Shown one piece after another: positions 1 to 64,000 of a DNA stretch of 64,000 bases (positions within the stretch are counted from its first letter, which is position 1; every line of letters starts with the position of its first letter). The stretch spans positions 45,168 through 109,167 of the forward strand of contig JAAYBX010000025.1 of NCBI GenBank assembly GCA_012729955.1. The letters run 5' to 3'. This stretch comes from Clostridiaceae bacterium (GTDB taxonomy: Bacteria; Bacillota; Clostridia; DUPQ01). The notes below the pieces were generated by a model. It made no database searches. It worked only from the letters and a program-made list of their open reading frames with translations, and had not been told where the DNA came from. The translations under genes were made by a program, and so were the position numbers.

Positions 1-312
1 ATTTCATCAAATGCCTCAAAAAAAAGAACTGCTTTAATTGCTGGTCGTTTCGGGTTAGAATATGTGTATAGGGCATTCAAGCCTTATAAAAAAGGGTTTG
101 ACAAGGTATTGCTGATGTTAAATCTTCCGGCAAATAAATGTGCGATGATAGGAGACCAGCTTTTTACGGATATCAAAGGTGGCAGAAAAGCAGGCTTTTT
201 GACAATTCTGACAAAGAGAATAAATGATCATGAATCATGGAATGTCCGGCTAAAAAGAATATTTGAAAATAAGATACTTATAAAATATGAAAAAAGGATT
301 AAAGAAATATGA
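1..312 (+). CDS. HAD-IIIA family phosphatase, YqeG-like; 5'-truncated at the window edge
   Basis: Open frame runs to nt 1 with no stop. C-terminal motif KPYKKGFDKV...MIGDQLFTDIKGGRKAGFLTILT is typical of YqeG-type HAD phosphatases. Confidence 0.7.
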   Translation: MSSNASKKRTALIAGRFGLEYVYRAFKPYKKGFDKVLLMLNLPANKCAMIGDQLFTDIKGGRKAGFLTILTKRINDHESWNVRLKRIFENKILIKYEKRIKEI

Positions 313-1157
313 TAAGATTCGGACCAGCAGGTAACGAAACCTCTTTTTACGACCAAGGATATAAAAACACTTTTGAGGCAATGGAATGGCTGAAAAACAT
401 GGGTTTGAATGCCTATGAGTACCAATGCGGAAGAGGTGTCAATATAAAAGAAGAAGCTGCGAATAGAATTGGTGAACATGCTAAAAGATTTGGTATAGCA
501 TTGTCTCTTCATGCTCCTTACTTCATTAATATGGCAACAGTTGAACCAGAAAAAATAAAGAGCTCCCTTATGCACATGAGAAATTCATATATTGCTGCAA
601 AGCAGATGGGAGCTGTAAGGGTGTGCGTCCATCCAGGTTCTTTCATGGGTGATACGCGAGAGAATGCGACCATAAGGGCACATCATTTTCTAAAGGACTT
701 TTTAGATAGCATTAATGATGAATCAGTCATATTCTGTCCCGAGGTAATGGGTAAAATAAATCAGCTGGGTAATCTTGATGAAATTATTTATCTTTGCGCA
801 AATGATGAAAGGATATTACCTACGGTGGATTTCGGTCATCTCAATGCAAGAACCCATGGAAGTCTTAAAACATCTGAAGATTATGAAAAAGTAATACTCA
901 AACTGATTGACGGAATAGGTCTGGAAAGAACAAAGAAAATGCATATGCATTTTTCACAGATTGAGTATACTCAAGGCGGTGAAAAAAAACATCTCACATT
1001 CGAAGATGAAAAGTTCGGCCCGTATTTCAAAGATTTTATACCCGTGTTGTATAAATATGATTTACAGCCTGTTATAATATGCGAATCAGATGACATGATG
1101 GCCACTGATTCATTGAAAAGTAAAATAATGTATGAGCAATACGGAAAGAATGATTAA
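309..1157 (+). CDS. AP-endonuclease family 2 / xylose-isomerase-like TIM-barrel protein (Nfo-like)
   Basis: 282 aa. Motif LHAPYFINMA resembles the endonuclease IV / sugar-phosphate isomerase TIM-barrel fold. ATGA overlap with the upstream gene. Confidence 0.55.
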   Translation: MIRFGPAGNETSFYDQGYKNTFEAMEWLKNMGLNAYEYQCGRGVNIKEEAANRIGEHAKRFGIALSLHAPYFINMATVEPEKIKSSLMHMRNSYIAAKQMGAVRVCVHPGSFMGDTRENATIRAHHFLKDFLDSINDESVIFCPEVMGKINQLGNLDEIIYLCANDERILPTVDFGHLNARTHGSLKTSEDYEKVILKLIDGIGLERTKKMHMHFSQIEYTQGGEKKHLTFEDEKFGPYFKDFIPVLYKYDLQPVIICESDDMMATDSLKSKIMYEQYGKND

Positions 1158-1169
1158 TGGAGGGAATAT

Positions 1170-2246
1170 ATGTATGATAAAAGAGTAAGTTCTCTGATAA
1201 ATATAATTGAGCAAAAGGATCTGGATGGAGTAATTATAACATCAAGGGATAATACAATGTATCTCTCATCTTTTTCCGGAACAGACAGCATATTGGTATT
1301 CACACGCAAAAAAGCATACTTTGCAACCGATTTTCGATATATTGAGACAGCTTCTTCCTTATCTGCATACGGTTATGAAGTGGTTCTGATTGAAGAAGGC
1401 GTAAAAAGTATAGTTGCTTTGTTATCAAAGCTTTTTACTAGTAAAGGATTACGTATAGGGTACGAGAATACAGTACCATATGGATACTTTGAGACATTAA
1501 AGCAAGGTTTAAAAGACTGTGTGTATTATGATATTTCTGATCAGATGCTTGCCATACGCTCAGTTAAAGATGAAACTGAGCTGTCATTTATGTCAAAAGC
1601 CGCTGCTATTGCGGATATCGCTTTTAACCATATTTTAAAAACAGTAAAGATCGGCATGTCGGAAATTGAAGTCGCAGCAGAATTAGAGTATGTGATGAAG
1701 AAGAACGGAGCATCATTTCCTGCTTTTGATACAATAGCTGTTTCCGGTAAAAAAACAAGTATGCCTCATGGTGTGCCTGACAGTAAAAAACTAATGAATC
1801 ATGACACAGTCACATTGGATTTTGGAGCAAATTATAAAGGTTACTGCTCAGATATGACAAGAACTTTTTTTATAGGTTCTCCATCTGCGGAAATGATAAA
1901 GATCTATAACATTGTCTACAAAGCGCAAAAGGAAGCACAGGACTATGTCAAAGAAGGTGTATCTGGATTCAATGCTGACAAAGTAGCAAGAGATATAATT
2001 GAAATAGAAGGATATGGCAATTATTTCGGGCATAGTACAGGACATGGTGTAGGCTTGCTTATACATGAAGAGCCAAGACTTTCAGTTAAAAGCAAAGCTG
2101 TGCTTAAAAGCAACATGACAGTAACTGTCGAACCGGGAATTTATATACCTGATTTGGGTGGTGTACGGATTGAGAATACTGTTGTTGTTGAAAAGGGAGG
2201 CTGTTACCCTCTAAATCATTCTAATAAAGAAATGATAATAATCTGA
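1170..2246 (+). CDS. Xaa-Pro aminopeptidase/dipeptidase, M24B family
   Basis: 358 aa. Creatinase-like N-domain plus M24 motifs (HSTGHGVGLLIHEEP, VTVEPGIY). Confidence 0.85.
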   Translation: MYDKRVSSLINIIEQKDLDGVIITSRDNTMYLSSFSGTDSILVFTRKKAYFATDFRYIETASSLSAYGYEVVLIEEGVKSIVALLSKLFTSKGLRIGYENTVPYGYFETLKQGLKDCVYYDISDQMLAIRSVKDETELSFMSKAAAIADIAFNHILKTVKIGMSEIEVAAELEYVMKKNGASFPAFDTIAVSGKKTSMPHGVPDSKKLMNHDTVTLDFGANYKGYCSDMTRTFFIGSPSAEMIKIYNIVYKAQKEAQDYVKEGVSGFNADKVARDIIEIEGYGNYFGHSTGHGVGLLIHEEPRLSVKSKAVLKSNMTVTVEPGIYIPDLGGVRIENTVVVEKGGCYPLNHSNKEMIII

Positions 2247-2247
2247 C

Positions 2248-2730
2248 ATGGATTATACAATACAGAAGCTTAATACTGATACGTTTAAACTTATTGAAAA
2301 TCTCAGGGGACATATTAAAGAAGATGAGGATTTTATTGAACGCTGTAAACGTGTTCAGGATAAAAAAGATGACTGTTATGCGGTATTTATAAACAATGAA
2401 TGCATAGCTGATGTCACAGTAACATATAAATCTGAAGATAAAGCGGCAACAGTTGAAAACCAAAGAGCTTATCTGTCAGGATTATTTGTGAAAGAGGATT
2501 ACAGGAATAAAAAGATAGCAACTGTACTAATAAAGCATCTGATAGAACAGTTATCTGTGAATGGATATAAAGAATTATCTGTTCTTGTTGATAGCGAGAA
2601 TGCAGCTGCATGCTCACTATATTCCAAGCTCGGTTTCGAATGGGAAAAGACTTACAAAGTAGATGAATGGTCTTTCGATTTGCTGATATACCGGATTAAT
2701 AAATTTGGAGCAATATACAATTCCTATTGA
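2248..2730 (+). CDS. GNAT family N-acetyltransferase
   Basis: 160 aa. GNAT acetyl-CoA motif region (IATVLIKHLIEQL...SLYSKLGFE). Confidence 0.7.
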   Translation: MDYTIQKLNTDTFKLIENLRGHIKEDEDFIERCKRVQDKKDDCYAVFINNECIADVTVTYKSEDKAATVENQRAYLSGLFVKEDYRNKKIATVLIKHLIEQLSVNGYKELSVLVDSENAAACSLYSKLGFEWEKTYKVDEWSFDLLIYRINKFGAIYNSY

Positions 2731-2784
2731 CTTAGTAGGAATATATATATATGATTTTAATATAACTGTGAAAGGATACAGAAA

Positions 2785-4140
2785 ATGAACAATAAACAGC
2801 TTGTACTTGACGCCATAATGAATAAACAGACAGAAAGAGCTCCCTGGGTGCCATTCGTAGGATGCCATGCGGCTTCACTATTAGAAAATGTCACTGCTGA
2901 AATGTTTTTTAAAGATAGCGACCTCATAGTTGAAGGAGTTAAAAAAGCAGTAGACCTTTACAGGCCTGATGGTATTCCTGTTCTTTTCGATCTGCAGCTT
3001 GAAGCAGAAGCTCTGGGCTGCAAATTAAGATATGCCAAGGATAATCCGCCTTCTGTGGTAACTCATCCGCTTGAAGATGGTGTAAAGCTTGAACAGCTGA
3101 AGATCCCTACTGTTAATGATGGAAGATTCAAGCTGGTAATGGAGTCTGCAAAAAGATTATGTGAAGAACTTGGAAATGATATTGCAATGTACGGACTTAT
3201 AACTGGACCTTATACACTTGCATTACACCTTATGGGAACGGAAATATTCTATGAAATGATAGATGATCCGGACCATGTCATGGAAGTTTTGGATTTCTGT
3301 AAGGATGTATGTATAGCATGCGCAGACATGTATATTGATGCAGGCTGTGACATCATAGCAGTTGTTGATCCTATGACAAGCCAGATTTCACCAGACAGTT
3401 TTGAGGAATTTGTATTGCCATATGCTGTCGAGATATTTGACCATATAAGAACCAGAAACAGGCTTTCATCCTTGTTTGTTTGCGGAGACGCTAAGAAGAA
3501 CATTGAAGTTATGAGCCGTTGCAAATGTGACAATATATCAATTGATGAGAATATTCCTCTTGAGTATGTCATTGACATATGCAAAAAGAGGGGAGTATCT
3601 GTAGGTGGAAATATCAAGCTTACAGTTACAATGCTTTTTGGATCAGTACAGGATAATATTAATGATGCTTTAAACTGTATGAGTATTGGTGGGACAAAAG
3701 GATATATATTATCTCCTGGCTGTGACATGCCATATGCAACACCGGTTGAAAACGTTCTTGCTATTGCAGCAGTTGCCCATGGAGAAATGCCAGAATCAAT
3801 CGTGAGCGAGTCTGCTCTTGACGGTATTGTTGTTGAGTTACCTGACTATAAAGCCGAGAAAAAAGTAATAATAGACGTTATTACACTTGATTCAGCTTCA
3901 TGTGCTCCATGCCAGTATATGATGGAAGCTGTCAAAGCTGCCTGTGAAGGATTATCTGATAAAGTCGCTTATGTAGAACACAAGATAAAAGACAAAGAAT
4001 CGGTTGTATTCATGATGAAGCTTGGAGTATCAAACATACCCACAATAGTTATCGATGGACAGATTAAGTACATAAGCCTTGTTCCAAGTGTCAAGGAATT
4101 AAGAGAAACTATTTTAAAGGCAGTTGAATTAAAGAAATAA
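2785..4140 (+). CDS. Uroporphyrinogen-decarboxylase (URO-D) family methyltransferase (MtaA/CmuA-like) fused to a C-terminal thioredoxin-like (CxxC) domain
   Basis: About 345 aa carry a URO-D/MtaA-like fold (VPFVGCHAASLLE, GYILSPGCDMPYATP). The C-terminal ~95 aa resemble redox-active disulfide protein 2 / thioredoxin fold (SCAPCQ ... IPTIVIDGQ). Confidence 0.7.
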   Translation: MNNKQLVLDAIMNKQTERAPWVPFVGCHAASLLENVTAEMFFKDSDLIVEGVKKAVDLYRPDGIPVLFDLQLEAEALGCKLRYAKDNPPSVVTHPLEDGVKLEQLKIPTVNDGRFKLVMESAKRLCEELGNDIAMYGLITGPYTLALHLMGTEIFYEMIDDPDHVMEVLDFCKDVCIACADMYIDAGCDIIAVVDPMTSQISPDSFEEFVLPYAVEIFDHIRTRNRLSSLFVCGDAKKNIEVMSRCKCDNISIDENIPLEYVIDICKKRGVSVGGNIKLTVTMLFGSVQDNINDALNCMSIGGTKGYILSPGCDMPYATPVENVLAIAAVAHGEMPESIVSESALDGIVVELPDYKAEKKVIIDVITLDSASCAPCQYMMEAVKAACEGLSDKVAYVEHKIKDKESVVFMMKLGVSNIPTIVIDGQIKYISLVPSVKELRETILKAVELKK

Positions 4141-4409
4141 TGACAGTACAACTGGTTGAAATGAAAAATCCATGTCAGTCGTGTATAATCGTCAGCGATC
4201 TGATGATCAGTTTATTTGAGAAAATTAAGCCTGAATACCCTGATGTGGATTTTATCATAACAATAATTGAGAAACCTGAAGAAATACGAAAGATACAAGG
4301 TCTGGAAGTAGAGATTTTTCCAGCAGTTTTAATAAATGATGAACAGATAACCTGCGGGAATATTCTTCATAGAAGACAGTTGAAATCATATATAGATATT
4401 AGGAGATGA
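4140..4409 (+). CDS. Small thioredoxin-fold protein (redox-active disulfide protein 2-like), paralog of the upstream C-terminal domain
   Basis: 89 aa. N-terminal CQSC and FPAVLINDEQ motif. ATGA start/stop overlap with the upstream gene. Confidence 0.6.
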   Translation: MTVQLVEMKNPCQSCIIVSDLMISLFEKIKPEYPDVDFIITIIEKPEEIRKIQGLEVEIFPAVLINDEQITCGNILHRRQLKSYIDIRR

Positions 4410-4410
4410 C

Positions 4411-5508
4411 ATGGAAAAGACAAAAGTCGCGGTTATCGGAGGATTTTTAGGATCTGGCAAGACAACCCTTATACTGAATCTTGCAAAAAGCCTTATAGAG
4501 CAAGGTAAAACAGTTGGTATAGTCACTAATGACCAGGGAAGTGATCTTATAGATGCAAGATTCCTTAAGGCAAATGGGCTGGATGTTATGTCAGTAAAGG
4601 GTAAATGCTTTTGCTGTTTTTTTGACGAACTCGCATCGAAACTAGTTCAATTTAAAGATCAAAAGGCAGTGGATGTTTTATTGCTGGAGCCAGTAGGTTC
4701 CGCAATTAACCTTGTAGCAACCATATTCAAACCCTTTATTAATGACAGAGCTGTAATGCTTAAGTCATTTAATGAAGGTTATGCTTTATCTCCACTTGTT
4801 GTTCTTGCAGATCCAAAACGGGTAAGGCAGCTAATGCTAAGCGATACTAACAGTAATTATATGACACCGGTATCATATCTGTTTTCCAAGCAATTGGAAG
4901 AAGCCGATTTGATACTGATTAATAAACGCGACATGATATCAGAATCAGAACAGCTTGAGCTTTCCGAATTTCTAAAGAGGAAATATAAAAACACTGACGT
5001 AAAATGCATATCAGCACTGCAGAGTGAATACATAAGTGATGTTAGGAATTTCGTTATAAATGGCTCATTTATAGAAAGAACTGGAATAGATGTCGATTAC
5101 ACGAAATTCAAAAATATCGAATCTTCTTTAAGCTGGTTGAATTCCAATGCCTTCATAAGATATGATGAAGACGCTGATGTTAATTTATTGATGGATGAAT
5201 ATATGTTAACTGTCAGTAAGGAACTGGTTAAGTCAGGTTGCTCTATAGCGCACATGAAATGCTATGCGGTGGCAGATAATGATTTCTATAAAGCAAGCGT
5301 TACCTCTGATGACGGTGAAATATCAAAAAGCAATGAAATGACCTTTAAACATGATGCATTCAATATAATTATAAATGCAAGGATATCATCTTCACCTACA
5401 GTCCTAAAAGAGATAGTTGAAGGTAATTTGCGTGAAATATTTAATCCTCAGTCTGTTAACACTGAGTGTTTTTCTCCGAAATACCCCAGACCGGACTACT
5501 GCGACTAA
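4411..5508 (+). CDS. COG0523 / CobW-family G3E GTPase metallochaperone
   Basis: Walker A GGFLGSGKTT, CxCC metal motif (KCFCCF), and NKRD-like INKRD G4 motif. 365 aa. Starts 2 nt after the upstream stop. Confidence 0.85.
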   Translation: MEKTKVAVIGGFLGSGKTTLILNLAKSLIEQGKTVGIVTNDQGSDLIDARFLKANGLDVMSVKGKCFCCFFDELASKLVQFKDQKAVDVLLLEPVGSAINLVATIFKPFINDRAVMLKSFNEGYALSPLVVLADPKRVRQLMLSDTNSNYMTPVSYLFSKQLEEADLILINKRDMISESEQLELSEFLKRKYKNTDVKCISALQSEYISDVRNFVINGSFIERTGIDVDYTKFKNIESSLSWLNSNAFIRYDEDADVNLLMDEYMLTVSKELVKSGCSIAHMKCYAVADNDFYKASVTSDDGEISKSNEMTFKHDAFNIIINARISSSPTVLKEIVEGNLREIFNPQSVNTECFSPKYPRPDYCD

Positions 5509-5523
5509 TTAGCTTCTGTTATA

Positions 5524-5552
5524 TTGTAAATATACCGTTCAAAATGTATAAT
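5524..5552 (+). promoter_or_regulatory. Sigma-A-type promoter for asp23-amaP-nusB...
   Basis: TTGTAA - 17 nt - TATAAT, read directly. Confidence 0.5.
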
Positions 5553-5557
5553 TACAT

Positions 5558-5959
5558 ATGAGGTATGTGATGGGTGATGATGTTCTGAAAATTAACGGGC
5601 TTGAAACAGCCTTAGGCCAGCTTAAGGTCACTAATGAGGTTATAGCCATCTTAGCGGGAATTGCGGCTATGGAAGAAGATGGCGTATATGCAATGAGCGG
5701 CGGAATTACCGGCGAACTTGCACAGGCATTGGGAATTAAAAACCTTTCAAAAGGCGTAAAAATAGAGACTGATGAAGAAGGTATTCATGTCAATATTTAT
5801 GTTATAGTGGAATTAGGGGTCAGGATACCTGAAGTCGCATGGAGCATACAGGAGAAAGTAAAAAAAATGGTTGAAAAGATGACCGGCAGTAAAGTTGTCG
5901 AGGTTAATATCCATGTCCAGGGTGTAAATATATATAAACCTAAGGAGGACCTGAAATGA
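5558..5959 (+). CDS. asp23: Asp23/Gls24 family alkaline-shock protein
   Basis: 133 aa, Asp23 family (B. subtilis YqhY position). Confidence 0.85.
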   Translation: MRYVMGDDVLKINGLETALGQLKVTNEVIAILAGIAAMEEDGVYAMSGGITGELAQALGIKNLSKGVKIETDEEGIHVNIYVIVELGVRIPEVAWSIQEKVKKMVEKMTGSKVVEVNIHVQGVNIYKPKEDLK

Positions 5960-6498
5960 AAGTATTAAAAAAGGCTAAGAATCTTTTTTATGCAGTAAAC
6001 ATCATATTGGTTATTTTTATCTGTATTATTGTGATATATGCATGTTTAGATCCAATGGATTTTGAAAAAGCTTTTGAGGATTTTGTTGATGCCAAGTTTT
6101 TTTCCGCACAAAGAGGTCTTGTTTTTCTGGCTGCATTCATGATTTTAGCATTTGAAACTTTCTTTATCTGGTCTATAATGCGCAAAGAAGAAAAACCTGC
6201 CGAAACTGTGAACATAACAACACAGACAGGGCAGATAAGCATTGCAGTGTATTCTTTAGAGGCTTTAGCAAAAATGGAAGTTGCTCAGTTTGATACGGTT
6301 ACAGACATAAGGACTAAGGTGAATTTAAAAGATTCTCAGGTAGGTATGGATGTATATGTAAAGGTAATGCCTTCTGTTCTGATACCAGAAATATCATCAA
6401 AGATTCAGAATACTGTCAAAGAAAAAATCCTTAAAGGCACAGGCATAGATTTAAATAACATCAGAGTTTTTGTTGACGGAATAGCCGGAATAAGTTAG
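5956..6498 (+). CDS. amaP: Alkaline-shock response membrane anchor protein AmaP-like
   Basis: N-terminal transmembrane segments. Immediately downstream of asp23. Confidence 0.65.
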   Translation: MKVLKKAKNLFYAVNIILVIFICIIVIYACLDPMDFEKAFEDFVDAKFFSAQRGLVFLAAFMILAFETFFIWSIMRKEEKPAETVNITTQTGQISIAVYSLEALAKMEVAQFDTVTDIRTKVNLKDSQVGMDVYVKVMPSVLIPEISSKIQNTVKEKILKGTGIDLNNIRVFVDGIAGIS

Positions 6499-6512
6499 AA
6501 TAGGGAATTGCT

Positions 6513-6917
6513 ATGGGAAGAAGAAAAACAAGGGAACATGCGTTTAAGCTTGTTTACCAGATACAGATAAATAACGATGATATAAATGAACAGATGGATC
6601 AGTATTTCATTGATAATGAAGTCGATAACGCATCCAAGGATTACATAAAAAGTGCCATAAGGTATATCAATGAAAACAGTAAGGATATTGACTCAGTCAT
6701 ATCTTTATACCTTGCAAAGAGCTGGCGAATTGAAAGAATTCCTAAAGTAGAACTGGCAATCATGAGGCTGGCATATTATGAGATAATGAATCTTGATGAT
6801 GTGCCCAAATCTGTAGCAATCAATGAAGCTGTGGAGCTTGCCAAAGCATATGGCAGTGATGATGCTGGAAAATATATTAATGCGGTACTTGCAAATATCC
6901 AAAACGGAGAACAATGA
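6513..6917 (+). CDS. nusB: Transcription antitermination factor NusB
   Basis: MGRRKTREHAFKLVYQ start; 134 aa. Confidence 0.9.
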   Translation: MGRRKTREHAFKLVYQIQINNDDINEQMDQYFIDNEVDNASKDYIKSAIRYINENSKDIDSVISLYLAKSWRIERIPKVELAIMRLAYYEIMNLDDVPKSVAINEAVELAKAYGSDDAGKYINAVLANIQNGEQ

Positions 6918-8122
6918 TGGACAGATCTCTGACTGTATCTCAGCTTAATGAATATATTAACAAGCTGATAACTTCCGATGATGTATTGGAAAGTCTGAAC
7001 GTTGAAGGAGAAATATCTAATTGCACGATTCATTACTCAGGACACATATACTTTTCCATAAAGGATGATAAATGCTCAATACGCTGTGTAATGTTTGCTG
7101 GAAACACAAAAAACTTAAAATTCAAACCTGCAGACGGCATTAAGGTATCTGTTTACGGATATCTTTCTTTTTATGAAAAAACCGGACAGTGTCAGATAAT
7201 TGTTACAAACATGTTGGAAAGCGGTGCTGGTGATCTTTTTGTAAAATTCGAAAAACTAAAGAAAAAGTTATCTGAGGAAGGTCTTTTTGATATTCAGAGG
7301 AAGAGAGCGCTTCCTTATCTGCCTGAAACTATCGGAGTCATAACTTCCAGCACAGGAGCTGTACTGCAGGACATAAGGAATATCCTTTCTGGCAGATTTC
7401 CAAACTATGGATTTATCCTGTATCCTGCGACCGTTCAAGGTACAGGAGCTCACAAGACCATAATCGAAGGATTGTCATATTTTAATGAGCATATGAATGC
7501 AGATGTCATAATAATCGCAAGAGGAGGAGGCTCTGTTGAAGACTTATGGCCATTCAATGAAGAAGAGTTAGCTTATGCGATTTATTATAGTAAGATTCCT
7601 GTAATATCTGCAGTAGGACATGAAACTGATTTTACTATTGCAGATTTTGTTGCAGACGCAAGAGCAGCAACACCGACAGCTGCAGCTTCGATGGTAATCC
7701 CAGAAAAAACACGTCTTGAAAAAGATATTCTATCCCAAAAAGAAAATCTCGAATCTTCATACCTCAAATTAATCATGTCTCTTTCTGAAAAAGTTTTAAA
7801 TTTATCTCAAAGGCCTGTAATGAAAAGACCTGATGAATATACGAATATACTTTCTATGAACCTGGATAACCTTACTAATAGATTTTTTACTTTTTCAAAA
7901 TTATATCTGGATAAGGTCACATATAAACTTCAAACATCAATACATAAATTAAATGCCATGAATCCTTTTTCAGTATTATCAAGAGGATACAGTATTACAA
8001 CTGATGACAGGGGAAATGTTATAAAAAATGCATCGAATCTGAGAAATAGCGATGTTATATTAACTACTCTTCATAATGGAAAAATTAGAAGCGTGGTAGA
8101 AAAGGCGGTACAAGATGAATAA
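6914..8122 (+). CDS. xseA: Exodeoxyribonuclease VII large subunit
   Basis: 402 aa. OB-fold N-terminus plus catalytic core. Conserved position before xseB. Confidence 0.9.
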   Translation: MMDRSLTVSQLNEYINKLITSDDVLESLNVEGEISNCTIHYSGHIYFSIKDDKCSIRCVMFAGNTKNLKFKPADGIKVSVYGYLSFYEKTGQCQIIVTNMLESGAGDLFVKFEKLKKKLSEEGLFDIQRKRALPYLPETIGVITSSTGAVLQDIRNILSGRFPNYGFILYPATVQGTGAHKTIIEGLSYFNEHMNADVIIIARGGGSVEDLWPFNEEELAYAIYYSKIPVISAVGHETDFTIADFVADARAATPTAAASMVIPEKTRLEKDILSQKENLESSYLKLIMSLSEKVLNLSQRPVMKRPDEYTNILSMNLDNLTNRFFTFSKLYLDKVTYKLQTSIHKLNAMNPFSVLSRGYSITTDDRGNVIKNASNLRNSDVILTTLHNGKIRSVVEKAVQDE

Positions 8123-8318
8123 CAAGGATTTCAACGAGCTTTACAAAGAATTGGAAAAAAAAGTTGAGTTACTGGAAAAAGGCGAACTATCGCTTGAACA
8201 GGCAGTAAAGACATACACTGAAGGGCAGGAGTTAATCAAACTGCTAAATGAGAAACTGGATAAAGCCAGAGAGAAAATGGTAGTTACTGATAAAATCGAA
8301 CAAAAGGAACTAGAATAA
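8115..8318 (+). CDS. xseB: Exodeoxyribonuclease VII small subunit
   Basis: 67 aa coiled-coil protein, ELSLEQAVKTYTEGQELI. Confidence 0.85.
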   Translation: MNNKDFNELYKELEKKVELLEKGELSLEQAVKTYTEGQELIKLLNEKLDKAREKMVVTDKIEQKELE

Positions 8319-9188
8319 ATGACAGGCTTGGATGCATTTATAAAAGAATACGGAAATCAGGTCACTGTATTTATTAATAATCGGATAAACGAAAGCAAAG
8401 CACCAGATATTATAAAAGAAGCCTGTCTTTACAGCATAAATGCAGGCGGTAAAAGAATACGCCCAGTTCTTTTTCTCATGACTCTTAATGCTCTTAATGT
8501 AGAAATTTCGAAAAAACATATAGCATATGCATCATCAATTGAAATGATACACACTTATTCACTAATACATGATGATTTACCTCCGATGGATGATGATGAC
8601 TATCGAAGAGGGCAGCCCACAAGTCACATTAAATATGGTCAGGCATATGCTATTCTGGCGGGAGACGCGTTATTGAATCTATCATTTGAAACAATGCTTG
8701 ATTATGCTTCCACCGTAAAAGATATTGCCGCAGCAAGAGATATTTCCAAAGCTTCAGGATATGAAGGAATGGTAGGCGGGCAGGTTCTGGATATGAACAA
8801 GCCAGAATGCGTAAAAGATATATTGAAAATGTACTCATTAAAAACAGGTGCTTTGATAAAGACTTCTGTTGTCTCTGCTGCTATAATGGCAGGAGCTAAT
8901 AAAAGTATATTAAAAAGATTAAATGATTATGCTGAAAATTTGGGTATAGCCTTCCAGTTGAGGGATGATTTTCTGGATAAAACTGATATTAATGAGAAAA
9001 CAGGAAAACCAAAAAATAGCGACAAAAAAAATAATAAGTCCACTTATATATCAAAAAGAGGAAACCTCTCAAATGAAATCAAGCTGCATAAGCATACAAA
9101 AAATGCATTAGCAGCTATACAGCCTTTTGATGGAAGTTATGATAAACTGCGTTCTTTGGCTGAATATCTAGATAATAGGATGAAGTAA
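8319..9188 (+). CDS. ispA: (2E,6E)-farnesyl/geranylgeranyl diphosphate synthase
   Basis: First DDxxD motif region (LIHDDLPPMDDDDYRRGQPT) and second aspartate-rich motif RDDFLD. Confidence 0.9.
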   Translation: MTGLDAFIKEYGNQVTVFINNRINESKAPDIIKEACLYSINAGGKRIRPVLFLMTLNALNVEISKKHIAYASSIEMIHTYSLIHDDLPPMDDDDYRRGQPTSHIKYGQAYAILAGDALLNLSFETMLDYASTVKDIAAARDISKASGYEGMVGGQVLDMNKPECVKDILKMYSLKTGALIKTSVVSAAIMAGANKSILKRLNDYAENLGIAFQLRDDFLDKTDINEKTGKPKNSDKKNNKSTYISKRGNLSNEIKLHKHTKNALAAIQPFDGSYDKLRSLAEYLDNRMK

Positions 9189-9192
9189 TTAA

Positions 9193-11040
9193 ATGGAACT
9201 TTTGGACAGGATAAAAGCATCCGGTGATGTAAAGGATATTAATAAAGAGGATATGGAAGCATTATGCGGTCAGATTAGAACTTTGCTTGTAGATGTTGTG
9301 ACTATGAATGGCGGGCATCTTGCAAGTAATCTTGGTGTTGTCGAACTGACTGTTGCATTACACAGATGCTTGGATCTTGAAAAAGACCATATTGTTTTCG
9401 ATGTAGGCCATCAAAGTTATGTCCACAAGATTCTGACTGGCAGAAAAGATTGTCTTCGAACTATGGGTAATGCCAATGGATTAAACTGCTTTCCTGATGA
9501 ATGCGAGAGCAGGTATGATTCATTCAATACAGGGCATGCAAGTACCTCCATTTCTGCAGCTTTGGGTATAGAAAAGGCTTTAAGGATAAAAGGTTCAGAC
9601 GGTAAGGTCGTTGCAATTATTGGTGATGGTGCTTTAGCCGGAGGAATGGTGTATGAGGCTTTGAACAATGCAAAGGATTTAGATTCCGATATTCTTATAA
9701 TCCTGAATGATAACGAGATGTCCATCAGCAGAAACGTTGGAGCTATGTCACGTTATCTTTCAAAACTCAGACTTCGTCCTTCATACATTGATACCAACTT
9801 AAAAATCAAGCATTTTGTGGAAAAACTGCCAGGAGGCGGTAAAGGATTTATAAGATTTATACAAAAGACAAAAAGAGCATTAAAATCTTTCGTTGGACAA
9901 AAGATGTTTTTCGAGGATCTTGACATCAGATATTTAGGTCCTGTTGACGGACATGATGAGCAGTTCCTGGAATTAATGATAAACAAGGCAAAGAATGTAA
10001 AAGGGCCAAAACTTTTACATGTAATTACAACTAAAGGTAAAGGGTATGAAATGGCAGAAAAGGATCCTGTGAAGTTTCATGGGATTAAAAACAGTTCACA
10101 AAAAAGAAAAAGACTGCCTGCAAATCCAATGTATAACGAGCTTTTTGGAAGACTGCTGACTGATATGGCTGCAAAGGACGAAAATATAGTATGTGTATGT
10201 CCTGCTATGACAGAAGGTTCAGGCCTCAGCGAATTCAGTATAACTCATAAGGAAAGATATTTTGATGTAGGCATATGCGAGCAGCATGCTGTAACCTTCA
10301 GCGCAGGACTTGCTAAAAACGGCATTAAACCTGTATGCGTCATTTATTCATCATTTCTGCAAAGGTCATATGACCAGCTGCTTCATGATATAGGTCTTAC
10401 TAACAAAAATGTGGTTCTGTGCGTGGACAGAGCAGGTATTACAGATGCATATGGTAAGACCCATCAGGGAATATATGATATCGCATATTTGTCTACAATT
10501 CCCAATATGAGAATTCTCGCACCTGAATCTAAAGAAGATATGAAAAAACTGTTATACAGAGCTTTATATGATATTGAAGGATGTGTCGCAATTAGGTATC
10601 CCTATGATGAGATTCATGACGATATAAAAAAACTTTTTATCGATGTATCTGATAAAAACGGTATATCAGTATATGAAAAAGGCAGTGACAAAGCTATACT
10701 GTGCTATGGCAGAATGGTCCCAATCGCTGTGGATGCAGCAGATATTGCAATTGCCGATGTAGTGAAACTCACTGATATCTATCCTTTAGAATATGAGAGT
10801 CTGCATGCAGTATTAAAAAAATACAAATATGTGTTATGCGTTGAGGATATTATATATAACGGCTCTATCGGTCAGAGGCTGCAGTCATGGCTTTACGGAA
10901 ATGGCAAGAATGAGTTTAAACTAGTATGCCTTAATATTAATGAGGATTGTGAGATGAAAGGATGTGTTGAAGACATATTAGAGGAAAATATGATGTCTTC
11001 TCAAAGACTTTCTAAAATTATACTTGATGAAAAGACTTGA
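9193..11040 (+). CDS. dxs: 1-deoxy-D-xylulose-5-phosphate synthase
   Basis: 615 aa. TPP-binding GDG motif (IGDGALAGGMVYEALNNA) and transketolase-like domains. Confidence 0.92.
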   Translation: MELLDRIKASGDVKDINKEDMEALCGQIRTLLVDVVTMNGGHLASNLGVVELTVALHRCLDLEKDHIVFDVGHQSYVHKILTGRKDCLRTMGNANGLNCFPDECESRYDSFNTGHASTSISAALGIEKALRIKGSDGKVVAIIGDGALAGGMVYEALNNAKDLDSDILIILNDNEMSISRNVGAMSRYLSKLRLRPSYIDTNLKIKHFVEKLPGGGKGFIRFIQKTKRALKSFVGQKMFFEDLDIRYLGPVDGHDEQFLELMINKAKNVKGPKLLHVITTKGKGYEMAEKDPVKFHGIKNSSQKRKRLPANPMYNELFGRLLTDMAAKDENIVCVCPAMTEGSGLSEFSITHKERYFDVGICEQHAVTFSAGLAKNGIKPVCVIYSSFLQRSYDQLLHDIGLTNKNVVLCVDRAGITDAYGKTHQGIYDIAYLSTIPNMRILAPESKEDMKKLLYRALYDIEGCVAIRYPYDEIHDDIKKLFIDVSDKNGISVYEKGSDKAILCYGRMVPIAVDAADIAIADVVKLTDIYPLEYESLHAVLKKYKYVLCVEDIIYNGSIGQRLQSWLYGNGKNEFKLVCLNINEDCEMKGCVEDILEENMMSSQRLSKIILDEKT

Positions 11041-11755
11041 TACTGCTTTATTTGAAAAGTCCATGGCCAGAAGCAGGACAAATGCACAGCAGATAATCGA
11101 AAAAGGATTTGTCAGGGTTAATAATAGAGTTATACTAAAACCTTCATATCCTGTTGATCTTGGGAAAGATAATATAGAATCGGATTATCATGAAAAGTAT
11201 GTCAGCAGGGGAGCATATAAGCTTTTACAGGCATTTGATGTATTTAAAATAAACATTGAGGGTATGACTGTGCTGGATGCAGGAGCATCTACTGGAGGTT
11301 TTACCCAGGTGCTGCTCGAAAAAGGAGCGAATAAGGTATATTCTGTGGATGTGGGAAGCAACCAGATGGATGCTTCAGTTAAAAGTGACAGCAGGGTATT
11401 ATGCATGGAGAATACTGATATAAGAAACATCGATATGTATATACAAGACAATTATTTCGAGTTCGCTACATGTGACCTGTCCTTTATATCCATAGATAAA
11501 ACCTCATCAAGCATCTATAAGGTAATGAAAAAAGGAGCGAAAGCTGTTTTTCTTATTAAACCGCAATTTGAGGCTGGAAAGCAGAATATTGGCAAGAAGG
11601 GCATAGTAAAAGATGAGCAGATAAGAAAAAACTGCGTAGAGAATATAAAAAATCATCTTACTTCAATAGGTTTCAAGTATTTAGGACTGACTGAATGCGT
11701 ATTAAAAGGTGGAAGCGGGAATACTGAGTATCTTATCTATATAGAAAAGGCATAG
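11024..11755 (+). CDS. tlyA: TlyA family rRNA 2'-O-methyltransferase (S4 + FtsJ domains)
   Basis: VRVNNRVILKPSYPV and RGAYKL motifs. The true start is probably a few codons later (overlaps the dxs 3' end). Confidence 0.85.
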   Translation: MMKRLDTALFEKSMARSRTNAQQIIEKGFVRVNNRVILKPSYPVDLGKDNIESDYHEKYVSRGAYKLLQAFDVFKINIEGMTVLDAGASTGGFTQVLLEKGANKVYSVDVGSNQMDASVKSDSRVLCMENTDIRNIDMYIQDNYFEFATCDLSFISIDKTSSSIYKVMKKGAKAVFLIKPQFEAGKQNIGKKGIVKDEQIRKNCVENIKNHLTSIGFKYLGLTECVLKGGSGNTEYLIYIEKA

Positions 11756-13116
11756 ATTTTTGATTTGAACATTTCAAACCTAATCCTGTAAGAGCATTCT
11801 TTTAGGTCATTCAAACTGCTTTTCCCATTCCATGATACTGCCTGCCATATTTTATTACTGTCAAGTTTATCGCATGAATCAGATTCAAATCCAGGTATTT
11901 CCTCGCAGGTATTCCTGTCAACAATGGATGCTTTAATCCATCCGCCATACGGTATATGCGCATTAATCATTAGCTTGTCACTCTGTATATCAAGCTTTAT
12001 TGTATAGAATCCTCCTAATTCATCAGCAGTAACCGATGTAAATCCGTCTTCACGTATGACAGCCCTTCTGTACTGTCCGCTCTGTTTAATCCTAATATCG
12101 GGAGGTATGTTATGGGCATTTGGGTTTGCATCAACATAGAATGACCATGTGCCATCCTCATTATCAATAATGCCTTTTGTTGAAGACAGCCTTAAGTCTT
12201 TTTCTTTATATGATGTCCGATCTATGTAAGGCTGCTGCCCCATAGGTCGGTACCATATAATTCCGTCACGACTGGTCAGCAGATGGATATCAAAGGTGTC
12301 TGATGTCCTTTTATATACATCCATTAGCATTATATGGGCGTTCTTTGCCCCTGGCCATTTGTGATATCCTGATGTGTAATAATCCCAGTCTGGGGGATCA
12401 TTTGGATCATTATGCATAATCATGACCGGCTCGTCAAAATCAGAAAAAGTACTGCTCTTTGATAAAGAAACAGATCTTCTCGGAACAGGGTAATCCACAC
12501 ACTGGCGAGTATATATAAGATACTGTTTTGTATCTTCATCGTATTCCAGTATGTTCTGAGTATCAGAAGGATTATTGAGAAGAGGTTTTTCAATATCATT
12601 CCAGTGAATTCCGTCTGCAGATACAGCACCATGTATCGAGCATCCTTGAAAAAATGGTTTTTCACGATTGTATTGAACCCATATCAGCTTATACCTTTGC
12701 GATATATCAGCATGTTTGTCATACAGTACGCATGTTCCATGTACATTTTTAATCAGATTATTATTGTAATCATTATTGAATGGCATAATATGCAAATCAG
12801 GTTTAACAAAATTGACTCCATCATCAGATTCGGCGTATGCAAGATTACTTTTCATGTCATCCATTGAAGCTTCTGAAAAAACCTCATACCAGACTTTTAC
12901 TTTATTCTCTATCTTTATGAAAGTAGCATATGCATTAATACAGGAGCTTTCCCATGGTTTATCTGGTATAAGCACGGGCTTTTCCTCTAAAAAAGGTTTA
13001 TGTGTTTCAATCTTTATACCATAAGGAGATATAACAGGTGTTTTTGAATATGGCCAGACAGTTCCGTATCCAGGTTCCACACACGACCAATCAACGAATA
13101 CATATTTGTTTTCCAT
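11737..13116 (-). CDS. Hypothetical protein, possibly a beta-propeller glycoside-hydrolase-like enzyme (family unresolved)
   Basis: 459-aa ORF with good coding texture and no recognisable signal peptide. Rich in W/Y/D residues as in GH32/43/130-type folds. The only minus-strand gene in the first 30 kb. Confidence 0.45.
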   Translation of the reverse strand: MENKYVFVDWSCVEPGYGTVWPYSKTPVISPYGIKIETHKPFLEEKPVLIPDKPWESSCINAYATFIKIENKVKVWYEVFSEASMDDMKSNLAYAESDDGVNFVKPDLHIMPFNNDYNNNLIKNVHGTCVLYDKHADISQRYKLIWVQYNREKPFFQGCSIHGAVSADGIHWNDIEKPLLNNPSDTQNILEYDEDTKQYLIYTRQCVDYPVPRRSVSLSKSSTFSDFDEPVMIMHNDPNDPPDWDYYTSGYHKWPGAKNAHIMLMDVYKRTSDTFDIHLLTSRDGIIWYRPMGQQPYIDRTSYKEKDLRLSSTKGIIDNEDGTWSFYVDANPNAHNIPPDIRIKQSGQYRRAVIREDGFTSVTADELGGFYTIKLDIQSDKLMINAHIPYGGWIKASIVDRNTCEEIPGFESDSCDKLDSNKIWQAVSWNGKSSLNDLKECSYRIRFEMFKSKIYAFSI

Positions 13117-13208
13117 TAGTAACCTCCAGAAGCTGTTTTCTTAATATTATCAAAGCTTAATGGCACATGCAATTAATAATAGGAAAAAAATATTGCAATT
13201 AATGTATA

Positions 13209-13613
13209 ATGAAATATATAATAGAAAAAGAAAATTGCCGTATGTCAGAGGAACATCTATATATGCTATTTAAAAAACAAGATCAAAAGGTGTCATATAA
13301 AGAAAACATGAGGGGCGGACAAGGCACCATCATGTTTAATGAATTGCTGCCAAAAGAATTATTAAATGAAAAAGGCCGTTTGTTTTCAACAATTACAATT
13401 ATGCCGGGATGTTCTATAGGTTATCATATTCACGAGAATGAATGTGAAACTTTTTATGTCCTTGAAGGTTCTCTGATATACAACGAAAATAACGAGAAGG
13501 AATATGCGATAAGAAAAGGTGACTGCGTATATAACAAAAACATGAGCGGTCACGGGGTAAGAAATGAGAGCGGTAAAAAAGCAGTGATACTGGCTCTCAT
13601 AATTTATGCATAA
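13209..13613 (+). CDS. Cupin domain protein
   Basis: G(x)5HxH(x)3,4E(x)6G-like region GCSIGYHIHENECETFYVLEG. The true start is probably a downstream Met (see findings). Confidence 0.7.
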   Translation: MKYIIEKENCRMSEEHLYMLFKKQDQKVSYKENMRGGQGTIMFNELLPKELLNEKGRLFSTITIMPGCSIGYHIHENECETFYVLEGSLIYNENNEKEYAIRKGDCVYNKNMSGHGVRNESGKKAVILALIIYA

Positions 13614-13624
13614 ATAGGAGAAGC

Positions 13625-14320
13625 ATGAGTTTAAACGAGAAATCAATCAAAGGGGTAATATTCGATATGGATGGAGTGCTGATAGATTCAGAGCAGCTTA
13701 TGAGCAGGTCTGCAATACTGGCACTGAAGGAATTCGGGGTAGAAGCACAACCTTGGGATTTCATACCATACATGGGCCAGGGGGAAAACAGTTTTATAGG
13801 CAATGTGGCAAGAAAGTATAATGTAGAATATCAATATGCAATGAAATACAGAGCATATGAGATATATGACATGCTTGTCTGTACTGAAGCCAAATTATTC
13901 CCGCACATCAAGGAGACTCTTACCACACTGAAAAGCAGAGGATATAAGATATCATTAGCATCAGGCGCTGACATAATGAAGGTAACTTCAAACATTAAGG
14001 CTATAGAAATGGAAGAAACGGATTTTAATGCTTTTGTCACAGGTAATGATGTAACACGAAACAAACCGGAACCGGATATTTTCCTGTTAGCTGCTGAAAG
14101 GATGAAGATAAATCCCGCATACTGTCTTGTCTGTGAAGATACTATAAGCGGTATTAAAGCAGCAAAAGCTGCCGGTATGCAGTGTTTGGGCATAACAAGC
14201 TCGCTGCAGAGCGAAGTATTGACAAACAGCGGTGCGGATATCACTTCAGAAAGCATACATATCCTTTTGGATATATTGAAGCCATTGAAGATAACAAATT
14301 TAAAGAAGAAGAAATTATAG
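13625..14320 (+). CDS. HAD-IA hydrolase, beta-phosphoglucomutase/phosphatase-like
   Basis: DxD motif GVIFDMDGVLIDSE, plus C-terminal cap and core HAD motifs. Confidence 0.8.
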   Translation: MSLNEKSIKGVIFDMDGVLIDSEQLMSRSAILALKEFGVEAQPWDFIPYMGQGENSFIGNVARKYNVEYQYAMKYRAYEIYDMLVCTEAKLFPHIKETLTTLKSRGYKISLASGADIMKVTSNIKAIEMEETDFNAFVTGNDVTRNKPEPDIFLLAAERMKINPAYCLVCEDTISGIKAAKAAGMQCLGITSSLQSEVLTNSGADITSESIHILLDILKPLKITNLKKKKL

Positions 14321-14349
14321 TCTTTATTTGAACCCGTCTTCATTATATA

Positions 14350-14378
14350 TTGACATACGCATCTTAAATCTATATAAT
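14350..14378 (+). promoter_or_regulatory. Sigma-A promoter for tRNA-Trp
   Basis: TTGACA - 17 nt - TATAAT, 14 nt upstream of the tRNA 5' end. Confidence 0.6.
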
Positions 14379-14392
14379 CTCATTTGCTACGT

Positions 14393-14468
14393 AGGGAAGT
14401 AGTTCAATCGGTAGAGCAGCGGTCTCCAAAACCGTTTGTTGCGGGTTCAAATCCTGTCTTCCCTGCCA
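14393..14468 (+). tRNA. trnW: tRNA-Trp (anticodon CCA)
   Basis: Manually folded cloverleaf. Acceptor stem AGGGAAG/CTTCCCT, anticodon stem GCGGT/ACCGT, loop CTCCAAA, T-loop TTCAAAT, encoded CCA end. Confidence 0.85.
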
Positions 14469-14471
14469 AAT

Positions 14472-14500
14472 GCCGGACTTTAACAGCCCGGTTTTGTTTT
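14472..14500 (+). terminator. Putative weak intrinsic terminator after tRNA-Trp
   Basis: Short CCGG...CCGG hairpin followed by a TTTTGTTTTT tract. Confidence 0.35.
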
Positions 14501-14537
14501 TATTTGCATTCTTTATATTCATTAGCAAATGCAAATA

Positions 14538-14546
14538 TGATATAAT
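14538..14546 (+). promoter_or_regulatory. Extended -10 promoter element (TGaTATAAT) for the V-type ATPase operon
   Basis: TGnTATAAT about 55 nt upstream of the proposed ntpG start. The -35 is poor. Confidence 0.35.
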
Positions 14547-14601
14547 GTTTTTTGTTGAACAAAATTGGGAAATAACTGATATTTATACAGGATTGGAACA
14601 A

Positions 14602-14925
14602 ATGATGGAGAAAACATATTTAGATAAGATAAAAGAAGCAGAAGAAAAAGCAGGAGATCTATTAAGAGCTGCAATTAATAAATCAGAACAAATAATTTAT
14701 GATGCGGAAAAAGACAACTTAGAATACGAGAGAAAAGGTACTGAAAAAATTGATGATCAATGTAAAAAGATACTTGTAATAGCTGAGCAGGATGCTGCAA
14801 GACTTGTACAGAAAGCTGATATAGAATATGCTGCTCAATGTGAAGATTTAAAATCCACTGCTCTCTCAAATATTGAAAAAGCAGTCAGGCTAGTGATGGA
14901 AAAGGTGACAGATGGCAATTGTTGA
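14602..14925 (+). CDS. ntpG: V/A-type ATPase small peripheral-stalk subunit (G/H-like)
   Basis: Coiled-coil, Glu/Lys-rich protein of about 108 aa at the head of the ntp operon. Start moved to the internal ATG, because the ORF-track N-extension (14470) runs over the tRNA terminator and promoter. Confidence 0.6.
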   Translation: MMEKTYLDKIKEAEEKAGDLLRAAINKSEQIIYDAEKDNLEYERKGTEKIDDQCKKILVIAEQDAARLVQKADIEYAAQCEDLKSTALSNIEKAVRLVMEKVTDGNC

Positions 14926-16882
14926 AATGCAGAAAATCTGCATAACAGGTCTTGTAAAAGAAAAAAAACCGATGCTTTCCTTCCTAATGAAACGCGGTGT
15001 TATTGACATTCAGGATATTTTAATTGATTCAGAGTACGAGGATGTGTTTTCAAAAGGATATGACAGAAATTTTGAGGCAGGAATTGACAGCGATATGTCT
15101 TTGTTATCTAAAGCAATATCAATTCTTGAAGAGTATGACATTTCAAAAAAACCACTGTTCAAAGTCAGAAAAGATATAGACAGGAAGCACTACGAAGCTA
15201 TTGCTAAAAATGACAATAAAATTATTAGATTTGCTGAAGACATTATTAAAACTGATAACTCCATAAAAGATTATAAAAGTGAAATAAACGAGCGTGAAAA
15301 TAACATCCATTCGCTTATGCCTTGGACTGAACTATACATGCCTATAAATATGTTAAAAACTGATAAAGTCAATATTATTCTTGGTACAATACCTGAGTTT
15401 ATTAAGCCACAGGCATATATTCAATCGATCGATGAACGGGGATTTTTATGTCAGGTACAAGAGATAAGCAAGGACAAGAATAATGCTTATGTAGCAGTAT
15501 ATCTTCATGAATCTGATATGGAAAAGCCTTTACAATACTTAAAAAGCATAGGATTTACTGTTTTGGAGTATAATTTTGAAGGTATACCTCATTTTATAAT
15601 AGAAGACAATAAAAGAGATATAGCAAAGCTCAGAACAAAAATTGATAAAGCAAAGGAAAGCCTTAAAGAGCATGCATCAAAGATAAGTGAAATACAGGCT
15701 GTATATGACCATTTCTCAATAAGTAAAGGATTGTTAGTAGTTGACGATAAGATACTCTCAGGAAAGTACAGTTACATAATAGATGGCTGGATACCTAAGG
15801 AAAAAGCAGAGAAAATAGCGAATGAACTCGAAAAAAACTATATTTGTGACGTAATCTTAAGAGATCCTTATGATGATGAGCAGTTTCCTGTTCTTCTTAA
15901 AAATGGATTTATGGGAGAGGCTGTATCCGGCGTAACAGAAATGTTCAGCCTTCCAAATTGCAGGGAAGCTGATCCTAATCCTGTTACAGCAATATTCTTT
16001 GCGCTTTTCTTCGGAATGATGCTTTCAGATGCAGGTTATGGCTTAATAATGGTTATAGCATGTGCATTAGTGCTGATCAAATTTAAATTGGAATTTTCAA
16101 CCAGCCGGTTTATTAAACTCATGCTCATATCAGGCATAGCAACGATTTTAGTTGGAGCTTTGTATGGCTCATGGTTTGGTAATTTCATTCCTACAATCTT
16201 ATCCGATACATCTTTGGATATAGCATTATGGTTTGATCCGATAAAAGACCCAAACAGGCTTCTTATGTGGTCATTAATACTTGGCATTATACATATTTAT
16301 GTAGGTTATGGTATTAAAGGATATAACAGGATTAAGAAGAAGAAATACCTTGATGCTGTGCTTGATGTGCTTCCATGGTACTTTTTCTTCACAACAGCAT
16401 GTTTCATGGTCTCTTCATACATACCAAGCGTTCCTGAAGGAATATATAATGCACTGACACCGATTGGAACAAAGCTTTTCCCATATGCTGCAGCTGCAAT
16501 ATTACTTACACAGGGCAGACATAAAAAGGGAATACTCGGTAAACTCTTCGGTGGTATAGCATCTTTTTATGACCTTATATCCTTTATGGGAGATGTATTG
16601 TCTTATTCAAGGCTTTTAGCAATGGGTCTTGCTACAGGAGTCATCGGTACAATCATAAATCAAATGGGATCATCAGGCGGATTCACGATAGTGGGGGTCA
16701 TCTCATTTACACTGATATTTGTCGTTGGCCATGGATTCAATTTTGCAATAAACGCTCTTGGAGCGTATGTGCATTCAAGCAGACTGCAGTATATAGAATT
16801 TTTTAATAAATTTTTTGAAGGCGGCGGAATAGCTTATTCTCCTCTTTTTGAGGATACGAAATATATAAAGATTATGGAATAA
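14912..16882 (+). CDS. ntpI: V/A-type ATPase subunit I (a-subunit, membrane)
   Basis: 656 aa. Hydrophilic N-half plus multi-TM C-half, in operon position. Confidence 0.85.
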   Translation: MAIVEMQKICITGLVKEKKPMLSFLMKRGVIDIQDILIDSEYEDVFSKGYDRNFEAGIDSDMSLLSKAISILEEYDISKKPLFKVRKDIDRKHYEAIAKNDNKIIRFAEDIIKTDNSIKDYKSEINERENNIHSLMPWTELYMPINMLKTDKVNIILGTIPEFIKPQAYIQSIDERGFLCQVQEISKDKNNAYVAVYLHESDMEKPLQYLKSIGFTVLEYNFEGIPHFIIEDNKRDIAKLRTKIDKAKESLKEHASKISEIQAVYDHFSISKGLLVVDDKILSGKYSYIIDGWIPKEKAEKIANELEKNYICDVILRDPYDDEQFPVLLKNGFMGEAVSGVTEMFSLPNCREADPNPVTAIFFALFFGMMLSDAGYGLIMVIACALVLIKFKLEFSTSRFIKLMLISGIATILVGALYGSWFGNFIPTILSDTSLDIALWFDPIKDPNRLLMWSLILGIIHIYVGYGIKGYNRIKKKKYLDAVLDVLPWYFFFTTACFMVSSYIPSVPEGIYNALTPIGTKLFPYAAAAILLTQGRHKKGILGKLFGGIASFYDLISFMGDVLSYSRLLAMGLATGVIGTIINQMGSSGGFTIVGVISFTLIFVVGHGFNFAINALGAYVHSSRLQYIEFFNKFFEGGGIAYSPLFEDTKYIKIME

Positions 16883-16902
16883 AATTTTGGAGGAACATTT
16901 TT

Positions 16903-17370
16903 ATGTTGAAGTATGTATTGGAAAACAATTTAGGTGATGTACTGGCTATACTAGGAGCAGCAGTTTGCTTTCTGCTCGCTGCATCGGGTTCAGCCAAAGG
17001 AGTAGCAATGGCTGGACAGGTAGGAAGTGGAGTTATTGCAGAAGATTCCAGCAAATTCGTACCGGTTATGATTTTGGAAGCGCTGCCAAGCACACAGGGA
17101 ATATACGGATTCGTAGTAGCTTTTATGATTATAGGCAAACTTGGTGGTTTGGATCTTGCAGATGGCATGAGTTTAATGGCCGCGGCTCTTCCTGCAGGAG
17201 TTGTAGGACTTATTTCTGCAATCTTCCAGGGTAAAGTTGCAGCAGCCAGCATAGGAATTGTTGCAAAAAGAAGCAATGACATGGTTAAGGGAATAGTCCT
17301 TACGCTTATGGTGGAGCTTTTTGCGATATTCGGGCTCTTAGTATCAATATTGATGATAGGTAATGTATAA
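16903..17370 (+). CDS. ntpK: V/A-type ATPase proteolipid subunit K (c-ring)
   Basis: 155 aa, four-TM duplicated proteolipid. PSTQGIYG and VELFAIFG motifs. Confidence 0.85.
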   Translation: MLKYVLENNLGDVLAILGAAVCFLLAASGSAKGVAMAGQVGSGVIAEDSSKFVPVMILEALPSTQGIYGFVVAFMIIGKLGGLDLADGMSLMAAALPAGVVGLISAIFQGKVAAASIGIVAKRSNDMVKGIVLTLMVELFAIFGLLVSILMIGNV

Positions 17371-17977
17371 AATGCCAGGAATAGACAGGATATATGACAA
17401 GATAATAAATGATGCTCAACAACAGGCAGATTCAAAGCTGTATGAAGCAGCTTTGAAAGTTGACCTGATGAGAGGAATCATTGACGAGAAACTACATGAT
17501 TATCAGCATTCCAAGTATTCTGAATCAGAAAATGAAGCTAAAAGCATAATATCGAGAGCAGAGGCAAACAGGAATCTTGAAGGTAAAAAACAGCTGTTGA
17601 AAGTCAAACAGGATATGATATCTGAAGTGTTTGATAAAGCTCATAAAGCGCTTATGGAACTTGAAGATACCAAGAAACTATCCCTATATGCAAAGCTGAT
17701 TAACAGCTGCCTGCAAAAAGGACAGAATGAGATTATCTTGAATGGTAAAGATAAGGCAGGTTTTGGCAGCCAGCTGATAAAGAATATTCAAAAAGATTTA
17801 ACCTCTGATATCTCGGTTTTTCTTAGCGATCAGGATATAAAAGATGATTTCGGAGTCATTGTCAAAAACGGAAACATATACTCTAACTCTACTTTCGCAT
17901 CACTGCTTAAGTATATGAAGCAGGATCTGGAATCGGATGTAATGAAGATACTTTTTGAAAGAGGTGTCCAGTCTTGA
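17363..17977 (+). CDS. ntpE: V/A-type ATPase subunit E
   Basis: 204 aa, coiled-coil N-terminus, in operon order. Confidence 0.8.
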   Translation: MYKMPGIDRIYDKIINDAQQQADSKLYEAALKVDLMRGIIDEKLHDYQHSKYSESENEAKSIISRAEANRNLEGKKQLLKVKQDMISEVFDKAHKALMELEDTKKLSLYAKLINSCLQKGQNEIILNGKDKAGFGSQLIKNIQKDLTSDISVFLSDQDIKDDFGVIVKNGNIYSNSTFASLLKYMKQDLESDVMKILFERGVQS

Positions 17978-18924
17978 TAGACACAACTAAATATGCATAC
18001 TCTGTCGGAAGGGTACGCGTACAAGAAAACTATATGATGGATGAACTTAAACTGTTAAGGCTTGTAGATGCTCCTGACATAAAAGAAGCGGTCAGAATTC
18101 TCGTTGAATGCAGATATAAAGAAGATGAAGATTATATGGTTATGCTGGATAATGAGCAGAAATCTCTTTATTCTTACATAAAGAGCATTATACCCGATAA
18201 AGAAATATTTGATGCTTTTTTCTTAAAGTTTGATACACATAATTTAAAAGTATTGTTGAAATCAGAATTTCTTAAGAAACCATATGATGAGATTGCTCTG
18301 GACACAGGTGTTTATAAATACGATGATCTAAAGGATTATCTGCACAATAGGAATTTCACATATCTTCCAGAGGAACTCGCACAAGCAGTTAATTTGAGCA
18401 TGGAGGAGTTTTCAAAGACAAATGATCCTCAGCTTATTGATTTAGTAATGGATAAAGCATATTATACATACTTCAACAAAATGATAGATAAAGCTCGTGA
18501 CCCGTTTTTAAAGGAATTTATGATGATACAAACGGATCTTTTGAATTTAAAAGCATTCATTAGGATAAGGAAAGCTTTCCGTAAAGAACAGTTTTTAAAT
18601 TATGCCATTATACAAAAAGGGTATATACCTGCAGAGGATTACCGCATGCTTTTTGAAGCAGATGAGCAATTTTTCAATTCATACTTGAAAAAGACTAGAT
18701 ATGCCCGAATATTCGAAAAGGGAGATATTGAAAAAAATTGCGACGATTATATGACTGCATTTCTAAGAAGCAACAGATATGAACCATTGGGAATTTCACC
18801 TGTAATAGGGTATATGCTGGGTAAGGAAACTGAAATAAAGAATGCAAGAATAGCAATGATGGGAAAAGCAAACAGAATAAGTAAGGAAAAAACAAAAGAA
18901 AGGCTTAGGATGTGCTATGTATAA
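17974..18924 (+). CDS. ntpC: V/A-type ATPase subunit C (d-subunit)
   Basis: 316 aa all-helical protein between E and F. Confidence 0.8.
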   Translation: MIDTTKYAYSVGRVRVQENYMMDELKLLRLVDAPDIKEAVRILVECRYKEDEDYMVMLDNEQKSLYSYIKSIIPDKEIFDAFFLKFDTHNLKVLLKSEFLKKPYDEIALDTGVYKYDDLKDYLHNRNFTYLPEELAQAVNLSMEEFSKTNDPQLIDLVMDKAYYTYFNKMIDKARDPFLKEFMMIQTDLLNLKAFIRIRKAFRKEQFLNYAIIQKGYIPAEDYRMLFEADEQFFNSYLKKTRYARIFEKGDIEKNCDDYMTAFLRSNRYEPLGISPVIGYMLGKETEIKNARIAMMGKANRISKEKTKERLRMCYV

Positions 18925-19231
18925 AGCTGCTGTAATAGGCCGTCATGATGACATACTGGCATATAAAGCTGTAGGGCTTGCGGTTTACAATATTGAAGAA
19001 TCAGAATTCAAGGATGTCGTAAAAACCCTTGAGAAACAACAGTATGCAGTAATTTTTGTAACTGAGGAAGTTTACGAGCAGAACAGTGAAGTTATTGATA
19101 AATATACTGACCAGGTTCTGCCTGCTTTTATAGCTATACCTGGGATGAAAGGTACTACAGGTATTGGCATGATGAACATAAGAAGATGCACGGAACGTGC
19201 TATCGGAACGGACATCAATATAAACGAATAG
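18917..19231 (+). CDS. ntpF: V/A-type ATPase subunit F
   Basis: 104 aa, MYKAAVIGRHDDILAYKAVG. Confidence 0.8.
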   Translation: MYKAAVIGRHDDILAYKAVGLAVYNIEESEFKDVVKTLEKQQYAVIFVTEEVYEQNSEVIDKYTDQVLPAFIAIPGMKGTTGIGMMNIRRCTERAIGTDININE

Positions 19232-19246
19232 AATGGAGAATCATAT

Positions 19247-21013
19247 ATGAATAAAGGAACCATCATTAAAGTATCAGGACCGCTTATAGTCGCAGGAGGA
19301 ATGAAACATGCGAATATGTTTGACGTTGTAAAAGTCAGCGAATACGGTCTTATTGGTGAAATCATTGAGATGAGGGATGATTTAGCCAGCATACAGGTAT
19401 ATGAGGAAACCTCTGGTTTAGGACCTGGCGAAACAGTTGAAACGACAAACATGCCTTTGAGCGTGGAACTAGCGCCTGGAATAATAGGCGGTATATTTGA
19501 CGGTATACAAAGACCTCTAGAAGATATGAGGAAAATTTCCGGCAATACAATTAAACGAGGAATTTCCGTATCCAGTATCGATAGAAACAAGAAATGGGAT
19601 TTTAAACCTGTTAAGAAGATTGGTGACAGTGTTCAACCTGGAGATATTATAGGAGTTGTCCAGGAAACAGTACTAATAGAACACAGGATAATGGTTCCTT
19701 ATGATGTCAGTGGAAAAATTGTTCATATAGAAGAAGGCAGTTACAATGTAACCGAAATTGTAGTAAAAATCCAAAATGAAAGAAATGAAATAAAAGAAAT
19801 TTGCATGCTTACAAAATGGCCGGTAAGAAGACAGCGTCCATTTAAAAGGAAGTTCGCGCCAGATGCTCCATTAGTAACAGGGCAGAGATCCATTGATACA
19901 TTTTTCCCTTTAACAAAAGGTGGTATTGCGGCAGTTCCAGGACCGTTTGGAAGCGGTAAAACTGTAGTTCAGCATCAGCTTGCTAAGTGGTCGGATGCTG
20001 ATATAGTCGTATACATAGGCTGTGGCGAGAGAGGTAATGAAATGACAGATGTTTTAATGGAATTCCCTCAGCTGATGGACCCTAGAAGCAATGAACCTCT
20101 GATGAAAAGGACAGTCCTTATCGCAAATACCTCAGACATGCCTGTTGCAGCAAGAGAAGCATCAATATATACCGGTATAACAATAGCTGAATATTACCGT
20201 GATATGGGTTATGATGTAGCAATCATGGCAGACTCTACATCAAGATGGGCAGAAGCATTAAGAGAGATGTCTGCAAGGCTTGAGGAAATGCCAGGTGAAG
20301 AAGGTTATCCTGCTTACTTAGGTTCCCGTCTAGCTCAGTTTTATGAAAGAGCAGGAAAAGTTATGACTTTTGGAAGCGAAGACCGGGCTGGTTCAATTAC
20401 TGCAATTGGTGCAGTATCCCCTCCTGGAGGAGACCTTTCCGAACCGGTTACTCAGGCTACGATGAGAATTGTTAAGGTATTCTGGAGCCTTGATTCATCT
20501 TTAGCTTATGCAAGGCATTTTCCAGCAATAAATTGGCTGACAAGCTATTCTTTGTATTCATCAAAACTTGATTCCTGGTCTGATAATAACATTGCAAAGG
20601 ACTATTCAAAACTTACTAAGGATGCAATGAGGCTTTTACAGGAAGAGGCAAACCTTCAGGAAATAGTAAGGCTTGTAGGAATTGATGCGCTTTCCAAATC
20701 GGAAAGACTTGTTTTAGAGGCTGCAAGATCGTTAAGAGAGGACTTCCTTTATCAGGATGCAATGCATCCTAATGATACTTACTGCAGTGTGAATAAAAGA
20801 TATAAGCTTTTAAAGGCAATTATGGACTTTTATTATAAATCTAAAGAACTGATAAAAAAGGAGATTGATTTGGATGAGTTATTCAAACTTCCTGTCCGTG
20901 AAAGAATATCACGTGCAAGGCTTGTTGAAGAAGCGCAGATTAACGATCATTTCCGTAAGATAGATGATGAATTGGAATCACAGCTCAAGCATCTTTTTGA
21001 AGTGGAGGCATAG
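19247..21013 (+). CDS. ntpA: V/A-type ATPase catalytic subunit A
   Basis: 588 aa. P-loop GPFGSGKT and V-ATPase A insert. Confidence 0.95.
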
Positions 21014-21015
21014 AC

Positions 21016-22413
21016 ATGATTAAAGAGTACAGGACTATTAATGAAGTATACGGTCCTTTGATGATAGTAAAGGATGTGGAAAATGTCAAATATAATGAAC
21101 TAGGTGAAATAGAGCTTTCCAATGGTGAAATAAGGAAGTGCAAAGTACTGGAAATAGATGGAAGCAATGCGGTAGTACAGCTCTTTGAAAGTTCCGCTGG
21201 TATAAATCTAGCTGACTCTAAGGTCAGATTTTTAGGAAAGAGCCTTGACCTGCCTGTATCAAAAGATATGCTTGGCAGAGTTTTTGACGGGATGGGAAAT
21301 CCTATGGATAACGGTCCTCAGATTATTCCAGATAAAAGAGTAGATGTAAATGGTGAACCGATGAATCCTGCAGCAAGAAATTATCCTTCAGAATTCATTC
21401 AGACAGGTATATCTTCTATAGATACTCTTAACACATTGGTAAGAGGGCAGAAATTGCCAATATTTTCCGGGTCAGGCTTACCTCATCCCGAGCTTGCTGC
21501 ACAGATTGCAAGACAGGCAAGGGTTTTGAATACAGACACTAATTTTGTCGTAGTTTTCGCAACAATGGGTATAACATTCGAGGAATCAGATTTCTTTATT
21601 CAGGACTTTAAAAAGACAGGTGCTATCGACAGAACAGTAATGTTCATCAATCTGGCGAATGATCCTCCGATTGAAAGGATTTCCACTCCGAGAATGGCTC
21701 TTACTGCTGCAGAGTATCTTGCATTTGAACAGGACATGCATGTTCTTGTCATATTAACTGATATTACATATTACGCAGATGCTTTAAGGGAAGTTTCAGC
21801 TGCAAAGAAGGAAGTTCCAGGAAGAAGAGGTTATCCTGGATATTTATATACAGACCTTGCGACTATGTATGAGAGGGCTGGAAGAAGAAAAGGGAATAAA
21901 GGCAGTATAACTTTAATACCGATATTATCTATGCCTGAGGATGACAAGACTCATCCTATTCCCGACCTTACAGGATACATAACTGAAGGTCAGATTATAT
22001 TATCCAGAGAGTTAAACAAAAAATCCATAATGCCTCCTATTGATGTCATGCCTTCACTTTCACGTTTAAAGGATAAAGGTATAGGGAAAGATAAGACAAG
22101 AGAAGATCATTCAGATGTAATGAATCAGCTTTTCGCAGCATATTCAAGAGGAAGGGAAGTCAGAGAGCTTGCAATCATTTTAGGAGAAGCCGCTTTGACT
22201 GAAACCGACAAACTGTATGCCAAATTTGCAGAAAGCTTTGAGAATATTTATATAAACCAGGGATTTTATGAAAACAGGACTATAGAAGAATCACTGGATT
22301 TAGGCTGGACACTGTTAGTGAAACTGCCAAGAAGTGAAATGAAAAGGGTTAGGGATGCTAATCTGAATAAATACTATGACAAATTCAAGGTACTAGACAA
22401 TGGCCAGGATTAA
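21016..22413 (+). CDS. ntpB: V/A-type ATPase subunit B
   Basis: 465 aa non-catalytic B subunit. Confidence 0.95.
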
Positions 22414-23062
22414 TGTAAATCCTACAAGGATGGAGCTTAACAGGCTCAAAAAAAGATTAATTACTGCAAGAAGAGGCCATAAGCTTCTAAAAGACAAAAG
22501 AGATGAACTTGTAAAACAGTTCATGAATATAGTGAAGGAAAATAAAAGACTCAGACAGATTTGCGAGCGGATGCTTGGTGAAGCACAGAATGATTTTATG
22601 CTGTCGAGGGCTTCCATTTCAGATCAGATTATTGAAGAAAGCCTTATGTATCCTAAGAATAGGATCCGGTTGGATGTACAGACAAGGAATATAATGGGGG
22701 TCAGAGTTCCTGTTATAACCAATATTGATGATACCGAAAGGGATCCAAATATATATCCTTATGGCATATTAAGCACAGCTGCCGAATTAGACAGTGCTCT
22801 ATACAATATTACTGAGGTTCTTCCGTACCTTATAAGGCTTGCGGAGAAGGAGAAAACTGTTCAGCTTATGGCATCAGAAATTGAGAGAACCAGACGGAGA
22901 GTAAATGCGCTGGAATATGTCATGATTCCACAGTTTGAGGAGACGATAAAATATATCACAATGAAGCTTGATGAAAATGAACGTGGGAATACATCAAGGC
23001 TTATGAAGGTTAAGGATATGATGATAAAGGAGGTCAGAAACAAAAAAGATGCTCAAAATTGA
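22400..23062 (+). CDS. ntpD: V/A-type ATPase subunit D
   Basis: 220 aa, [20 protein letters not shown]. Confidence 0.9.
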
Positions 23063-23762
23063 AAATCTGACAAAAACTTATGCCAATAAGGTTAAAGCAG
23101 TTGATGATATCTCTTTTGAGATAGAAGCAGGAGATATATTCGGTTTTATCGGCCATAACGGAGCTGGCAAAACTACAACATTGAAATGTGTTGCAGGAAT
23201 ACTTGAATTCGAAACCGGACAGATTTATATTAATGGGAAAAATATTAAAGATGATCCTGTTGGGTGTAAGTCTGATATCGCTTATATTCCTGATAATCCT
23301 GATGTGTATGAATCTCTGACTGGTATACAGTATATAAATTTTGTTGCAGACATTTTTAAAGTAACAAAGCACGACCGTGAGAGGTTAACTGAGTATTATG
23401 CCAGACAGCTGACGTTCACAGATGCTTTAGGTGACATTATATCTTCTTATTCACATGGTATGAAACAGAAGCTTGTAATAATATCAGCACTAATACACAA
23501 TCCTAAACTCTTAATACTTGACGAACCTTTCACAGGTTTAGACCCTCAGGCTTCCTTTACTGTTAAAGAGATCATGAAAGATATATGCAATAAAGGCGGA
23601 GCAGTTTTCTTTTCTACTCATGTTCTGGATGTCGCTGAAAAAATATGTAATAAAGTTGCTATCATTAAGAAAGGCAAATTAGTAGCGCTTGGAGATATTC
23701 ACAATGTCATGGGGGATAAATCTTTAGAAGGGACTTTTATGGAGCTTGCTAAAAATGAGTAA
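23049..23762 (+). CDS. ABC transporter ATP-binding protein
   Basis: Walker A GHNGAGKTT, signature YSHGMKQKL, Walker B LLILDEP. Confidence 0.9.
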   Translation: MLKIENLTKTYANKVKAVDDISFEIEAGDIFGFIGHNGAGKTTTLKCVAGILEFETGQIYINGKNIKDDPVGCKSDIAYIPDNPDVYESLTGIQYINFVADIFKVTKHDRERLTEYYARQLTFTDALGDIISSYSHGMKQKLVIISALIHNPKLLILDEPFTGLDPQASFTVKEIMKDICNKGGAVFFSTHVLDVAEKICNKVAIIKKGKLVALGDIHNVMGDKSLEGTFMELAKNE

Positions 23763-25362
23763 CTTATTTACGCTTCTTAAAGCTGATCTGATAAATACAT
23801 ATAAGCTTAATGGTTTCAAGGATACAGCAAACAGAAAAAAAGCAATTGGTATGTCGTTAATCGCGCTTTTAGTTATTGCTATGTCCTTTCTGTATATAGG
23901 AGGAGCAGCTTTTCTAGTTTCTGATGTGTTAAAAAGTATGCAGCTTTTGAATATCCTGCTTGTGTTTGCTTTTGCTTTACCTTTTTTCGCTTTATTCATG
24001 ATGGATATTTACAAAATGCCGTCTGTTCTTTTTTCTTTTAGAGATTATGATATGCTTATGTCTCTACCTGTAAAAGATAATATCATACTTGCCGCTAAAG
24101 TAATCAAGCTCATGCTTAGCGGTTATATGTGGCAGTTCTTAACAGGGTTTCCGATTTTTCTGGTCTACTGCATTAAATCAGATAGTTTGAGTGTCTTTTC
24201 CATTATTATATACATTGTATTATTTATTGTTATGCCTCTTTTGCCTATGAGTATAGGTTCTGCAATAGGTTTTGTTGTAGCAAAAGTATCATCAAAGATG
24301 AAAAGCAAAAACATAATAATGATTATAGGTTCTTTTGCTTTGCTCATCCTTATAATGGGAGTTTCCTTTTCTATACAGAATATCGTGAATGAGCAGGCTA
24401 TTACGGATATGGTTAGTTCAATTTCAAATATAGAATCATCATTTTTCCTGTTCAGTTTATATGTTGATGCAGTTTATGATTTGAATTTAATATCACTGCT
24501 TCTTTTAATTCTCATATTCGTAAGTCCCTTTCTTTTATTTGTTTATCTGTTCGGGAAATCCTTTAAAAAAATAAACTCCTCCATGATGGAGACAAGAGCA
24601 TCTCACTCCACAAAGAATGTCAAATACCAGACTTATTCACCTGTAGCAGCAATATTCAAAAAAGAACTGAATTTCTATATCCATTGCGTGATATATATAG
24701 TAAACACTTTTTTTGGAATGGTGTTGCTTCTTGCTGCAAGTATAGCAGTACTGGTTGCTGATTTTGATATAGAATCCTTTTTATCAGAATTAGGGCAGGT
24801 TGGAGGAAATCCAGGAGATATGAAGCTTATGGCTGCAGCTATGATTTTCGGTTATTGTATTATGCTGAGCACTCCAACTGCGGCCTCGATTTCTCTGGAA
24901 GGGAAGAATCTTTGGATATTAAAATCTATGCCTGTTCATCCCAAAATGATTTTTAAAGGTAAAATAGCTTTAGGGCTTATTGTCACCCTGCCCATTGGAA
25001 TAATATGCTCAGTTGTTATCTATATAGGTCTAGGATTATCATTTATGCAGTGGCTTACTCTTTTGGGATATACGATATCTGCAGGGTTCTTTTCATCAAT
25101 CCTCGGTTTATTTATAAATCTTCTGCTTCCAAAACTTGAATTCAAGTCTCCAACGGAGGTTGTTAAGCAGTCTGCATCTGTTGGGGTAGCTGTTTTCGCA
25201 GGAATGTTTCTGGTATTAATACCAATGATTTTAGGTGGCTCGCTTATAGTATCCAACTCCTCTTTGTATGTGCTTATAGTTACCTTAACATATGCGCTTA
25301 TCAGCTTTGTGCTATGGCAGTACCTTATTACAAAAGGAGTTAAAAGGTTTGCTAAACTTTAG
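23746..25362 (+). CDS. Putative ABC exporter permease (large polytopic membrane protein)
   Basis: 538 aa with about 12 predicted TM helices. Translationally overlaps the ATPase gene. Confidence 0.65.
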   Translation: MLKMSNLFTLLKADLINTYKLNGFKDTANRKKAIGMSLIALLVIAMSFLYIGGAAFLVSDVLKSMQLLNILLVFAFALPFFALFMMDIYKMPSVLFSFRDYDMLMSLPVKDNIILAAKVIKLMLSGYMWQFLTGFPIFLVYCIKSDSLSVFSIIIYIVLFIVMPLLPMSIGSAIGFVVAKVSSKMKSKNIIMIIGSFALLILIMGVSFSIQNIVNEQAITDMVSSISNIESSFFLFSLYVDAVYDLNLISLLLLILIFVSPFLLFVYLFGKSFKKINSSMMETRASHSTKNVKYQTYSPVAAIFKKELNFYIHCVIYIVNTFFGMVLLLAASIAVLVADFDIESFLSELGQVGGNPGDMKLMAAAMIFGYCIMLSTPTAASISLEGKNLWILKSMPVHPKMIFKGKIALGLIVTLPIGIICSVVIYIGLGLSFMQWLTLLGYTISAGFFSSILGLFINLLLPKLEFKSPTEVVKQSASVGVAVFAGMFLVLIPMILGGSLIVSNSSLYVLIVTLTYALISFVLWQYLITKGVKRFAKL

Positions 25363-25379
25363 GTTCCGTATATTTTTAC

Positions 25380-25407
25380 TTGTATTTGGTTATATTTTAA
25401 ATATAAT
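25380..25407 (+). promoter_or_regulatory. Candidate promoter upstream of the SpoIID/LytB-domain gene
   Basis: TTGTAT - 16 nt - TATAAT. Confidence 0.35.
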
Positions 25408-25440
25408 TAAGGTAAATACTAATGATATGGTCGATTTATA

Positions 25441-27051
25441 TTGAAAGGATATCTCATGAACAGAAAAAAAAGGCAAAGAATCTCAATTGTACTGGCAATA
25501 ATAAGCCTCATATGTTTTTCCTGTGTTAATGTAGCTAATGCTGTGATATATGCTCCTTTGTATCTTCAGGTCGGATTGTATTTCGGTGACACTGCAAAAA
25601 GCGCTTATACGATATCCAGTCCATTCGGATTAAATATGACTATTAATATTAATAATCAGGAAATTGATTTTGCTTCAACTCAGAATACGCTTGTCGTAGC
25701 TAAAGACACAGGTGAATATTCATATCATATAATTCGTGATGATAATTACACTTCCTATACAGAAGCCCTTGATGTATCCAATAGCATGTCATTAGCAGGT
25801 GCGACTTCATTTCCTGTGTATGCAGCATCGGGTTTCTGGCAGGTCTGGCTAGGAAGTTATGCTTCTTCTGATTCAGCAATGAATGCTATAGCATCTGTTG
25901 CAGCGAAATATCCTGGCAGTTATTCCACAATAGCTTATCCTTCCAGTTCCAGAATTCTTGTAAGGGATAAAGCCTCCAGCAGGATACTATTTGCTTGTGA
26001 CAATCCTTCAGCGCCTGTTATTGCTAAAACAATTACGACCAGCAACAGCTCATACATGTATATTGAAGGGAAGCCTTACAGGGGGAATCTGGAATTTACT
26101 ATATTTAAATCAAATGAGTTAAGCGTATTAAACAATCTGATTCTTGAATACTATGTATACGGAGTAGTCGCATTGGAAATTGGAAGTAACTCGCCAATGG
26201 AATCCTTAAAAGCACAAGCAGTGGTCGCAAGGACTTATGCTTTGTGCCAGAATAAGCATCAGGAATATGGTTTTGATGTGTGCGCCACAACATGTTGTCA
26301 GGTTTATGGAGGATATAATGCTGAGAACTATCGCACAAATCAGGCTACAAATGAGACTTACGGACAGGTAGTGACATATTCAGGTCAGGTAGTCACACCT
26401 TACTATTTCAGTTCCTCTGGAGGGTATACGGAAAATTCAGAGAACGTGTGGGTAACATCAGTTCCTTATTTGAAAGCAGTAGTGGATGCATATGACATAA
26501 ACAGGATATGGAGTTATTCATATACTACTGCTCAGATGACAGACTATATGTATAAACTAGGGCACAGGATAGGTAATGTCATAAAAGTTACGATCGATTC
26601 CAGTTCACATACAGGAAGAGTCCTTTCAATGACAGTTAACGGCTCAACAGGTTCTGTAACATTTCTTAAGTCTAATGTCCGTAATGCTTTCCCTGATTTT
26701 CTTCCAAGCCAGATGTTTGTTCTTGGTGGTCAGTCAACAGTCAAGATAGCTAATGCTTCAGGTGCTGCAACAACACAGGCACTAGATTATGCAAGTATCC
26801 GCGGGATATACAATACATCGCTTATTACATCAAAAAGCATCGGTGTGAAAACAAACTCTGGTATAGTTACTGTTTCATTGGTTACAGATGACAGCAATGA
26901 TAAAATCACAGTTTCAGGAAGAGGGTCCGGTCATGGTGTGGGAATGGCGCAGTGGGGAGCAATAAATATGGCTGATGCAGGTTATACGTACGACCAGATT
27001 ATTAGATATTTCTACACAGGTGTCAAACTTGAATCAGTGACTTTGAGGTAG
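25441..27051 (+). CDS. SpoIID/LytB-domain protein (secreted, long form)
   Basis: Signal peptide. SpoIID/LytB domain region ([33 protein letters not shown] ... [11 protein letters not shown]). 536 aa versus about 340 aa for canonical SpoIID. Confidence 0.75.
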
Positions 27052-27052
27052 C

Positions 27053-28081
27053 ATGAGAAAAAGCGAATTTTATTATGAACTGCCTCAGGAACTTATCGCA
27101 CAACATCCTTTGGGAAAAAGGGATTCATCCAGATTACTGGTTTTAGATAAGAATAATGGTGAAATAAGGCATACACTTTTTTCAAACATTACTGGTCTTT
27201 TTAATAAAGGAGACTGTCTTGTCCTAAATGAAACTAAAGTCATCCCTGCACGCCTGTTAGGTCATGTGGAGAATTCTACAGGGAAAATGGAACTTCTCCT
27301 TCTTAAAAGAATTAATGACACTGACTGGGAGGTGCTGACACGTCCAGGGAAGAAAGCTCTGCCTGGCAAACGTTTTGTTTTCGGGAATGGCATCCTTAAA
27401 GCACAGGTTCTGAATGTTGTGGATTTTGGAAACAGGATAGTCCGTTTTGAATATGATGGAATATTTGAAGAAATTTTGGATAAGGCAGGTCTTGTACCGC
27501 TTCCGCCATATATTACAGAAAAACTTGATGACAACAGCCGTTATCAGACAGTATATGCAAAGAGCAGCGGATCATCCGCAGCACCGACAGCAGGACTGCA
27601 TTTTACTGATGATTTGTTGAAAGAACTGGAAAGAAAAGGAGTAGAAATTGTAAAGGTAACTCTTCATGTGGGTATTGGGACATTCCGACCTGTGAAGACG
27701 GATAATATAGAAGACCATATAATGCATACAGAGCATTATGAAATAAGCAGAGAAGCTGCAGATTTAATAAATAAAGCAAAACATGAAGGCCGGAAAGTGA
27801 TAGCCTGTGGTACTACAAGCCTAAGGGTACTTGAAGGCGCTTCAGATGATAAAGGTATTTTACATGAGAAAAAAGGGGAAACGGACATCTTTATTTATCC
27901 TGGATATAAGTTTAAAGTTGCAGACCGGCTTATAACCAACTTCCATCTTCCGGAATCCACCCTCATAATGCTTGTAAGCGCTTTAGCAGGGAAAGACAAT
28001 GTTTTTAGAGCTTATACAGAAGCGATAAAAATGAGATACAGATTCTTTTCATTTGGAGACGCTATGTTTATAATAGACTGA
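27053..28081 (+). CDS. queA: S-adenosylmethionine:tRNA ribosyltransferase-isomerase
   Basis: 342 aa. [19 protein letters not shown] start. Confidence 0.92.
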
Positions 28082-28103
28082 CAGAAATATAGAGGAATAA
28101 TGA

Positions 28104-29231
<1,128 letters not shown>

Positions 29232-29249
29232 AATCGGAGGATAATATAA

Positions 29250-29600
29250 ATGTTTAACTTAATACTGGCTGAAACCGCAACTGAAACAGGTGGTACAAAC
29301 TGGACATCATTAATACTTATAGTAGTTGTATTTGTAGTAATGTATGCCGTAATTCTTATTCCGCAAAGGAAAAAAGACAAGAAACTGAAACAAATGCTTT
29401 CAGAACTCAAAAGCGGTGACATAATATGCACAATAGGCGGTTTAGTAGGTAAAATCGTTAATGTCAAAGATGATGATATCACAATTGAGACATCAATAGA
29501 GAGAACAAAAATAACCATGAAGAAATGGGCTGTAAGAAATGTTGAAACTGTTGAGGAATCATCAGAAGCAGAACCTACTGGCGAGATTGAAAGTAAATAA
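29250..29600 (+). CDS. yajC: Preprotein translocase subunit YajC
   Basis: 116 aa. Single TM plus LKSGDIICTIGGLVGKI. Confidence 0.85.
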   Translation: MFNLILAETATETGGTNWTSLILIVVVFVVMYAVILIPQRKKDKKLKQMLSELKSGDIICTIGGLVGKIVNVKDDDITIETSIERTKITMKKWAVRNVETVEESSEAEPTGEIESK

Positions 29601-29619
29601 ATATTTTTGATTTAGAATA

Positions 29620-29649
29620 AGACTGGTTTCATACCAGTCTTTTTTTTTA
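29620..29649 (+). terminator. Rho-independent terminator after yajC
   Basis: AGACTGGT-TTCA-TACCAGTCT hairpin followed by T9. Confidence 0.75.
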
Positions 29650-29674
29650 CTCTCAAATATATTATGATTCATAT

Positions 29675-30442
29675 ATGAAGAATTCATGTTTGGAAAAGGA
29701 AACGAAAGAACGGTTATACCTTTTAGATGAAATAAGAGGATTCCTTATTATAGGAGTTGTTCTGTCGCACACACTGTTTGATATGTACAATTTTTTCGGA
29801 TTCGATATGCCCTGGGTAGAGTCTGGTATTGCAAATACAATTTCCGATATAGGAGCGATATTGTTCATTATGATATCTGGATTGGTCTCCAGATTTTCAA
29901 AGGATAACATATCAAGAGGATTGAAGCTTTTGTGCGTTGCTTCCGCTTTGACTCTTGTAACGGATCTGATTGTTCCTGATTATGTTATATATGCGGGAAT
30001 ACTCCATCATCTTGCATTTGCAATAGTCATTCTTGAACTTTTAAAACCTGTTTTGGTAAAAATACCGCCAGTTGCTGGTATTGTCTTTAATCTGGTAATT
30101 GCAATACTTACTTTCAATCTGTATGAAAGAAAGATAAGTTTGTTCGGGGCAACATTGCTTGAAATACCAAAAAGCATCATGAATGGCGGATTATCATATC
30201 TTCTTGGGCTTAAAATTGACAACATAACTATTTCTTCGGATTATTATCCTCTTCTTCCATGGATTACATTCTTCTTCATAGGATTCTTTCTTACAAGCTA
30301 TGTTTCAAATGAACCTGTAAAGTCTTTCTTGTCGAAGAAAAGATGTAATTTTCTTGCTAAGGCAGGAAGGCATTCACTACTCATATATCTAGTCCATCAG
30401 CCGATAGTTTATGGGATTCTTTATCTTATAACTATGAAGTAG
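29675..30442 (+). CDS. DUF1624-type membrane protein (heparan-alpha-glucosaminide N-acetyltransferase-like fold)
   Basis: 255 aa polytopic membrane protein. LDEIRGFLIIGVVLSH N-terminal motif. Confidence 0.5.
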   Translation: MKNSCLEKETKERLYLLDEIRGFLIIGVVLSHTLFDMYNFFGFDMPWVESGIANTISDIGAILFIMISGLVSRFSKDNISRGLKLLCVASALTLVTDLIVPDYVIYAGILHHLAFAIVILELLKPVLVKIPPVAGIVFNLVIAILTFNLYERKISLFGATLLEIPKSIMNGGLSYLLGLKIDNITISSDYYPLLPWITFFFIGFFLTSYVSNEPVKSFLSKKRCNFLAKAGRHSLLIYLVHQPIVYGILYLITMK

Positions 30443-30462
30443 GTATTAATCGAAAACGAATA

Positions 30463-31707
30463 TTACTCCGTAATGAACAGAAAAGTAGTAAAAAGACTTA
30501 TGTATTCGTAACCTTGTGAGTTCTTAATATACACATCAGTAACCGTGACTTTATTTGCATTAATATATGAATTATCAGCATAATAACCTGTGACATCATG
30601 AAGGATATATGCATTATTTCGTATTATACCAAGGAAAAGCATTACATGGCCGTCCATGAATATTAATGATCCTGCATGTTGAGTAAGCAATAGAGTTTCT
30701 TTTTCAAGTTTATTCATGCTTTTAATATCTTTGCGCAATGGGCTCATAAATTCCTGCTGGCTGGTATTTCTTTTGAGTTTTATTCCCATGGATCTGAATA
30801 TATCCATCATGAGCCCTGAGCAGTCCCTGTTTCCGTTCATGCCTCCCCAGCCATATGGCTCGTCAATGAATTTTGCTGCTTGAGAAAGTATGTTCCTTTC
30901 ACTATATGCAAGATATCCGATATTGGCATCATTTTTATCTATATGTGCAAATGTAAAATAAAGGCTGTTATCTGAACCCTTCTTAGGGCATAGCACAGTA
31001 TAGTAATTATCATGTTCCTTAACTAATGGGAAATTGCATCCCATATCCAATTCAGTATCCAGGTATCGTATGAATGCTTTTGGTTCTGTAATAACTATGA
31101 AATTCTTATTTGTTTCATATAATTTTAAAACTTCAAATGATGTAACCGCAACATCTTCCATTTGGACCCACCCTTCATAGTTATACATTTTTATGAAAAA
31201 CCATTGTTTATCATTGCTTTGATGCAGTATTGCTACTGGTTCAAAAGGATACAGGGTGGATTCCAGGAATCTGTCATGTACAGAAGAGGGGCTTGAGAAT
31301 GCTTCATCGTGACTTGGAAAGGACTTCAGAGGTGTTCTTTTTATTATAAATCCATATCTGATATTGTTCGTGTCAGTAATGAAATCATAGTTTATATTAT
31401 CTATAAGATTTCTGTAATAGCTATAATCTGTTTCTATATATGAACCATCGGAATTTTTCAAGTATCTTTTTGCAGAAGGGATAATGCTTATACTTTTTAT
31501 TCTTGTTATCAAATCATCTGCCAACAGAGGATAAGAAATGAATATGCTTTCGTTCTGGCTGTTCCATTCGCTGATAGCATAAGGGTCCATAATAATTTCT
31601 TCTGAACAGGCTGAAACAGCTTCTCTCATGATATCTTCTTCACAGTTTACCATAAACGGTGTTAAAAGCAGAATTATTGATAATATTGCAGCAAAAAGGT
31701 TTTTCAT
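30463..31707 (-). CDS. Secreted NlpC/P60 (C40) family peptidase
   Basis: C-terminal C40 core (DCSGLMMDIFRSMGI, H later). Start placed at MKNLFAAILSIILLL (signal peptide), not the longer ORF-track start at 31818, which would run over the rplI promoter/RBS. Confidence 0.7.
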   Translation of the reverse strand: MKNLFAAILSIILLLTPFMVNCEEDIMREAVSACSEEIIMDPYAISEWNSQNESIFISYPLLADDLITRIKSISIIPSAKRYLKNSDGSYIETDYSYYRNLIDNINYDFITDTNNIRYGFIIKRTPLKSFPSHDEAFSSPSSVHDRFLESTLYPFEPVAILHQSNDKQWFFIKMYNYEGWVQMEDVAVTSFEVLKLYETNKNFIVITEPKAFIRYLDTELDMGCNFPLVKEHDNYYTVLCPKKGSDNSLYFTFAHIDKNDANIGYLAYSERNILSQAAKFIDEPYGWGGMNGNRDCSGLMMDIFRSMGIKLKRNTSQQEFMSPLRKDIKSMNKLEKETLLLTQHAGSLIFMDGHVMLFLGIIRNNAYILHDVTGYYADNSYINANKVTVTDVYIKNSQGYEYISLFTTFLFITE

Positions 31708-31801
31708 GTTATGATTATACCATCGCAAATAAATGTTTTTAAAAAAACGTGTTATTGTGAAGTATAATAACTTTAGATGATTAACCGATTCGGAGGGGAA
31801 T

Positions 31802-32251
31802 ATGAAAGTCATACTCACACAGGATGTAAAAAGTTTAGGTAAGAGGAATCAGCTTGTTGATGTAAGCGATGGATATGCTAAGAATTTTCTTTTTAAGAAA
31901 AATCTTGCTATAGAAGCAGATGCCAAAAACCTTAATATTATGAAAGACAGGATGCAGTCAGATAATTCTAAAAAAGACAGAGAGTTTATTGAAGCAAATA
32001 TCCTGAAGTCAAAATTAGAAGGAAAACAAGTGAAAATGGAAGTGAGAGCAGGTGAAAATGGAAAACTATTCGGCTCCATCACAACTAAAGACATTGCTGA
32101 TGCGATAGCAAGCCAGTATAAAGCAGAAATTGACAAAAGGAAGATACAGCTTGATGAACCTGTAAAAAGCATTGGGAAGTCAGCAGTGGTTATAAAGATA
32201 CATGCTGACGTGAGTATAAATATTGAATTACTGATTACGGAGAAAGCATAA
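31802..32251 (+). CDS. rplI: 50S ribosomal protein L9
   Basis: MKVILTQDVKSLGKRNQLVDVSDGYAKNFLF. GGAGGGG RBS upstream. Confidence 0.95.
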   Translation: MKVILTQDVKSLGKRNQLVDVSDGYAKNFLFKKNLAIEADAKNLNIMKDRMQSDNSKKDREFIEANILKSKLEGKQVKMEVRAGENGKLFGSITTKDIADAIASQYKAEIDKRKIQLDEPVKSIGKSAVVIKIHADVSINIELLITEKA

Positions 32252-32252
32252 G

Positions 32253-33578
32253 ATGGCTGAAAAAATTAAAAGGATGCCCCCACATAGCGAAGAAGCCGAA
32301 CAATATGTTTTGGGATGCCTGCTGCTGGACAGCTCGGCATTTGAACCCGTTCAGAAGAAAATCGATTCTTCTATGTTCTATACCCTGGCGAATCAGAATA
32401 TATATACTGCATTACAGACAGTTTTTATGGGTGGTATACCGGTGGATATAATCTCTGTATCCGAGCAGATGAAAAAAGACAATACATTTTCCGATTCAGG
32501 AGGGATGGAGTATCTCAACAAACTTGCATCACAGATCGTATCAGCTTCATCTGCTGAATATTATGCATCTATAATTTTTGACAAATATATATTAAGATCA
32601 CTTATAAGTCTCAGCGGGGAAGTGTTTGAAGAAGGGTACAGCGATTCAAAGGAAGCAAAGGAACTTTTAGAATATGCCCAACAAAAGCTTTTTGATCTTT
32701 CCGAACAGGCAGATACTGAAGGTGTAAAGAAAATAAGCGACCTTATTGTCCACAGGCTGAACTATTTTCGTGAGCTTAGCAAAACAAAGAAAATGCCTTT
32801 GCGTATAGAAACAGGATTTACTGATCTTGATAAGCTGATACTCGGATTCCAGCCCGGAGATTTTATCCTTATTGCTGCAAGGCCTTCCGTCGGAAAGTCC
32901 ACACTTGCAATGAATATGGCTCAGAATATGGCAATAAGAAAGGGAAAGAATGTTCTTTTTTTAAGTCTTGAAATGTCCAATGAGCAATTAACAGATAGGA
33001 TAATAGCTTCAGAAGCAAGAGTTTCAAATTCAAAACTACAACGTGGAGAAGCTGACCAGAATGAATGGGCTAAAGTTACTGCAACAGCAGGTGTTATACA
33101 TGAATCCAAAATTTTTCTTGATGATACCTCATCAATAACGGTAGCAGATATAAGATCTAAATGCAGAAGATTCAAGAGTGCTGAAAATCTTGATATAATT
33201 TTTATTGATTATCTGCAGCTAATAGGAAGTGCAGTAAAGAAAGAGAACCGGCAGCAGGAAGTCACGGAAATCTCAAGGCAGTTAAAGATACTGGCAAAAG
33301 ACATGAAGATACCTGTAGTTGCACTGTCACAGCTTTCCAGGGCATCTGAACAGAGATCAGACCATGTTCCACAGTTGAGCGATCTTCGTGAGTCAGGAGC
33401 TATTGAGCAGGATGCTGATATTGTCATGTTCCTATACAGGCCTTCACAATTCGACAAAGCTGCCAGCACTCATCTTGTTGATCTGGTTGTGGCAAAAAAC
33501 AGGAATGGTTCAATTGGGAAAGTTAAGCTTGTATGGCAGGATCAAATTGTTAAATTTGACAGCTATAAGCAAGAGTGA
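32253..33578 (+). CDS. dnaB: Replicative DNA helicase (DnaB family)
   Basis: 441 aa. Walker A ARPSVGKST, RecA-like C-domain. Confidence 0.95.
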   Translation: MAEKIKRMPPHSEEAEQYVLGCLLLDSSAFEPVQKKIDSSMFYTLANQNIYTALQTVFMGGIPVDIISVSEQMKKDNTFSDSGGMEYLNKLASQIVSASSAEYYASIIFDKYILRSLISLSGEVFEEGYSDSKEAKELLEYAQQKLFDLSEQADTEGVKKISDLIVHRLNYFRELSKTKKMPLRIETGFTDLDKLILGFQPGDFILIAARPSVGKSTLAMNMAQNMAIRKGKNVLFLSLEMSNEQLTDRIIASEARVSNSKLQRGEADQNEWAKVTATAGVIHESKIFLDDTSSITVADIRSKCRRFKSAENLDIIFIDYLQLIGSAVKKENRQQEVTEISRQLKILAKDMKIPVVALSQLSRASEQRSDHVPQLSDLRESGAIEQDADIVMFLYRPSQFDKAASTHLVDLVVAKNRNGSIGKVKLVWQDQIVKFDSYKQE

Positions 33579-34936
33579 TGATTAAGCTTGATTTAGATGA
33601 TAATTTAATTAAGGATAAAAACTGGTATGCGGCTTTTTCCGGAGGCCCGGATTCCGGATGTCTTCTGTATCTATTGATAAAGAAAAAAGAACAGATTGAA
33701 AAAGAGTATAAAGTAGAAATTAATCTTTCAGCCATTCATGTAAATCATAATCTGAGACAATCCGAAAGCATTAGAGATGAAAATTTCTGCAGACAGTTCT
33801 GTGAGAAATATAATGTCAAATTTCTGCTTTTCAATGTAAATGTCAGTGATTATGCGCAATCAGAGAAATTAACCATAGAGCAGGCTGCCAGAATCCTAAG
33901 ATATGAGATATTTGAAAGATATTCTGACGGATGTGTATTTCTTGGACATAATAAAGATGATAATGCCGAAACAATTTTCATGAATATTTTAAGAGGGAGT
34001 GGGATTCAAGGCTTATGCGGTATAGAAAAAGTTTCAAATCATTATTACAGGCCTCTTCTTGATTACACGAAAAAGCAGATAATTGAATTTAATCATAAAA
34101 ACGGTATTGAATATATAATCGACAGTTCCAATAATTCCAATTACTACATGCGTAATTTTGTAAGAAATGAATTATTCCCGTCAATTAACGAAAAAACCGG
34201 AAAGGATGTTTCCAGTAATTTAGTTTCTTTAGCCAGTCTTGCAAAACAAGCACAAACCTATATCGATAAACAGATTGAGATGGAATTTAAAAAAAGAGTA
34301 ACACTGGAAGAAGATTCCGCTCTGATTGATATTTTGGATTTTATTACTTTGGATGAAATTATATCAAGCGGATTGCTGAGAAAAGCAATACAGCATGTCA
34401 AGAAAATATTAAAGGATGTTGAGAAGAAACACATAGAAATTATTATTAATTTAATTAACAACAGCCAGAGCGGATCGGTTCTTGAGTTGAAAGACGGGAT
34501 CAGAGTACTGCGCCTGCAAAACGATAGAGTCAGAATTTATAAACAAGCAGATAAGGATAATAATTTTTGCGAAAACATAAACATGGAAGGCGACACACAT
34601 ATTGATAGCAGAGGAATTACTGTTCAATCGGAAATCAGTATTTTTGAAGGAGGAGCTGAATATTCAAAAAGATGGGTTATGCTTGATTATGAGGCTGTAA
34701 GGGAAGGCCTTGTTATAAGAAACAGGCGGGTACAGGATTTTATATATCCATCAAAAGGTAATGGTAAAAAATCATTAAAAAAGTATTTTATTGACAATAA
34801 AATAGACAGCGATTTAAGAGATAAACTATTTATTCTTGCGATTGAAAATGAGATAGTGTATATTGAGAACAAGGAAATCGGAAAAAGATTCCGCCCTAAA
34901 AAAGGGAATAAGGCATTAAGATTGGAGTTTATATAA
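33575..34936 (+). CDS. tilS: tRNA(Ile)-lysidine synthetase
   Basis: PP-loop SGGPDS motif. 453 aa. Confidence 0.9.
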   Translation: MMIKLDLDDNLIKDKNWYAAFSGGPDSGCLLYLLIKKKEQIEKEYKVEINLSAIHVNHNLRQSESIRDENFCRQFCEKYNVKFLLFNVNVSDYAQSEKLTIEQAARILRYEIFERYSDGCVFLGHNKDDNAETIFMNILRGSGIQGLCGIEKVSNHYYRPLLDYTKKQIIEFNHKNGIEYIIDSSNNSNYYMRNFVRNELFPSINEKTGKDVSSNLVSLASLAKQAQTYIDKQIEMEFKKRVTLEEDSALIDILDFITLDEIISSGLLRKAIQHVKKILKDVEKKHIEIIINLINNSQSGSVLELKDGIRVLRLQNDRVRIYKQADKDNNFCENINMEGDTHIDSRGITVQSEISIFEGGAEYSKRWVMLDYEAVREGLVIRNRRVQDFIYPSKGNGKKSLKKYFIDNKIDSDLRDKLFILAIENEIVYIENKEIGKRFRPKKGNKALRLEFI

Positions 34937-34937
34937 T

Positions 34938-35483
34938 ATGAGCGGACTATATGATGATGTTAGCGAGATAATGATAACAAGAGAAAGGCTTGATGAAATT
35001 TGTACAGAATTAGGCAGAAAGATATCCGAAGACTATAAAGGCAAAAAACTGATTCTAGTAGGAATAATGAAAGGCGGTTTAATATTTCTTTCCGACCTTT
35101 TAAGGAAGATAACTATTCCTGTGGAATTTGGTACAATAACTGCTTCAAGTTACGGGCAGGGCACATCATCCAGCGGACAGGTCAAAATTCTTCAGGATCT
35201 TGATATGGAAATAAAAGATAAAGATGTAATCATTGTTGAAGACCTTATTGACACCGGTCATACATTAAGATACTTAAAAGAGTTCTTTGCCTTAAGAGGT
35301 CCGAACAGTGTTAAGATATGCTGTATGCTGGACAAACCGTCAAGACGGGAGAAACAGGTTCAAGTTGATTATATCGGTAAGGAAATCCCTGATAAGTTCG
35401 TAGTTGGCTATGGCATGGATTTCAATGAAAAATATAGAAATCTTGCTGATGTATGCGTCCTGAAAGAAGAGCTTTATAAGTAG
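34938..35483 (+). CDS. hpt: Hypoxanthine phosphoribosyltransferase
   Basis: 181 aa. PRPP motif VIIVEDLIDTGHT. Confidence 0.92.
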   Translation: MSGLYDDVSEIMITRERLDEICTELGRKISEDYKGKKLILVGIMKGGLIFLSDLLRKITIPVEFGTITASSYGQGTSSSGQVKILQDLDMEIKDKDVIIVEDLIDTGHTLRYLKEFFALRGPNSVKICCMLDKPSRREKQVQVDYIGKEIPDKFVVGYGMDFNEKYRNLADVCVLKEELYK

Positions 35484-35510
35484 CATAAATGAAGTTTATG
35501 TGAACTTTGT

Positions 35511-35539
35511 TGCATTACGTATGTTCGTATGCTAATATG
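35511..35539 (+). promoter_or_regulatory. Sigma-A promoter for ftsH
   Basis: TTGCAT - 17 nt - TAATAT. Confidence 0.5.
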
Positions 35540-35565
35540 TTTTATCAGGTATAAGGAGATGACTT

Positions 35566-37401
35566 TTGAAAAAATACAAAAATATTAGCTTCTATGTAAT
35601 AACATTTATAATACTGGTGATACTGATTTCACTTTTTACCAATCAGGATTCTGTAAAAGAGCTGGGATATTCAGAGTTTTTAAACCAGCTTGAAAAACAG
35701 AATGTATCTGAAGTTGTTATTCGTACAACAACTCTTTCAGTAACACTAAAAGAACCCATAAAAGATGGGAATAAAGAATTTTATGTCAATGTAGAGAATC
35801 TCGACAAGATTGAAGATATATTGAATCAAGCAAGGCTTACAGATCCGGATCTTTCCTATACATGGAAACCTGAAACGACATCCTGGTGGTTATCTTTACT
35901 TCCTTCGTTTATAATACTTGCTGTCGTTATAATCGTATTTTTTGTTTTTATGAACAAACAAGCCGGAGCAAATAATTCTGCTATGTCTTTTGGTAAAAGC
36001 AGGGCAAGAGAATATAGTGATAAAGACAGAAGAGTGACATTTTTAGATGTTGCAGGTGCTGATGAAGAAAAAGCTGAGCTTGAAGAAGTAGTAGATTTTT
36101 TGAAACAGCCGGAAAAGTACAAAAAATTAGGAGCAAGAATACCAAAAGGTATGCTTATAGTAGGACCTCCAGGTACTGGGAAGACCTTGCTGGCACGTGC
36201 TGTTGCCGGTGAAGCGGGAGTGCCATTCTTCAGTATAAGCGGATCGGATTTTGTAGAAATGTTTGTAGGTGTTGGCGCATCTAGAGTAAGGGATTTGTTT
36301 ACTCAGGCAAAAGCAAAAGCACCCTGTATTATATTTATTGATGAAATCGATGCAGTCGGACGCCACAGAGGTGCAGGTCTGGGAGGCGGCAATGATGAAA
36401 GGGAACAGACACTTAACCAGTTACTTGTTGAAATGGATGGCTTTACAATAGATCAAGGTATCATAATACTTGCCGCTACAAACAGACCTGATATACTTGA
36501 TCCTGCACTTTTACGTCCAGGAAGGTTTGACAGGCGAGTATATGTTAACTATCCTGATGCAAAAGGAAGATATGAGATTTTATTAGTACATACACGCAAT
36601 AAAAAACTTGACACTGATGTCGATTTACATGAGATATCAAAGATAACTCCCATGTTTACAGGTGCAGATATTGAGAACCTTATGAACGAAGCAGCAATAC
36701 TTGCAGCAAAGAGAAATAAAGAAAAGATATCTATGGCGGAAATAAGGGAATCTATTTATAAAGTCGCTATGGGTCCGGAAAAGAAAAGTAAAATTATTTC
36801 TGAAAGTGAAAGAAAACTTACAGCTTATCACGAATCAGGGCATGCGATTGCAATGAGAAATGTTTCATCCACTTCCAAGGTACAGAGGGTGTCTATAATA
36901 CCTGTAGGGCAAGCTGGAGGGTATACCATGCCGATGGCAAATGAAGATAAATATTTCTATACAAAACAGCAATTGCAGGAAGAAATAATCACTTTGCTTG
37001 GAGGCAGAGCAGCAGAACAGTTATCTATAGGTGAAATCAGTACTGGAGCTTCAAATGATTTGCAAAGAGCAAATAAGATAGCAAGAAATATGATAGTAAA
37101 ATACGGTATGAGCGACAGTCTGGCTAATATTGTGTTTCAGGAAGATGATGAAGTGTTTATAGGAAAGGATTACTCGAAAGTAAAAGGTTATTCAGAGGAC
37201 ATAGCAAACAAGATAGACATGGAAACAAAACGGATAATTGATGATTGTTATGAGAAAGTCAAACAAATTTTATCCGATAAGAAGGATATTTTAGAGATAT
37301 TGGCTCGTTCTCTTCTTAAAAATGAAAAGGTTGAAGCAGATGAGTTTGAAAGGATATATAATGGAGAAAATCCTTTCGAAGTAGAAGCTCTGATAGCTTG
37401 A
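35566..37401 (+). CDS. ftsH: ATP-dependent zinc metalloprotease FtsH
   Basis: TTG start after AAGGAG. AAA+ Walker [17 protein letters not shown] (HESGH) Zn site. Confidence 0.95.
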
Positions 37402-37419
37402 GTTTGTAACAAACAGAAT

Positions 37420-37548
37420 ATTGGAACTTATCAAGAGTGGCTGAGAGACTGGCTCAATGACGCCCGGCAACCTGCAATGTAAAGGTGCTAATTCCAAACA
37501 GATGAGGTAATAACAGGTCTCATCAAGAGGCCTTTTTTATAGCAAAGG
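37420..37548 (+). promoter_or_regulatory. SAM-I (S-box) riboswitch with intrinsic terminator
   Basis: CTTATCAAGAG...GGCTCAATGA...CCCGGCAACC...GGTGCTAATTCC consensus blocks, then GGTCTCATCAAGAGGCC hairpin + T6. Directly upstream of metK. Confidence 0.85.
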
Positions 37549-37557
37549 AGAAATTAT

Positions 37558-38721
37558 ATGAGTTTTAGAAAATTATTTACATCTGAATCAGTAACAGAAG
37601 GACATCCGGACAAACTGTGCGATCAGATTTCTGATGCAATCCTTGACGAGATACTTAGAAAAGACAAACAGGCAAGAGTTGCATGTGAGACAGCAGTAAC
37701 GACAGGATTAATTCATGTGATGGGCGAGATAACTACAGACTGTTATGTGGACATTTCAAAAATTGCAAGAGAGACAGCTCTGTCAGTAGGATACACTAGA
37801 GCAAAATTCGGTTTTGATGGAGAAACTTGCGGGGTCATCACCTCTATTAATGAGCAGTCACCTGACATTGCTATGGGTGTGAACAGTTCATATGACATAA
37901 TTGGAGAACAAGGTGCAGGGGATCAGGGAATGATGTTCGGATTTGCATGTGATGAAACAGCAGAACTTATGCCTTATCCCATACAGACAGCCCACAATTT
38001 ATGCAAAAAGCTTTCAAAAGTCAGAAAGGAGAGTAATCATAAATATCTCAGACCAGACGGAAAAAGTCAGGTTACTGTAGAATATGAAGGATATATTCCC
38101 AAAAGAATTGATACTATTGTATTATCATCTCAGCACAGTGATGAAATATCCATTGAAGAATTGAGAGAATACTTGACAAAAGAGGTTATCATGCCAGCAG
38201 TCGATAAAGATATGATAGACAGTAAAACCAAGATTTACATTAATCCGACTGGGAGATTTGTTATCGGAGGGCCTATGGGTGATTCCGGATTAACTGGCCG
38301 AAAGATAATTGTTGATACATATGGAGGTATGGGGCGTCATGGAGGAGGTGCTTTCTCAGGTAAAGATCCTTCAAAAGTGGATCGCTCTGCAGCATATGCT
38401 GCAAGGTATGCAGCGAAAAATGTTGTTGCAAGCGGTATAGCGAAAAGATGCGAAATCCAGATAGCATATGCAATAGGTATGGCACGGCCAGTCTCTGTTG
38501 TGGTGGATACATTCGGAACTGCTTTAATTGATGATGAGCTTATAGCAAAAGCGGTGATGCAGGTATTCGATCTTCGACCACATTCAATTATAGAATCGCT
38601 TGATCTTAAGAATCCTATTTACAAGCAGACAGCAGCATATGGGCACTTTGGAAGATCTGATTTGAATCTGCCCTGGGAGAAGACTGACAAAGCGGAAATT
38701 TTGAGGGACATGCTTAAATAA
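37558..38721 (+). CDS. metK: S-adenosylmethionine synthetase
   Basis: 387 aa. [19 protein letters not shown]; GGGAFSGKD. Confidence 0.95.
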
Positions 38722-38806
38722 AGTATTCATGTTGAGTTAAAAAAAGTATTATAAAGACTGCCAATGCAGTCTTTACTTATATATAAAAATAACATATAAT
38801 GTCAAT

Positions 38807-39379
38807 ATGGATGCTATTATTCAATACATATTTCCAAATGAGAAATATGAGGATATTGAAAACCTTATTTTTAAGCCATATATAAAGGATAATCATATTT
38901 ACTTTACTGAGTATAATGACGTAATATATTCAGTAATCAAATACGCTAAATATACGAAGCATCCTGCTTCATTTGTTCAAATAGGCCGAAAAATTGGAGA
39001 AATTGTAAAAGAAATTGGATTACAGGCTGATTTAATAATTTATGTCCCGATGTATATTACTGATCAGAAGAGACGCGGTTTTAATCAATCAATGATATTA
39101 GCCGAACAAATATCCAGATATACAGACATAGAAATATGCCATAAAGCATTAAAAAAAGTAAAGAAGACAAGAAATCAGGCGTCACTGAATGCACCAATGA
39201 GATCAGTTAATCTTCATAATGCATTCATTGCTGATGACAGATACACAACAGGAAGGAGGATAATTCTTGTTGATGATATATATACGACTGGTACTACCCT
39301 GAACGAATGTAAAAAAGTCCTAATGGAAAGTATGGCTGATTCTGTAATTTATATCACTGTAACAAAAAAAAATATATAA
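38807..39379 (+). CDS. ComF-family phosphoribosyltransferase-fold protein (ComFC-like, no N-terminal zinc finger)
   Basis: PRTase motif RRIILVDDIYTTGTTLNE. 190 aa, shorter than canonical ComFC. Confidence 0.65.
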   Translation: MDAIIQYIFPNEKYEDIENLIFKPYIKDNHIYFTEYNDVIYSVIKYAKYTKHPASFVQIGRKIGEIVKEIGLQADLIIYVPMYITDQKRRGFNQSMILAEQISRYTDIEICHKALKKVKKTRNQASLNAPMRSVNLHNAFIADDRYTTGRRIILVDDIYTTGTTLNECKKVLMESMADSVIYITVTKKNI

Positions 39380-39386
39380 TTGTATA

Positions 39387-39414
39387 TTGACAATAAATGT
39401 AAATATAATATTAT
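39387..39414 (+). promoter_or_regulatory. Sigma-A promoter for the Tad locus
   Basis: TTGACA - 16 nt - TATTAT, then strong RBS AAGGAGG before the 39436 ATG. Confidence 0.5.
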
Positions 39415-39435
39415 GTATCTACACAAGGAGGAATA

Positions 39436-40806
39436 ATGTTTTTCAGTGAAAGATACAAGATTATACAGCCATTGCTTAAGAATTCAAGAGAAGCAAAATA
39501 TCTTGTGTTTGATGAAATAGATAAGTGCAAAAAGGTAATAAGCGAAAAAAGCAGCAAATCCGAAATGGAATCTGATATTGAACAGTTATCAAAGATTGAG
39601 CACATAGGAATACCTAGAATTACCGATTATTTTAAATTTAATGATTGTTGCTGTATAGTACATGAGTATATTGAAGGTGAAACATTAAAAGAATACATAG
39701 ATAAAAAGGGAGTTATGGATTTATATGAAGCATTAGATATATTTGTAAAGCTTCTTCACACTGTTAAGTTTCTCCATGATATAAAACCTGTCGGTATAAT
39801 TCATGGCAATATACATCATGATAATGTTATTCTGATTGAAGATGATGTCTATTTAACAGATTATGGCATCAAGGATGAAAACAAGAATCCATATCAAGCA
39901 CCTGAATCAATATTGGGAGTGAAGAAAAGCAAACAGCAGGATATATACTCATTGGGAATGCTTTTTAACTATATGATTACGGGAAGTTACAAAAAGCCTG
40001 GATATTCAGAAAAAAACGTAAACATCACAGATTCACTGATTATCAGAAGCACTAGTGCTAATTTTAATAATCGCTTTGAAGATACCGGCATAATGATTAC
40101 TGAGTGTGAAAGACTGATAAGGAATTTGTCATGTAATTCATCAAAACCAAATTCAAAAATAATCGCCATAAATGGCAGTCATGAAGCAGTTTTTGAATTC
40201 GCAAAATACTATAGTAAAGCTTCATCAGATAATACCTTAATTATTGATGCTGATATTCTGCATCCTTCTTTCGAATCCGATAATTATATTCTGAATGAAG
40301 ATATACAAAGCATGATGGATAAAGTTGATAAAGGAGAAGATATAGAAATATCATTTAAAAAAGCTAAAGCTTGTTCTAGGGTATACATAATACCTAGCAT
40401 TATCCGGATAGAAGGATATGAAAATATTACATTTGCTTCATTCTATAATCTTCTAATCAGATTAACTGAGGATTTTAACTTGATATTCATAAAATGTTCA
40501 GATTTCATCTATGATTCACTGGCAATAAATACATACATTATTTCTGATCAGATAATCCATATCATGTCTGATCCTTTAGCTGATATTAAGCTGTTTAATA
40601 AAATTAGCGAATATCTTTGTTCCAGACATGACATTGATAATCAAAGATTCAATGCATTTATTTATAAGGAGAAAACAAAAAATATCATAGCTGCTGGGAT
40701 AAAAGAAAATCTTTTAGGTGAATACCTAGGCTCAGCAAACAGTCAGAGCAGACTGTATGCAAAAGATTTAATGAATATAGCAAATAAGATAAGGAGGAAA
40801 CTGTAA
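39436..40806 (+). CDS. Fusion protein: N-terminal Hanks-type Ser/Thr (pseudo)kinase domain + C-terminal degenerate ParA/MinD-like TadZ/CpaE domain
   Basis: Kinase subdomains are visible: hinge IVHEYIEGETL, catalytic loop HGNIHHDNVIL (HRD->HGN), DYG, APE, DIYSLGMLFNYMITG. There is no Gly-rich loop. The C-terminal half, KIIAINGSHEAVFEF...LIIDADILHPSF, aligns to a ParA deviant-Walker-A region but lacks GKT. Confidence 0.65.
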   Translation: MFFSERYKIIQPLLKNSREAKYLVFDEIDKCKKVISEKSSKSEMESDIEQLSKIEHIGIPRITDYFKFNDCCCIVHEYIEGETLKEYIDKKGVMDLYEALDIFVKLLHTVKFLHDIKPVGIIHGNIHHDNVILIEDDVYLTDYGIKDENKNPYQAPESILGVKKSKQQDIYSLGMLFNYMITGSYKKPGYSEKNVNITDSLIIRSTSANFNNRFEDTGIMITECERLIRNLSCNSSKPNSKIIAINGSHEAVFEFAKYYSKASSDNTLIIDADILHPSFESDNYILNEDIQSMMDKVDKGEDIEISFKKAKACSRVYIIPSIIRIEGYENITFASFYNLLIRLTEDFNLIFIKCSDFIYDSLAINTYIISDQIIHIMSDPLADIKLFNKISEYLCSRHDIDNQRFNAFIYKEKTKNIIAAGIKENLLGEYLGSANSQSRLYAKDLMNIANKIRRKL

Positions 40807-40807
40807 T

Positions 40808-42001
40808 ATGGCTGTACTTAAAAGCTTATCATCTTTAAATGATGAATTCGACAATAACAGATATGCAAAGGGCAGTTACCCTTTATCAAAAGTTGTTACT
40901 GATGTTACAAAAGAAATATTGAGTGTTTCACCTGAACTTGTAGTTAATGCATATTATGATAACAAGCAAAGAAGCTTTTTAGAGAACAGGATTTTAAACA
41001 TATTAGATAAACAGCAGTATTTTGCTATCGGGTCTAAAAGAAAAATGATAAAGAGCGTATTTGATTTTATGTTCGGATACGGGCAGCTTCAGGAATATAT
41101 AGAAGATGATGATATCACAGATATTGACGGAGTACGCTTTGATTGTTTTTCCATTACAAAAAACGGAGTTAGGATGCCTGCTGATATTAATTTTAACACT
41201 GAGACAGATTTATATGTTTATTGTAAATTAGTTGCTTTAAGAAATGGGGGCATACTTAACGAAAATGACAGTCATTGCAGGGTAGCTGATATACAGAACA
41301 AACTGCGTATTAACATATCTATATATCCAAGAAATATATCCGGTCCTGCAATTTCCATCCGAAAACATAGAAAATCCGCATACACATTGAAAAATCTGAA
41401 TGAGCTTGGGATGTTGGATAATATAAGTACAGATATATTAAAAAAGACTTTATCAACGCGTCATACCATAATACTGTGCGGAAAAGGCGGTTCTGGAAAA
41501 ACAACTTTACTTAGAGCTTTGATTAATGCGCTTCCTGATATGGAAAGAGTGCTTATAGTCGAATCAGATGCGGAAATTTATCCTGACAAGAAGTATTGTA
41601 TAGAACAGAGAGTGAAAAGAGATAATGAAGGAGGCAATCCAATTACTCTTGATATGCTGATAAAAGACGGTCTGACTATGTCACTTGACACATATTGCAT
41701 TGGTGAGATTGTAGGAAGCGAAGCAATGGCATTTTTAAATGCATGCTGTTCTGGACACAGATTTTTAACTACAATGCATGCTGATAAGCCGCAGGACTGT
41801 GTTAAGAGGCTTATTGCTCTGGCTAAGGGAGCAAAAGGAATTAGTGACGAAAAAATGCTTTTAACCCTGTATGGAGAAGGTGTCGACTGTGTGGTCTTCA
41901 TGCAAAACTTCAAAGTAACCAGAATAATGTATGTTAAGGGAATGGATTCTGCCAATAATGCTGTAGTTTATGAAGATGCATACATAAGGAGCCTAGAATG
42001 A
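40808..42001 (+). CDS. tadA: Tad/Flp pilus assembly ATPase CpaF/TadA (VirB11 superfamily)
   Basis: Walker A ILCGKGGSGKTT. GEIVGSEAMAFLNACCSGHRFLTTMHADKP is diagnostic for CpaF. Confidence 0.9.
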   Translation: MAVLKSLSSLNDEFDNNRYAKGSYPLSKVVTDVTKEILSVSPELVVNAYYDNKQRSFLENRILNILDKQQYFAIGSKRKMIKSVFDFMFGYGQLQEYIEDDDITDIDGVRFDCFSITKNGVRMPADINFNTETDLYVYCKLVALRNGGILNENDSHCRVADIQNKLRINISIYPRNISGPAISIRKHRKSAYTLKNLNELGMLDNISTDILKKTLSTRHTIILCGKGGSGKTTLLRALINALPDMERVLIVESDAEIYPDKKYCIEQRVKRDNEGGNPITLDMLIKDGLTMSLDTYCIGEIVGSEAMAFLNACCSGHRFLTTMHADKPQDCVKRLIALAKGAKGISDEKMLLTLYGEGVDCVVFMQNFKVTRIMYVKGMDSANNAVVYEDAYIRSLE

Positions 42002-42795
42002 TTTATCTGGTTATCAATGTAATATTCTTTACGATTCTTGTTTTCTTCTTGAAAAAGAAGGGTATAAAGTATAATTTCAAATTTATATATAATAACCAGC
42101 TCGGGAAGATTATCATAGTTTTATGTATGGTCATATTTGTAATACTAGGTGTAATAATTAATAAAAATCTCAATAATCCTGTTACCAGTTTCTGTATTTC
42201 ATTAATGCCGGCTTTTATCCCATATCTAGTATATGATCTTATTAAAAGTTCTGTCTTTACAAAGGAGAAGGAAAGCATAACATCCCTGCTTATGGTGCTG
42301 ACTAAATGGAGCGCAGTAAGAAATGATGCCGTATACTGCCTTCAGAAAACGGATGAGACAAAATTATCAAAACCTATTGGCGGATATATCAAGGATATAT
42401 GCATACGGCTTGAAAAAGGGATGAGTGTTTCTGAAGCACTGATAGCTTGTGAAAAGACTGTTTTAAGCGAAGAACTTCGTTATGTATTAATAAATATAAG
42501 ATATGCATATGAAAAAGGCGGAAGTCTTTACAGGATATTCAAAAGCCTGGAAAACCAATTTTTTAAAATCGACGAAGAGAATTTTAAAAGAAGAATTAAT
42601 ACCGCATCGGATAAATATGCTGTATATATTTCAATAATCATGGTTATGGCTACTTTTTACATGGTTGTACTTAATAAAGGGCAGTCAAGCAGATTTTACC
42701 TTAACACAGATACAGGAATGATATTGCTAGGAGTATTTGCAGGCCTTTTCTTTATAGGAATTATGATTATAGCGAAAGTAATCAAGAGGTATTAG
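41998..42795 (+). CDS. tadB: Tad pilus inner-membrane platform protein TadB (T2SSF domain)
   Basis: 265 aa. TM-helical with GspF-like domain. ATGA overlap with tadA. Confidence 0.7.
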   Translation: MIYLVINVIFFTILVFFLKKKGIKYNFKFIYNNQLGKIIIVLCMVIFVILGVIINKNLNNPVTSFCISLMPAFIPYLVYDLIKSSVFTKEKESITSLLMVLTKWSAVRNDAVYCLQKTDETKLSKPIGGYIKDICIRLEKGMSVSEALIACEKTVLSEELRYVLINIRYAYEKGGSLYRIFKSLENQFFKIDEENFKRRINTASDKYAVYISIIMVMATFYMVVLNKGQSSRFYLNTDTGMILLGVFAGLFFIGIMIIAKVIKRY

Positions 42796-42796
42796 A

Positions 42797-43588
42797 ATGA
42801 TTGAATGGATGAGAAATCTAATCTATATTGGTAATTTTGGTGTCGGTATTCTTTTTGCTTCACATATCGCATGTATGAAATTACATGAACGTGAAGGAAA
42901 AACAAAAATAAACAGAGTTGAACATATAGTTAATGGGTATTTATTAAAGATTTCTGAAAAATTTGGTATACCTTCAGAAAAAACAAAGGAATTTGCGAGC
43001 CTTATATTGTTTTTCATAATCTTATGCCTTTTAGCAGCTATAACATCAGGTATATCCAAAGCACTTATCATATTAGTGCCTTGTATCATATGTATATTCA
43101 TTACTAAGAAAGTATGGGAAAAAAATATAAATGATATGTTTCAAAAGAATGCCTATAAGCTATATCGGTATCTGATTTCTCAGATAATAGCAGGAGTAAA
43201 ACCAAAAGATGTGATTATAAATATGTACAAGATAACAGAAGACAAAAGTTTAAAGAAAATTCTCACAAAGGCTTCTGCAGCGTATTCAATAACACTTGAT
43301 GGGAAAACATATTCAGATGTAATAAAAGCATCGATTAAGACTGAAGACGCAAACAGATTTTGTATGATTCTAGAAGAGGATCTTTTATATACCGATAATG
43401 AGGAATTTTTGGAAAAAATGGAAGAAATGATGTTCAACAGACATTTTTCTTATCATCAGAAAAGAACAGACAGTATAAAAAAAGGCTGCTTCGCGGCAGT
43501 ATGCGTATTCATGCTTATCGTGATAATCATGGTAGCTCTGCCGCTTATGAATGAGCTTGTGCAGGGGCTCAAATATATATTTTTATAG
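42797..43588 (+). CDS. tadC: Tad pilus inner-membrane platform protein TadC (T2SSF domain)
   Basis: 263 aa, same architecture as TadB. Starts 2 nt after the tadB stop. Confidence 0.65.
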   Translation: MIEWMRNLIYIGNFGVGILFASHIACMKLHEREGKTKINRVEHIVNGYLLKISEKFGIPSEKTKEFASLILFFIILCLLAAITSGISKALIILVPCIICIFITKKVWEKNINDMFQKNAYKLYRYLISQIIAGVKPKDVIINMYKITEDKSLKKILTKASAAYSITLDGKTYSDVIKASIKTEDANRFCMILEEDLLYTDNEEFLEKMEEMMFNRHFSYHQKRTDSIKKGCFAAVCVFMLIVIIMVALPLMNELVQGLKYIFL

Positions 43589-43597
43589 GAGGAGAAA

Positions 43598-43789
43598 ATG
43601 ATAGTTAACAAACAAAACAAAAGAGGATTCGGTGTTTCCGAAATTATCGGAATAGCGACGGTGTTAGTAATTGCAGCTGCGGTTGTAATACCTGGACTAA
43701 GAGAAATTGCATCAGACATAATAACTTCTACCAAAACATGGGTAGGAACAAGGATGTCTGAGATTTTCGAAGTATCTTCAGGAACCTAA
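43598..43789 (+). CDS. flp: Flp/type IVb prepilin
   Basis: 63 aa. Leader MIVNKQNKRG, then FGVSEIIGIATVLVIAAAVV (Glu at +5) hydrophobic helix. Strong AGGAGG RBS. Confidence 0.8.
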   Translation: MIVNKQNKRGFGVSEIIGIATVLVIAAAVVIPGLREIASDIITSTKTWVGTRMSEIFEVSSGT

Positions 43790-43798
43790 CAAACACAT

Positions 43799-44173
43799 AT
43801 GGCTGAGAAGATAATTATTAGCATAATCACTTTACTCATAATACTGTGCATATTCGCTTATTTTGTGGATGTCCTGACAGTTATATCAAAAAATATGGAA
43901 TTTCATGATATATGCAGAGGATATATGCACATAGCTGAACAGAATTCAGGATTAAGTTATGAACATAAGTTAAGTATGATGGATAATCTTATTTCCAGGG
44001 GCTTTGATAATGTTGTAATCTCAGCCCCTGCATCAGCCATGTATGGAAGCATGTTTAACCTGGATATTCAAGCATCATATGAAGTTAATATGATAACAGA
44101 TGTCTTTACTTGGAATTCGCAGGAGTATGTGATGCATTTCAGTCAGAACATTACAGCAAGAAGGATCTATTGA
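43799..44173 (+). CDS. TadE-like pseudopilin/minor pilin
   Basis: 124 aa. N-terminal TM helix, small secreted domain. In Tad operon position. Confidence 0.55.
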   Translation: MAEKIIISIITLLIILCIFAYFVDVLTVISKNMEFHDICRGYMHIAEQNSGLSYEHKLSMMDNLISRGFDNVVISAPASAMYGSMFNLDIQASYEVNMITDVFTWNSQEYVMHFSQNITARRIY

Positions 44174-44174
44174 G

Positions 44175-44630
44175 ATGAATTTGAAGAAGAAGGGGACAGG
44201 AATACCGGAAGTGCTTGTATGCGTTTTTATACTTATTTATATAATGCTTCCCCTCTTTTGTTCCACTGTTCATAAAGCAATGTTTTATCATCAAGCAGCC
44301 AAAATTGAGCAGGCTGTTGAAATGGCAGTCATATCATTGATAAATGAAAATAGTACTCAAATATTTTCTTTTGGTTTTATTGAATTACAGGCTGATGAAC
44401 AGCAGCTTAAGTATCTGGTTTCTAATGAAATATCTAAAAGCTGCATCAGTTCGTTAAGCGTAAATGATGATGATATATATATTTCTGTGATTGAAACAGG
44501 TAACAGATGCAGCTGCGGAATATATAACGAACACTTTATGATTTCAGCGGATATAACTGCAACATTAGATTTTCTAGGACAAAGACAGTTTGAAGTTCAT
44601 AAACATGTCGAATTTCCAGTTATAAGGTGA
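44175..44630 (+). CDS. TadE/TadG-like minor pilin with prepilin-type leader
   Basis: MNLKKKG/TGIPEVLVCVF gives a G-cleavage site with Glu+5. 151 aa. Confidence 0.55.
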   Translation: MNLKKKGTGIPEVLVCVFILIYIMLPLFCSTVHKAMFYHQAAKIEQAVEMAVISLINENSTQIFSFGFIELQADEQQLKYLVSNEISKSCISSLSVNDDDIYISVIETGNRCSCGIYNEHFMISADITATLDFLGQRQFEVHKHVEFPVIR

Positions 44631-44676
44631 TTATACATATTTAAAATGTAAATTAGCAGAAAGTATTAGGAGAAAT

Positions 44677-45294
44677 ATGAAAAGATATAAATACTATATA
44701 TTAGCGGGCATATTTGCCATCTTTCTTACAATATTGCAGATATTCATATCCAGATCATTTATTGAAAAGGATAAAGGGTATGTTTTCATAGCGGAAAGAG
44801 CGATATTAAAAGGAGAGCATATTAAGGAAGAGGATGTGAAAAGAATACAGGTATATGGAATATCATCAACATTTACTATCGATGAGAATAAAATATGTAT
44901 TAATGATATTCAGGAAGGAACCATACTGGCAAATGAGATGCTATGTGATATGCCGCCTGAAAAAGATTTACGAGTAATATGCCTGCCTGTAGATAAAAGC
45001 AGATGTCCTTTTGCAATACTGTCTTCATCAGATACTATCAATGTCTTTATAATGCCTGATAACAAATCGATAAGCATATATGAATCAGCATGGCTGGATA
45101 AAGTACTAAAAGAGCTTGGTATTTCATATGATAGTGAAAGTGATATAGGGTTCATGATTGAAAATCTTGAAATAGCTGATCTGGGAACTTATGAAAGCTC
45201 AAATTACTCTATTAGCATAAAAGTACCAAAGCTAATAGATAAGCTTTTTGCATTTATTAAAGGACATTGCACGATAGAGATTATACTGCCTTAA
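44677..45294 (+). CDS. cpaB: Flp pilus assembly protein CpaB/RcpC-like (SAF domain)
   Basis: N-terminal TM, then SAF-like region VFIAERAILKGEHIKEEDV. Confidence 0.6.
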   Translation: MKRYKYYILAGIFAIFLTILQIFISRSFIEKDKGYVFIAERAILKGEHIKEEDVKRIQVYGISSTFTIDENKICINDIQEGTILANEMLCDMPPEKDLRVICLPVDKSRCPFAILSSSDTINVFIMPDNKSISIYESAWLDKVLKELGISYDSESDIGFMIENLEIADLGTYESSNYSISIKVPKLIDKLFAFIKGHCTIEIILP

Positions 45295-45363
45295 TGATAT
45301 TGAGTGTGGAAAGATAAAATTCTTTATGATATACTTTTTTATATAATATGTCATGGAGGAGAT

Positions 45364-46185
45364 ATGGATAAATACTACGAGAGCTTACTCAAGTCAGTTG
45401 AATATATTAAATCGAAAATCAAAGATAAACCTGTACTCGGTATAGTGCTGGGTTCCGGTCTTGGTATGCTTGCATCACATATACAGGACAGGATTGAATT
45501 AGATTATCATGAGATACCGAATTATCCTGTATCAACCATTCCTGGACATGCTGGGAAATTAATATTTGGTTATCTTAGCGGTAAATATGTAGCTTGTATG
45601 GCAGGCAGATTTCACTATTATGAAGGATACGAAGCAGAACAGATACATATCGGTGTACGGACTTTTAAGCTGCTGGGTGCAGATGGAGTTATAATAACCA
45701 ATGCTGCAGGAGGGATAAACACTGCATTTAAAGAAGGAACTATAATGCTCATAAATGACCATATAGGTTTTATGGCACCATCAGCTCTTAGAGGACCAAA
45801 TATAGATATGCTCGGTGAAAGATTTTTTGATATGTCTAAGGTCTATGATAAGCAATACCTTGATACAGCAAGAAATGTCGCTAAAAAGATAGGACTTGAT
45901 GTTAAAGAAGGTGTTTACATGTTCTTCAAAGGACCTAATTTCGAGACTCCTGCGGAAATAAGAGCTGCAAGGATTCTAGGCGCAGACGCAGCGGGAATGT
46001 CTACTGTCCCTGAGGTTGTGGCTTGCGCTCATTGCAATCTGAAAGTGCTTGGCATGTCCGTTATAACCAATATGGCTGCCGGTATTCTGGATAAGAAACT
46101 TAACCATGAGGAAGTTATGGAGACAGCAAATCGTATACATGAAACATTTATCGAATATGTTAAACAGATAGTTAAGGAGCTATAA
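45364..46185 (+). CDS. punA: Purine nucleoside phosphorylase I (inosine/guanosine)
   Basis: Start set at ATG after the GGAGGAG RBS. PNP family I motifs (GSGLG, MSTVPE). Confidence 0.88.
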   Translation: MDKYYESLLKSVEYIKSKIKDKPVLGIVLGSGLGMLASHIQDRIELDYHEIPNYPVSTIPGHAGKLIFGYLSGKYVACMAGRFHYYEGYEAEQIHIGVRTFKLLGADGVIITNAAGGINTAFKEGTIMLINDHIGFMAPSALRGPNIDMLGERFFDMSKVYDKQYLDTARNVAKKIGLDVKEGVYMFFKGPNFETPAEIRAARILGADAAGMSTVPEVVACAHCNLKVLGMSVITNMAAGILDKKLNHEEVMETANRIHETFIEYVKQIVKEL

Positions 46186-47430
46186 ATGGAGTATGAAATT
46201 AAGGATCTTTCATTAAAGGATATTGGAAGAGAAAAGATAGAATGGATTAAGGATTTTATGCCTGTTCTTTCTTCAATTGAGAAAGAACTTATTGGTGAAC
46301 AGCCTTTAAAAGGGATAAAAGTAACAATGGCTCTTCATCTTGAAGCAAAGACAGCTTATCTGGCAGTTGTAATGCATAATCTTGGAGCACAAGTCAGAGT
46401 AACAGGAAGCAACCCTCTTTCCACTCAGGATGAAATAACTGCAGCGCTTGTAGATATCGGAATATCTGTATTTGCTTATAGGGGAGTGGACAGTGAGACA
46501 TATAAGAACCATCTTGTAAAAGCTCTTGCCCATAAACCGAATATAGTCATAGATGATGGAGCTGATCTTGCACACACTTTACATAAGCAGCATCCAGAGC
46601 TTATGGCTGATGTTTATGGCGGATGTGAAGAAACCACAACAGGTATAGTGCGTCTTAAAGCTATGGATAGTCAGAAGATTCTGAAGTACCCTATGTTCGC
46701 GATTAATGATGCTGATTGCAAGCATTTATTTGATAACCGGTATGGTACAGGCCAGTCCTCACTTGAAGGTATTATGCGTGCGACCAACCTAACACTTTTT
46801 GGCAAGAAGCTAGTTGTAGCTGGTTATGGGTGGTGCGGTAAAGGAATAGCATCAAAAGCAAAAGGGTTTGGAGCTAATGTGATAGTTACTGAAGTTGATA
46901 CTATAAAAGCCTTAGAAGCTGTTATGGATGGATTTGATGTAATGCCCATGGATCAGGCAGCTAGGATAGGTGATATTTTTATTACAGTTACCGGTAATAT
47001 TGATGTGATTACAGAAAAACACTTTTTAAATATGAAAAATAATGCGATATTATGCAACGCAGGGCATTTCGATTGTGAGATATCCATGAATCAACTCAAT
47101 AAGATTGCTGTCAAACAGGAAAAGAGAAGAAATGGGGTTGCTGGATATTATCTGAAAAACGGTAATGTTATAAATGTTCTTGGAGAGGGAAGACTGGTTA
47201 ATTTGGCATGCGCAGACGGGCATGCTGCAGAAATAATGGATATGAGTTTTTCTCTGCAGCTTCTTACTGCATTACATATATTAAAGAACAGAGGCAAGCT
47301 TGAGAACAAATTGTATAATGTTCCAGCCAGTATCGATAGGGCTGTAGCTGAAGCGAAACTGAAATCAATGGGAATCAGTATTGATATACTTTCAAATGAA
47401 CAAAAAAAATATTTAGAGAGCTGGGAGTAA
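46186..47430 (+). CDS. ahcY: Adenosylhomocysteinase
   Basis: 414 aa. NAD-binding GYGWCGKG; typical SAHH N-terminus. Confidence 0.92.
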   Translation: MEYEIKDLSLKDIGREKIEWIKDFMPVLSSIEKELIGEQPLKGIKVTMALHLEAKTAYLAVVMHNLGAQVRVTGSNPLSTQDEITAALVDIGISVFAYRGVDSETYKNHLVKALAHKPNIVIDDGADLAHTLHKQHPELMADVYGGCEETTTGIVRLKAMDSQKILKYPMFAINDADCKHLFDNRYGTGQSSLEGIMRATNLTLFGKKLVVAGYGWCGKGIASKAKGFGANVIVTEVDTIKALEAVMDGFDVMPMDQAARIGDIFITVTGNIDVITEKHFLNMKNNAILCNAGHFDCEISMNQLNKIAVKQEKRRNGVAGYYLKNGNVINVLGEGRLVNLACADGHAAEIMDMSFSLQLLTALHILKNRGKLENKLYNVPASIDRAVAEAKLKSMGISIDILSNEQKKYLESWE

Positions 47431-47431
47431 G

Positions 47432-49099
47432 ATGAAATTTTCCGTAAAAGACAGAATTATACCTTGCCCAAAAAACATAAAGGCAAATGAGAGTTTTACT
47501 TTCTTCAGGAACAGGACAAAAGTCATTCTTAAAGCTGAGAAGTCACCAATTTTATCGAATGCATATGAAATGCTTAATTCCTTATGCTCTGATGGGTACA
47601 TCAATCCGGATTTTATAATTACATTAAAAAAGATTGATGAGTATTATGAGTATAAGGAACTGGAAAAATGCATTAATAAGAAGCAGGCATATATTATAAG
47701 ACCTGTCATTAAGGATAAAATATTTGCTGGTCTTGATCTTATGGCATACACTGATGTCGGGTTATATTATGCATGTACAACACTATACCAGACAATCATA
47801 CAGATTTCTGATAAGGAAATTGAAATACCGGTTTTAGAAGTATCTGATTGGCCTTCAATAGAGTACAGAGGAATGTTTTTAGGAGACTATATCAAATGTC
47901 TTCCATATACGTCAATGCTGAAACTTAATGCACTTGATTATGTATATAATACTAAGAACAAGGAGAAAGAAAAGGAGATTTATTCAGATTGCGATAGATA
48001 CGGTATTACTCCTTTCAGTGCTGTTTTTGAATGGGAGGATCCTGCAGAGATTTTTGAAAAACTGTACAAATCTGAACATAAGAATAATCTGTTGTTTTGG
48101 ATGAATGAGCAATGGGATGAAGCTGAGCTTTATTATGAGACAACGAGGATACTGGATGCTTTTAATGCATATAGTAAAGAAGATAATCAGTTGGAAGCAG
48201 GAATTATTACCAATTTCAAAGGGGATAAGACATTTGACAGGATTTTTAATCAGCCACTGCCAAATAACTTCTCAATCTCTTACTGCGATAAGACAAAGAC
48301 ATATAATACTGATGTAAGAGAAATTACAGATGCATCTATTGCTGCATTTGCAAAAAACAGTGGTAAATTCGGTATATATCCCATGATAGCTTTTGATATA
48401 AATACATTCTTCTTATGGACATCACCTGAATTTATTCAATTCAGATGTGCGGAATTCGACAGGATTAAAGCTCATAAGGTTATGGGTTATACCCCATATG
48501 CATGTTCATTCTTGAAATTTAATATTTCAGCATTTGCAGAGTGGTTATGGAATCCCAAAGGCAGAAATACCATAGACTTTATAAAAGCTTATGCTTACAG
48601 GGAAAACTTAGATTATGATAAATACGAAAATATGCTATATTATCTTACATTTGCATCCTGGTCATTACAAAGAAGCAATTTCGTACAGTGTCTAAATGAG
48701 GAAACTGTTGATTTTAAAAAGCTTAAAAAACTATCACGGCCAAAGCAGATGGCAAATGATGCTCAAAGAGCATCGAAATACGCACAGCTGCTTGAGAATC
48801 CAATTCTGATAAATGAAACTCAAGCTACATATTCAGCAATCATAGCGTATGATCTCACAAAAAAACTGCTAAGGCTTTCATCTCTGAAAAAACCAAACAG
48901 GAGGAAATACCTTATCTGCAGGGAAAAACTGGATGAAGCATGTAAATCCGTTTATACAAGCCTTATGGGTTGGGCAGAACATATGAAGAAGGAATCCGGA
49001 GCATATGACACATATATTCATGAAACTGCTAAGGCTTTTTTGCATCTTCCATCCATTTTTAATAAATTTGAATCTGAAAGTATTAAAGCATCTGAATAG
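47432..49099 (+). CDS. Hypothetical protein with GH20-like (beta-hexosaminidase-like) N-terminal motif, probably non-canonical
   Basis: VSDWPSIEYRGMFLGD resembles the GH20 DxPRFxYRGxMLD start of the catalytic barrel. No H-x-G-G-D-E seen. 555 aa. Confidence 0.4.
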   Translation: MKFSVKDRIIPCPKNIKANESFTFFRNRTKVILKAEKSPILSNAYEMLNSLCSDGYINPDFIITLKKIDEYYEYKELEKCINKKQAYIIRPVIKDKIFAGLDLMAYTDVGLYYACTTLYQTIIQISDKEIEIPVLEVSDWPSIEYRGMFLGDYIKCLPYTSMLKLNALDYVYNTKNKEKEKEIYSDCDRYGITPFSAVFEWEDPAEIFEKLYKSEHKNNLLFWMNEQWDEAELYYETTRILDAFNAYSKEDNQLEAGIITNFKGDKTFDRIFNQPLPNNFSISYCDKTKTYNTDVREITDASIAAFAKNSGKFGIYPMIAFDINTFFLWTSPEFIQFRCAEFDRIKAHKVMGYTPYACSFLKFNISAFAEWLWNPKGRNTIDFIKAYAYRENLDYDKYENMLYYLTFASWSLQRSNFVQCLNEETVDFKKLKKLSRPKQMANDAQRASKYAQLLENPILINETQATYSAIIAYDLTKKLLRLSSLKKPNRRKYLICREKLDEACKSVYTSLMGWAEHMKKESGAYDTYIHETAKAFLHLPSIFNKFESESIKASE

Positions 49100-49789
49100 G
49101 TGAAGAAGCAACTTTTTTATATATCTGTAATACTGGTAATGTTATCGCTGTTTTGCTCATGTAATAATGAAGAACAATCTTACCTTGTTTATGATGATTC
49201 ATTACAAGGCCGGGAACTTGTAGATTCAATCGTTCAGAATGTGCCAAAAAGCATATATATTGAAATGGAGATAAAGGTTCAGGATTCAGTCTCAGATATG
49301 ATACTTGCAAAACACAATAATATAGTAATGACCAAATCATCATTATCTGATGATGTGAATGTAATAAGCATATATGACTATTCTGCTAAAAAGGCATTCC
49401 AATATTTTGAAGGAGACAGTCTAACAGATGAAGAAAAAACTTATGGGATGGAACTGTCGTTAACCGAGGATGAGATTGAAAAGGGAATTGATTATCACTT
49501 TAAGACATTGGATGATATCGGTGAAGTAGTTGAAGCTTATGAAACCGAATATAATTCCAAAAGAGCAATATATATTAAAAGCAGCTATGATTATGAAGGT
49601 TCATCACTGGTATTTGAAATATACCTTTCCACAGACTATTCATATCCTTTATATATGCTTAGCTCTGTAGATGGAAGCGATACAGTAGAGATGATAATTA
49701 AGAATATTGATACAGAATACAGATTTTCCGATACTTTTCCAGATATTCCTGAATATATCCATTTCATTGATTATGATGATTATGAGTAA
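49100..49789 (+). CDS. Putative lipoprotein (acidic, unknown function)
   Basis: Signal peptide with LFCSC lipobox. Asp/Glu/Tyr-rich mature part. Confidence 0.5.
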   Translation: MKKQLFYISVILVMLSLFCSCNNEEQSYLVYDDSLQGRELVDSIVQNVPKSIYIEMEIKVQDSVSDMILAKHNNIVMTKSSLSDDVNVISIYDYSAKKAFQYFEGDSLTDEEKTYGMELSLTEDEIEKGIDYHFKTLDDIGEVVEAYETEYNSKRAIYIKSSYDYEGSSLVFEIYLSTDYSYPLYMLSSVDGSDTVEMIIKNIDTEYRFSDTFPDIPEYIHFIDYDDYE

Positions 49790-49867
49790 TGTGCCTGTAT
49801 TGACATACAATGAATTGATGGTATAATACTCTCAATATGGCGTTACAAGAAGGATGAGTAACATGTA

Positions 49868-50068
49868 TTTTGTGATAAAGAGAGAGGGGAGCGGTGAGAA
49901 CCCTTGCAAGGATATATGTGAAAGCTAGCCTTTGAAGCCTTCCGCAAAACGGAACGTACTCCTGCGTTAAAGGTTTAAGAGCTTTCAAGAGAATGTATTC
50001 TATTATGAAAGAATTTGGGTGGTACCGCGTGATAACTCTCGTCCCTTTACAGGATGGGAGTTTTTTAT
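49868..50068 (+). promoter_or_regulatory. T-box leader (tRNA-Ala-responsive) with terminator
   Basis: Stem I AGAGAG / GGTGAGA elements. Probable GCU specifier (AAAGCUAG). Canonical T-box AATTTGGGTGGTACCGCG, then a terminator hairpin + T7, immediately before alaS. Confidence 0.8.
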
Positions 50069-50098
50069 ATACAATATACTAGGAATAAGGTGAAAAAA

Positions 50099-52693
50099 AT
50101 GGAGAAATTATCATTAAACACATTAAGAGAGGAATATCTGAAATTTTTTGAAAGCAAAGGTCATCTGAGACTGAAGAGTTTTTCACTAGTCCCTCTGGAT
50201 GATCCTTCCATACTTTTAATCAATGCAGGCATGACGCCTTTAAAGCCATACTTTACCGGTGCTGTGGAACCGCCGTCAAAAAGGATAACTACCTGTCAGA
50301 AGTGTATAAGGACATTAGATATTGACCGTGTAGGTATTACAACAAGGCATGGTACTTTTTTCGAAATGCTGGGTAATTTTTCCTTTGGAGACTATTTCAA
50401 GGAAGAAGCGATACAGTGGTCCTGGGAATTCTTTACCGAAGTTCTGTTATTGGATAAGAATCGTCTTTATGCATCTGTTTATGAAGAAGATGATGAAGCA
50501 TATGATATCTGGAAAAATATTGTGAAAATGGATGAAAACCACATAGTAAGGCTTGGTAAAGAAGACAACTTCTGGGAACATGGCATCGGGCCTTGCGGAC
50601 CATGCTCTGAAATTTACTATGACAGAGGTGAAGATAAGGGATGCGGTTCTAAAGACTGTAAAGTAGGCTGTGACTGTGACAGATTTGTTGAAGTATGGAA
50701 TAATGTTTTTACACAGTTTGACAAACAGGAAGATGGAAGCTATAAGCCTCTTAAAAATAAAAATATAGATACTGGTATGGGATTGGAAAGACTGGCATGT
50801 GTAGTACAAGGAGTAGATTCACTGTTTGAAGTAGACACTATTAAGCAAATACTTGATACTGTCTGCCATGTTACAGGTACAGTATACGGAAAGAACAAAA
50901 CAAAAGATATTTCCATACGTGTTATTACTGATCACATCAGAAGCTCGGTTATGATGATTTCTGATGGCATTATACCTTCAAATGAAGGAAGAGGATATGT
51001 GTTGAGAAGGCTGTTAAGGAGAGCATCAAGACATGGACGGCTTTTAGGAAAAGAAGATGTTTTTCTTGCTGGGCTGACTGATGTGGTTATAAGCAATTCA
51101 AAGATTGCATATCCTGAACTTGAAGAGAAGAAGGATTATATTTACAAAGTCGTACAAAGCGAGGAATCTAAATTTATAAATACTATTGAAAGCGGGATGA
51201 CAATCCTGAACCAGTACCTTGAACAGGCAAAAAATGATAAAAAAGATGTTCTTGCAGGTGAGCATATTTTCAAACTTCATGACACATATGGGTTTCCATA
51301 TGACCTTACTAGGGAAATAGCTTTTGAGAGAGGTTTCAAACTGGACAAAGACGGGTTTGATGTGTGTATGCAGAATCAGAAGAAAACTGCAAGAGATGCA
51401 AAGAAAGCTAATGAAGGTTCTGCTTGGCAGAATGATGAAAATGTATATAAAAATCTATCCAAAACAAAGTTTTTGGGCTATGACAAGCTAGTAACTCAGG
51501 CAGAAGTTTTATCTTTTATACAGAAAGATGAAACAGTTGAAGTAGTAACTGATAAGACTGTATTCTATGCAGAAGGTGGCGGACAGCAGGCTGATGCTGG
51601 GTATATATGTAATAATAACGCTAAGATGAAGGTTATAAATGTAGTGAGCAAAGAAGGTATCTGCATTCACACAGGAGTAATGGAAAAAGGCATTTTTTAT
51701 AAAGGAGATATAGTTACTTCCTATGTGGATGAGAATAGAAGAAGAGCTACTGAACGCAATCACACAGCAACACATATGCTTCAATATGCGCTTAGGGAAG
51801 TTCTAGGGAATCATGTACATCAGGCTGGTTCATACGTTGATCATCAAAGGTTACGATTCGACTTTACTCATTTCTCTGCTATGGATGAGGAGCAGATATT
51901 GAAAGTTCAAAGCATAGTTAACAGTATGGTCCTGAAAGATATTGATGTTGTTAAGGAAGTCATGGATATAGATACAGCTAAGAAAAAAGGAGCTACAGCA
52001 TTATTCGGAGAGAAATACTCTAAGCAAGTACGTGTTGTATCTATTAATCCTTACAGTATGGAATTATGCGGAGGCACACATCTTTCAAGAACAGGAGAAA
52101 CAGGTCTTTTTAAAATTGTTTCTGAGAATGCAGTCGCATCCGGTGTAAGAAGGATAGAAGCATTAACAGGGACAAATGCGATAGAACATATGCAAAAACA
52201 GGAAGATATTGTAAATCAGCTTTCAAAAATGCTTAAAGGAACTGATGTTATATCTAAAGTAGAAAATCTTTCCTCTTCGATTAAGGAATTAAAAAAAGAA
52301 AATGCTGAGCTTAAGAATAAACTATCTTCTTCTGAGGTAAAGGATGTATTAAGCGTATTCGAACAGTATAAGGGTATAAAGATAGTTTCTTCTGTAATTG
52401 AAAATGCAGATATGTCAGTTCTTAGAAACCTGTCAGACAAAGCACGTGAGAGATATGATGACTGTGTCGCGGTATTTGTCTCAACTGGTGAGAAAGTTTC
52501 AATGGTAGTAGCTGCAACAAAAGTAGCTGTTGAAAAGGGTATTAAAGCGAATCTTGTAATTAAAGAAGCAGCTGCTCTGATAGGAGGTTCGGGTGGCGGA
52601 AGGCCGGAGATGGCTCAGGCAGGAGGAAAAGATTCAGACAAAGCCCATGATGCTCTTAAAAAGGCAATAGAACTAATCAAGGAGGCACTGTAA
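50099..52693 (+). CDS. alaS: Alanine--tRNA ligase
   Basis: Start moved to MEKLSLNTLREEYL downstream of the T-box terminator. Class II motifs, C-terminal DHHA1 (GGSGGGRP). Confidence 0.95.
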   Translation: MEKLSLNTLREEYLKFFESKGHLRLKSFSLVPLDDPSILLINAGMTPLKPYFTGAVEPPSKRITTCQKCIRTLDIDRVGITTRHGTFFEMLGNFSFGDYFKEEAIQWSWEFFTEVLLLDKNRLYASVYEEDDEAYDIWKNIVKMDENHIVRLGKEDNFWEHGIGPCGPCSEIYYDRGEDKGCGSKDCKVGCDCDRFVEVWNNVFTQFDKQEDGSYKPLKNKNIDTGMGLERLACVVQGVDSLFEVDTIKQILDTVCHVTGTVYGKNKTKDISIRVITDHIRSSVMMISDGIIPSNEGRGYVLRRLLRRASRHGRLLGKEDVFLAGLTDVVISNSKIAYPELEEKKDYIYKVVQSEESKFINTIESGMTILNQYLEQAKNDKKDVLAGEHIFKLHDTYGFPYDLTREIAFERGFKLDKDGFDVCMQNQKKTARDAKKANEGSAWQNDENVYKNLSKTKFLGYDKLVTQAEVLSFIQKDETVEVVTDKTVFYAEGGGQQADAGYICNNNAKMKVINVVSKEGICIHTGVMEKGIFYKGDIVTSYVDENRRRATERNHTATHMLQYALREVLGNHVHQAGSYVDHQRLRFDFTHFSAMDEEQILKVQSIVNSMVLKDIDVVKEVMDIDTAKKKGATALFGEKYSKQVRVVSINPYSMELCGGTHLSRTGETGLFKIVSENAVASGVRRIEALTGTNAIEHMQKQEDIVNQLSKMLKGTDVISKVENLSSSIKELKKENAELKNKLSSSEVKDVLSVFEQYKGIKIVSSVIENADMSVLRNLSDKARERYDDCVAVFVSTGEKVSMVVAATKVAVEKGIKANLVIKEAAALIGGSGGGRPEMAQAGGKDSDKAHDALKKAIELIKEAL

Positions 52694-53040
52694 TGGATGA
52701 TTGTATTTTCTGTAAAATTGTAAGAAAGGAGATACCAAGCACCAAAATATATGAGGATGATTATGTTTATGCTTTTATGGATATAAATCCACAGGCTAAA
52801 CATCATGTAATAATCATTCCCAAACAGCACATTCTGTCGGATATAAATGATATTACTGAAGATAACAGTTACATAATAGGCAGAATGTTTTATGCTGCAA
52901 AAAAAGTAAGTGAAATCCTGGGTATTTCCCAAAGCGGTGTAAGGATTATAAACAATACTGGAAAAGATGCCCATCAGTCTGTACATCATATTCACATACA
53001 TGTCTTGGGAGGTCAGGATATGGGTGAAGGTTTAGTATAG
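52693..53040 (+). CDS. HIT family protein (histidine triad nucleotide-binding)
   Basis: HHIHIHVLGG histidine triad. Confidence 0.9.
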   Translation: MDDCIFCKIVRKEIPSTKIYEDDYVYAFMDINPQAKHHVIIIPKQHILSDINDITEDNSYIIGRMFYAAKKVSEILGISQSGVRIINNTGKDAHQSVHHIHIHVLGGQDMGEGLV

Positions 53041-53088
53041 CCAACTCATTTTTAACCTGGATTTAATTTTTTTAGTGAAACATAGAAT

Positions 53089-53114
53089 AAAAAAATGGGA
53101 GCAATTTTGCTCCC
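53089..53114 (-). terminator. Intrinsic terminator for rpsU (possibly bidirectional)
   Basis: GGGAGCA-ATTT-TGCTCCC hairpin, flanked by an A7 tract on the + strand (U-tract for minus-strand transcript). Confidence 0.7.
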
Positions 53115-53120
53115 GTTTGA

Positions 53121-53297
53121 TTATCTTTTCTTTCTCTTTCTTGCTGCTTCAGATTTCTTTTTCCTCTTGACGCTGGGTTTTTCATAGTGTTCTCTTTTTC
53201 TTACTTCGGCTAAAACACCTGCTTTGGCGCATTGTCTTTTAAAACGCTTTAACGCGCTTTCGAGAGTTTCGTTTTCTTTAAGCCTTACTTCCGCCAT
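53121..53297 (-). CDS. rpsU: 30S ribosomal protein S21
   Basis: Hand-translated 58 aa [58 protein letters not shown]. Below the 60-aa cutoff of the ORF track. Confidence 0.9.
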
Positions 53298-53342
53298 CTG
53301 TTTTCACCACCCTTCTGTCATAAGGTAAATCAAGTCTTTTGT

Positions 53343-53371
53343 ATTTTATAGTTTCCTCGATGGTTTGTCAA
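53343..53371 (-). promoter_or_regulatory. Sigma-A promoter for rpsU
   Basis: On the minus strand TTGACA - 17 nt - TAAAAT, about 45 nt upstream of the rpsU ATG. Confidence 0.5.
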
Positions 53372-53377
53372 TAAAAA

Positions 53378-54196
53378 TCATGCTTTTTTATCAGGGTTAT
53401 TCAAATCTTCTTCCATGTGCTTGTAAAATGAATCTATTCCTTTATAAGCTATAATCAGTGCAAGAATGAAGATAAGCAGATCACCTAAAACTACATTAAG
53501 TGTTATAAACATCCAGATCACATAGATAATAGATGGTAAAGTAAGAGCGTATGCTGAAAGCTGTAAAGACAACATAAGATTTGTGTTTTTTTTCCTAGTC
53601 CTTCTTATTATGTTTACTACTAAAGAAATAAGCAGAGTATATAAAAGATAGTTAATAAAAAAGAAAATAAACAACATTAAGAAAAGGAAAACATAAAGAA
53701 ATGATTTTGCAGAGGATATTGTTTCAATAAGCATTTCTGATGTTACTTCCTGCTGGAGACCTAATATGGATTCATAGCTTACAAGATATCTAATGGCTGC
53801 ATTAGACAGATATACATCCTTTTTCCCAAGAACGATTACTGTATCATACTCTTCATATTTTGTTACAGAGCCCGCATACTCCTTATCAATTATTATAAGG
53901 GTTCCTTTGTCTGCAGTTTCAGCAAGAATGATTGGCTGATCATTATCTATGACAAGCTCTGCATTCTTGATTGAAAATTTTTGGGAGTTCTGCTTGAGTT
54001 GAGTAATCAGCTCAGTTGTGTATGAGTTTACTGATGCTATGTATATTGACGAAAAAACAACTGCAAGCAGTAAGGTCAGAATTAGAATATATAAGAATGG
54101 TTTTAATAAATTCTTAGATGCAAAGTGCCTGTATGCATGCATGTCAGTAAAACTTTTTATAAATATCCAGTATATCGGTTTTTTATTGTTCTCCAT
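53378..54196 (-). CDS. DUF1189-family membrane protein
   Basis: 272 aa. N-terminal basic region then TM helices; architecture of YqeZ/DUF1189-like proteins. Confidence 0.5.
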   Translation of the reverse strand: MENNKKPIYWIFIKSFTDMHAYRHFASKNLLKPFLYILILTLLLAVVFSSIYIASVNSYTTELITQLKQNSQKFSIKNAELVIDNDQPIILAETADKGTLIIIDKEYAGSVTKYEEYDTVIVLGKKDVYLSNAAIRYLVSYESILGLQQEVTSEMLIETISSAKSFLYVFLFLMLFIFFFINYLLYTLLISLVVNIIRRTRKKNTNLMLSLQLSAYALTLPSIIYVIWMFITLNVVLGDLLIFILALIIAYKGIDSFYKHMEEDLNNPDKKA

Positions 54197-54292
54197 AAAT
54201 CTCCTAATAAAATATAAACTTTACTATACATTATACAGCATATTAACAAAAATCGTACTGTATACATTAATCCATTATGCTAAAATATACAT

Positions 54293-56305
54293 ATGGATAA
54301 AATGGATAAAGAATTTAAATCAAATAGATTTATTTTAAAATCGGATTACAAACCGACTGGTGACCAGCCTTCTGCCATTGAGACATTGGTAAATGGAGTG
54401 CTTGAAGGAGATAAGCATCAGACTCTTCTGGGAGTCACCGGATCTGGAAAAACTTTTACAATGGCGAATATAATTGAAAGAGTCCAGAAACCTACTCTTG
54501 TCATTGCACATAACAAGACACTTGCCGCTCAGCTCTGCTCAGAATTTAAGGAGTTCTTTCCAGATAACAGTGTAGAGTACTTCGTTTCGTATTATGACTA
54601 TTTCCAGCCTGAAGCATATATCCCGTCAACAGATACATATATCGAAAAAGATTTATCTATAAATGACGAAATTGACCAGTTGAGACATGCAGCCACATCA
54701 GCTCTTCTGCAAAGAAGGGATGTAATAATCGTCGCTTCCGTTTCCCGCATCTATGGTCTTGGCGATCCCGCTGATTATAAAGATCTCATGTTATATGTCG
54801 GAGTGGGTATGACAAAGGACAGGGATGAGGTAATAAAAAAACTAGTGGAAATCCAGTATTCCAGGAATGAAGTGGATTTTAAGAGGGGTACTTTCAGAGC
54901 AAAAGGGGATTCATTGGAAATCGCTCCTTCAAATAGCGCAAATAGTGCATACAGAATCAGTTTTTTTGGAGATGAAATCGAAAAAATCACTCAGTTTGAT
55001 CCTATGACAGGAGAGATATCCGGTAATGTGAATCATCTAGCAATTTTTCCAGCCAGCCATTTCGTGTCAAAGGATACGAAACTTAATAAAGCTCTGGATG
55101 AGATACAGTCTGAACTTGAACAAAGAGTGGCTTATTTCGAAAAGGAAGGCAAGATAGTAGAAGCTTACAGACTCAACCAGAGAACAAACTATGATTTGGA
55201 AATGATTAGAAATATCGGTTTCTGCTCAGGAATTGAGAATTACTCAAGACATATAGATGGCAGAACAGCCGGACAGCCTCCGGCTACACTTTTATCCTTT
55301 TTCCCTGAGGATTTTCTTATGTTCATAGATGAATCCCATGTGACTGTTTCGCAGATAGGCGGTATGCATAAAGGTGACCGTTCAAGAAAGAAGAACTTGA
55401 TTGAATTCGGATTCCGGCTTCCATCAGCATACGACAACAGACCGCTGACTTTTGAGGAATTCAAGAAAAAACAAAACCAGTGCATATATGTTTCTGCAAC
55501 TCCAGGCGATTATGAGCTTACAGTATCACAGCGTATAGCCGAGCAGATTATAAGGCCGACAGGGCTTATGGATCCTAAGATAGAGGTACGTCCTGTAAAA
55601 GGGCAGGTTGACGACCTGCTTGCTGAAATACAGGAAACGGTATCAAGAAATAACCGTGTGCTTGTGACTACTTTGACAAAAAGAATGGCTGAAAGGCTAA
55701 CTGAATATTATTCTAGTCTCGATGTTAAAGTACAATATCTTCATTCTGATGTGGAGACACTTGAAAGAATACAGATACTGAAACAACTAAGAGATGGGAC
55801 ATTTGATGTACTGATTGGTATAAATCTTCTGCGTGAAGGAATTGATCTGCCTGAGGTTGAACTTGTCGCTATATTAGATGCAGATAAGGAAGGATTTTTG
55901 AGAAGCACGCGATCTCTTATACAAACAGCAGGCAGAGCTGCAAGGAATGTTGCAGGCAGAGTCATAATGTATGCTGATATTATTACAGACAGTATGAAAG
56001 CCGCTATTAATGAAACAGACAGAAGAAGGGCTATACAGATGGAATATAACGAGAAGAATAATATAGTTCCATCAAGTATAGTAAAGGAAATAAGGGACAA
56101 TGTTCGATTTAAGGTGATGGAAAAACATAATTCAAGACACTCATATACCAAAGAAATACCTAAAACTGAAGTTGAAATAGTTCGCTTAATTGATTTATAT
56201 GAAAGACAGATGAAAAGATATGCAAAGCTTCAGGAATACGAAAATGCTGCCAGATACAGAGATATGATAAAAGAGCTTAAAGATGCTTTAGGCAGCGGGA
56301 TTTAG
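54293..56305 (+). CDS. uvrB: Excinuclease ABC subunit B
   Basis: [13 protein letters not shown], Walker [12 protein letters not shown]-terminal UVR domain (RYRDMIKEL). True start may be the second Met (54302). Confidence 0.95.
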
Positions 56306-56385
56306 TGTTGAAAAGAAAGTAGAAATAGAGTAACATACACATGATAAGCCCATGAAAGGAGAAAGGGTAAATACCCTGAAATATT

Positions 56386-57357
56386 ATGAATAAAGTACGA
56401 GTCGGATTATATGGTATTAACGGACATCAGATACATAATCAGATGATTAACCACGATAAAGCTGAAGTTACTGCTATCTCTATGATAGACAAAGAAAAAC
56501 TTCCAAAAGAACTTATAACGGATGATGTTACGTTCTATGAGGATTTTGATTCTCTGATTAATGCAAAAAATGTAGATGTTGTATCTATATGCGCTCCAAA
56601 AAGAATAGACCAGAAAAATCTAGCGATTAAAGCCATGCTTGCAGGCAAGCATGTTTACAGTGAAAAGCCTTGCGCTTATACAGAAGCAGAACTGGATGAA
56701 ATACTGCAGGTATCTGAAAAAACCGGCATGCTTTTTCATGAAATGGCTGGATCTGCGTTTGATGAACCTTTTATTTCAGTTACTGAAATTATTAAATCCG
56801 GACGTATTGGCGAGATCGTGCAGGTTTTTGCTCAGAAGTCATACCCTTTCAAGACTTCAGCAGGCAGGCCTCAGGATGACATAACTGATGGCGGGCTTAT
56901 ACGTTGGATAGCTGTTCATGCAGCAAGATTCATTGAACATACAACAGGCTTGAAAATTAAGGACATATATGCAATGGAAACCAGACATGGAAATCCAGTA
57001 AAAGATGGAGATTTAAAGATGGCTGCAAGCCTGATGTTTTCACTAGATAATAACGCAGTGGGATGCATCGTTTCAAATTATCTTAACATGAATAATTTCC
57101 CGACATGGGGTAATGAGCATTTAAGAGTATGGGGTACAAATGGGTTTGTTGAGATAACAGACGGACTGACAAAAACAAGGCTGGTGACTCCAGATTATGA
57201 CGGTCCCGTCGAGATCAAGCATAAATCTATTGACTACTTTGACTTCTTTATAGATGAAATACTATATAACAAGCCGATGCCTTTAACATTGGAAGAAGAG
57301 CTGCATCCGTTAAGAGCAGTAATCAGAGCTCAGGAAAAAGCCATGGAGGTTGAATAA
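56386..57357 (+). CDS. Gfo/Idh/MocA family oxidoreductase
   Basis: Rossmann N-terminus (VRVGLYGINGHQIH), EKP motif. Confidence 0.8.
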   Translation: MNKVRVGLYGINGHQIHNQMINHDKAEVTAISMIDKEKLPKELITDDVTFYEDFDSLINAKNVDVVSICAPKRIDQKNLAIKAMLAGKHVYSEKPCAYTEAELDEILQVSEKTGMLFHEMAGSAFDEPFISVTEIIKSGRIGEIVQVFAQKSYPFKTSAGRPQDDITDGGLIRWIAVHAARFIEHTTGLKIKDIYAMETRHGNPVKDGDLKMAASLMFSLDNNAVGCIVSNYLNMNNFPTWGNEHLRVWGTNGFVEITDGLTKTRLVTPDYDGPVEIKHKSIDYFDFFIDEILYNKPMPLTLEEELHPLRAVIRAQEKAMEVE

Positions 57358-58541
57358 TGAAAATTGTAGTAGTGGGCATAGGCGGTTATGGAGAAATAGT
57401 TCTTAACGGGTTATTTGCAAATCCTGACAAACTGGATTTCACTATTGAAGGATATGTTGCTCCAAGACCCAAAGACAATGATTACTCAAAAAGGCTACAT
57501 GAGATGGGTGCAGAAAGATATATCACTTTGGAAGATTTCTATGAAAAGAAACATGCTGATCTTGCTGTCATATCCAGTCCGATTGAATTTCATATGCCGC
57601 AGACAATCTTATGCTTAAGCCATAATACAGCTGTTATGTGCGAAAAACCTGTTGCTGGAACAATACAGGACGCATATGCAATGAAGAAGGCTGAAGACTC
57701 TTCGGCCGCCTTTGTTGGTATAGGATACCAGTGGTCATATTCAGATGCGATTATTAATCTTAAGAAAGACATACTATCTGGTATGTATGGAAAACCTACA
57801 AGATTAAAGAATATAGTGCTTTGGCCAAGAACTCAGAGATATTTTAAGCGGAACAGCTGGGCAGGAATGATAAAGAATGATTCAGGATATTGGATTTTGG
57901 ATTCTGTAGCCAATAATGCCACTGCCCATTATATTCATAACATGTTCTTTGTCTTGGGTGATAGTCTGAAGAGCAGCGCGTGGCCTAAAACTATACAGGC
58001 GAATATTTACAGAGCGAATGATATTGAAAATTATGACACATGCGTTTCCAGGATAATTACGCAAAATGATGTTGAAATACTATATTATGCGAGTCATTCG
58101 ACTGAAACTAAATGCGAACCTCTTTTAGATTTTCAATTTGAAAAAGGAGAGATATATGCTGATTTCAATAAGGAAAAGTGTATATATGGCAAAGTAGATG
58201 GCAAGATAATTTCATACGGGAATCCTTTTGATGTTGAGATGAAGAAAGTGTTTGACTGTATAAGGACAATCAAGGGTAACGACGTTAATTATTGTCCGAT
58301 AGATGCAGCAATACCTCAGCTTAAAACAATTAATGCGATCAGTCAGTATTATGATATTAATCAGATAGCACCGGATAAACTGGGATTCTTGGATGCTGAA
58401 GAGAATACTACCAAATTAGTTTATGTCAAAGGCCTGTATCAAGACATGATGAAAGCATATAGCGAGGGCAGGATTCTTGATGAGTCTTCTAAAGTTATTG
58501 ATATTACCGGATATGACCATTTTGAAAATATTAAACAATAG
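57357..58541 (+). CDS. Gfo/Idh/MocA family oxidoreductase (second copy)
   Basis: MKIVVVGIGGYGEIV Rossmann start, EKP motif. Start overlaps the upstream stop. Confidence 0.8.
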   Translation: MKIVVVGIGGYGEIVLNGLFANPDKLDFTIEGYVAPRPKDNDYSKRLHEMGAERYITLEDFYEKKHADLAVISSPIEFHMPQTILCLSHNTAVMCEKPVAGTIQDAYAMKKAEDSSAAFVGIGYQWSYSDAIINLKKDILSGMYGKPTRLKNIVLWPRTQRYFKRNSWAGMIKNDSGYWILDSVANNATAHYIHNMFFVLGDSLKSSAWPKTIQANIYRANDIENYDTCVSRIITQNDVEILYYASHSTETKCEPLLDFQFEKGEIYADFNKEKCIYGKVDGKIISYGNPFDVEMKKVFDCIRTIKGNDVNYCPIDAAIPQLKTINAISQYYDINQIAPDKLGFLDAEENTTKLVYVKGLYQDMMKAYSEGRILDESSKVIDITGYDHFENIKQ

Positions 58542-58550
58542 GAGGAAGTA

Positions 58551-61500
58551 ATGTACCTAGACCAGAACCACATTAAAAAGTTTCTTCATGATATGTCCTC
58601 AATGAGGTTTACAAGTATTAATGATGTTTCCAACATCCACATAATGGAAGTAACAGGCAAGATAAACCTGAAGGTATTGAAAGAGACAGATGTTACTAAA
58701 ATGCAGCCATACGATTGCGGAAAAATATATGAAACAGAAGGCAACAGATATCATATATTCAAATTTAAATTAAAAGTAAACCCCATATATGATCAGAAAC
58801 CATTTGTACTTAAAGCTATTACAGGCTTTGGCTGTGACTGGAATGAATACAGAAATCCAAATTTCCTGCTTTTTGTGAATGGAGAACCAGAACAGGCTTT
58901 TGACTATGGGCATCATGAATGTATAATTACTGACTGTGCAAAAGCATATGATGAGTATGACTGTTTCATTTTCGAGTTTTCCGGTATGAAAAAAGGACCG
59001 GTACAACTCACATTAAAAACATGCTCTCTCGACCATGCGACTGAGGATCTTTATTATGACATATTGTGCCCAGCGGAATCAGTTACTTTTATTGAAAGTG
59101 AAGCAATTAGAAAAGATACATTGAAATACCTGATAAATGCAATAAATATGGTTGATCTTAGAAAACCATATTCACAGGAATACTATAATACAATCAAAAA
59201 GGCTGATGAGTATCTTTTAGAAGAATATTATAAAAAATACTGTGACGATGACACATCACAAGTAACAGTTGCGGCTGTCGGACATTCGCACATCGATGTT
59301 GCATGGAGATGGCCATTAAAAGAAACCAGGCAGAAGACAGTAAGGACCTTCACAACACAGCTTAAAAACATGCGTGACTACAAAGATTTTAAGTTTATAG
59401 TAAGCCAGCCTCAGCTATACAGGTATCTTGAGGAAGATTACCCTGAAATGATTAATAAGATAAAACTTGCAGTTGAGAACAAGCAGTGGGAACCAGAAGG
59501 CGCAATGTGGCTGGAAGCTGACTGTAATCTGGTAAGCGGTGAATCTTTTGTCAGACAGATAATGCATGGCAAGAGGTATTTAAAGAAAATGTTCAACACT
59601 GATTCAAGAATTCTGTGGCTTCCTGATGTTTTTGGATACAGTGCAGCATTACCTCAGATTTTAAAGAAATCAGGAGTAGACTATTTTTCAACATCCAAAA
59701 TTTCCTGGAATGAATATAATGTCATACCATATAACACATTCATGTGGCAGGGAATAGACGGATCGGAAGTATTTACTAATTTCATAGTTGGCGGAAGAGG
59801 CCCTGATGATAATGGAAGACCAAGAGTAAATTACAATGCTTGGGTTGATGCGGAAAATGTCATGGGAACATGGAGAAACTACCGGGATAAGGGATTATCC
59901 AAAGAACCTTTTATGACATATGGTCTGGGTGATGGCGGGGGAGGACCTAGCAGAGATCACCTTGAGCAAGTTATACGGTTTGCCAGAGGTATAAAAGGAA
60001 TGCCTAAATTGCAGAATGTAACGGTTACAGAGTATTTCGACAGACTGTATAACAGCGTTAAAGACGATGCAAGACTTCCAAAATGGAATGGCGAACTATA
60101 TCTCGAATTCCATCGCGGAACATATACATCTATAGCAAAAAACAAAAAGAACAACAGGAAATCTGAAATACTAATGCGTGATACCGAGCTGTTCTGCTCT
60201 TTAGCTGACAAATTAAAGCTGGACACATATGATAAAAAGAAACTTTATGATACTTGGGACACAATCTTACTAAATCAGTTCCATGATATTATACCAGGAT
60301 CTTCAATTAAAGAAGTATATGATGATTCTGATATAGACTATGCAAGGGTCATGAAAGACGGCAAGGATCTTCTATCTAGTTCACTTCATGCATTCATAAG
60401 GACTGTTAAAGGAGATGATTTGTGTGTAGTGTTTAATCAGCTTGCTTTTAAGCGAGTTGATACAGTGAAACTAAGGACAGACAAGTCATTTAACAGCGCA
60501 TATGATAATAGCGGAAATATAATACCTGGTCAGACCATTACAGAAGATAACAAACAGTATTTCATTTTTGAAGCAAAACTCTGTTCAATGGGGTATACGG
60601 TATTCCGTCTTTCATACGATAAATGTGAAGTTAAAGATGAATCCTTCAATGCAGTAAACAATATGATGCAGAATGAACACCTGAAGGTAGTTTTTGATGA
60701 TAATATGAATATTTCTTCTATTTATGACAAAGATGCAAAAAGGGAGGTTATACTTGAAGGCCAAAGCGCAAATAAGATAACTGCATATGAGGACAAACCT
60801 TTAAAATATCAGGCATGGGATATAAATATATACTATAATGAGAAACCATATGAAATTGATGATGTAACATATTCAGCTTTGGTTGAAGATGGTCCGGTCA
60901 GAAAATGCATCAGAATAGACCGCAAATTTATGGATACTGCTATAACTCAGTATATATCGTTGGAAAAGAATGCGAGAAAGATTGATTTCAAAACGGTAAT
61001 TGACTGCAATCATGATGATTTACTGTTAAAAGCTGCTTTTCCTGTCGATGTGCATGCAAATGAAGCAACTTATGATATCCAGTTCGGTAATGTTAAAAGA
61101 CCTACCCATTGGAACACAAGCTGGGATTATGCGCGCTTTGAAGTCTGTGCTCACAAGTGGGCTGATCTGTCAGAAGATGATTATGGTGTAAGTATTCTGA
61201 ATGACTGCAAATATGGTCATGATATCAAAGGATCTGTTATTAGGCTTACATTACTGAAATCAGCAATCGAGCCGTATCCGGATGCGGACAGAGGTTTACA
61301 TGAGTTCACTTATTCGCTTTATCCTCACATGGGAGATTTTAAGAAAGCGCATACTGTGGATATGGCATATAAGCTTAACTACAGGCCATATGCCAATTAC
61401 ATTGAAAAAGGTACAGGAGACATAACTAATTATAAATCTTTTATGACATGTAATAATGAAAATGTAATTGTAGATACTTTGAAAAAAGCTGAGGATAGCG

Positions 61501-61691
61501 AGGATTTAGTATTGCGAGTTTATGAGTGTTTTAACAGACGAACTGACTGTACGATTGACCTTAATGTTGAGGTTTCAAAAGCAATTGAATGTGACCTCAT
61601 GGAAAATGACATCTGTGATGCAGTCATCGAGGATAGTGTTCTGAAGTTTACAATCAAGCCATATGAGATTAAAACATTCAAAATTTCGTAG
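58551..61691 (+). CDS. Glycoside hydrolase family 38 alpha-mannosidase (cytosolic type)
   Basis: 1046 aa. GH38 N-domain motif AVGHSHIDVAWRW with catalytic nucleophile region. Confidence 0.9.
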   Translation: MYLDQNHIKKFLHDMSSMRFTSINDVSNIHIMEVTGKINLKVLKETDVTKMQPYDCGKIYETEGNRYHIFKFKLKVNPIYDQKPFVLKAITGFGCDWNEYRNPNFLLFVNGEPEQAFDYGHHECIITDCAKAYDEYDCFIFEFSGMKKGPVQLTLKTCSLDHATEDLYYDILCPAESVTFIESEAIRKDTLKYLINAINMVDLRKPYSQEYYNTIKKADEYLLEEYYKKYCDDDTSQVTVAAVGHSHIDVAWRWPLKETRQKTVRTFTTQLKNMRDYKDFKFIVSQPQLYRYLEEDYPEMINKIKLAVENKQWEPEGAMWLEADCNLVSGESFVRQIMHGKRYLKKMFNTDSRILWLPDVFGYSAALPQILKKSGVDYFSTSKISWNEYNVIPYNTFMWQGIDGSEVFTNFIVGGRGPDDNGRPRVNYNAWVDAENVMGTWRNYRDKGLSKEPFMTYGLGDGGGGPSRDHLEQVIRFARGIKGMPKLQNVTVTEYFDRLYNSVKDDARLPKWNGELYLEFHRGTYTSIAKNKKNNRKSEILMRDTELFCSLADKLKLDTYDKKKLYDTWDTILLNQFHDIIPGSSIKEVYDDSDIDYARVMKDGKDLLSSSLHAFIRTVKGDDLCVVFNQLAFKRVDTVKLRTDKSFNSAYDNSGNIIPGQTITEDNKQYFIFEAKLCSMGYTVFRLSYDKCEVKDESFNAVNNMMQNEHLKVVFDDNMNISSIYDKDAKREVILEGQSANKITAYEDKPLKYQAWDINIYYNEKPYEIDDVTYSALVEDGPVRKCIRIDRKFMDTAITQYISLEKNARKIDFKTVIDCNHDDLLLKAAFPVDVHANEATYDIQFGNVKRPTHWNTSWDYARFEVCAHKWADLSEDDYGVSILNDCKYGHDIKGSVIRLTLLKSAIEPYPDADRGLHEFTYSLYPHMGDFKKAHTVDMAYKLNYRPYANYIEKGTGDITNYKSFMTCNNENVIVDTLKKAEDSEDLVLRVYECFNRRTDCTIDLNVEVSKAIECDLMENDICDAVIEDSVLKFTIKPYEIKTFKIS

Positions 61692-61760
61692 AATTATGGC
61701 ATAAAAGAAATTGTATAAGAAGAAATAATAAAAAGGTTTTGCAAAAAAATATGGAAAAAG

Positions 61761-61788
61761 AATGATGGTCTTCGACCGTCATTTTTTG
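61761..61788. terminator. Bidirectional intrinsic terminator between the GH38 gene (+) and the Cof hydrolase gene (-)
   Basis: AATGATGGTC-TTCG-ACCGTCATT hairpin with a T6 tract on the + side and an A-rich tract on the other. Confidence 0.6.
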
Positions 61789-61794
61789 CATTCT

Positions 61795-62595
61795 TTACTT
61801 TTTAATCAGGTTTTCAACAATATATGCAATAACGCCTTCGTTGTTTGAACAAGCAATCATATCAGCATGTTTTTTAACTTCGTCGTGTGAATTGCCTGCA
61901 GCTACAGCAAATCCGGCATAATCAAGCATGTCAATATCATTAAATCCATCACCGACTGATATTATCTGTTCTCTTTTTATTCCTAAGGCTTCAGAAATCT
62001 TGGAAAGAGCTGTAGCTTTGGAAATGCTGCTGCTGAAAAATTCCAAAAAATAAGGCCTTGTAGTGACGGCAGTTACAGAAGAAGGAGAAAGTTTTGCAGC
62101 AGTTTCCCTGATGCTTGTTATTTTTTCTAAAGTATCAGTGAATACGAATTTTGTAGGCCCATTATCACATTTTCTTAAATCTATCTGGTCAAGAAGAAGA
62201 GGGGTAACACCGGTTATGCCTGCATAATCATATGCATATTTATTAAGCTGCGATACGTAAAGGATGTTATTGTGCCACATGCATATAGTGCAATTAAAAA
62301 TATCATTAAGTGCAATGACATGCAGAGCATCATCAATACTCATTGTCTCATTATGTATCAGTGGCCCATTTTTACTCAAGTAGACCATCGCTCCATTATT
62401 TGTGACCACAGGTGATGTCAGCTTAAGATCATCATATATCTTCAAAACTCCCAAAAGAGGCCGTCCTGTACACAAGACAAGTCTGATTCCTTTCTCCTCA
62501 AGATAAGCAGCTGCCTGGTAAGTGTTTGCCGGGAGATTTCCTTCATCATCTAAAAGCGTACCGTCTATATCTGTTGCGATTAATCTGTAATTCAT
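61795..62595 (-). CDS. Cof-type HAD-IIB hydrolase
   Basis: IATDIDGTLL motif I. GDGFNDIDML motif IV. Confidence 0.85.
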   Translation of the reverse strand: MNYRLIATDIDGTLLDDEGNLPANTYQAAAYLEEKGIRLVLCTGRPLLGVLKIYDDLKLTSPVVTNNGAMVYLSKNGPLIHNETMSIDDALHVIALNDIFNCTICMWHNNILYVSQLNKYAYDYAGITGVTPLLLDQIDLRKCDNGPTKFVFTDTLEKITSIRETAAKLSPSSVTAVTTRPYFLEFFSSSISKATALSKISEALGIKREQIISVGDGFNDIDMLDYAGFAVAAGNSHDEVKKHADMIACSNNEGVIAYIVENLIKK

Positions 62596-62601
62596 TTTTT
62601 T

Positions 62602-63954
62602 TCAGTCCACAAGGACATTTATCCATTTCCTGCTCTTGAAACGTAAAGAGCATAATATAAGTTTAGTTATTTCCTCAAGATTTACAAGTGCTATACAGTA
62701 ATATATTGGCCATTTCAATACAACAGCAGATAAAAAAGCAAGTGGGACTCCTATTAGCCATACTGAGCCGGTCTCTATCATCATGTTAAATTTCGTATCA
62801 CCGCCTCCTCTTAAAATCCCTACTATAAATAAAAAATTCATGCATTTTACTGGCAGGTAAGCTGCAAGGATGAGTATTGTGTAGAGTGTCGCTTCATTTC
62901 CTGCTACAGAAAAGTTTAGAAACTTCATAATCCAACTGCCGGAAAATGCAAAAAGCACAGAAAAAGGTACAGATAGTATAATCTGGTAAAAAATGATTTT
63001 ACGGCTGTATTTCCATGCTTTATCTATCTGCTTCTCTCCAAGCAGATTACCCACCATTACACCTGCACCATTTCCAAGCCCTATAAATAACGAAATGTAT
63101 ATGTCAAGTGCGGTCATGGATACCTGTGCTGCAGCAACAGAAGCAGAATTCAAACTTCCATATGCAATGAAGTACACTGATGTTCCAATTGCCCATAACC
63201 CCTCTTGAAGCACTACTGGCAGACTTCTTTTCATTACTGTTATTAACAAAGAAAAGTTGTATGAGAAGTATGTTTTGATGGTTCCTTTTAAAGGGCAGTC
63301 TTTGTGAGAAAATACAAAAATGATGACCATGGTTAATTCGATGAATCTTGCTGCAACAGTAGCTATTGCTGCTCCCTTGACACCAAGCGCAGGCAATCCC
63401 AGTTTCCCAAAAATAAGGACATAATTTAAAAGTCCGTTGAATATAACAGCCACCATACTTGTCATCATAGGTATTTTTGTCATCCTTACACTTCTAAGAT
63501 TTATCTGAAAAACCATAGATAAAGAAGTAGGTATAAAGGATAGCACAGCAATTTTCAGGTAATCCGTACCCATCTGGACCACTCGCTCATCTTTTATGAA
63601 TATTCTTACCGTGTCATCAGGGAAAAAAGATATTAAAGCTGTAAGTATAACAGCGAAACTGACACCAATACTAAAACCGATACCCATCATGGAGTGGATT
63701 TTCCCGATTTCTTTACTTCCAAAATACTGTGATGAGAATATACCTATTCCACTTACAAGCCCGAAAAGAAGCATTATGAATATGAAGTATGATCTGTTCG
63801 CCATGCTTACTGCAGTTAAAGCATCCTCTGACAGACTGCCTACCATAAAATTGTCCAGCAGATTTACTCCGTTGGATAAAAGGTTCTGTATTGCTATGGG
63901 CAAACCCACTGATATGAGTAGTTTCAGGATTCTCCTGTTCTCGCTTTTGCTCAT
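62602..63954 (-). CDS. MATE family efflux transporter
   Basis: 450 aa, 12 TM, duplicated MatE repeats. Confidence 0.8.
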   Translation of the reverse strand: MSKSENRRILKLLISVGLPIAIQNLLSNGVNLLDNFMVGSLSEDALTAVSMANRSYFIFIMLLFGLVSGIGIFSSQYFGSKEIGKIHSMMGIGFSIGVSFAVILTALISFFPDDTVRIFIKDERVVQMGTDYLKIAVLSFIPTSLSMVFQINLRSVRMTKIPMMTSMVAVIFNGLLNYVLIFGKLGLPALGVKGAAIATVAARFIELTMVIIFVFSHKDCPLKGTIKTYFSYNFSLLITVMKRSLPVVLQEGLWAIGTSVYFIAYGSLNSASVAAAQVSMTALDIYISLFIGLGNGAGVMVGNLLGEKQIDKAWKYSRKIIFYQIILSVPFSVLFAFSGSWIMKFLNFSVAGNEATLYTILILAAYLPVKCMNFLFIVGILRGGGDTKFNMMIETGSVWLIGVPLAFLSAVVLKWPIYYCIALVNLEEITKLILCSLRFKSRKWINVLVD

Positions 63955-64000
63955 AAAGGATATTATACATATATTTACTTAATAAATACATTTAAAATTT

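Follow-up and report, generated by a model that had tools for sequence, protein, structure and literature searches.

A probable corrinoid-dependent methyltransferase of MtaA-like type, fused to a thioredoxin-like domain and encoded with a COG0523-type GTPase

The closest described relatives of the operon presented here are the MT2 enzymes MtaA, MtbA and MtsA of Methanosarcina (4AY7), whose URO-D-type TIM barrel is the best structural match of the first gene product, g1, and whose genes are often unlinked from those of their MT1 and corrinoid partners. MTII enzymes can serve several MTI enzymes and can be solitary (PMC13391211). MtaA and g1 have in common a Cys (PGC), a Glu (IDE) and the GC and PSVxxHP motifs, and relatives of g1 are also found in an MtaB/MtaC context. 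Unlike MtaA, g1 has an invariant Phe in place of the His of the HxC motif, the extra invariant residues H28 and H148, and a fused C-terminal CxxC thioredoxin domain, and its host is a bacterium, where coenzyme M is not expected.

The linkage of COG0523 proteins to corrinoid methyltransferases is not new. Genes of COG0523 subfamily 13 are found together with mtaA/B/C and ramM (Haas et al. 2009, PMC2770081), and a CobW/P47K gene is part of the Desulfofundulus operon for the methanol methyltransferase (PMC11206085, PMC5770442). As in our operon, these are CxCC G3E GTPases encoded beside mtaA-like, mtaB, mtaC or ram genes, with a presumed role in metallocentre assembly. The GTPase found here, g3, differs from them in apparently being a separate branch, without a Pfam CobW_C domain and with its own C-domain motifs, and in being always preceded by a small thioredoxin-like protein, g2; homologues at least 37% identical to g3 always follow g1 and g2, and at 33–34% identity the neighbours are others.

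The type 1 mlp clusters (Kountz & Balskus 2023 preprint, PMC10418091) come from anaerobes that are not methanogens and combine MtaA/MtbA-like proteins with a corrinoid protein and a RACE activase; they lack a tetrahydrofolate methyltransferase, and a sulfur or selenium acceptor or donor has been proposed. In contrast to g1, the Mlps have a His-Cys-Cys site, and a thioredoxin fusion and a GTPase are not reported there. Furthermore, the window (the whole 64-kb stretch of DNA that was analysed) has no corrinoid protein, RACE activase or further URO-D protein/Mlp (Mlp2, Mlp3), although relatives of g1 do have such neighbours. The thioredoxin modules are like MTH895/ArsE-type proteins (Thioredoxin_3, TIGR00412; 1NHO, 1FO5) in being minimal folds of ~80 aa with a CxxC and a cis-Pro, but in this operon a methyltransferase barrel carries one copy as a fused domain, while the other is operon-locked to a GTPase.

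The three genes and the window

The three predicted open reading frames are all present, co-directional on the + strand, between positions 2785 and 5508. g1 (2785..4140, +) encodes 451 aa, a URO-D/MtaA-like TIM barrel (aa 1-~340) followed by a CxxC thioredoxin-like domain (aa ~360-451; 3862..4137, +). g2 (4140..4409, +) is a stand-alone thioredoxin-like protein of 89 aa, and g3 (4411..5508, +) is a divergent COG0523-type G3E GTPase of 365 aa with a CxCC motif. HMM searches agreed with the domains named in the original prediction, with E-values of 5e-65 for Pfam URO-D (g1 residues 4-332), 3e-8 and 1e-5 for Thioredoxin_3 (g1 residues 370-443 and g2) and 2.5e-27 for the cobW nucleotide-binding domain (g3 residues 6-185). 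Because of these scores, and of hundreds of full-length homologues, the three are genes far beyond chance.

A gap of 54 nt separates g1 from an upstream GNAT gene. Inside it is a promoter-like TTGACT-17 nt-TATGAT (2727..2755, +), which has 10/12 matches in a consensus scan and is a consensus match only, not evidence of function, followed by a candidate ribosome-binding site, AAAGGA (2771-2776, +). The tight packing that had been described is there, but the junctions themselves were different: g1 and g2 meet in TAATG, where the TAA stop and the ATG start overlap by 1 nt, and not in an ATGA overlap, and the TGA stop of g2 ends at 4409 and the ATG of g3 begins at 4411, which leaves a 1-nt spacer instead of a 2-nt gap. 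An AGGAG ribosome-binding site for g3 can be read directly in the 3' end of g2 (4401..4405, +), and the packing of the three genes is compatible with translational coupling.

The GC content of the trio, 0.36-0.37, is that of its surroundings and the flanking genes are housekeeping genes, with no sign of a horizontal-transfer island. No cobalamin riboswitch or other RNA element was found at the operon. As had been predicted, no corrinoid protein or methyltransferase-I partner is nearby: homologues of corrinoid proteins, RACo, Met_synt_B12-like proteins, MtaB, CobT and DUF2284 were not detectable across the window. A phmmer match suggesting a second URO-D gene at 56380-58541 was traced to a chain-clustered member that is not a URO-D protein. 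Read by eye, the open reading frames in that region resemble Gfo/Idh/MocA-type oxidoreductases.

The barrel, the thioredoxin-like modules and the GTPase

The AlphaFold model of g1 (pLDDT 90.5, pTM 0.85) has MtaA (4ay7) as its best PDB fold match in Foldseek, with a TM of 0.91 on the target, an rmsd of 2.1 Å and 24% identity, as compared to a TM of about 0.80 for UROD. Likewise, NCBIfam models of the MtaA/CmuA type give about 150-180 bits against 89 bits for HemE, but each score is under its cut-off: 176.5 bits for TIGR01463 (MtaA/CmuA; 235.4), 162.3 for NF040654 (MtaA equivalog; 400) and 150.3 for the MtbA model (600). Invariant across 74 family members are H28, C79, H94, H148, F231, C233, E255, C313, C376 and P419. 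The canonical zinc site, His-x-Cys...Cys with a Glu, is only partly kept. C233, E255 and C313 stand where MtaA/MetE-type enzymes have their Cys, Glu and Cys, but the LHICGN of MtaA aligns with FFVCGN in g1, and the position of the zinc-ligand His is F231, a Phe in 74/74 sequences; the HxC is kept in 12/16 short URO-D paralogs neighbouring g1 relatives. C79 and H94 are common to g1 and MtaA in the alignment, and D69 of g1 corresponds to the catalytic Asp86 of UROD, where MtaA has a Cys. The invariance of F231 and the scores under the NCBIfam cut-offs suggest that the chemistry of g1 may differ from that of MtaA. The label of a zinc-dependent MtaA-type enzyme, as first given, would thus need qualifying: the MtaA-like fold stands, the HxC His and the NCBIfam membership do not.

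Invariant His residues other than that of HxC occupy active-site positions of g1 in the alignment, and H28 or H148 may be the replacement metal ligand, a proposal drawn from alignment to UROD active-site positions only. C27 was rejected for this role, being Cys in just 53/74 sequences, and C298 (Cys in 70/74) is an unlikely ligand, placed by the alignment in an outer helix.

The Thioredoxin_3 match of g1, 33.9 bits, is above the gathering score. The motif is TLDSxSC373APC376QY (core S-C373-A-P-C376-Q) with P419 as the cis-Pro; C373 is Cys in 73/74 sequences and C376 in 74/74. The model shows the order β-α-β-α-β-β-α expected of a thioredoxin fold, and the family profile matches the archaeal thioredoxins 1nho (E 7.9e-5) and 1fo5 (E 6.2e-4). 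g2, with the motif P-C-Q-S-C, is barely over its 24.8-bit cut-off (25.8 bits), and PCxxC and EVExxP, the latter with the cis-Pro, are invariant in an alignment of 23 orthologues. Unlike the MTH895/ArsE-type proteins, both g1 (34.2 bits) and g2 (20.1 bits) are far below the TIGR00412 cut-off of 62. The claim that g2 is a paralog of the thioredoxin domain of g1 is correct at the family level, but direct BLASTP between the two was not significant (E 0.76).

The g2 family is tiny, with 27 representatives among 1.84e9 in a single-sequence phmmer search; all were stand-alone proteins, which disposed of g2 as a Rosetta stone fused to other proteins. In g1 variants of ~540 aa, the position of g2 is occupied by a fused second Thioredoxin_3 domain (Pfam), and such URO-D-Trx-Trx fusions occur in Bacteroidota and Planctomycetota; a weak hhalign match (E 1e-4, probability 57%) adds to this evidence of fusion. 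The second domain is often without CxxC, which speaks against that module having a redox role throughout. Weak NCBIfam matches to HUIPC seleno-thioredoxin and CobW-related selenoprotein models are family-level only, and nothing specific on a selenium link was found in the literature; selenium is kept solely as a possible acceptor.

The N-terminal domain of g3 (aa 1-~200) has a Walker A GxxGxGKTT, C66-F-C68-C69, EPVGS and NKxD, which in the window reads INKRD. The metal motif reads K-C66-F-C68-C69-F, just as predicted, and C66-F67-C68-C69 is invariant in 26 homologues together with the GTPase residues G14, G16, K17, T18, T19, E93, G96 and D174. The C-terminal domain (aa ~200-365) is family-specific, with DIDY, LGWLN, IAHLK and INAR motifs. 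CobW_C (PF07683) gave no Pfam match in g3 and is present in short GTPases beside g1 relatives; some g3 homologues end in poly-Cys tails. The best fold match of the g3 model (pLDDT 86.6) is the zinc-binding YjiA of E. coli, then HypB, UreG and MeaB, with MMAA also among the matches. At ~370 columns, the Foldseek alignment of YjiA and g3 takes in both domains, although its rmsd is 21 Å. The CxCC motif is presumably a metal-ion site and not a cobamide site.

Gene neighbourhoods of the relatives

The g1 family was found in at least 596 species genomes, at 50-70% identity, among Clostridia, Bacteroidota, Planctomycetota, Verrucomicrobiota and others. A G3E GTPase is within 2 genes of g1 in 57/77 loci, in several phyla, and in 20/77 there is none nearby. 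g2 and a g3-type GTPase follow g1 in 20 loci; g2 is present in every locus with a g3-type GTPase (20/20) and in 23 loci overall. In other phyla the GTPase beside g1 is a classical short COG0523 protein with CobW_C, and L010, L012 and L081 have both kinds. The trio is thus conserved, and neither outcome that was to refute the original prediction was seen: g1 co-occurs with COG0523 and thioredoxin genes, and its C-terminal domain has thioredoxin-fold similarity.

A corrinoid protein is within 7 kb of g1 in 29/77 loci and absent from that distance in 48/77. Pfam confirmed corrinoid proteins, AraC-type regulators, RACo and Met_synt_B12-like reactivation proteins near g1 relatives, and in four relatives on long contigs (±6-10 kb) we see corrinoid proteins, MtaB or URO-D paralogs, and either or both of RACo and PocR-AraC regulators. 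The gene order in L010, L012 and L081 is RACo, MtaC-like, PocR/AraC, DUF2284, CobT, MtaB, COG0523, g1, g2, g3, with g1 as the only MT2 candidate; unlike these, the window lacks MtaB and MtaC alongside g1. In Cellulosilyticum, a methanol MtaB/MtaC cluster has g1 in the place of MtaA, and CobT, CbiA/CobQ and CobD genes adjoin the trio. The same corrinoid machinery, with URO-D paralogs, is seen in L082-L086. Sugar-type clusters hold a separate URO-D paralog with canonical HxC, and Bacteroidota clusters near g1 have an RhaT transporter, an RhaM mutarotase and a URO-D paralog. In L033-L035 and L039, g1 is within a glycerol-type cluster, and in L087, like in the window, g2 and g3 come directly after g1 with no corrinoid or cob gene nearby. 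No description of this architecture, or of corrinoid-dependent methyl-sugar demethylation, was found in the literature.

The idea of a self-contained unit does not survive these comparisons, the relatives being embedded in clusters with a corrinoid protein, RACo or a MetH-activation-like reactivase, PocR/AraC, and MtaB/URO-D paralogs. Given the B12-dependent methyl-transfer gene clusters around the relatives, the unit probably provides a second-step enzyme that is shared, with partners elsewhere in this genome. What counts against this reading is the absence of a corrinoid protein, a reactivase and an MT1 from the window, together with the 48/77 loci that have no corrinoid protein within 7 kb and the 20/77 without a GTPase nearby; the partners missing from the window are most likely encoded elsewhere, as with the unlinked mtaA of Methanosarcina.

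Proposed role and alternatives

A methyltransferase metallated by a chaperone and maintained by thiol redox partners is still the best reading. We find it probable that the operon is a maturation-equipped member of a distinct, widespread MtaA-like (MT2-type) subfamily of corrinoid-dependent methyltransferases, with dedicated metal-loading and thiol-redox helpers. g1 would take the methyl group from a methylated corrinoid protein, encoded in this genome outside the window and itself methylated by an MT1 specific to the substrate (MtaB or a canonical URO-D paralog, for example), and would hand it on to a soft nucleophile bound at a Cys/His-ligated metal, probably zinc. This metal would have as ligands C233, C313, E255 and, because the usual HxC His is a Phe, a His from another part of the barrel. 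g3 would be the dedicated chaperone that loads this metal via its CxCC site, and the fused CxxC domain and g2 may keep the oxidation-prone Cys ligands or the thiol substrate reduced, or alternatively act in docking and pass the metal between g3 and the barrel. Candidate acceptors would be sulfide, a thiol, selenide or homocysteine, with tetrahydrofolate less likely.

A bolder version, which we regard as doubtful, is that g1 is the tetrahydrofolate-independent methyl sink of non-acetogenic, non-methanogenic anaerobes, a methyl-corrinoid:sulfide/thiol/homocysteine (or selenide) methyltransferase, and that an unrecognised COG0523 branch and the g2 adaptor metallate g1 alone. If this is true, methanol and O-methylated sugars give up their methyl groups to fermenters of at least seven phyla, the sugars being included because of the Bacteroidota clusters with RhaT, RhaM and a URO-D paralog.

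It is conceivable, though unlikely, that g1 works on the substrate side as an MT1-type enzyme like MtsA or CmuA, demethylating a small methylated S, Se or halide compound and loading the corrinoid protein, while the thioredoxin modules handle the released thiol or selenol. URO-D-family enzymes can act on either side, and MtsA is cited in PMC10418091 as catalysing both half-reactions on a single subunit. For related bacterial Mlp clusters, demethylation of methyl-S and methyl-Se compounds has been proposed, and ClMlp2 is active on selenide; the soft, Cys-rich site of g1 with its CxxC and the weak similarity to seleno-variant Trx and CobW families would fit as well. However, the MtaB clusters already have their MT1 and g1 is the sole second-step candidate there, the sugar-type clusters have their separate HxC paralog, and the extreme conservation of g1 across phyla beside varied MT1 candidates fits a shared MT2 better.

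The GTPase and the thioredoxin-like proteins could also serve the corrinoid side, in MeaB/CobW-like cobalt or cobamide delivery or in cofactor loading into corrinoid proteins. G3E GTPases include CobW (cobalt, B12 synthesis) and MeaB (B12 handling), MeaB and MMAA are among the fold matches of g3, the cob genes adjoin the trio in Cellulosilyticum, and the Desulfofundulus gene is annotated as a cobalamin synthesis protein. This is quite improbable, as g2 and g3 come directly after g1 even where corrinoid and cob genes are lacking nearby (the window, L087), the thioredoxin module is fused to g1 and not to corrinoid proteins, the CxCC is presumably for a metal ion and not a cobamide, and the closest fold match is the zinc-binding YjiA.

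Least probable of all is that g1 is no methyltransferase but a remodelled URO-D barrel doing, for example, decarboxylation or a thiol-dependent reaction with the thioredoxin domains as redox partner; F231, D69, the scores under the MtaA/CmuA cut-offs, the many loci (the window included) without corrinoid genes nearby and the glycerol-type clusters would suit it, but in bit score (176-181 as compared to 89) and in TM g1 is clearly nearer to MtaA than to UROD, and it retains the MtaA-type Cys, Glu and Cys, sits in the MtaA slot of MtaB/MtaC clusters and has nearby corrinoid proteins at a frequency presumably far above that expected of a random gene.

A client is known for very few COG0523 metallochaperones. 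For the favoured MT2-type enzyme with its own metal-loading helpers, operon locking, fusion and cross-phylum conservation point to g1 as a specific client and g2 as a specific adaptor, and this chaperone-client pair is directly testable, including in the cultured Clostridium estertheticum, Cellulosilyticum sp. I15G10I2, Christensenella tenuis and Robinsoniella peoriensis. g1 is an uncharacterised but widespread variant of the B12-linked MtaA-type enzymes, and several bacterial corrinoid methyl-transfer clusters without a tetrahydrofolate methyltransferase have no MT2 candidate other than a member of its family. The identity of its acceptor would show where anaerobes other than methanogens and acetogens send the methyl group of methanol, and possibly that of methylated sugars, and bears on the cycling of methanethiol, methionine and selenium in guts, digesters and sediments.

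The three genes and their surroundings

All three genes lie exactly at the positions first noted for them, and Pfam matches for each bear out the domains that had been read in the sequence. The first gene, g1 (2785..4140, + strand), encodes 451 aa with a URO-D domain (residues 4-332, E 5e-65) and a Thioredoxin_3 domain (370-443, E 3e-8) carrying the motif S-C373-A-P-C376-Q. The second, g2 (4140..4409, +), encodes an 89-aa protein with the motif P-C-Q-S-C and a marginal, above-threshold Pfam match to Thioredoxin_3, and the third, g3 (4411..5508, +), a 365-aa protein with a cobW/G3E nucleotide-binding domain (Pfam, E 2.5e-27) and the motif K-C-F-C-C-F. The Pfam scan of g3 gave no CobW_C domain, which leaves about 165 C-terminal residues without a Pfam assignment. 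The junctions, claimed to be an ATGA overlap and a 2-nt gap, had to be corrected; the sequence reads TAATG with a 1-nt overlap between g1 and g2, and a 1-nt spacer with AGGAG ahead of it between g2 and g3. The 54-nt gap upstream of g1 holds a promoter-like TTGACT-17-TATGAT that resembles the consensus. A 7-bp inverted repeat, ATTCCTA-N9-TAGGAAT (2720-2742), overlaps the upstream GNAT gene at its stop codon and also the -35-like hexamer before g1, and could be a weak hairpin or operator.

The flanking genes are housekeeping genes, encoding an AP_endonuc_2-fold protein, an M24 peptidase and GNAT upstream, and Asp23 and AmaP downstream (Pfam and NCBIfam), and the GC content of the trio equals that of its surroundings. 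Beyond AmaP the ORFs read like nusB, xseA, xseB, ispA, dxs and tlyA. Convergent with the tlyA-like gene is a 459-aa ORF (11737-13116, - strand) that matches no Pfam family at E <= 1e-5. Elsewhere in the window are a tRNA (14393-14465), a SAM riboswitch (37425-37508) directly upstream of metK (37558-38721), and a T-box leader (49834-50049) upstream of an ORF of 879 aa (50054-52693) with the look of alaS. Across the whole 64 kb no homologues of corrinoid proteins, the reactivase RACo, MetH-activation-like proteins, the methanol methyltransferase MtaB, CobT or DUF2284 were found, nor was a cobalamin riboswitch; the remark that no corrinoid protein or methyltransferase-I partner is encoded nearby thus holds for all of the window.

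Spread and active site of g1

The g1 protein is a member of a widespread family and not a peculiarity of this genome. In a word-indexed search 5,962 proteins scored at E <= 1e-10, the best 120 of which are all about 450 aa long and 61-99% identical, and relatives were present in at least 596 species when one genome per species was scanned. The closest genome is that of 'Firmicutes bacterium ADurb.Bin146', at 92% identity and with synteny identical to that of the window. Relatives occur in Clostridia (Christensenella, Robinsoniella, Cellulosilyticum, Caldanaerobius, Herbinix and C. estertheticum), in Planctomycetota, Verrucomicrobiota, Lentisphaerota, Bacteroidota (Prolixibacteraceae and relatives) and Aminicenantes, as well as in one Chlamydiae MAG and the gammaproteobacterium Neiella, and across these phyla the identity is still 50-55%. 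Invariant in 74 full-length members are H28, C79, H94, H148, F231, C233, E255, C313, D314, C376 and P419, and position 373 is Cys in 73 of them.

The confident AlphaFold model of g1 (pLDDT 90.5, pTM 0.85) has as its best solved match the Methanosarcina mazei methylcobamide:coenzyme M methyltransferase MtaA (4ay7, TM 0.91 on target, rmsd 2.1 Å), followed by uroporphyrinogen decarboxylases (TM ~0.80), and then ApcE and MetE. The nearest NCBIfam models are MtaA/CmuA, MtaA and MtbA with 150-181 bits, as compared to 89 for HemE, and g1 falls below every curated cut-off. The original prediction of a zinc-dependent, MtaA-type enzyme stands as regards fold and nearest sequence, but has to be qualified as regards the zinc ligands. 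In a profile alignment the MtaA zinc motif LHICGN falls on FFVCGN, where the Cys is retained but the His is replaced by the invariant F231; the MtaA Glu (SVEE/SIDE) and the Cys of PGC are retained, and C79 (GC) and H94 (PSVxxHP) are common to both proteins. Four residues of g1 fall on motif positions of plant UROD, namely H28 on Arg41 (AGRY), D69 on Asp86 (FSDIL), H148 on Tyr164 and C313 on His339, numbered as in human UROD, where these are active-site residues. From these two alignments g1 would have a remodelled Cys2-plus-His (plus Glu) site, with the His supplied by another element, and its metal site is predicted not to be the canonical one of MtaA. Short URO-D paralogs (~340 aa) adjoining g1 in other genomes carry the canonical HxC in 12 of 16 cases, and g1 is therefore a distinct subfamily and not a degenerate copy.

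GTPase and thioredoxin partners

The arrangement in the window is conserved. Among 77 loci with a full-length g1, taken from the best 80 genome matches, 57 have a G3E GTPase gene at most two genes away. These GTPases are of two types. The g3 type (356-435 aa, mostly ~360-390, with a C-domain of its own) is present in 20 of the 77 loci, all in Clostridia-like genomes, and HMM searches of six-frame translations found a g2 gene in every one of the 20, and in three further loci without the GTPase. The classical short COG0523 protein (~300 aa, cobW plus CobW_C) comes after g1 in Bacteroidota, Planctomycetota and others, and before it in some Clostridia; at three loci (L010, L012 and L081) g1 is flanked by both types. 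Conversely, when g3 is taken as the starting point, homologues of it with at least 37% identity directly follow g1-g2 (L081-L087), and those with 33-34% have unrelated neighbours. The g3 protein retains Walker A, NDQ, the invariant C66-F-C68-C69, EPVGS and NKxD, with DIDY, LGWLN, IAHLK and INAR conserved in the C-domain, and the closest match to its model (pLDDT 86.6) is E. coli YjiA, over ~370 columns, ahead of HypB, UreG and MeaB. In several g3-type GTPases (homologues P0168, P0205, P0208 and P0219) the C-terminus is a poly-cysteine tail, GCCCCG, YCCCCK, QCCNCR and SCCCCKKNSCCS, similar to the His-rich tails in other COG0523 proteins except that it is Cys-based; the g3 of the window has no such tail.

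The g2 family is very small, its 27 representatives (among 1.84 billion) all being stand-alone proteins, and in the g2 orthologues P-C-x-x-C and the cis-Pro motif EVExxP are invariant. In other phyla g1 is often ~540 aa long with two Thioredoxin_3 domains (Pfam). The second of these matches g2 weakly (hhalign E 1e-4, probability 57%) and in many cases is without the CxxC. By position and fold, this domain and g2 are a fusion/fission pair.

Corrinoid clusters and the proposed role of the trio

The trio had been proposed to be a self-contained unit, but in its relatives it lies in corrinoid methyl-transfer clusters, with a corrinoid protein (B12-binding plus B12-binding_2) at most 7 kb from g1 in 29 of the 77 loci. 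Other recurrent neighbours are AraC or PocR-AraC regulators and either RACo or a small Met_synt_B12 (MetH activation domain-like) protein. Individual clusters were looked up over ±6-10 kb. In Cellulosilyticum sp. I15G10I2 (L081) the order is RACo, MtaC-like corrinoid protein, PocR/AraC, DUF2284, CobT, MtaB (PF12176), short COG0523, g1, g2, g3, PocR/AraC, flavoprotein and cobamide-synthesis genes. L010 and L012 repeat this order from the corrinoid protein to the second regulator, with a fragment of the RACo-containing cluster ahead and MtaB at E 1.7e-170, and in L082-L086, of which L086 is a Clostridium estertheticum isolate, the trio is accompanied by a corrinoid protein, by further URO-D paralogs and by RACo, PocR/AraC or both. 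There is no pterin-binding (tetrahydrofolate) methyltransferase in the Pfam-annotated clusters L081-L086, and g1 is the sole candidate for the second methyl transfer in the MtaB clusters. Small proteins with DUF2284 (predicted metal-binding), DUF1638 or DUF6951 recur in corrinoid clusters near the trio (L081:5489-6040; L010, L012, L016, L020; L082:9034-9681; L086:3924-4235) and may be additional accessory factors.

A Bacteroidota cluster in Carboxylicivirga sediminis (L072:3608-9980) encodes AraC, a RhaT-family transporter, a URO-D paralog with an HxC whose second ligand position is a His, RhaM mutarotase, corrinoid protein, g1, classical COG0523 and a Met_synt_B12-like protein. The related L052 has a partial ORF in the same protein cluster as this RhaT, two URO-D paralogs, a protein of the RhaM cluster, a Zn-dependent alcohol dehydrogenase, corrinoid protein, g1, COG0523 and a Met_synt_B12-like protein. 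The L072 type looks to be a demethylase that depends on a corrinoid and not on oxygen, and acts on an O-methylated deoxy-hexose.

Two other contexts were seen. In Robinsoniella (L027, L028, L030) g1 is separated from the short COG0523 by a lipoate-protein ligase gene, and genes for an AIM24-family protein and an ECF-type sigma factor come after; upstream, the opposite strand carries a hydantoinase-like gene and a second URO-D paralog. In Clostridiales MAGs (L033, L034, L035 and L039, the last only as an uncalled tblastn match) the g1 orthologue has an FGGY sugar/glycerol kinase on one side and, on the other, a GlpA-like FAD dehydrogenase that includes a BFD [2Fe-2S] domain. A GTPase, g2 and a corrinoid protein are all absent from the contig, and such a setting is at odds with methyl transfer.

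The linkage of COG0523 to corrinoid methyltransferases is already known. COG0523 'subfamily 13' co-localises with mtaA, mtaB, mtaC and ramM in Methanosarcina, and co-localisation is also described in Clostridium botulinum and D. hafniense (Haas et al. 2009, PMC2770081). In Desulfofundulus kuznetsovii and D. salinus, URO-D genes and a gene for a 'cobalamin synthesis protein P47K' (CobW family) belong to the methanol methyltransferase operon, whose proteins increase during methanol growth (PMC11206085, PMC5770442). The 'type 1 mlp clusters' combine MtaA/MtbA-like proteins having a His-Cys-Cys site with a corrinoid protein and the reactivase RACE, are without a tetrahydrofolate methylase and have methyl-sulfur or methyl-selenium compounds as proposed targets; unlike the trio, they are described with neither a thioredoxin fusion nor a GTPase (Kountz and Balskus, PMC10418091). 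The acetogen MtaA is a 29.7-kDa methyl-CoP:THF methyltransferase, and second-step (MTII) enzymes may be solitary or common to several first-step (MTI) enzymes (PMC13391211). To us the small size of the acetogen MtaA suggests a different, tetrahydrofolate-type family. Our literature searches found no description of the URO-D-thioredoxin fusion, of the g2/g3 pair, or of corrinoid-dependent demethylation of methylated sugars.

The trio is best read as a module of corrinoid-dependent methyl transfer and not as a self-contained system. It is rather likely that g1 is an MT2-type enzyme, loaded with metal by g3 and assisted by thioredoxin helpers. It would demethylate a methyl-corrinoid protein previously loaded by a substrate-specific MT1, and hand the methyl on to a nucleophile that a thiophilic metal site activates; g3, using GTP and its CxCC site, would deliver the metal for this site. 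The invariant CxxC domain of g1 and the CxxC protein g2 could hold cysteine ligands or a thiol substrate reduced; the Cys-rich zinc sites of BHMT and MetE lose their zinc upon oxidation. Alternatively they could act as a docking or relay adaptor from chaperone to client, a role that the loss of CxxC favours for the second fused domain. The corrinoid partners are presumably encoded elsewhere in this genome, by analogy with the mtaA genes of Methanosarcina, which are unlinked from their partners. The likelier acceptors are sulfide, selenide or a thiol, for instance homocysteine, given that the ligand set is soft, that there are thioredoxin modules and that the full clusters are without a tetrahydrofolate methyltransferase; tetrahydrofolate is still a conceivable alternative.

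It is unlikely that g1 is instead a donor-side MT1 like MtsA or CmuA: in L081, L010 and L012 an MtaB is already there for the first step. Slightly less probable still is that the GTPase and thioredoxin pair serve cobalt or cobamide handling, for which the CobT and cobamide-synthesis genes of L081 could speak; g2 and the closer g3 homologues are found directly behind g1. That g1 is not a methyltransferase at all, as its place below every curated cut-off might allow, is the least probable given its match to MtaA.

The trio nominates a specific client (g1) and an adaptor (g2) for an uncharacterised COG0523 branch, and g1 may be the missing second-step enzyme of tetrahydrofolate-independent bacterial corrinoid pathways.

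Follow-up and report, generated by a model that had tools for sequence, protein, structure and literature searches.

The Tad locus tad2003 of Bifidobacterium breve runs tadZ-tadA-tadB-tadC-flp-tadE-tadF with tadV elsewhere (PMC7979991), and bifidobacteria keep tadV outside the tad locus (PMC7979991); peptidases are sometimes common to several type IV filament systems (PMC6668835). TadZ, for which a structure from Eubacterium rectale is available (Xu et al. 2012, as cited in PMC6668835), is an ATP-binding protein whose Walker A motif is kept in atypical form (PMC6668835). In a different kind of envelope machine, type VII secretion, kinase-like domains occur in intact and dead versions, namely the T7SSb EssB/YukC pseudokinase and the T7SSc TscD kinase (PMC11217815).

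The window, i.e. the whole 64-kb stretch of DNA analysed here, carries at 39436-45294 a single eight-gene Tad-type (type IVc-like) pilus operon, preceded by a conserved promoter of its own (Table 1). The system is an ordinary Tad system except for its hub: the first product, which we call KinZ, joins a protein-kinase-like domain to a dead MinD/ParA-type one and replaces the usual TadZ organiser. Our literature search found no published description of such a fusion. Carriers of the module are metagenome-assembled genomes in all cases but one; Lutispora thermophila DSM 19022 is a carrier that can be cultured.

Table 1. Features of the Tad operon and its upstream neighbourhood, in window positions.
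Feature	Position	Strand	Evidence or detail
SAM riboswitch	37425-37508		upstream of metK
Terminator-like hairpin following metK, limit of the upstream unit	38752..38775	+	10-bp stem, 4 G-C pairs
ComFC-like phosphoribosyltransferase, 190 aa	38807..39379	+	TIGR00201 comF E=5e-30; Pribosyltran Pfam E=1e-8
Sigma-70-type promoter TTGACA-16 nt-TATTAT, then RBS AAGGAGG	39387..39414	+	11/12 positions
KinZ N-terminal domain: Hanks-type kinase fold, catalytic residues lost (pseudokinase)	39436..40119	+	Pkinase Pfam E=1e-18
KinZ C-terminal domain: MinD/ParA fold without Walker A, TadZ/CpaE position	40120..40806	+	AF2 model, Foldseek, family profile
CpaF/TadA-type assembly ATPase, 397 aa	40808..42001	+	T2SSE E=5e-25; best NCBIfam match is the TadA family
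TadB-like platform protein, 265 aa	41998..42795	+	T2SSF E=9e-9
TadC-like platform protein, 263 aa	42797..43588	+	T2SSF matches of orthologues
Major prepilin, 63 aa: leader MIVNKQNKRG, mature FGVSEIIGIA..., 53 aa	43598..43789	+	KRG/F site, orthologue motif
DUF4320 small membrane-anchored protein, 124 aa	43799..44173	+	DUF4320 E=0.0023, below cut-off
Minor prepilin-like protein, 151 aa, KKKG/TGIPEV	44175..44630	+	cleavage-site pattern of orthologues
CpaB/RcpC-like protein, 205 aa, N-terminal transmembrane helix	44677..45294	+	SAF and RcpC matches of orthologues

The eight ORFs are co-directional on the + strand and tightly packed in the order KinZ, CpaF/TadA ATPase, TadB, TadC, 63-aa prepilin, DUF4320 protein, second prepilin-like protein and CpaB/RcpC, an order identical in all of 80 Clostridia species genomes wherever contig ends permit the comparison. 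A previous sequence-only reading had called this a complete Tad/Flp-type pilus locus, and the expected parts are indeed there: a CpaF-clade ATPase, a platform split into TadB and TadC, CpaB/RcpC, a short prepilin, a second prepilin-like protein and a MinD/ParA-fold protein at the TadZ position. That reading started the locus at 38807; the Tad genes begin only at 39436, and the first ORF of its interval is a separate ComFC-like gene that it left unnamed, a neighbour lying upstream of the operon promoter and not one of the Tad genes. It also described ATGA overlaps between the genes, which exist at the tadA/tadB junction only (the start at 41998 lies inside tadA), the remaining junctions being spaced by 1 nt (three), 9 nt (two) or 46 nt (one). 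The promoter it proposed is the top sigma-70-like match within 37.3-47.6 kb, and its TTGACA box, spacing and TAtnaT -10 element are kept in six lineages with saturated synonymous sites.

Four of the eight window products have no significant Pfam match of their own; among them, TadC, CpaB and the 124-aa protein are identified because of the matches of their orthologues. Against NCBIfam, the top match of the ATPase is the TadA family, below its curated cut-off, and the closest solved protein is CpaF (E=1e-29), ahead of VirB11 (1e-18), FlaI (1e-9) and PilT (1e-6). The protein thus sorts with the CpaF/TadA clade as distinct from PilB, GspE and PilT. The GEIVGSEA...TTMHA motif pointed out earlier is present in this T2SSE/CpaF-like protein, and the TadA residues of Walker A, Asp box, Walker B and His box are invariant. 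As in Tad systems, the platform is divided between TadB and TadC with one T2SSF domain each. For TadC, which in the window matches no Pfam family, T2SSF is found in 21 of 27 orthologues (best E=8e-10), and hhalign relates the TadC and TadB families with a probability of 87% (E=4e-6).

The kinase domain of KinZ has solved sequences such as 4eqm (deposited as 'Protein kinase'), StkP and PknA among its closest. The fold is that of Hanks Ser/Thr kinases without the full set of catalytic motifs: in the window protein there is no GxGxxG Gly-loop, the β3 Lys is replaced by Ser and HRD by HGN with loss of its Asp, while the window clade retains the DFG Asp and APE despite these losses. Complete kinase motifs are found in 43 of 78 KinZ relatives, with Pkinase E≈1e-49, and forms devoid of the N-lobe are present in L013. 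Within the species, the kinase domain shows seven synonymous and no non-synonymous differences and the whole of KinZ 19 and none, a pattern indicating that KinZ, both domains included, is under purifying selection despite its dead kinase.

The C-terminal domain was modelled with AF2 (pLDDT 71.7, pTM 0.76), and the best Foldseek matches of the model are ParA 3ea0 (E=2e-7, TM about 0.6), MinD, FlhG and FleN; the family profile matches ParA delta (2e-5), 3ea0 (1e-4) and MinD (3e-4). Though the fold matches, the deviant Walker A of ParA/MinD proteins (KGGxGK[ST]) is absent from KinZ: the P-loop position reads NGSHEAVFEF in the window and VWDNAEFGCEL in most relatives, and an alignment of 78 non-redundant members shows no recognisable Walker A or P-loop in a single one. 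No Pfam or NCBIfam model of TadZ or CpaE is matched, and the sequence features of TadZ/CpaE, an atypical Walker A and an N-terminal receiver-like domain, are both missing. KinZ is equated with TadZ because of its fold, weak profile matches and gene position; it is TadZ-like by position and not a TadZ member by sequence. The pseudokinase half of the earlier designation pseudokinase-TadZ is confirmed. In P0155 and Lutispora L088, the same KinZ-type C-terminal domain is preceded by a non-kinase N-terminal domain of ~150 residues.

A conserved motif, G/FG.xE[VIL][IL]GIA...IPG, runs through about 65 non-redundant orthologues of the short prepilin. The sequence-only reading had named this protein an Flp prepilin. 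The KRG/FGVSE site is present, and the size (53 aa mature) and Glu at +5 do recall Flp as its only Flp-like traits, but neither the window pilin nor 16 scanned orthologues match Flp_Fap (PF04964) at E≤1, and the G/XXXXEY signature of Flp/Fap pilins is absent. With F1, E5 and P22 its N-terminus instead resembles type IVa/Com pilins. The N_methyl Pfam model is likewise unmatched by the pilin and the 16 scanned orthologues; weak similarity exists to prepilin-type models and to Geobacter PilA-N, the best PDB sequence match (E=0.01). The two following proteins had both been taken for TadE/G-like minor pilins. The 151-aa protein is prepilin-like and has the G/TGIPE site: of 64 non-redundant orthologues of its family, 54 have G at -1, 49 have K/R at -2 and 39 have E/D at +5, and Pfam (TadE included) gives no family match. 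The 124-aa protein belongs with DUF4320 (18 of 28 orthologues, best E=1e-5), starts with MAEK/MPxK followed by a hydrophobic helix and has no recognisable prepilin peptidase site. The window CpaB/RcpC protein lies below Pfam detection; a profile from four orthologues matches the FlgA SAF domain (E=0.011), and SAF and RcpC/CpaB are found in 24 and 20 of 28 orthologues, respectively, the domain pair expected of a Tad CpaB/RcpC.

As had been noted from the sequence, a dedicated TadV/CpaA peptidase is missing from this region: no A24-like ORF occurs in the window or in the 10 kb and about 3.8 kb fetched past its two ends. In 94 related loci, a motif-plus-hydrophobicity filter (not a profile search) applied to ±10 kb around the module returned no A24 prepilin peptidase. 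The lack of a linked peptidase is not unusual, since Gram-positive Tad loci with an unlinked one have been described before. The leader peptidase would be encoded elsewhere in the genome, and probably is of PilD/ComC type because of the G/F...E5...P22 signature of the pilin.

Taken together, we consider it probable that this one promoter-driven operon builds a Tad-type pilus in an uncultured, single-membrane Clostridium-like bacterium, with KinZ as the substitute for TadZ and an unlinked peptidase, and that it is an old, vertically transmitted module. We infer the roles of individual proteins, processing in trans and the place of KinZ as hub from the families involved. A hexameric CpaF/TadA ATPase would dock onto the TadB/TadC membrane platform and polymerise the 53-residue pilin once the 10-residue leader is cut at KRG/F, with the 151-aa prepilin-like and DUF4320 proteins as putative minor or priming subunits. 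CpaB/RcpC, anchored by its single transmembrane helix, may form an extracytoplasmic collar. The P-loop-less MinD/ParA-fold domain of KinZ could act as the docking or positioning hub in place of TadZ/CpaE, and its kinase domain, intact in most relatives and dead here, as a regulatory or scaffolding module.

The genes on either side, metK with its SAM riboswitch upstream and punA-ahcY downstream, are those named by the sequence-only reading, which read the Tad genes as apparently inserted between metK and punA-ahcY, a horizontally acquired island splitting a SAM-cycle gene cluster. Such an origin would fit with Tad loci being often mobile (PMC6668835) and with the Tad genes and comF being the most AT-rich genes of the window (GC 0.30-0.35; mean 0.365). 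This bias is genuine but slight (operon GC 0.330 vs 0.365 in the other window genes) and resides mainly in codon position 1 (GC1 0.393 vs 0.459), while GC3 (0.288 vs 0.315 in the others) stays inside the window range of 0.237-0.405. Relatives with KinZ 38-75% identical carry the same Tad genes between metK-comF and punA-ahcY, the most diverged ones at this site having KinZ 38-39% and metK 75% identical, and every relative found has the module at this site, the very observation named beforehand as speaking against insertion. Across 80 species the genes at the flanks follow the TadA tree, an indication of vertical inheritance. The pair metK-comF precedes the module in several clades and punA-ahcY follows it in the window's own clade only, so there is no sign that metK and ahcY were once neighbours. 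The module borders have no tRNA, integrase, or flanking or direct repeat; an empty site in relatives, atypical synonymous composition and mobile-element borders are all lacking, and the island origin is very improbable. The operon is a chromosomal module of long standing in this Clostridia radiation, passed on vertically, and not a recent island.

Equally improbable is that the operon is a decaying, non-functional remnant, as might be suspected from the dead kinase, the missing P-loop, the absent peptidase, sub-threshold family scores, the Pfam-negative half of its products and the loss of both kinase catalytic residues and the ComFC zinc finger in the window lineage. The ORFs are intact in every lineage compared, non-synonymous change is far below synonymous in all genes, both KinZ domains included (between-species pN/pS ~0.14-0.46 across the operon, highest in the short pilin gene), and the invariant TadA catalytic motifs and conserved promoter argue likewise. 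Somewhat less remote, yet improbable still, is a short pseudopilus driving protein export across the Gram-positive wall in the manner of type II secretion rather than an adhesive pilus. The closest solved sequence relative of the pilin, Geobacter PilA-N, is reported to form a secretion-type pseudopilus, and the system is widespread in polymer-degrading Clostridia, judged by record titles; the ATPase, platform and CpaB are nevertheless of Tad and not of GspE/GspF type, and no candidate substrate genes are conserved beside the module. A DNA-uptake (competence) pilus that cooperates with the ComFC-like neighbour, along the lines of the Tad pili of Micrococcus luteus and Liberibacter, is the least unlikely of these alternatives and is unlikely nonetheless. 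Tad-dependent DNA uptake has been reported (PMC8513845, PMC8467076), the pilin N-terminus is like that of type IVa/Com pilins, and 15 of the 80 species loci, drawn from all three TadA clades, have a comF homologue no more than a few kb from the module. Three arrangements occur: comF on the same strand and upstream, comF downstream and behind metK (L079), and comF downstream but on the opposite strand (L084). Against this, 65 of the 80 loci have no nearby comF, the window copy lies upstream of the operon's own promoter, the L079 copy stays with metK and not with the module, the window-clade ComFC is without its zinc finger, and no further competence gene adjoins the module; the linkage may be no more than old synteny. 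The window ComFC-like protein matches TIGR00201 below the curated cut-off of 233 bits, and the N-terminal 4-Cys zinc finger of ComFC is absent in the window, L011, L007 and L008, its Cys motifs being present in L022, L025, L026, L043, L060, L067, L079 and L084.

Returning to the Tad-type pilus with a KinZ hub, we speculate, as a possibility we hold rather less likely than not to be borne out, that KinZ marks an undescribed Clostridial Tad subtype. The receiver-like domain would have been swapped for a Hanks kinase, gating assembly by phosphorylation from inside, catalysis would have been lost repeatedly with the scaffold kept (in the window lineage and L013), and the pilin would belong to a new family of short pilins, type IVa-like at the N-terminus and assembled by Tad machinery.

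Compared with B. breve tad2003, the window operon has the same succession of hub, CpaF/TadA ATPase, TadB, TadC, short pilin and two small pilin-like proteins, and likewise neither a secretin nor a prepilin peptidase in the locus. Unlike tad2003, its hub is a (pseudo)kinase with a Walker-A-less MinD-like domain instead of a receiver-like domain with an atypical ATPase, its pilin with F1/E5/P22 falls outside the Flp/Fap family, one of the 'pseudopilins' is of DUF4320 type and has no cleavage motif, and a CpaB/RcpC gene ends the operon. KinZ shares with TadZ/CpaE the first place in the operon, directly upstream of tadA, and the MinD/ParA fold, but has no P-loop and bears a Hanks kinase domain where TadZ/CpaE has an N-terminal atypical receiver domain; the P0155 and Lutispora L088 proteins recall the TadZ architecture.

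Among two-membrane systems, Caulobacter crescentus CpaF is the closest solved homologue of the window ATPase, and the last gene is comparable to Pseudomonas RcpC/CpaB, its orthologues matching the RcpC/CpaB and SAF Pfam models; these systems have a secretin (RcpA/CpaC) and TadD, which the window operon lacks. Like Geobacter PilA-N and short type IVa pilins, the window pilin combines a leader ending in K/R-G, a mature F-x-x-x-E start, Pro22 and a length of ~50-60 residues, a similarity that is marginal for PilA-N (E≈0.01), and it is served by Tad-type and not PilB/PilC-type machinery. As with EssB/YukC and TscD, an assembly machine here incorporates a Hanks-type (pseudo)kinase domain in the cytoplasm. 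The parallel is one of analogy only; the machine here is a Tad pilus instead of type VII secretion and the partner domains are others.

Nine co-directional ORFs separate metK from punA-ahcY, the first encoding a ComFC-like phosphoribosyltransferase and the other eight a Tad pilus module. The sequence-only reading of this region was largely correct: the interval that it gave contains the eight Tad genes but begins at the ComFC-like gene, which is absent from its list, and the gene list itself stands, several of its names resting on orthologues, not on the window's own proteins. The second gene encodes a CpaF/TadA ATPase with all nucleotide-binding motifs invariant, and among solved proteins CpaF is by a wide margin the nearest to it (1e-29 vs 1e-18 for VirB11, 1e-9 for FlaI and 1e-6 for PilT). 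TadB (gene 3) has a direct T2SSF match. TadC (gene 4) has no match of its own; T2SSF is found in 21/27 of its orthologues, and profile alignment of TadC against TadB (hhalign, 24 and 27 sequences) gives 87% probability, the same alignment with four sequences each having returned nothing (probability 0.3%). Gene 6 carries DUF4320 in 18/28 orthologues, a domain that no paper in the searchable literature mentions, and gene 8 is CpaB/RcpC by orthology (SAF in 24/28 and RcpC in 20/28 orthologues). A sporulation channel of spoIIIA type, whose ATPase is likewise T2SSE-like, was dropped as a candidate: no Spore_III model matched, and prepilins and CpaB are present.

Features of the metK to alaS region and one distant tRNA gene (window positions)
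Feature	Position	Remarks
tRNA-Trp	14393-14468	single; adjoins V-type ATPase operon; unrelated to the pilus locus
SAM riboswitch	37425-37508	precedes metK
metK	37558-38721	
Terminator-like hairpin	38752-38775	3′ of metK
ComFC-like phosphoribosyltransferase	38807-39379	first of nine ORFs; TIGR00201 E=5e-30; Pribosyltran E=1e-8
Spacer before KinZ gene	39380-39435	
Putative promoter	39387-39414	TTGACA-16-TATTAT, then AAGGAGG
Eight-gene Tad operon	39436-45294	
KinZ C-terminal tail	40760-40806	…NIANKIRRKL
151-aa prepilin-like protein	44175-44630	Cys/His motif at residues ~112-124
punA, longest ORF	start 45304	GTG start
punA-ahcY	45364-47430	punA from ATG, 273 aa
555-aa conserved protein	47432-49099	no Pfam family
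229-aa conserved protein	49100-49789	no Pfam family; lipoprotein-like N-terminus (…LSLFCSC…)
T-box leader	49834-50049	upstream of alaS; Rfam 107 bits; unrelated to the pilus locus

The strongest sigma-70-like site in the scanned 37.3-47.6 kb lies between comF and the gene for KinZ, the first operon product. Because its −35 element, spacing and TAtnaT −10 element are kept in six lineages whose synonymous sites are otherwise saturated, we treat it as the real promoter of the eight-gene operon. Beyond the two hexamers, the spacer and its equivalents in five related loci (L011, L017, L018, L007, L008) conserve GTATATTGACAAT(A/T)AATG(T/G)AAAT, which could be an operator for some regulator. The operon is tightly packed, as had been read from the sequence, but the overlapping ATGA junctions also described there reduce to one, at tadA/tadB, the other spacers being of 1 nt (three), 9 nt (two) and 46 nt (one). 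With no terminator found between cpaB and punA, read-through from the pilus operon into punA is possible. For punA itself, the ATG start is favoured over that of the longest ORF by gene calls in identical contigs and by a GGAGGAG ribosome-binding site. The 555-aa protein encoded downstream of ahcY co-occurs with the locus in 12/12 window-clade loci that reach that far.

That the module had been acquired, inserted between two SAM-cycle functions, was the part of the sequence-only reading that failed. Many contigs encode this very KinZ, its neighbours being identical too, and comparison with related genomes finds the Tad genes at the same site: relatives with KinZ 75%, 39% and 38% identical (metK 75-90%) have the order ftsH-metK-comF-eight genes, with punA-ahcY next wherever the contig extends that far. 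No other genes of the window are indeed as AT-rich as the Tad genes (GC 0.330 vs 0.365), but the deficit lies mainly at first codon positions, and their GC3 (0.288 vs 0.315) is within the range of other window genes. Neither tRNA, integrase nor flanking repeat was found at the module borders. This is the outcome which the sequence-only reading had itself named as refuting acquisition. The module is not an insertion between metK and punA-ahcY, and the island inference from mild AT-richness is wrong.

A scan with a TadA alignment, considering one genome per species, confirmed 180 loci, of which 80 were fetched; at the species level, at least 180 genomes carry the module. All are labelled Clostridia/Bacillota, with a single cultured representative (Lutispora thermophila), and the record titles of carriers name Acetivibrionales, Hungateiclostridiaceae, Ruminiclostridium, Saccharofermentanales and relatives; assembly names suggest an anaerobic-digester origin for many. 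Iterated local HMMs recovered the same eight-gene order in every fetched locus not cut by a contig end. Flanking genes follow the clades of a neighbour-joining TadA tree, as vertical descent would have it: clade 1 has metK-comF upstream and, on the downstream side, a methyltransferase plus rsmI; clade 2 has ClpX upstream, its module being followed by an AraC-type regulator; the largest clade has an α/β-hydrolase, a radical-SAM enzyme and FlgN (18 loci) or FliS (6 loci) upstream. Co-regulation with flagellar genes is possible in this last clade (e.g., L077 15420-16322, L069 5591-6076, L078 5789-6193), whose kinase is intact and whose module is followed by an AraC-family regulator in 34 loci. 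Only the clade of the window itself has punA-ahcY downstream.

The putative hub protein is what sets this module apart. KinZ (456 aa) begins with a protein-kinase fold (Pkinase E=1e-18), with 4eqm (chain deposited as ‘Protein kinase’), StkP and PknA among the nearest solved sequences. Its C-terminal 228 residues match no family; an AlphaFold model of this part (pLDDT 71.7, pTM 0.76) matches ParA, MinD, FlhG, FleN and NifH structures (3ea0 E=2e-7; MinD TM 0.66). A profile built from seven window-clade C-domains found nothing among PDB sequences, and a broader 24-sequence profile found ParA delta (2e-5), 3ea0 (1e-4) and MinD (3e-4). Relatives of this MinD-like domain number only 132 at E≤1e-3 among 1.84 billion representative proteins, and no recognisable Walker A motif occurs in any of 78 aligned non-redundant KinZ sequences. 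In 43 of these 78, all Hanks-kinase catalytic hallmarks are kept (LGxGGMGTVY, WAIKE, YRDMKPSN, DFG, APE), intact-motif proteins reaching Pkinase scores down to E≈1e-49. In the window clade the Gly-loop, the β3 Lys (replaced by Ser) and the HRD Asp (replaced by Asn or Ser) are gone, which makes the label of pseudokinase, already given from sequence alone, correct for this genome; the state is derived within a family of kinase fusions. Other clades lack the Gly-loop only. One clade (L013 8769-10001, L014, L023, L027, L065, L081) lacks the whole N-lobe: its KinZ of ~400-410 aa starts inside the kinase domain, matching Pfam from profile position 71 with HGD…N and DFG kept. The pseudokinase state has here been reached a second time, independently.

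The same P-loop-less domain also follows a non-kinase N-domain of ~150-200 residues in the Lutispora thermophila DSM 19022 protein (L088 204-1694), in protein P0155 and in some of the 132 relatives, an architecture that recalls TadZ. This N-domain matches no PDB sequence and no Pfam family; our impression is that it may be receiver-like, as in canonical TadZ. A basic, amphipathic-looking tail closes many KinZ proteins, among them those of L077, L069, L033 and L088 (e.g., …GLIGKFLEWLKSILLRHLARAKSA), and is reminiscent of the helix that targets MinD and FlhG to the membrane; in the window protein it is much shorter.

Loss of catalytic residues might be taken for a sign that the module is a decaying remnant, and selection argues against it. 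Within the species, KinZ differs from two other assemblies by 19 synonymous and 0 non-synonymous changes; between species, pN/pS is ~0.14-0.46 across operon genes including both KinZ domains, the short pilin gene being the highest, and the ORFs of the module are intact in all lineages. A role of the pilus in DNA uptake, as reportedly found for Tad pili in Micrococcus and Liberibacter, would fit the comF homologue near the module in 15/80 species loci, spread over all three TadA clades in three arrangements, a pattern that old synteny would also explain. However, the window comF lies outside the promoter of the operon, and all four zinc-finger cysteines at the N-terminus of its product are lost (…IFPNEKYEDIE…), whereas CxxC…CxxC is kept in module-adjacent homologues of other clades (L022, L025, L026, L043, L060, L067, L079, L084); we consider a competence role improbable. 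This zinc-finger loss has a counterpart in the decayed KinZ kinase of the window lineage.

The pilin (gene 5, 63 aa) has the signature K/R-G↓F-G-x-x-E with Pro22. Among PDB sequences, Geobacter PilA-N matches it best (E≈0.01); neither the pilin nor the 16 orthologues scanned match Flp_Fap. The family comprises at least 449 clusters; among 120 listed, none has a Pfam domain, and the names that sources supply are all ‘hypothetical protein’ except for one evident misannotation. Conductive ‘e-pili’, prompted by the PilA-N match, were set aside, since only 3/53 residues of the window pilin are aromatic. Pilins of the large clade, e.g., L077 13231-13440, have a conserved WW pair and ~10% aromatics (F1, F18, F27, W38, W39), Geobacter PilA-N again being the best PDB match. 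The 151-aa protein (gene 7) has no family and a prepilin-type leader, with G at −1 in 54/64, K/R at −2 in 49/64 and E/D at +5 in 39/64 orthologues. The family also shares a conserved Cys-containing motif with a His after it, which reads C-S-C-G….H for the window clade and C-P-x-G….(R/K)P..H elsewhere, and which could be a metal site or disulphide of the extracellular part.

No prepilin peptidase had been seen here, and the search bears this out: no A24-like ORF was found in the 64-kb window, in the DNA adjoining it (10 kb at one end, ~3.8 kb at the opposite end), or, for 94 loci, up to 10 kb to either side of the module, where the screen combined a regular expression of GxGDxK type with a requirement for three or more hydrophobic segments. 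The sole match in related loci is a TadB homologue, a false positive; two multi-transmembrane candidates in the window proved to be an HGSNAT/acyltransferase-like and a DUF1189 protein. This absence is an ordinary property of the whole family. Similarly, bifidobacterial tad genes are all clustered ‘except for the tadV gene’ (PMC7979991), and type IV filament systems sometimes share peptidases (PMC6668835). The pilin signature, the PilA-N match and the lack of a Flp_Fap match suggest that a PilD/ComC-type enzyme may act in trans.

With family assignments, gene order, conservation and selection established, we infer a Gram-positive Tad machine in which CpaF on TadB/TadC would polymerise the 53-residue pilin, primed by the 151-aa and DUF4320 proteins, and the filament would pass through a CpaB collar. 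KinZ would be the cytoplasmic hub in place of TadZ; its kinase would add phosphorylation control in most relatives, the scaffold alone remaining in the window lineage. A kinase within the hub would directly and testably link Ser/Thr signalling to type IV filament assembly, and the gradient from active kinase to pseudokinase is a natural experiment on the purpose of the domain.

Tad pili serve adhesion, biofilm formation and, in some bacteria, DNA uptake; to our knowledge, almost nothing is known of them in Clostridia. Public records label the pilin, minor pilin and hub proteins ‘hypothetical’ or plain ‘protein kinase’. We found no published kinase- or pseudokinase-TadZ fusion, and the word ‘kinase’ is absent from a survey of type IV filaments (PMC6668835). 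The pilus locus of TANB77 Clostridia (PMC11680825) differs in architecture from the module described here. As a Tad pilus, the system is of a known kind; its variant appears to be undescribed.

Follow-up and report, generated by a model that had tools for sequence, protein, structure and literature searches.

No core component of Tad pili is, to our knowledge, less well understood than TadZ, and the way in which a degenerate receiver and a weak ATPase position the machine has yet to be settled. Control of secretion-machine assembly by a Hanks-type kinase is known from the type VI secretion system (T6SS), where PpkA is a separate membrane kinase that acts through the FHA protein Fha1. Canonical TadZ combines an atypical receiver domain (ARD) with a ParA/MinD-like domain carrying a K/RGGxGxS/T Walker-A-like motif, and positions or recruits TadA (bioRxiv 10.64898/2026.07.08.737194); the receiver-like N-terminus that the original prediction ascribed to it corresponds to this ARD. 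The modularity of TadZ is illustrated by Bdellovibrio bacteriovorus TadZA, an ARD-less TadZ fused to TadA (bioRxiv 10.64898/2026.07.08.737194). EssB/YukC is the pseudokinase of the Firmicutes type VIIb secretion system (T7SSb) (PMC11217815).

The gene described here lies in a 64,000-nucleotide stretch of Clostridiaceae DNA (the window), and its resemblance to each of these systems is partial. Like the genes for Eubacterium rectale TadZ (PDB 3fkq) and Caulobacter CpaE, it sits directly upstream of tadA/cpaF and encodes a C-terminal ParA/MinD-like domain. However, where TadZ and CpaE carry an ARD at the N-terminus, the window protein has a predicted Hanks-type pseudokinase, their Walker-A-like motif is wholly deleted, and its C-domain has no HMMER-detectable sequence similarity to 3fkq. 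TadZA offers a parallel in that the ARD can be lost or swapped for another interaction solution, but there the fusion partner and direction are different, the Walker-A-like motif is kept and the host is a diderm predator. EssB/YukC is the closest precedent, being a dead Hanks-kinase fold that a Firmicutes secretion machine employs for structure or interaction, although it resides in the membrane and has an extracellular domain, partnering the EssC FHA domains, and lacks any ParA-like domain or link to a pilus. PpkA/Fha1 resembles those relatives of the window protein that have a canonical kinase, since in both a Ser/Thr kinase is coupled to the assembly of an envelope nanomachine; in the present family, by contrast, kinase and adaptor form one protein, and in the window protein the kinase appears to be dead.

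Two further candidates were considered and set aside. The Tad locus of the TANB77 pilin paper is a different one, encoding TadZ and CpaE as small proteins of their own and lacking a kinase. The kinase-like TshM of T7SSh, encoded beside Tad genes, has a C-terminal transmembrane helix and has been attributed to the T7SS; it therefore does not share the architecture of the window protein. An atlas of bacterial Ser/Thr kinases makes no mention of ParA or pilus fusions (bioRxiv 10.1101/2025.01.12.632604), and our literature search turned up no account of a TadZ-like protein fused to a kinase or pseudokinase, in line with the earlier suggestion that the architecture was undescribed. The Tad operon, the TadZ-type adaptor and the Hanks pseudokinase are all known parts; it is the fusion of a kinase or pseudokinase to a TadZ-like domain that is new.

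Results

A fusion gene at the head of a Tad-type operon

The fusion gene (39436..40806, + strand) is a complete, uninterrupted ORF with an ATG start, encoding the 456 amino acids originally predicted: a putative pseudokinase followed by a P-loop-less ParA/MinD-like domain, in the position of TadZ. The Hanks-type domain spans residues 1-230 (39436..40125, +) and the ParA/MinD-fold domain residues 238-456 (40147..40803, +). All of the motifs quoted earlier were located at the expected places, with IVHEYIEGETL at residues 74-84, HGNIHHDN at 123-130, DYG at 142-144, APE at 155-157, DIYSLG at 169-174, KIIAINGSHEAVFEFAK at 241-257 and LIIDADILHPSF at 268-279. The full-length protein was modelled using AF2 with moderate confidence (pLDDT 77, pTM 0.74), the N-lobe reaching only 36-68.

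A candidate sigma-70-like promoter, TTGACA-16 nt-TATTAT (39387..39414, +), is proposed from its match to consensus alone (11/12 positions); it is the top-scoring site within 38600..45600 and lies inside the 56-nt gap that separates a ComF-family gene from the fusion gene. An AGGAGG sequence (39426..39431, +), read as the ribosome-binding site, is found 4 nt ahead of the ATG at 39436. Only 1 nt separates the fusion-gene stop from the start codon of the next gene (40808..42001, +), which encodes a 397-aa TadA/CpaF-type secretion ATPase (Pfam T2SSE, 88.3 bits). Among NCBIfam models, the top matches of this ATPase are to TadA-family, VirB11 and TrbB proteins, and the TadA-family model TIGR03819 is matched with an E value of 8e-38, under that model's cut-off. 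A TadB-like platform protein (41998..42795, +; Pfam T2SSF, 35.9 bits, cut-off 25.2) overlaps tadA by 4 nt. It is followed by a TadC-like platform protein (42797..43588, +) that is assigned by position and size only, having no Pfam match; a gene is present at that position in every related locus. Next come a Flp-like short pilin of 63 aa (43598..43789, +), with a KRG/FGVSE class-III-type signal and no Pfam or curated-family match, and two pseudopilin-like genes of 124 and 151 aa (43799..44630, +; weak DUF4320 match, E 0.0023), the second with a G/TGIPE signal. The last gene of the operon (44677..45294, +) encodes a 205-aa protein with an N-terminal transmembrane helix. It is a candidate CpaB/RcpC-like protein: its own sequence has no Pfam match, and the gene at the same position in two related loci (L018 and L020) matches SAF weakly.

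With tadA 1 nt downstream and platform and pilin genes beyond it, the fusion gene heads a compact Tad-type operon, as had been proposed. The cluster has the ATPase and the separate TadB and TadC that mark a Tad (type IVc) system, TadC by position only. A scan of all window ORFs for the G[GAS]GD.K-type motif of the TadV prepilin peptidase returned no match, which is a weak test, as the gene may be elsewhere in the genome. Gene order around the operon is conserved in the close family, running yajC ... rplI-dnaB-tilS-hpt-ftsH-metK-comF-fusion-tadA-tadB-tadC-pilins-pnp-ahcY-alaS.

A ParA/MinD-like domain with a predicted two-residue link in place of the P-loop

The original prediction was of a ParA/MinD-like C-terminal half without a Walker A motif, and its ParA/MinD nature is borne out by deeper profiles, hhalign and structure comparison. 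The single C-terminal sequence had no match in Pfam, where AAA_31 is weakly matched by two family members, and a 7-sequence profile of the domain found no match in the PDB. Detection at the level of the PDB needed a 39-sequence alignment drawn from the 133 relatives described below; this profile matched 3ea0, a Chlorobium 'ParA family ATPase', with an E value of 8.9e-6 and several MinD structures with E values of 3e-5 to 1e-4. A model of the C-domain built from the same alignment was predicted with pLDDT 91.6 and pTM 0.90. Foldseek comparison of this model ranked 3ea0 first (E 1.7e-8), followed by FleN and MinD; the solved E. rectale TadZ structure 3fkq came 13th (E 6.6e-6), a match no better than those of MinD or FleN, and was absent from the HMMER profile searches of the PDB at E<=10 with both the 7- and the 39-sequence profiles. 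Taken together, the profile matches, the predicted structure and the Foldseek matches place the C-terminal half without doubt in the ParA/MinD fold.

In the modelled domain, strand beta1 (KIIAIN, 241-246) is followed by just two residues, G247-S248, and then directly by helix alpha1, whereas MinD has the eight-residue loop GKGGVGKT in place of this two-residue link. The sequence at the Walker-A place, KIIAINGSHE, corresponds to neither KGGxxGK[ST] nor K/RGGxGxS/T, and in HMM alignments the 'GN/GS' of the C-domain family falls on the 'GK' of the MinD Walker A. On this model the domain lacks a phosphate-binding loop, which would rule out the ATP-driven dimer switch of ParA and MinD. Three aspartates are conserved, D271 and D273 as in switch I and D360 as in Walker B, and D271 and D360 are the sole near-invariant columns in a 132-sequence alignment of the C-domain. 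The SIMIBI ATPases MinD, FleN, FlhG and ParA, including 3ea0, are the best fold and profile matches and have the switch-I and Walker-B aspartates in common with the window protein, but they possess a deviant Walker A that it lacks, so that their ATP-sandwich dimer cycle should be absent here.

The C-domain gene occupies the tadZ position in divergent loci

A search of 1.84 billion representative proteins with a profile of the C-terminal alignment yielded 133 relatives of the C-domain. A custom kinase HMM detected a Hanks-kinase N-terminus in 38 of them, in the same domain order as in the window protein even for distant relatives, and in those tested with Pfam both Pkinase and AAA_31 were matched, AAA_31 above its cut-off in P0026. 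Other members have no N-terminal domain at all (approx. 250-280 aa in total) or an N-domain of approximately 140 aa. This latter domain, in non-kinase relatives of approximately 390 aa, gave no match in Pfam or the PDB; the N-terminus of P0071 matches Response_reg weakly (E 0.04). The window family and the approximately 390-aa subfamily are related with 99.5% probability by hhalign (E 3.7e-23).

In every locus inspected, the C-domain gene lies directly 5' of a T2SSE ATPase gene, whatever its N-terminus. This holds for pseudokinase N-termini (the window, L001/L002 and L003), intact kinases (L012, L014, L018, L019, L020 and L021), the non-kinase N-domain (L015) and a protein without N-terminal domain (L017). 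The search for the same architecture in other Tad loci, which had been set as a check, was successful. Downstream of the ATPase gene there are usually T2SSF genes, small pilin genes and a gene with a weak SAF (CpaB-like) match. The chromosomal neighbours differ between loci, being metK-comF in some and tig-clpP-clpX in others, which ties the C-domain gene to the Tad operon rather than to the surrounding region.

From its position, its translational coupling to tadA and its fold, we conclude that the window gene is probably the TadZ equivalent of its operon: a cytoplasmic subunit for docking or positioning in the Tad-type (type IVc) pilus machine of a monoderm, in which neither domain would carry out enzymatic chemistry. 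The TadZ label given originally is thus upheld by gene position and fold, and orthology by gene position, but not by sequence, as 3fkq shows no similarity detectable by HMMER. This leaves room for a different view, in which the C-domain is an independently recruited ParA/MinD-like regulator, akin to FleN/FlhG or to BY-kinases, that is no TadZ equivalent and controls pilus number or transcription instead of motor docking. The better structural matches to FleN and MinD than to TadZ, and the missing sequence-level match to 3fkq, would fit such a regulator, as would the profile of a related subfamily, which matches the BY-kinases VpsO and CapB best. We nevertheless regard independent recruitment as unlikely. 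Across very divergent lineages, and in all loci checked, the domain is encoded next to the TadA-type ATPase on its 5' side, the place by which tadZ is defined; the fusion protein has no DNA-binding domain, and neither the operon nor the window contains another ParA-like gene. Some relatives, moreover, have a weakly receiver-like N-terminus as in canonical TadZ, P0071 being the example.

An N-terminal kinase fold with degenerate catalytic residues

The N-terminal half matches Pfam Pkinase (PF00069) over residues 33-233 with 68.2 bits (E 9.7e-19), well above the gathering score of 31.7, and in a phmmer search of the PDB residues 3-195 align with Staphylococcus aureus PknB (4eqm; E 1.2e-12). As this alignment includes the N-lobe, the kinase domain is complete. 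The protein was previously thought to carry subdomains V-IX; the kinase fold stands, but its extent was underestimated. With a Pfam score above cut-off and a bilobal fold, the domain belongs to the Hanks-type protein kinases.

The state of the catalytic residues was read from alignments to PknB and to P0012, a canonical Stk1-type kinase from the homology search. The Gly-rich loop is absent, as had been noted from the sequence, with LLKNSREAKY standing where canonical kinases have LGEGGMANVY or LGGGGMSTVY. Loss of the VAIK Lys, which had been left as a check, is seen in S36 at that position. HGNIHHDN aligns to HRDLKPQN, so that HRD becomes H123-G124-N125, bearing out the predicted replacement of Asp by Asn, and the catalytic-loop Lys is also gone (H127). 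Kept are the catalytic-loop Asn (N130), the DFG Asp (D142, in D-Y-G), APE (155-157) and the alpha-F Asp (D169). The activation segment is only 10 residues long, compared with 22-23 in canonical kinases, and contains no Ser or Thr. A kinase domain is classed as a pseudokinase by sequence when it is without at least one of the VAIK Lys, HRD Asp and DFG Asp (bioRxiv 10.1101/2025.01.12.632604). Two of the three are missing here, and the N-terminal half is, as judged from these residues, a pseudokinase by this usual definition, in accordance with the original reading.

The same losses run through the clade of the window protein, in which HRD is replaced by HGN, HGS or HNN and the catalytic-loop Lys by His. 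The VAIK-Lys position holds Ser or Phe in all members but P0007, which keeps Lys, and in P0008 the DFG Asp is lost as well (NYK). Among the wider family the picture is different, as most of the 38 kinase-bearing representatives keep their catalytic residues. Five (P0059, P0064, P0070, P0074 and P0120) are fully canonical, with a GxGGxxxVY loop, AIK, YRD, DFG and a 22-residue activation loop; in a larger, reduced group (P0016-P0033 and others) the Gly-rich loop is lost, while the Lys, the DFG Asp and H[GL]D-x-KPxN are still present; and the catalytic residues are lost in the window clade and, independently, in P0090 and P0097. Since the kinase-bearing relatives are mostly catalytically intact, the window clade is a pseudokinase offshoot of an undescribed kinase-TadZ-like family. 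The 'grafting' of a kinase domain that was first proposed is therefore right as to the fusion, but it is no one-off event, the window protein representing a degenerate branch of a wider family of fusions between a kinase and a P-loop-less ParA-like domain. The graded series suggests that an active kinase-TadZ fusion with phospho-control was the ancestor and that catalysis was then lost repeatedly; scaffolding would in that case be the derived state, a polarity that we infer from the series.

Given this ancestry, one might suppose that the window protein is still an atypical but active kinase or an ATP-binding switch, which uses non-canonical residues, such as a relocated Lys (K21) in beta2, to phosphorylate Tad components and gate assembly. 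A Lys relocated to beta2 is familiar from the WNK kinases, and K/R21 is kept in most members of the window clade. Retention of D142, N130 and APE would also be in keeping with activity, as would the intact K/D/D triad of relatives with the same C-domain, some of them fully canonical. We consider this unlikely, however. Every member of the clade has Asn or Ser in place of the HRD Asp, an exchange of the kind classically made to obtain kinase-dead mutants; His stands in for the catalytic-loop Lys, there is no Gly-rich loop and only one member still has the VAIK Lys, while P0008 lacks even the DFG Asp. The independent degeneration of P0090 and P0097 argues further that catalysis is dispensable for the role of the fusion. 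The probable pseudokinase may still bind some ligand or metal, conceivable for the fusion protein as a whole in view of the conserved DFG Asp, catalytic-loop Asn, APE and two ParA-type aspartates.

Conservation of the fusion

Among 5.8 billion proteins, the close family comprises nine clusters, from uncultured Clostridia throughout, and its members are labelled only 'protein kinase' or 'PrkC', database names that would conceal the pilus role of kinase-TadZ-like proteins. Fusion and synteny were both found in seven MAG species of the GTDB genome set, down to 39% identity, and the single ORF occurs in several metagenomes too. Complete members are 451-460 aa in length, contain both halves and are 38-75% identical. 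The homologues all come from uncultured MAGs.

Conservation is higher in the pseudokinase half than in the ParA-like one for every pair compared, with identities of 74-79% versus 67-73% for close pairs and 44-47% versus 30-35% for distant pairs. For L005-L006, the sole informative pair for dN/dS (nearly all others being saturated, with dS > 1.4 or undefined), omega comes to 0.098 over the kinase half, which is under purifying selection, and to 0.123 over the C-terminal one. The idea that a frameshift introduced in sequencing or assembly has merged two genes, or that the fusion gene is a pseudogene in decay, can be dismissed, as full-length single-ORF orthologues occur in independent assemblies at these levels of identity, omega is approximately 0.1 in both halves and distant kinase-fusion relatives share the domain order.

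Discussion

We propose a docking or positioning role for the window protein in the Tad machine. In the absence of a usable P-loop, the C-domain would most likely be a static, nucleotide-independent adaptor that binds the co-translated TadA ATPase, the TadB/TadC platform or both. The pseudokinase would occupy the place that the ARD has in canonical TadZ. Strongly constrained yet devoid of catalytic residues, it would most likely serve, by analogy with EssB/YukC, as a non-catalytic protein-interaction or allosteric module, and could couple the assembly or placement of the pilus to a cellular partner. Since the clade stems from a family with an apparently active kinase on the same domain, phospho-control would be the ancestral logic of these fusions.

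Besides EssB of the T7SSb, the window protein would then be a second bacterial pseudokinase that forms part of a secretion or pilus machine. The C-domain family as a whole forms a natural series on one P-loop-less ParA-like scaffold, on which are found no N-domain, an unassigned N-domain, a weakly receiver-like domain, a kinase in canonical or reduced form, and a pseudokinase. This series allows one to ask whether the N-terminal module of TadZ is merely an exchangeable docking domain, and whether Tad assembly can be controlled by Ser/Thr phosphorylation.

More tentatively, uncultured Clostridia may possess an unrecognised class of Tad-pilus assembly hubs, in which a Hanks kinase, be it active, reduced or a dedicated pseudokinase according to lineage, replaces the receiver domain of TadZ as well as its ATP switch, and which would put assembly under Ser/Thr phospho-signalling or pseudokinase scaffolding. 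As a separate observation, ComF-family and PC4-like ssDNA-binding genes recur beside the kinase-TadZ-like operons; because they flank them repeatedly, the pilus may possibly be one for DNA uptake (competence).

Repeated catalytic loss and an alternative N-terminal domain

Beyond the window's clade, the related fusion proteins P0090 and P0097 have also lost their catalytic residues, and these losses are independent: their catalytic loops read HLE-x-S and HLE-x-D, with NYG and DYG motifs. Conversion of kinase to pseudokinase on the kinase/ParA-like scaffold has therefore taken place more than once.

Seven representatives of about 390 aa (P0029, P0037, P0039, P0042, P0046, P0048 and P0062) form a non-kinase subfamily that has the P-loop-less ParA-like domain in common with the fusion family and carries a conserved N-terminal domain of ~140 aa, for which Pfam and PDB sequence searches yielded no match. 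A 'GIDNTGLNIALD' insertion is also conserved in this subfamily. Its genes can likewise head a Tad-type operon, as the first gene of the operon in locus L015 (6780..7946) demonstrates.

Genomic neighbourhood and possible role of the pilus

The Tad-type operon of the window is directly preceded on its 5' side by a ComF-family phosphoribosyltransferase gene (38807..39379, + strand; NCBIfam comF, E = 4.8e-30). This adjacency is maintained in distant relatives; it is seen in the pseudokinase loci L001/L003 (~9330..9943) and in the intact-kinase locus L012 (4473..7855), and in L012 a RecD2 gene and one prepilin (N_methyl) gene accompany the ComF-family gene. This gene context hints that the Tad-type pilus may function in DNA uptake.

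In two other kinase-TadZ-like lineages, a gene for a PC4-like protein (PF02229, ssDNA-binding) lies directly 3' of the terminal SAF/CpaB-like operon gene (L018, 13104..13385; L020, 7843..8094). These genes are a second pointer towards DNA handling.

Other features of the window

A SAM riboswitch (37425..37508, + strand; 69.9 bits) precedes metK (37558..38721), and a T-box leader (49834..50049, + strand; 107 bits) precedes the alanyl-tRNA synthetase gene (50054..52693). A 555-aa ORF (47432..49099, + strand) is flanked by the AdoHcy hydrolase gene on one side and a lipoprotein-like ORF on the other; its positional counterpart in L003, a related pseudokinase locus, encodes 615 aa and has no Pfam family recorded. 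A motif scan of the whole window (1..64000) found neither a prepilin-peptidase-like motif nor any other ParA/MinD gene of the deviant-Walker-A type. GC skew is positive nearly everywhere over the same span, and nearly all of the genes accordingly sit on the + strand (leading-strand bias).
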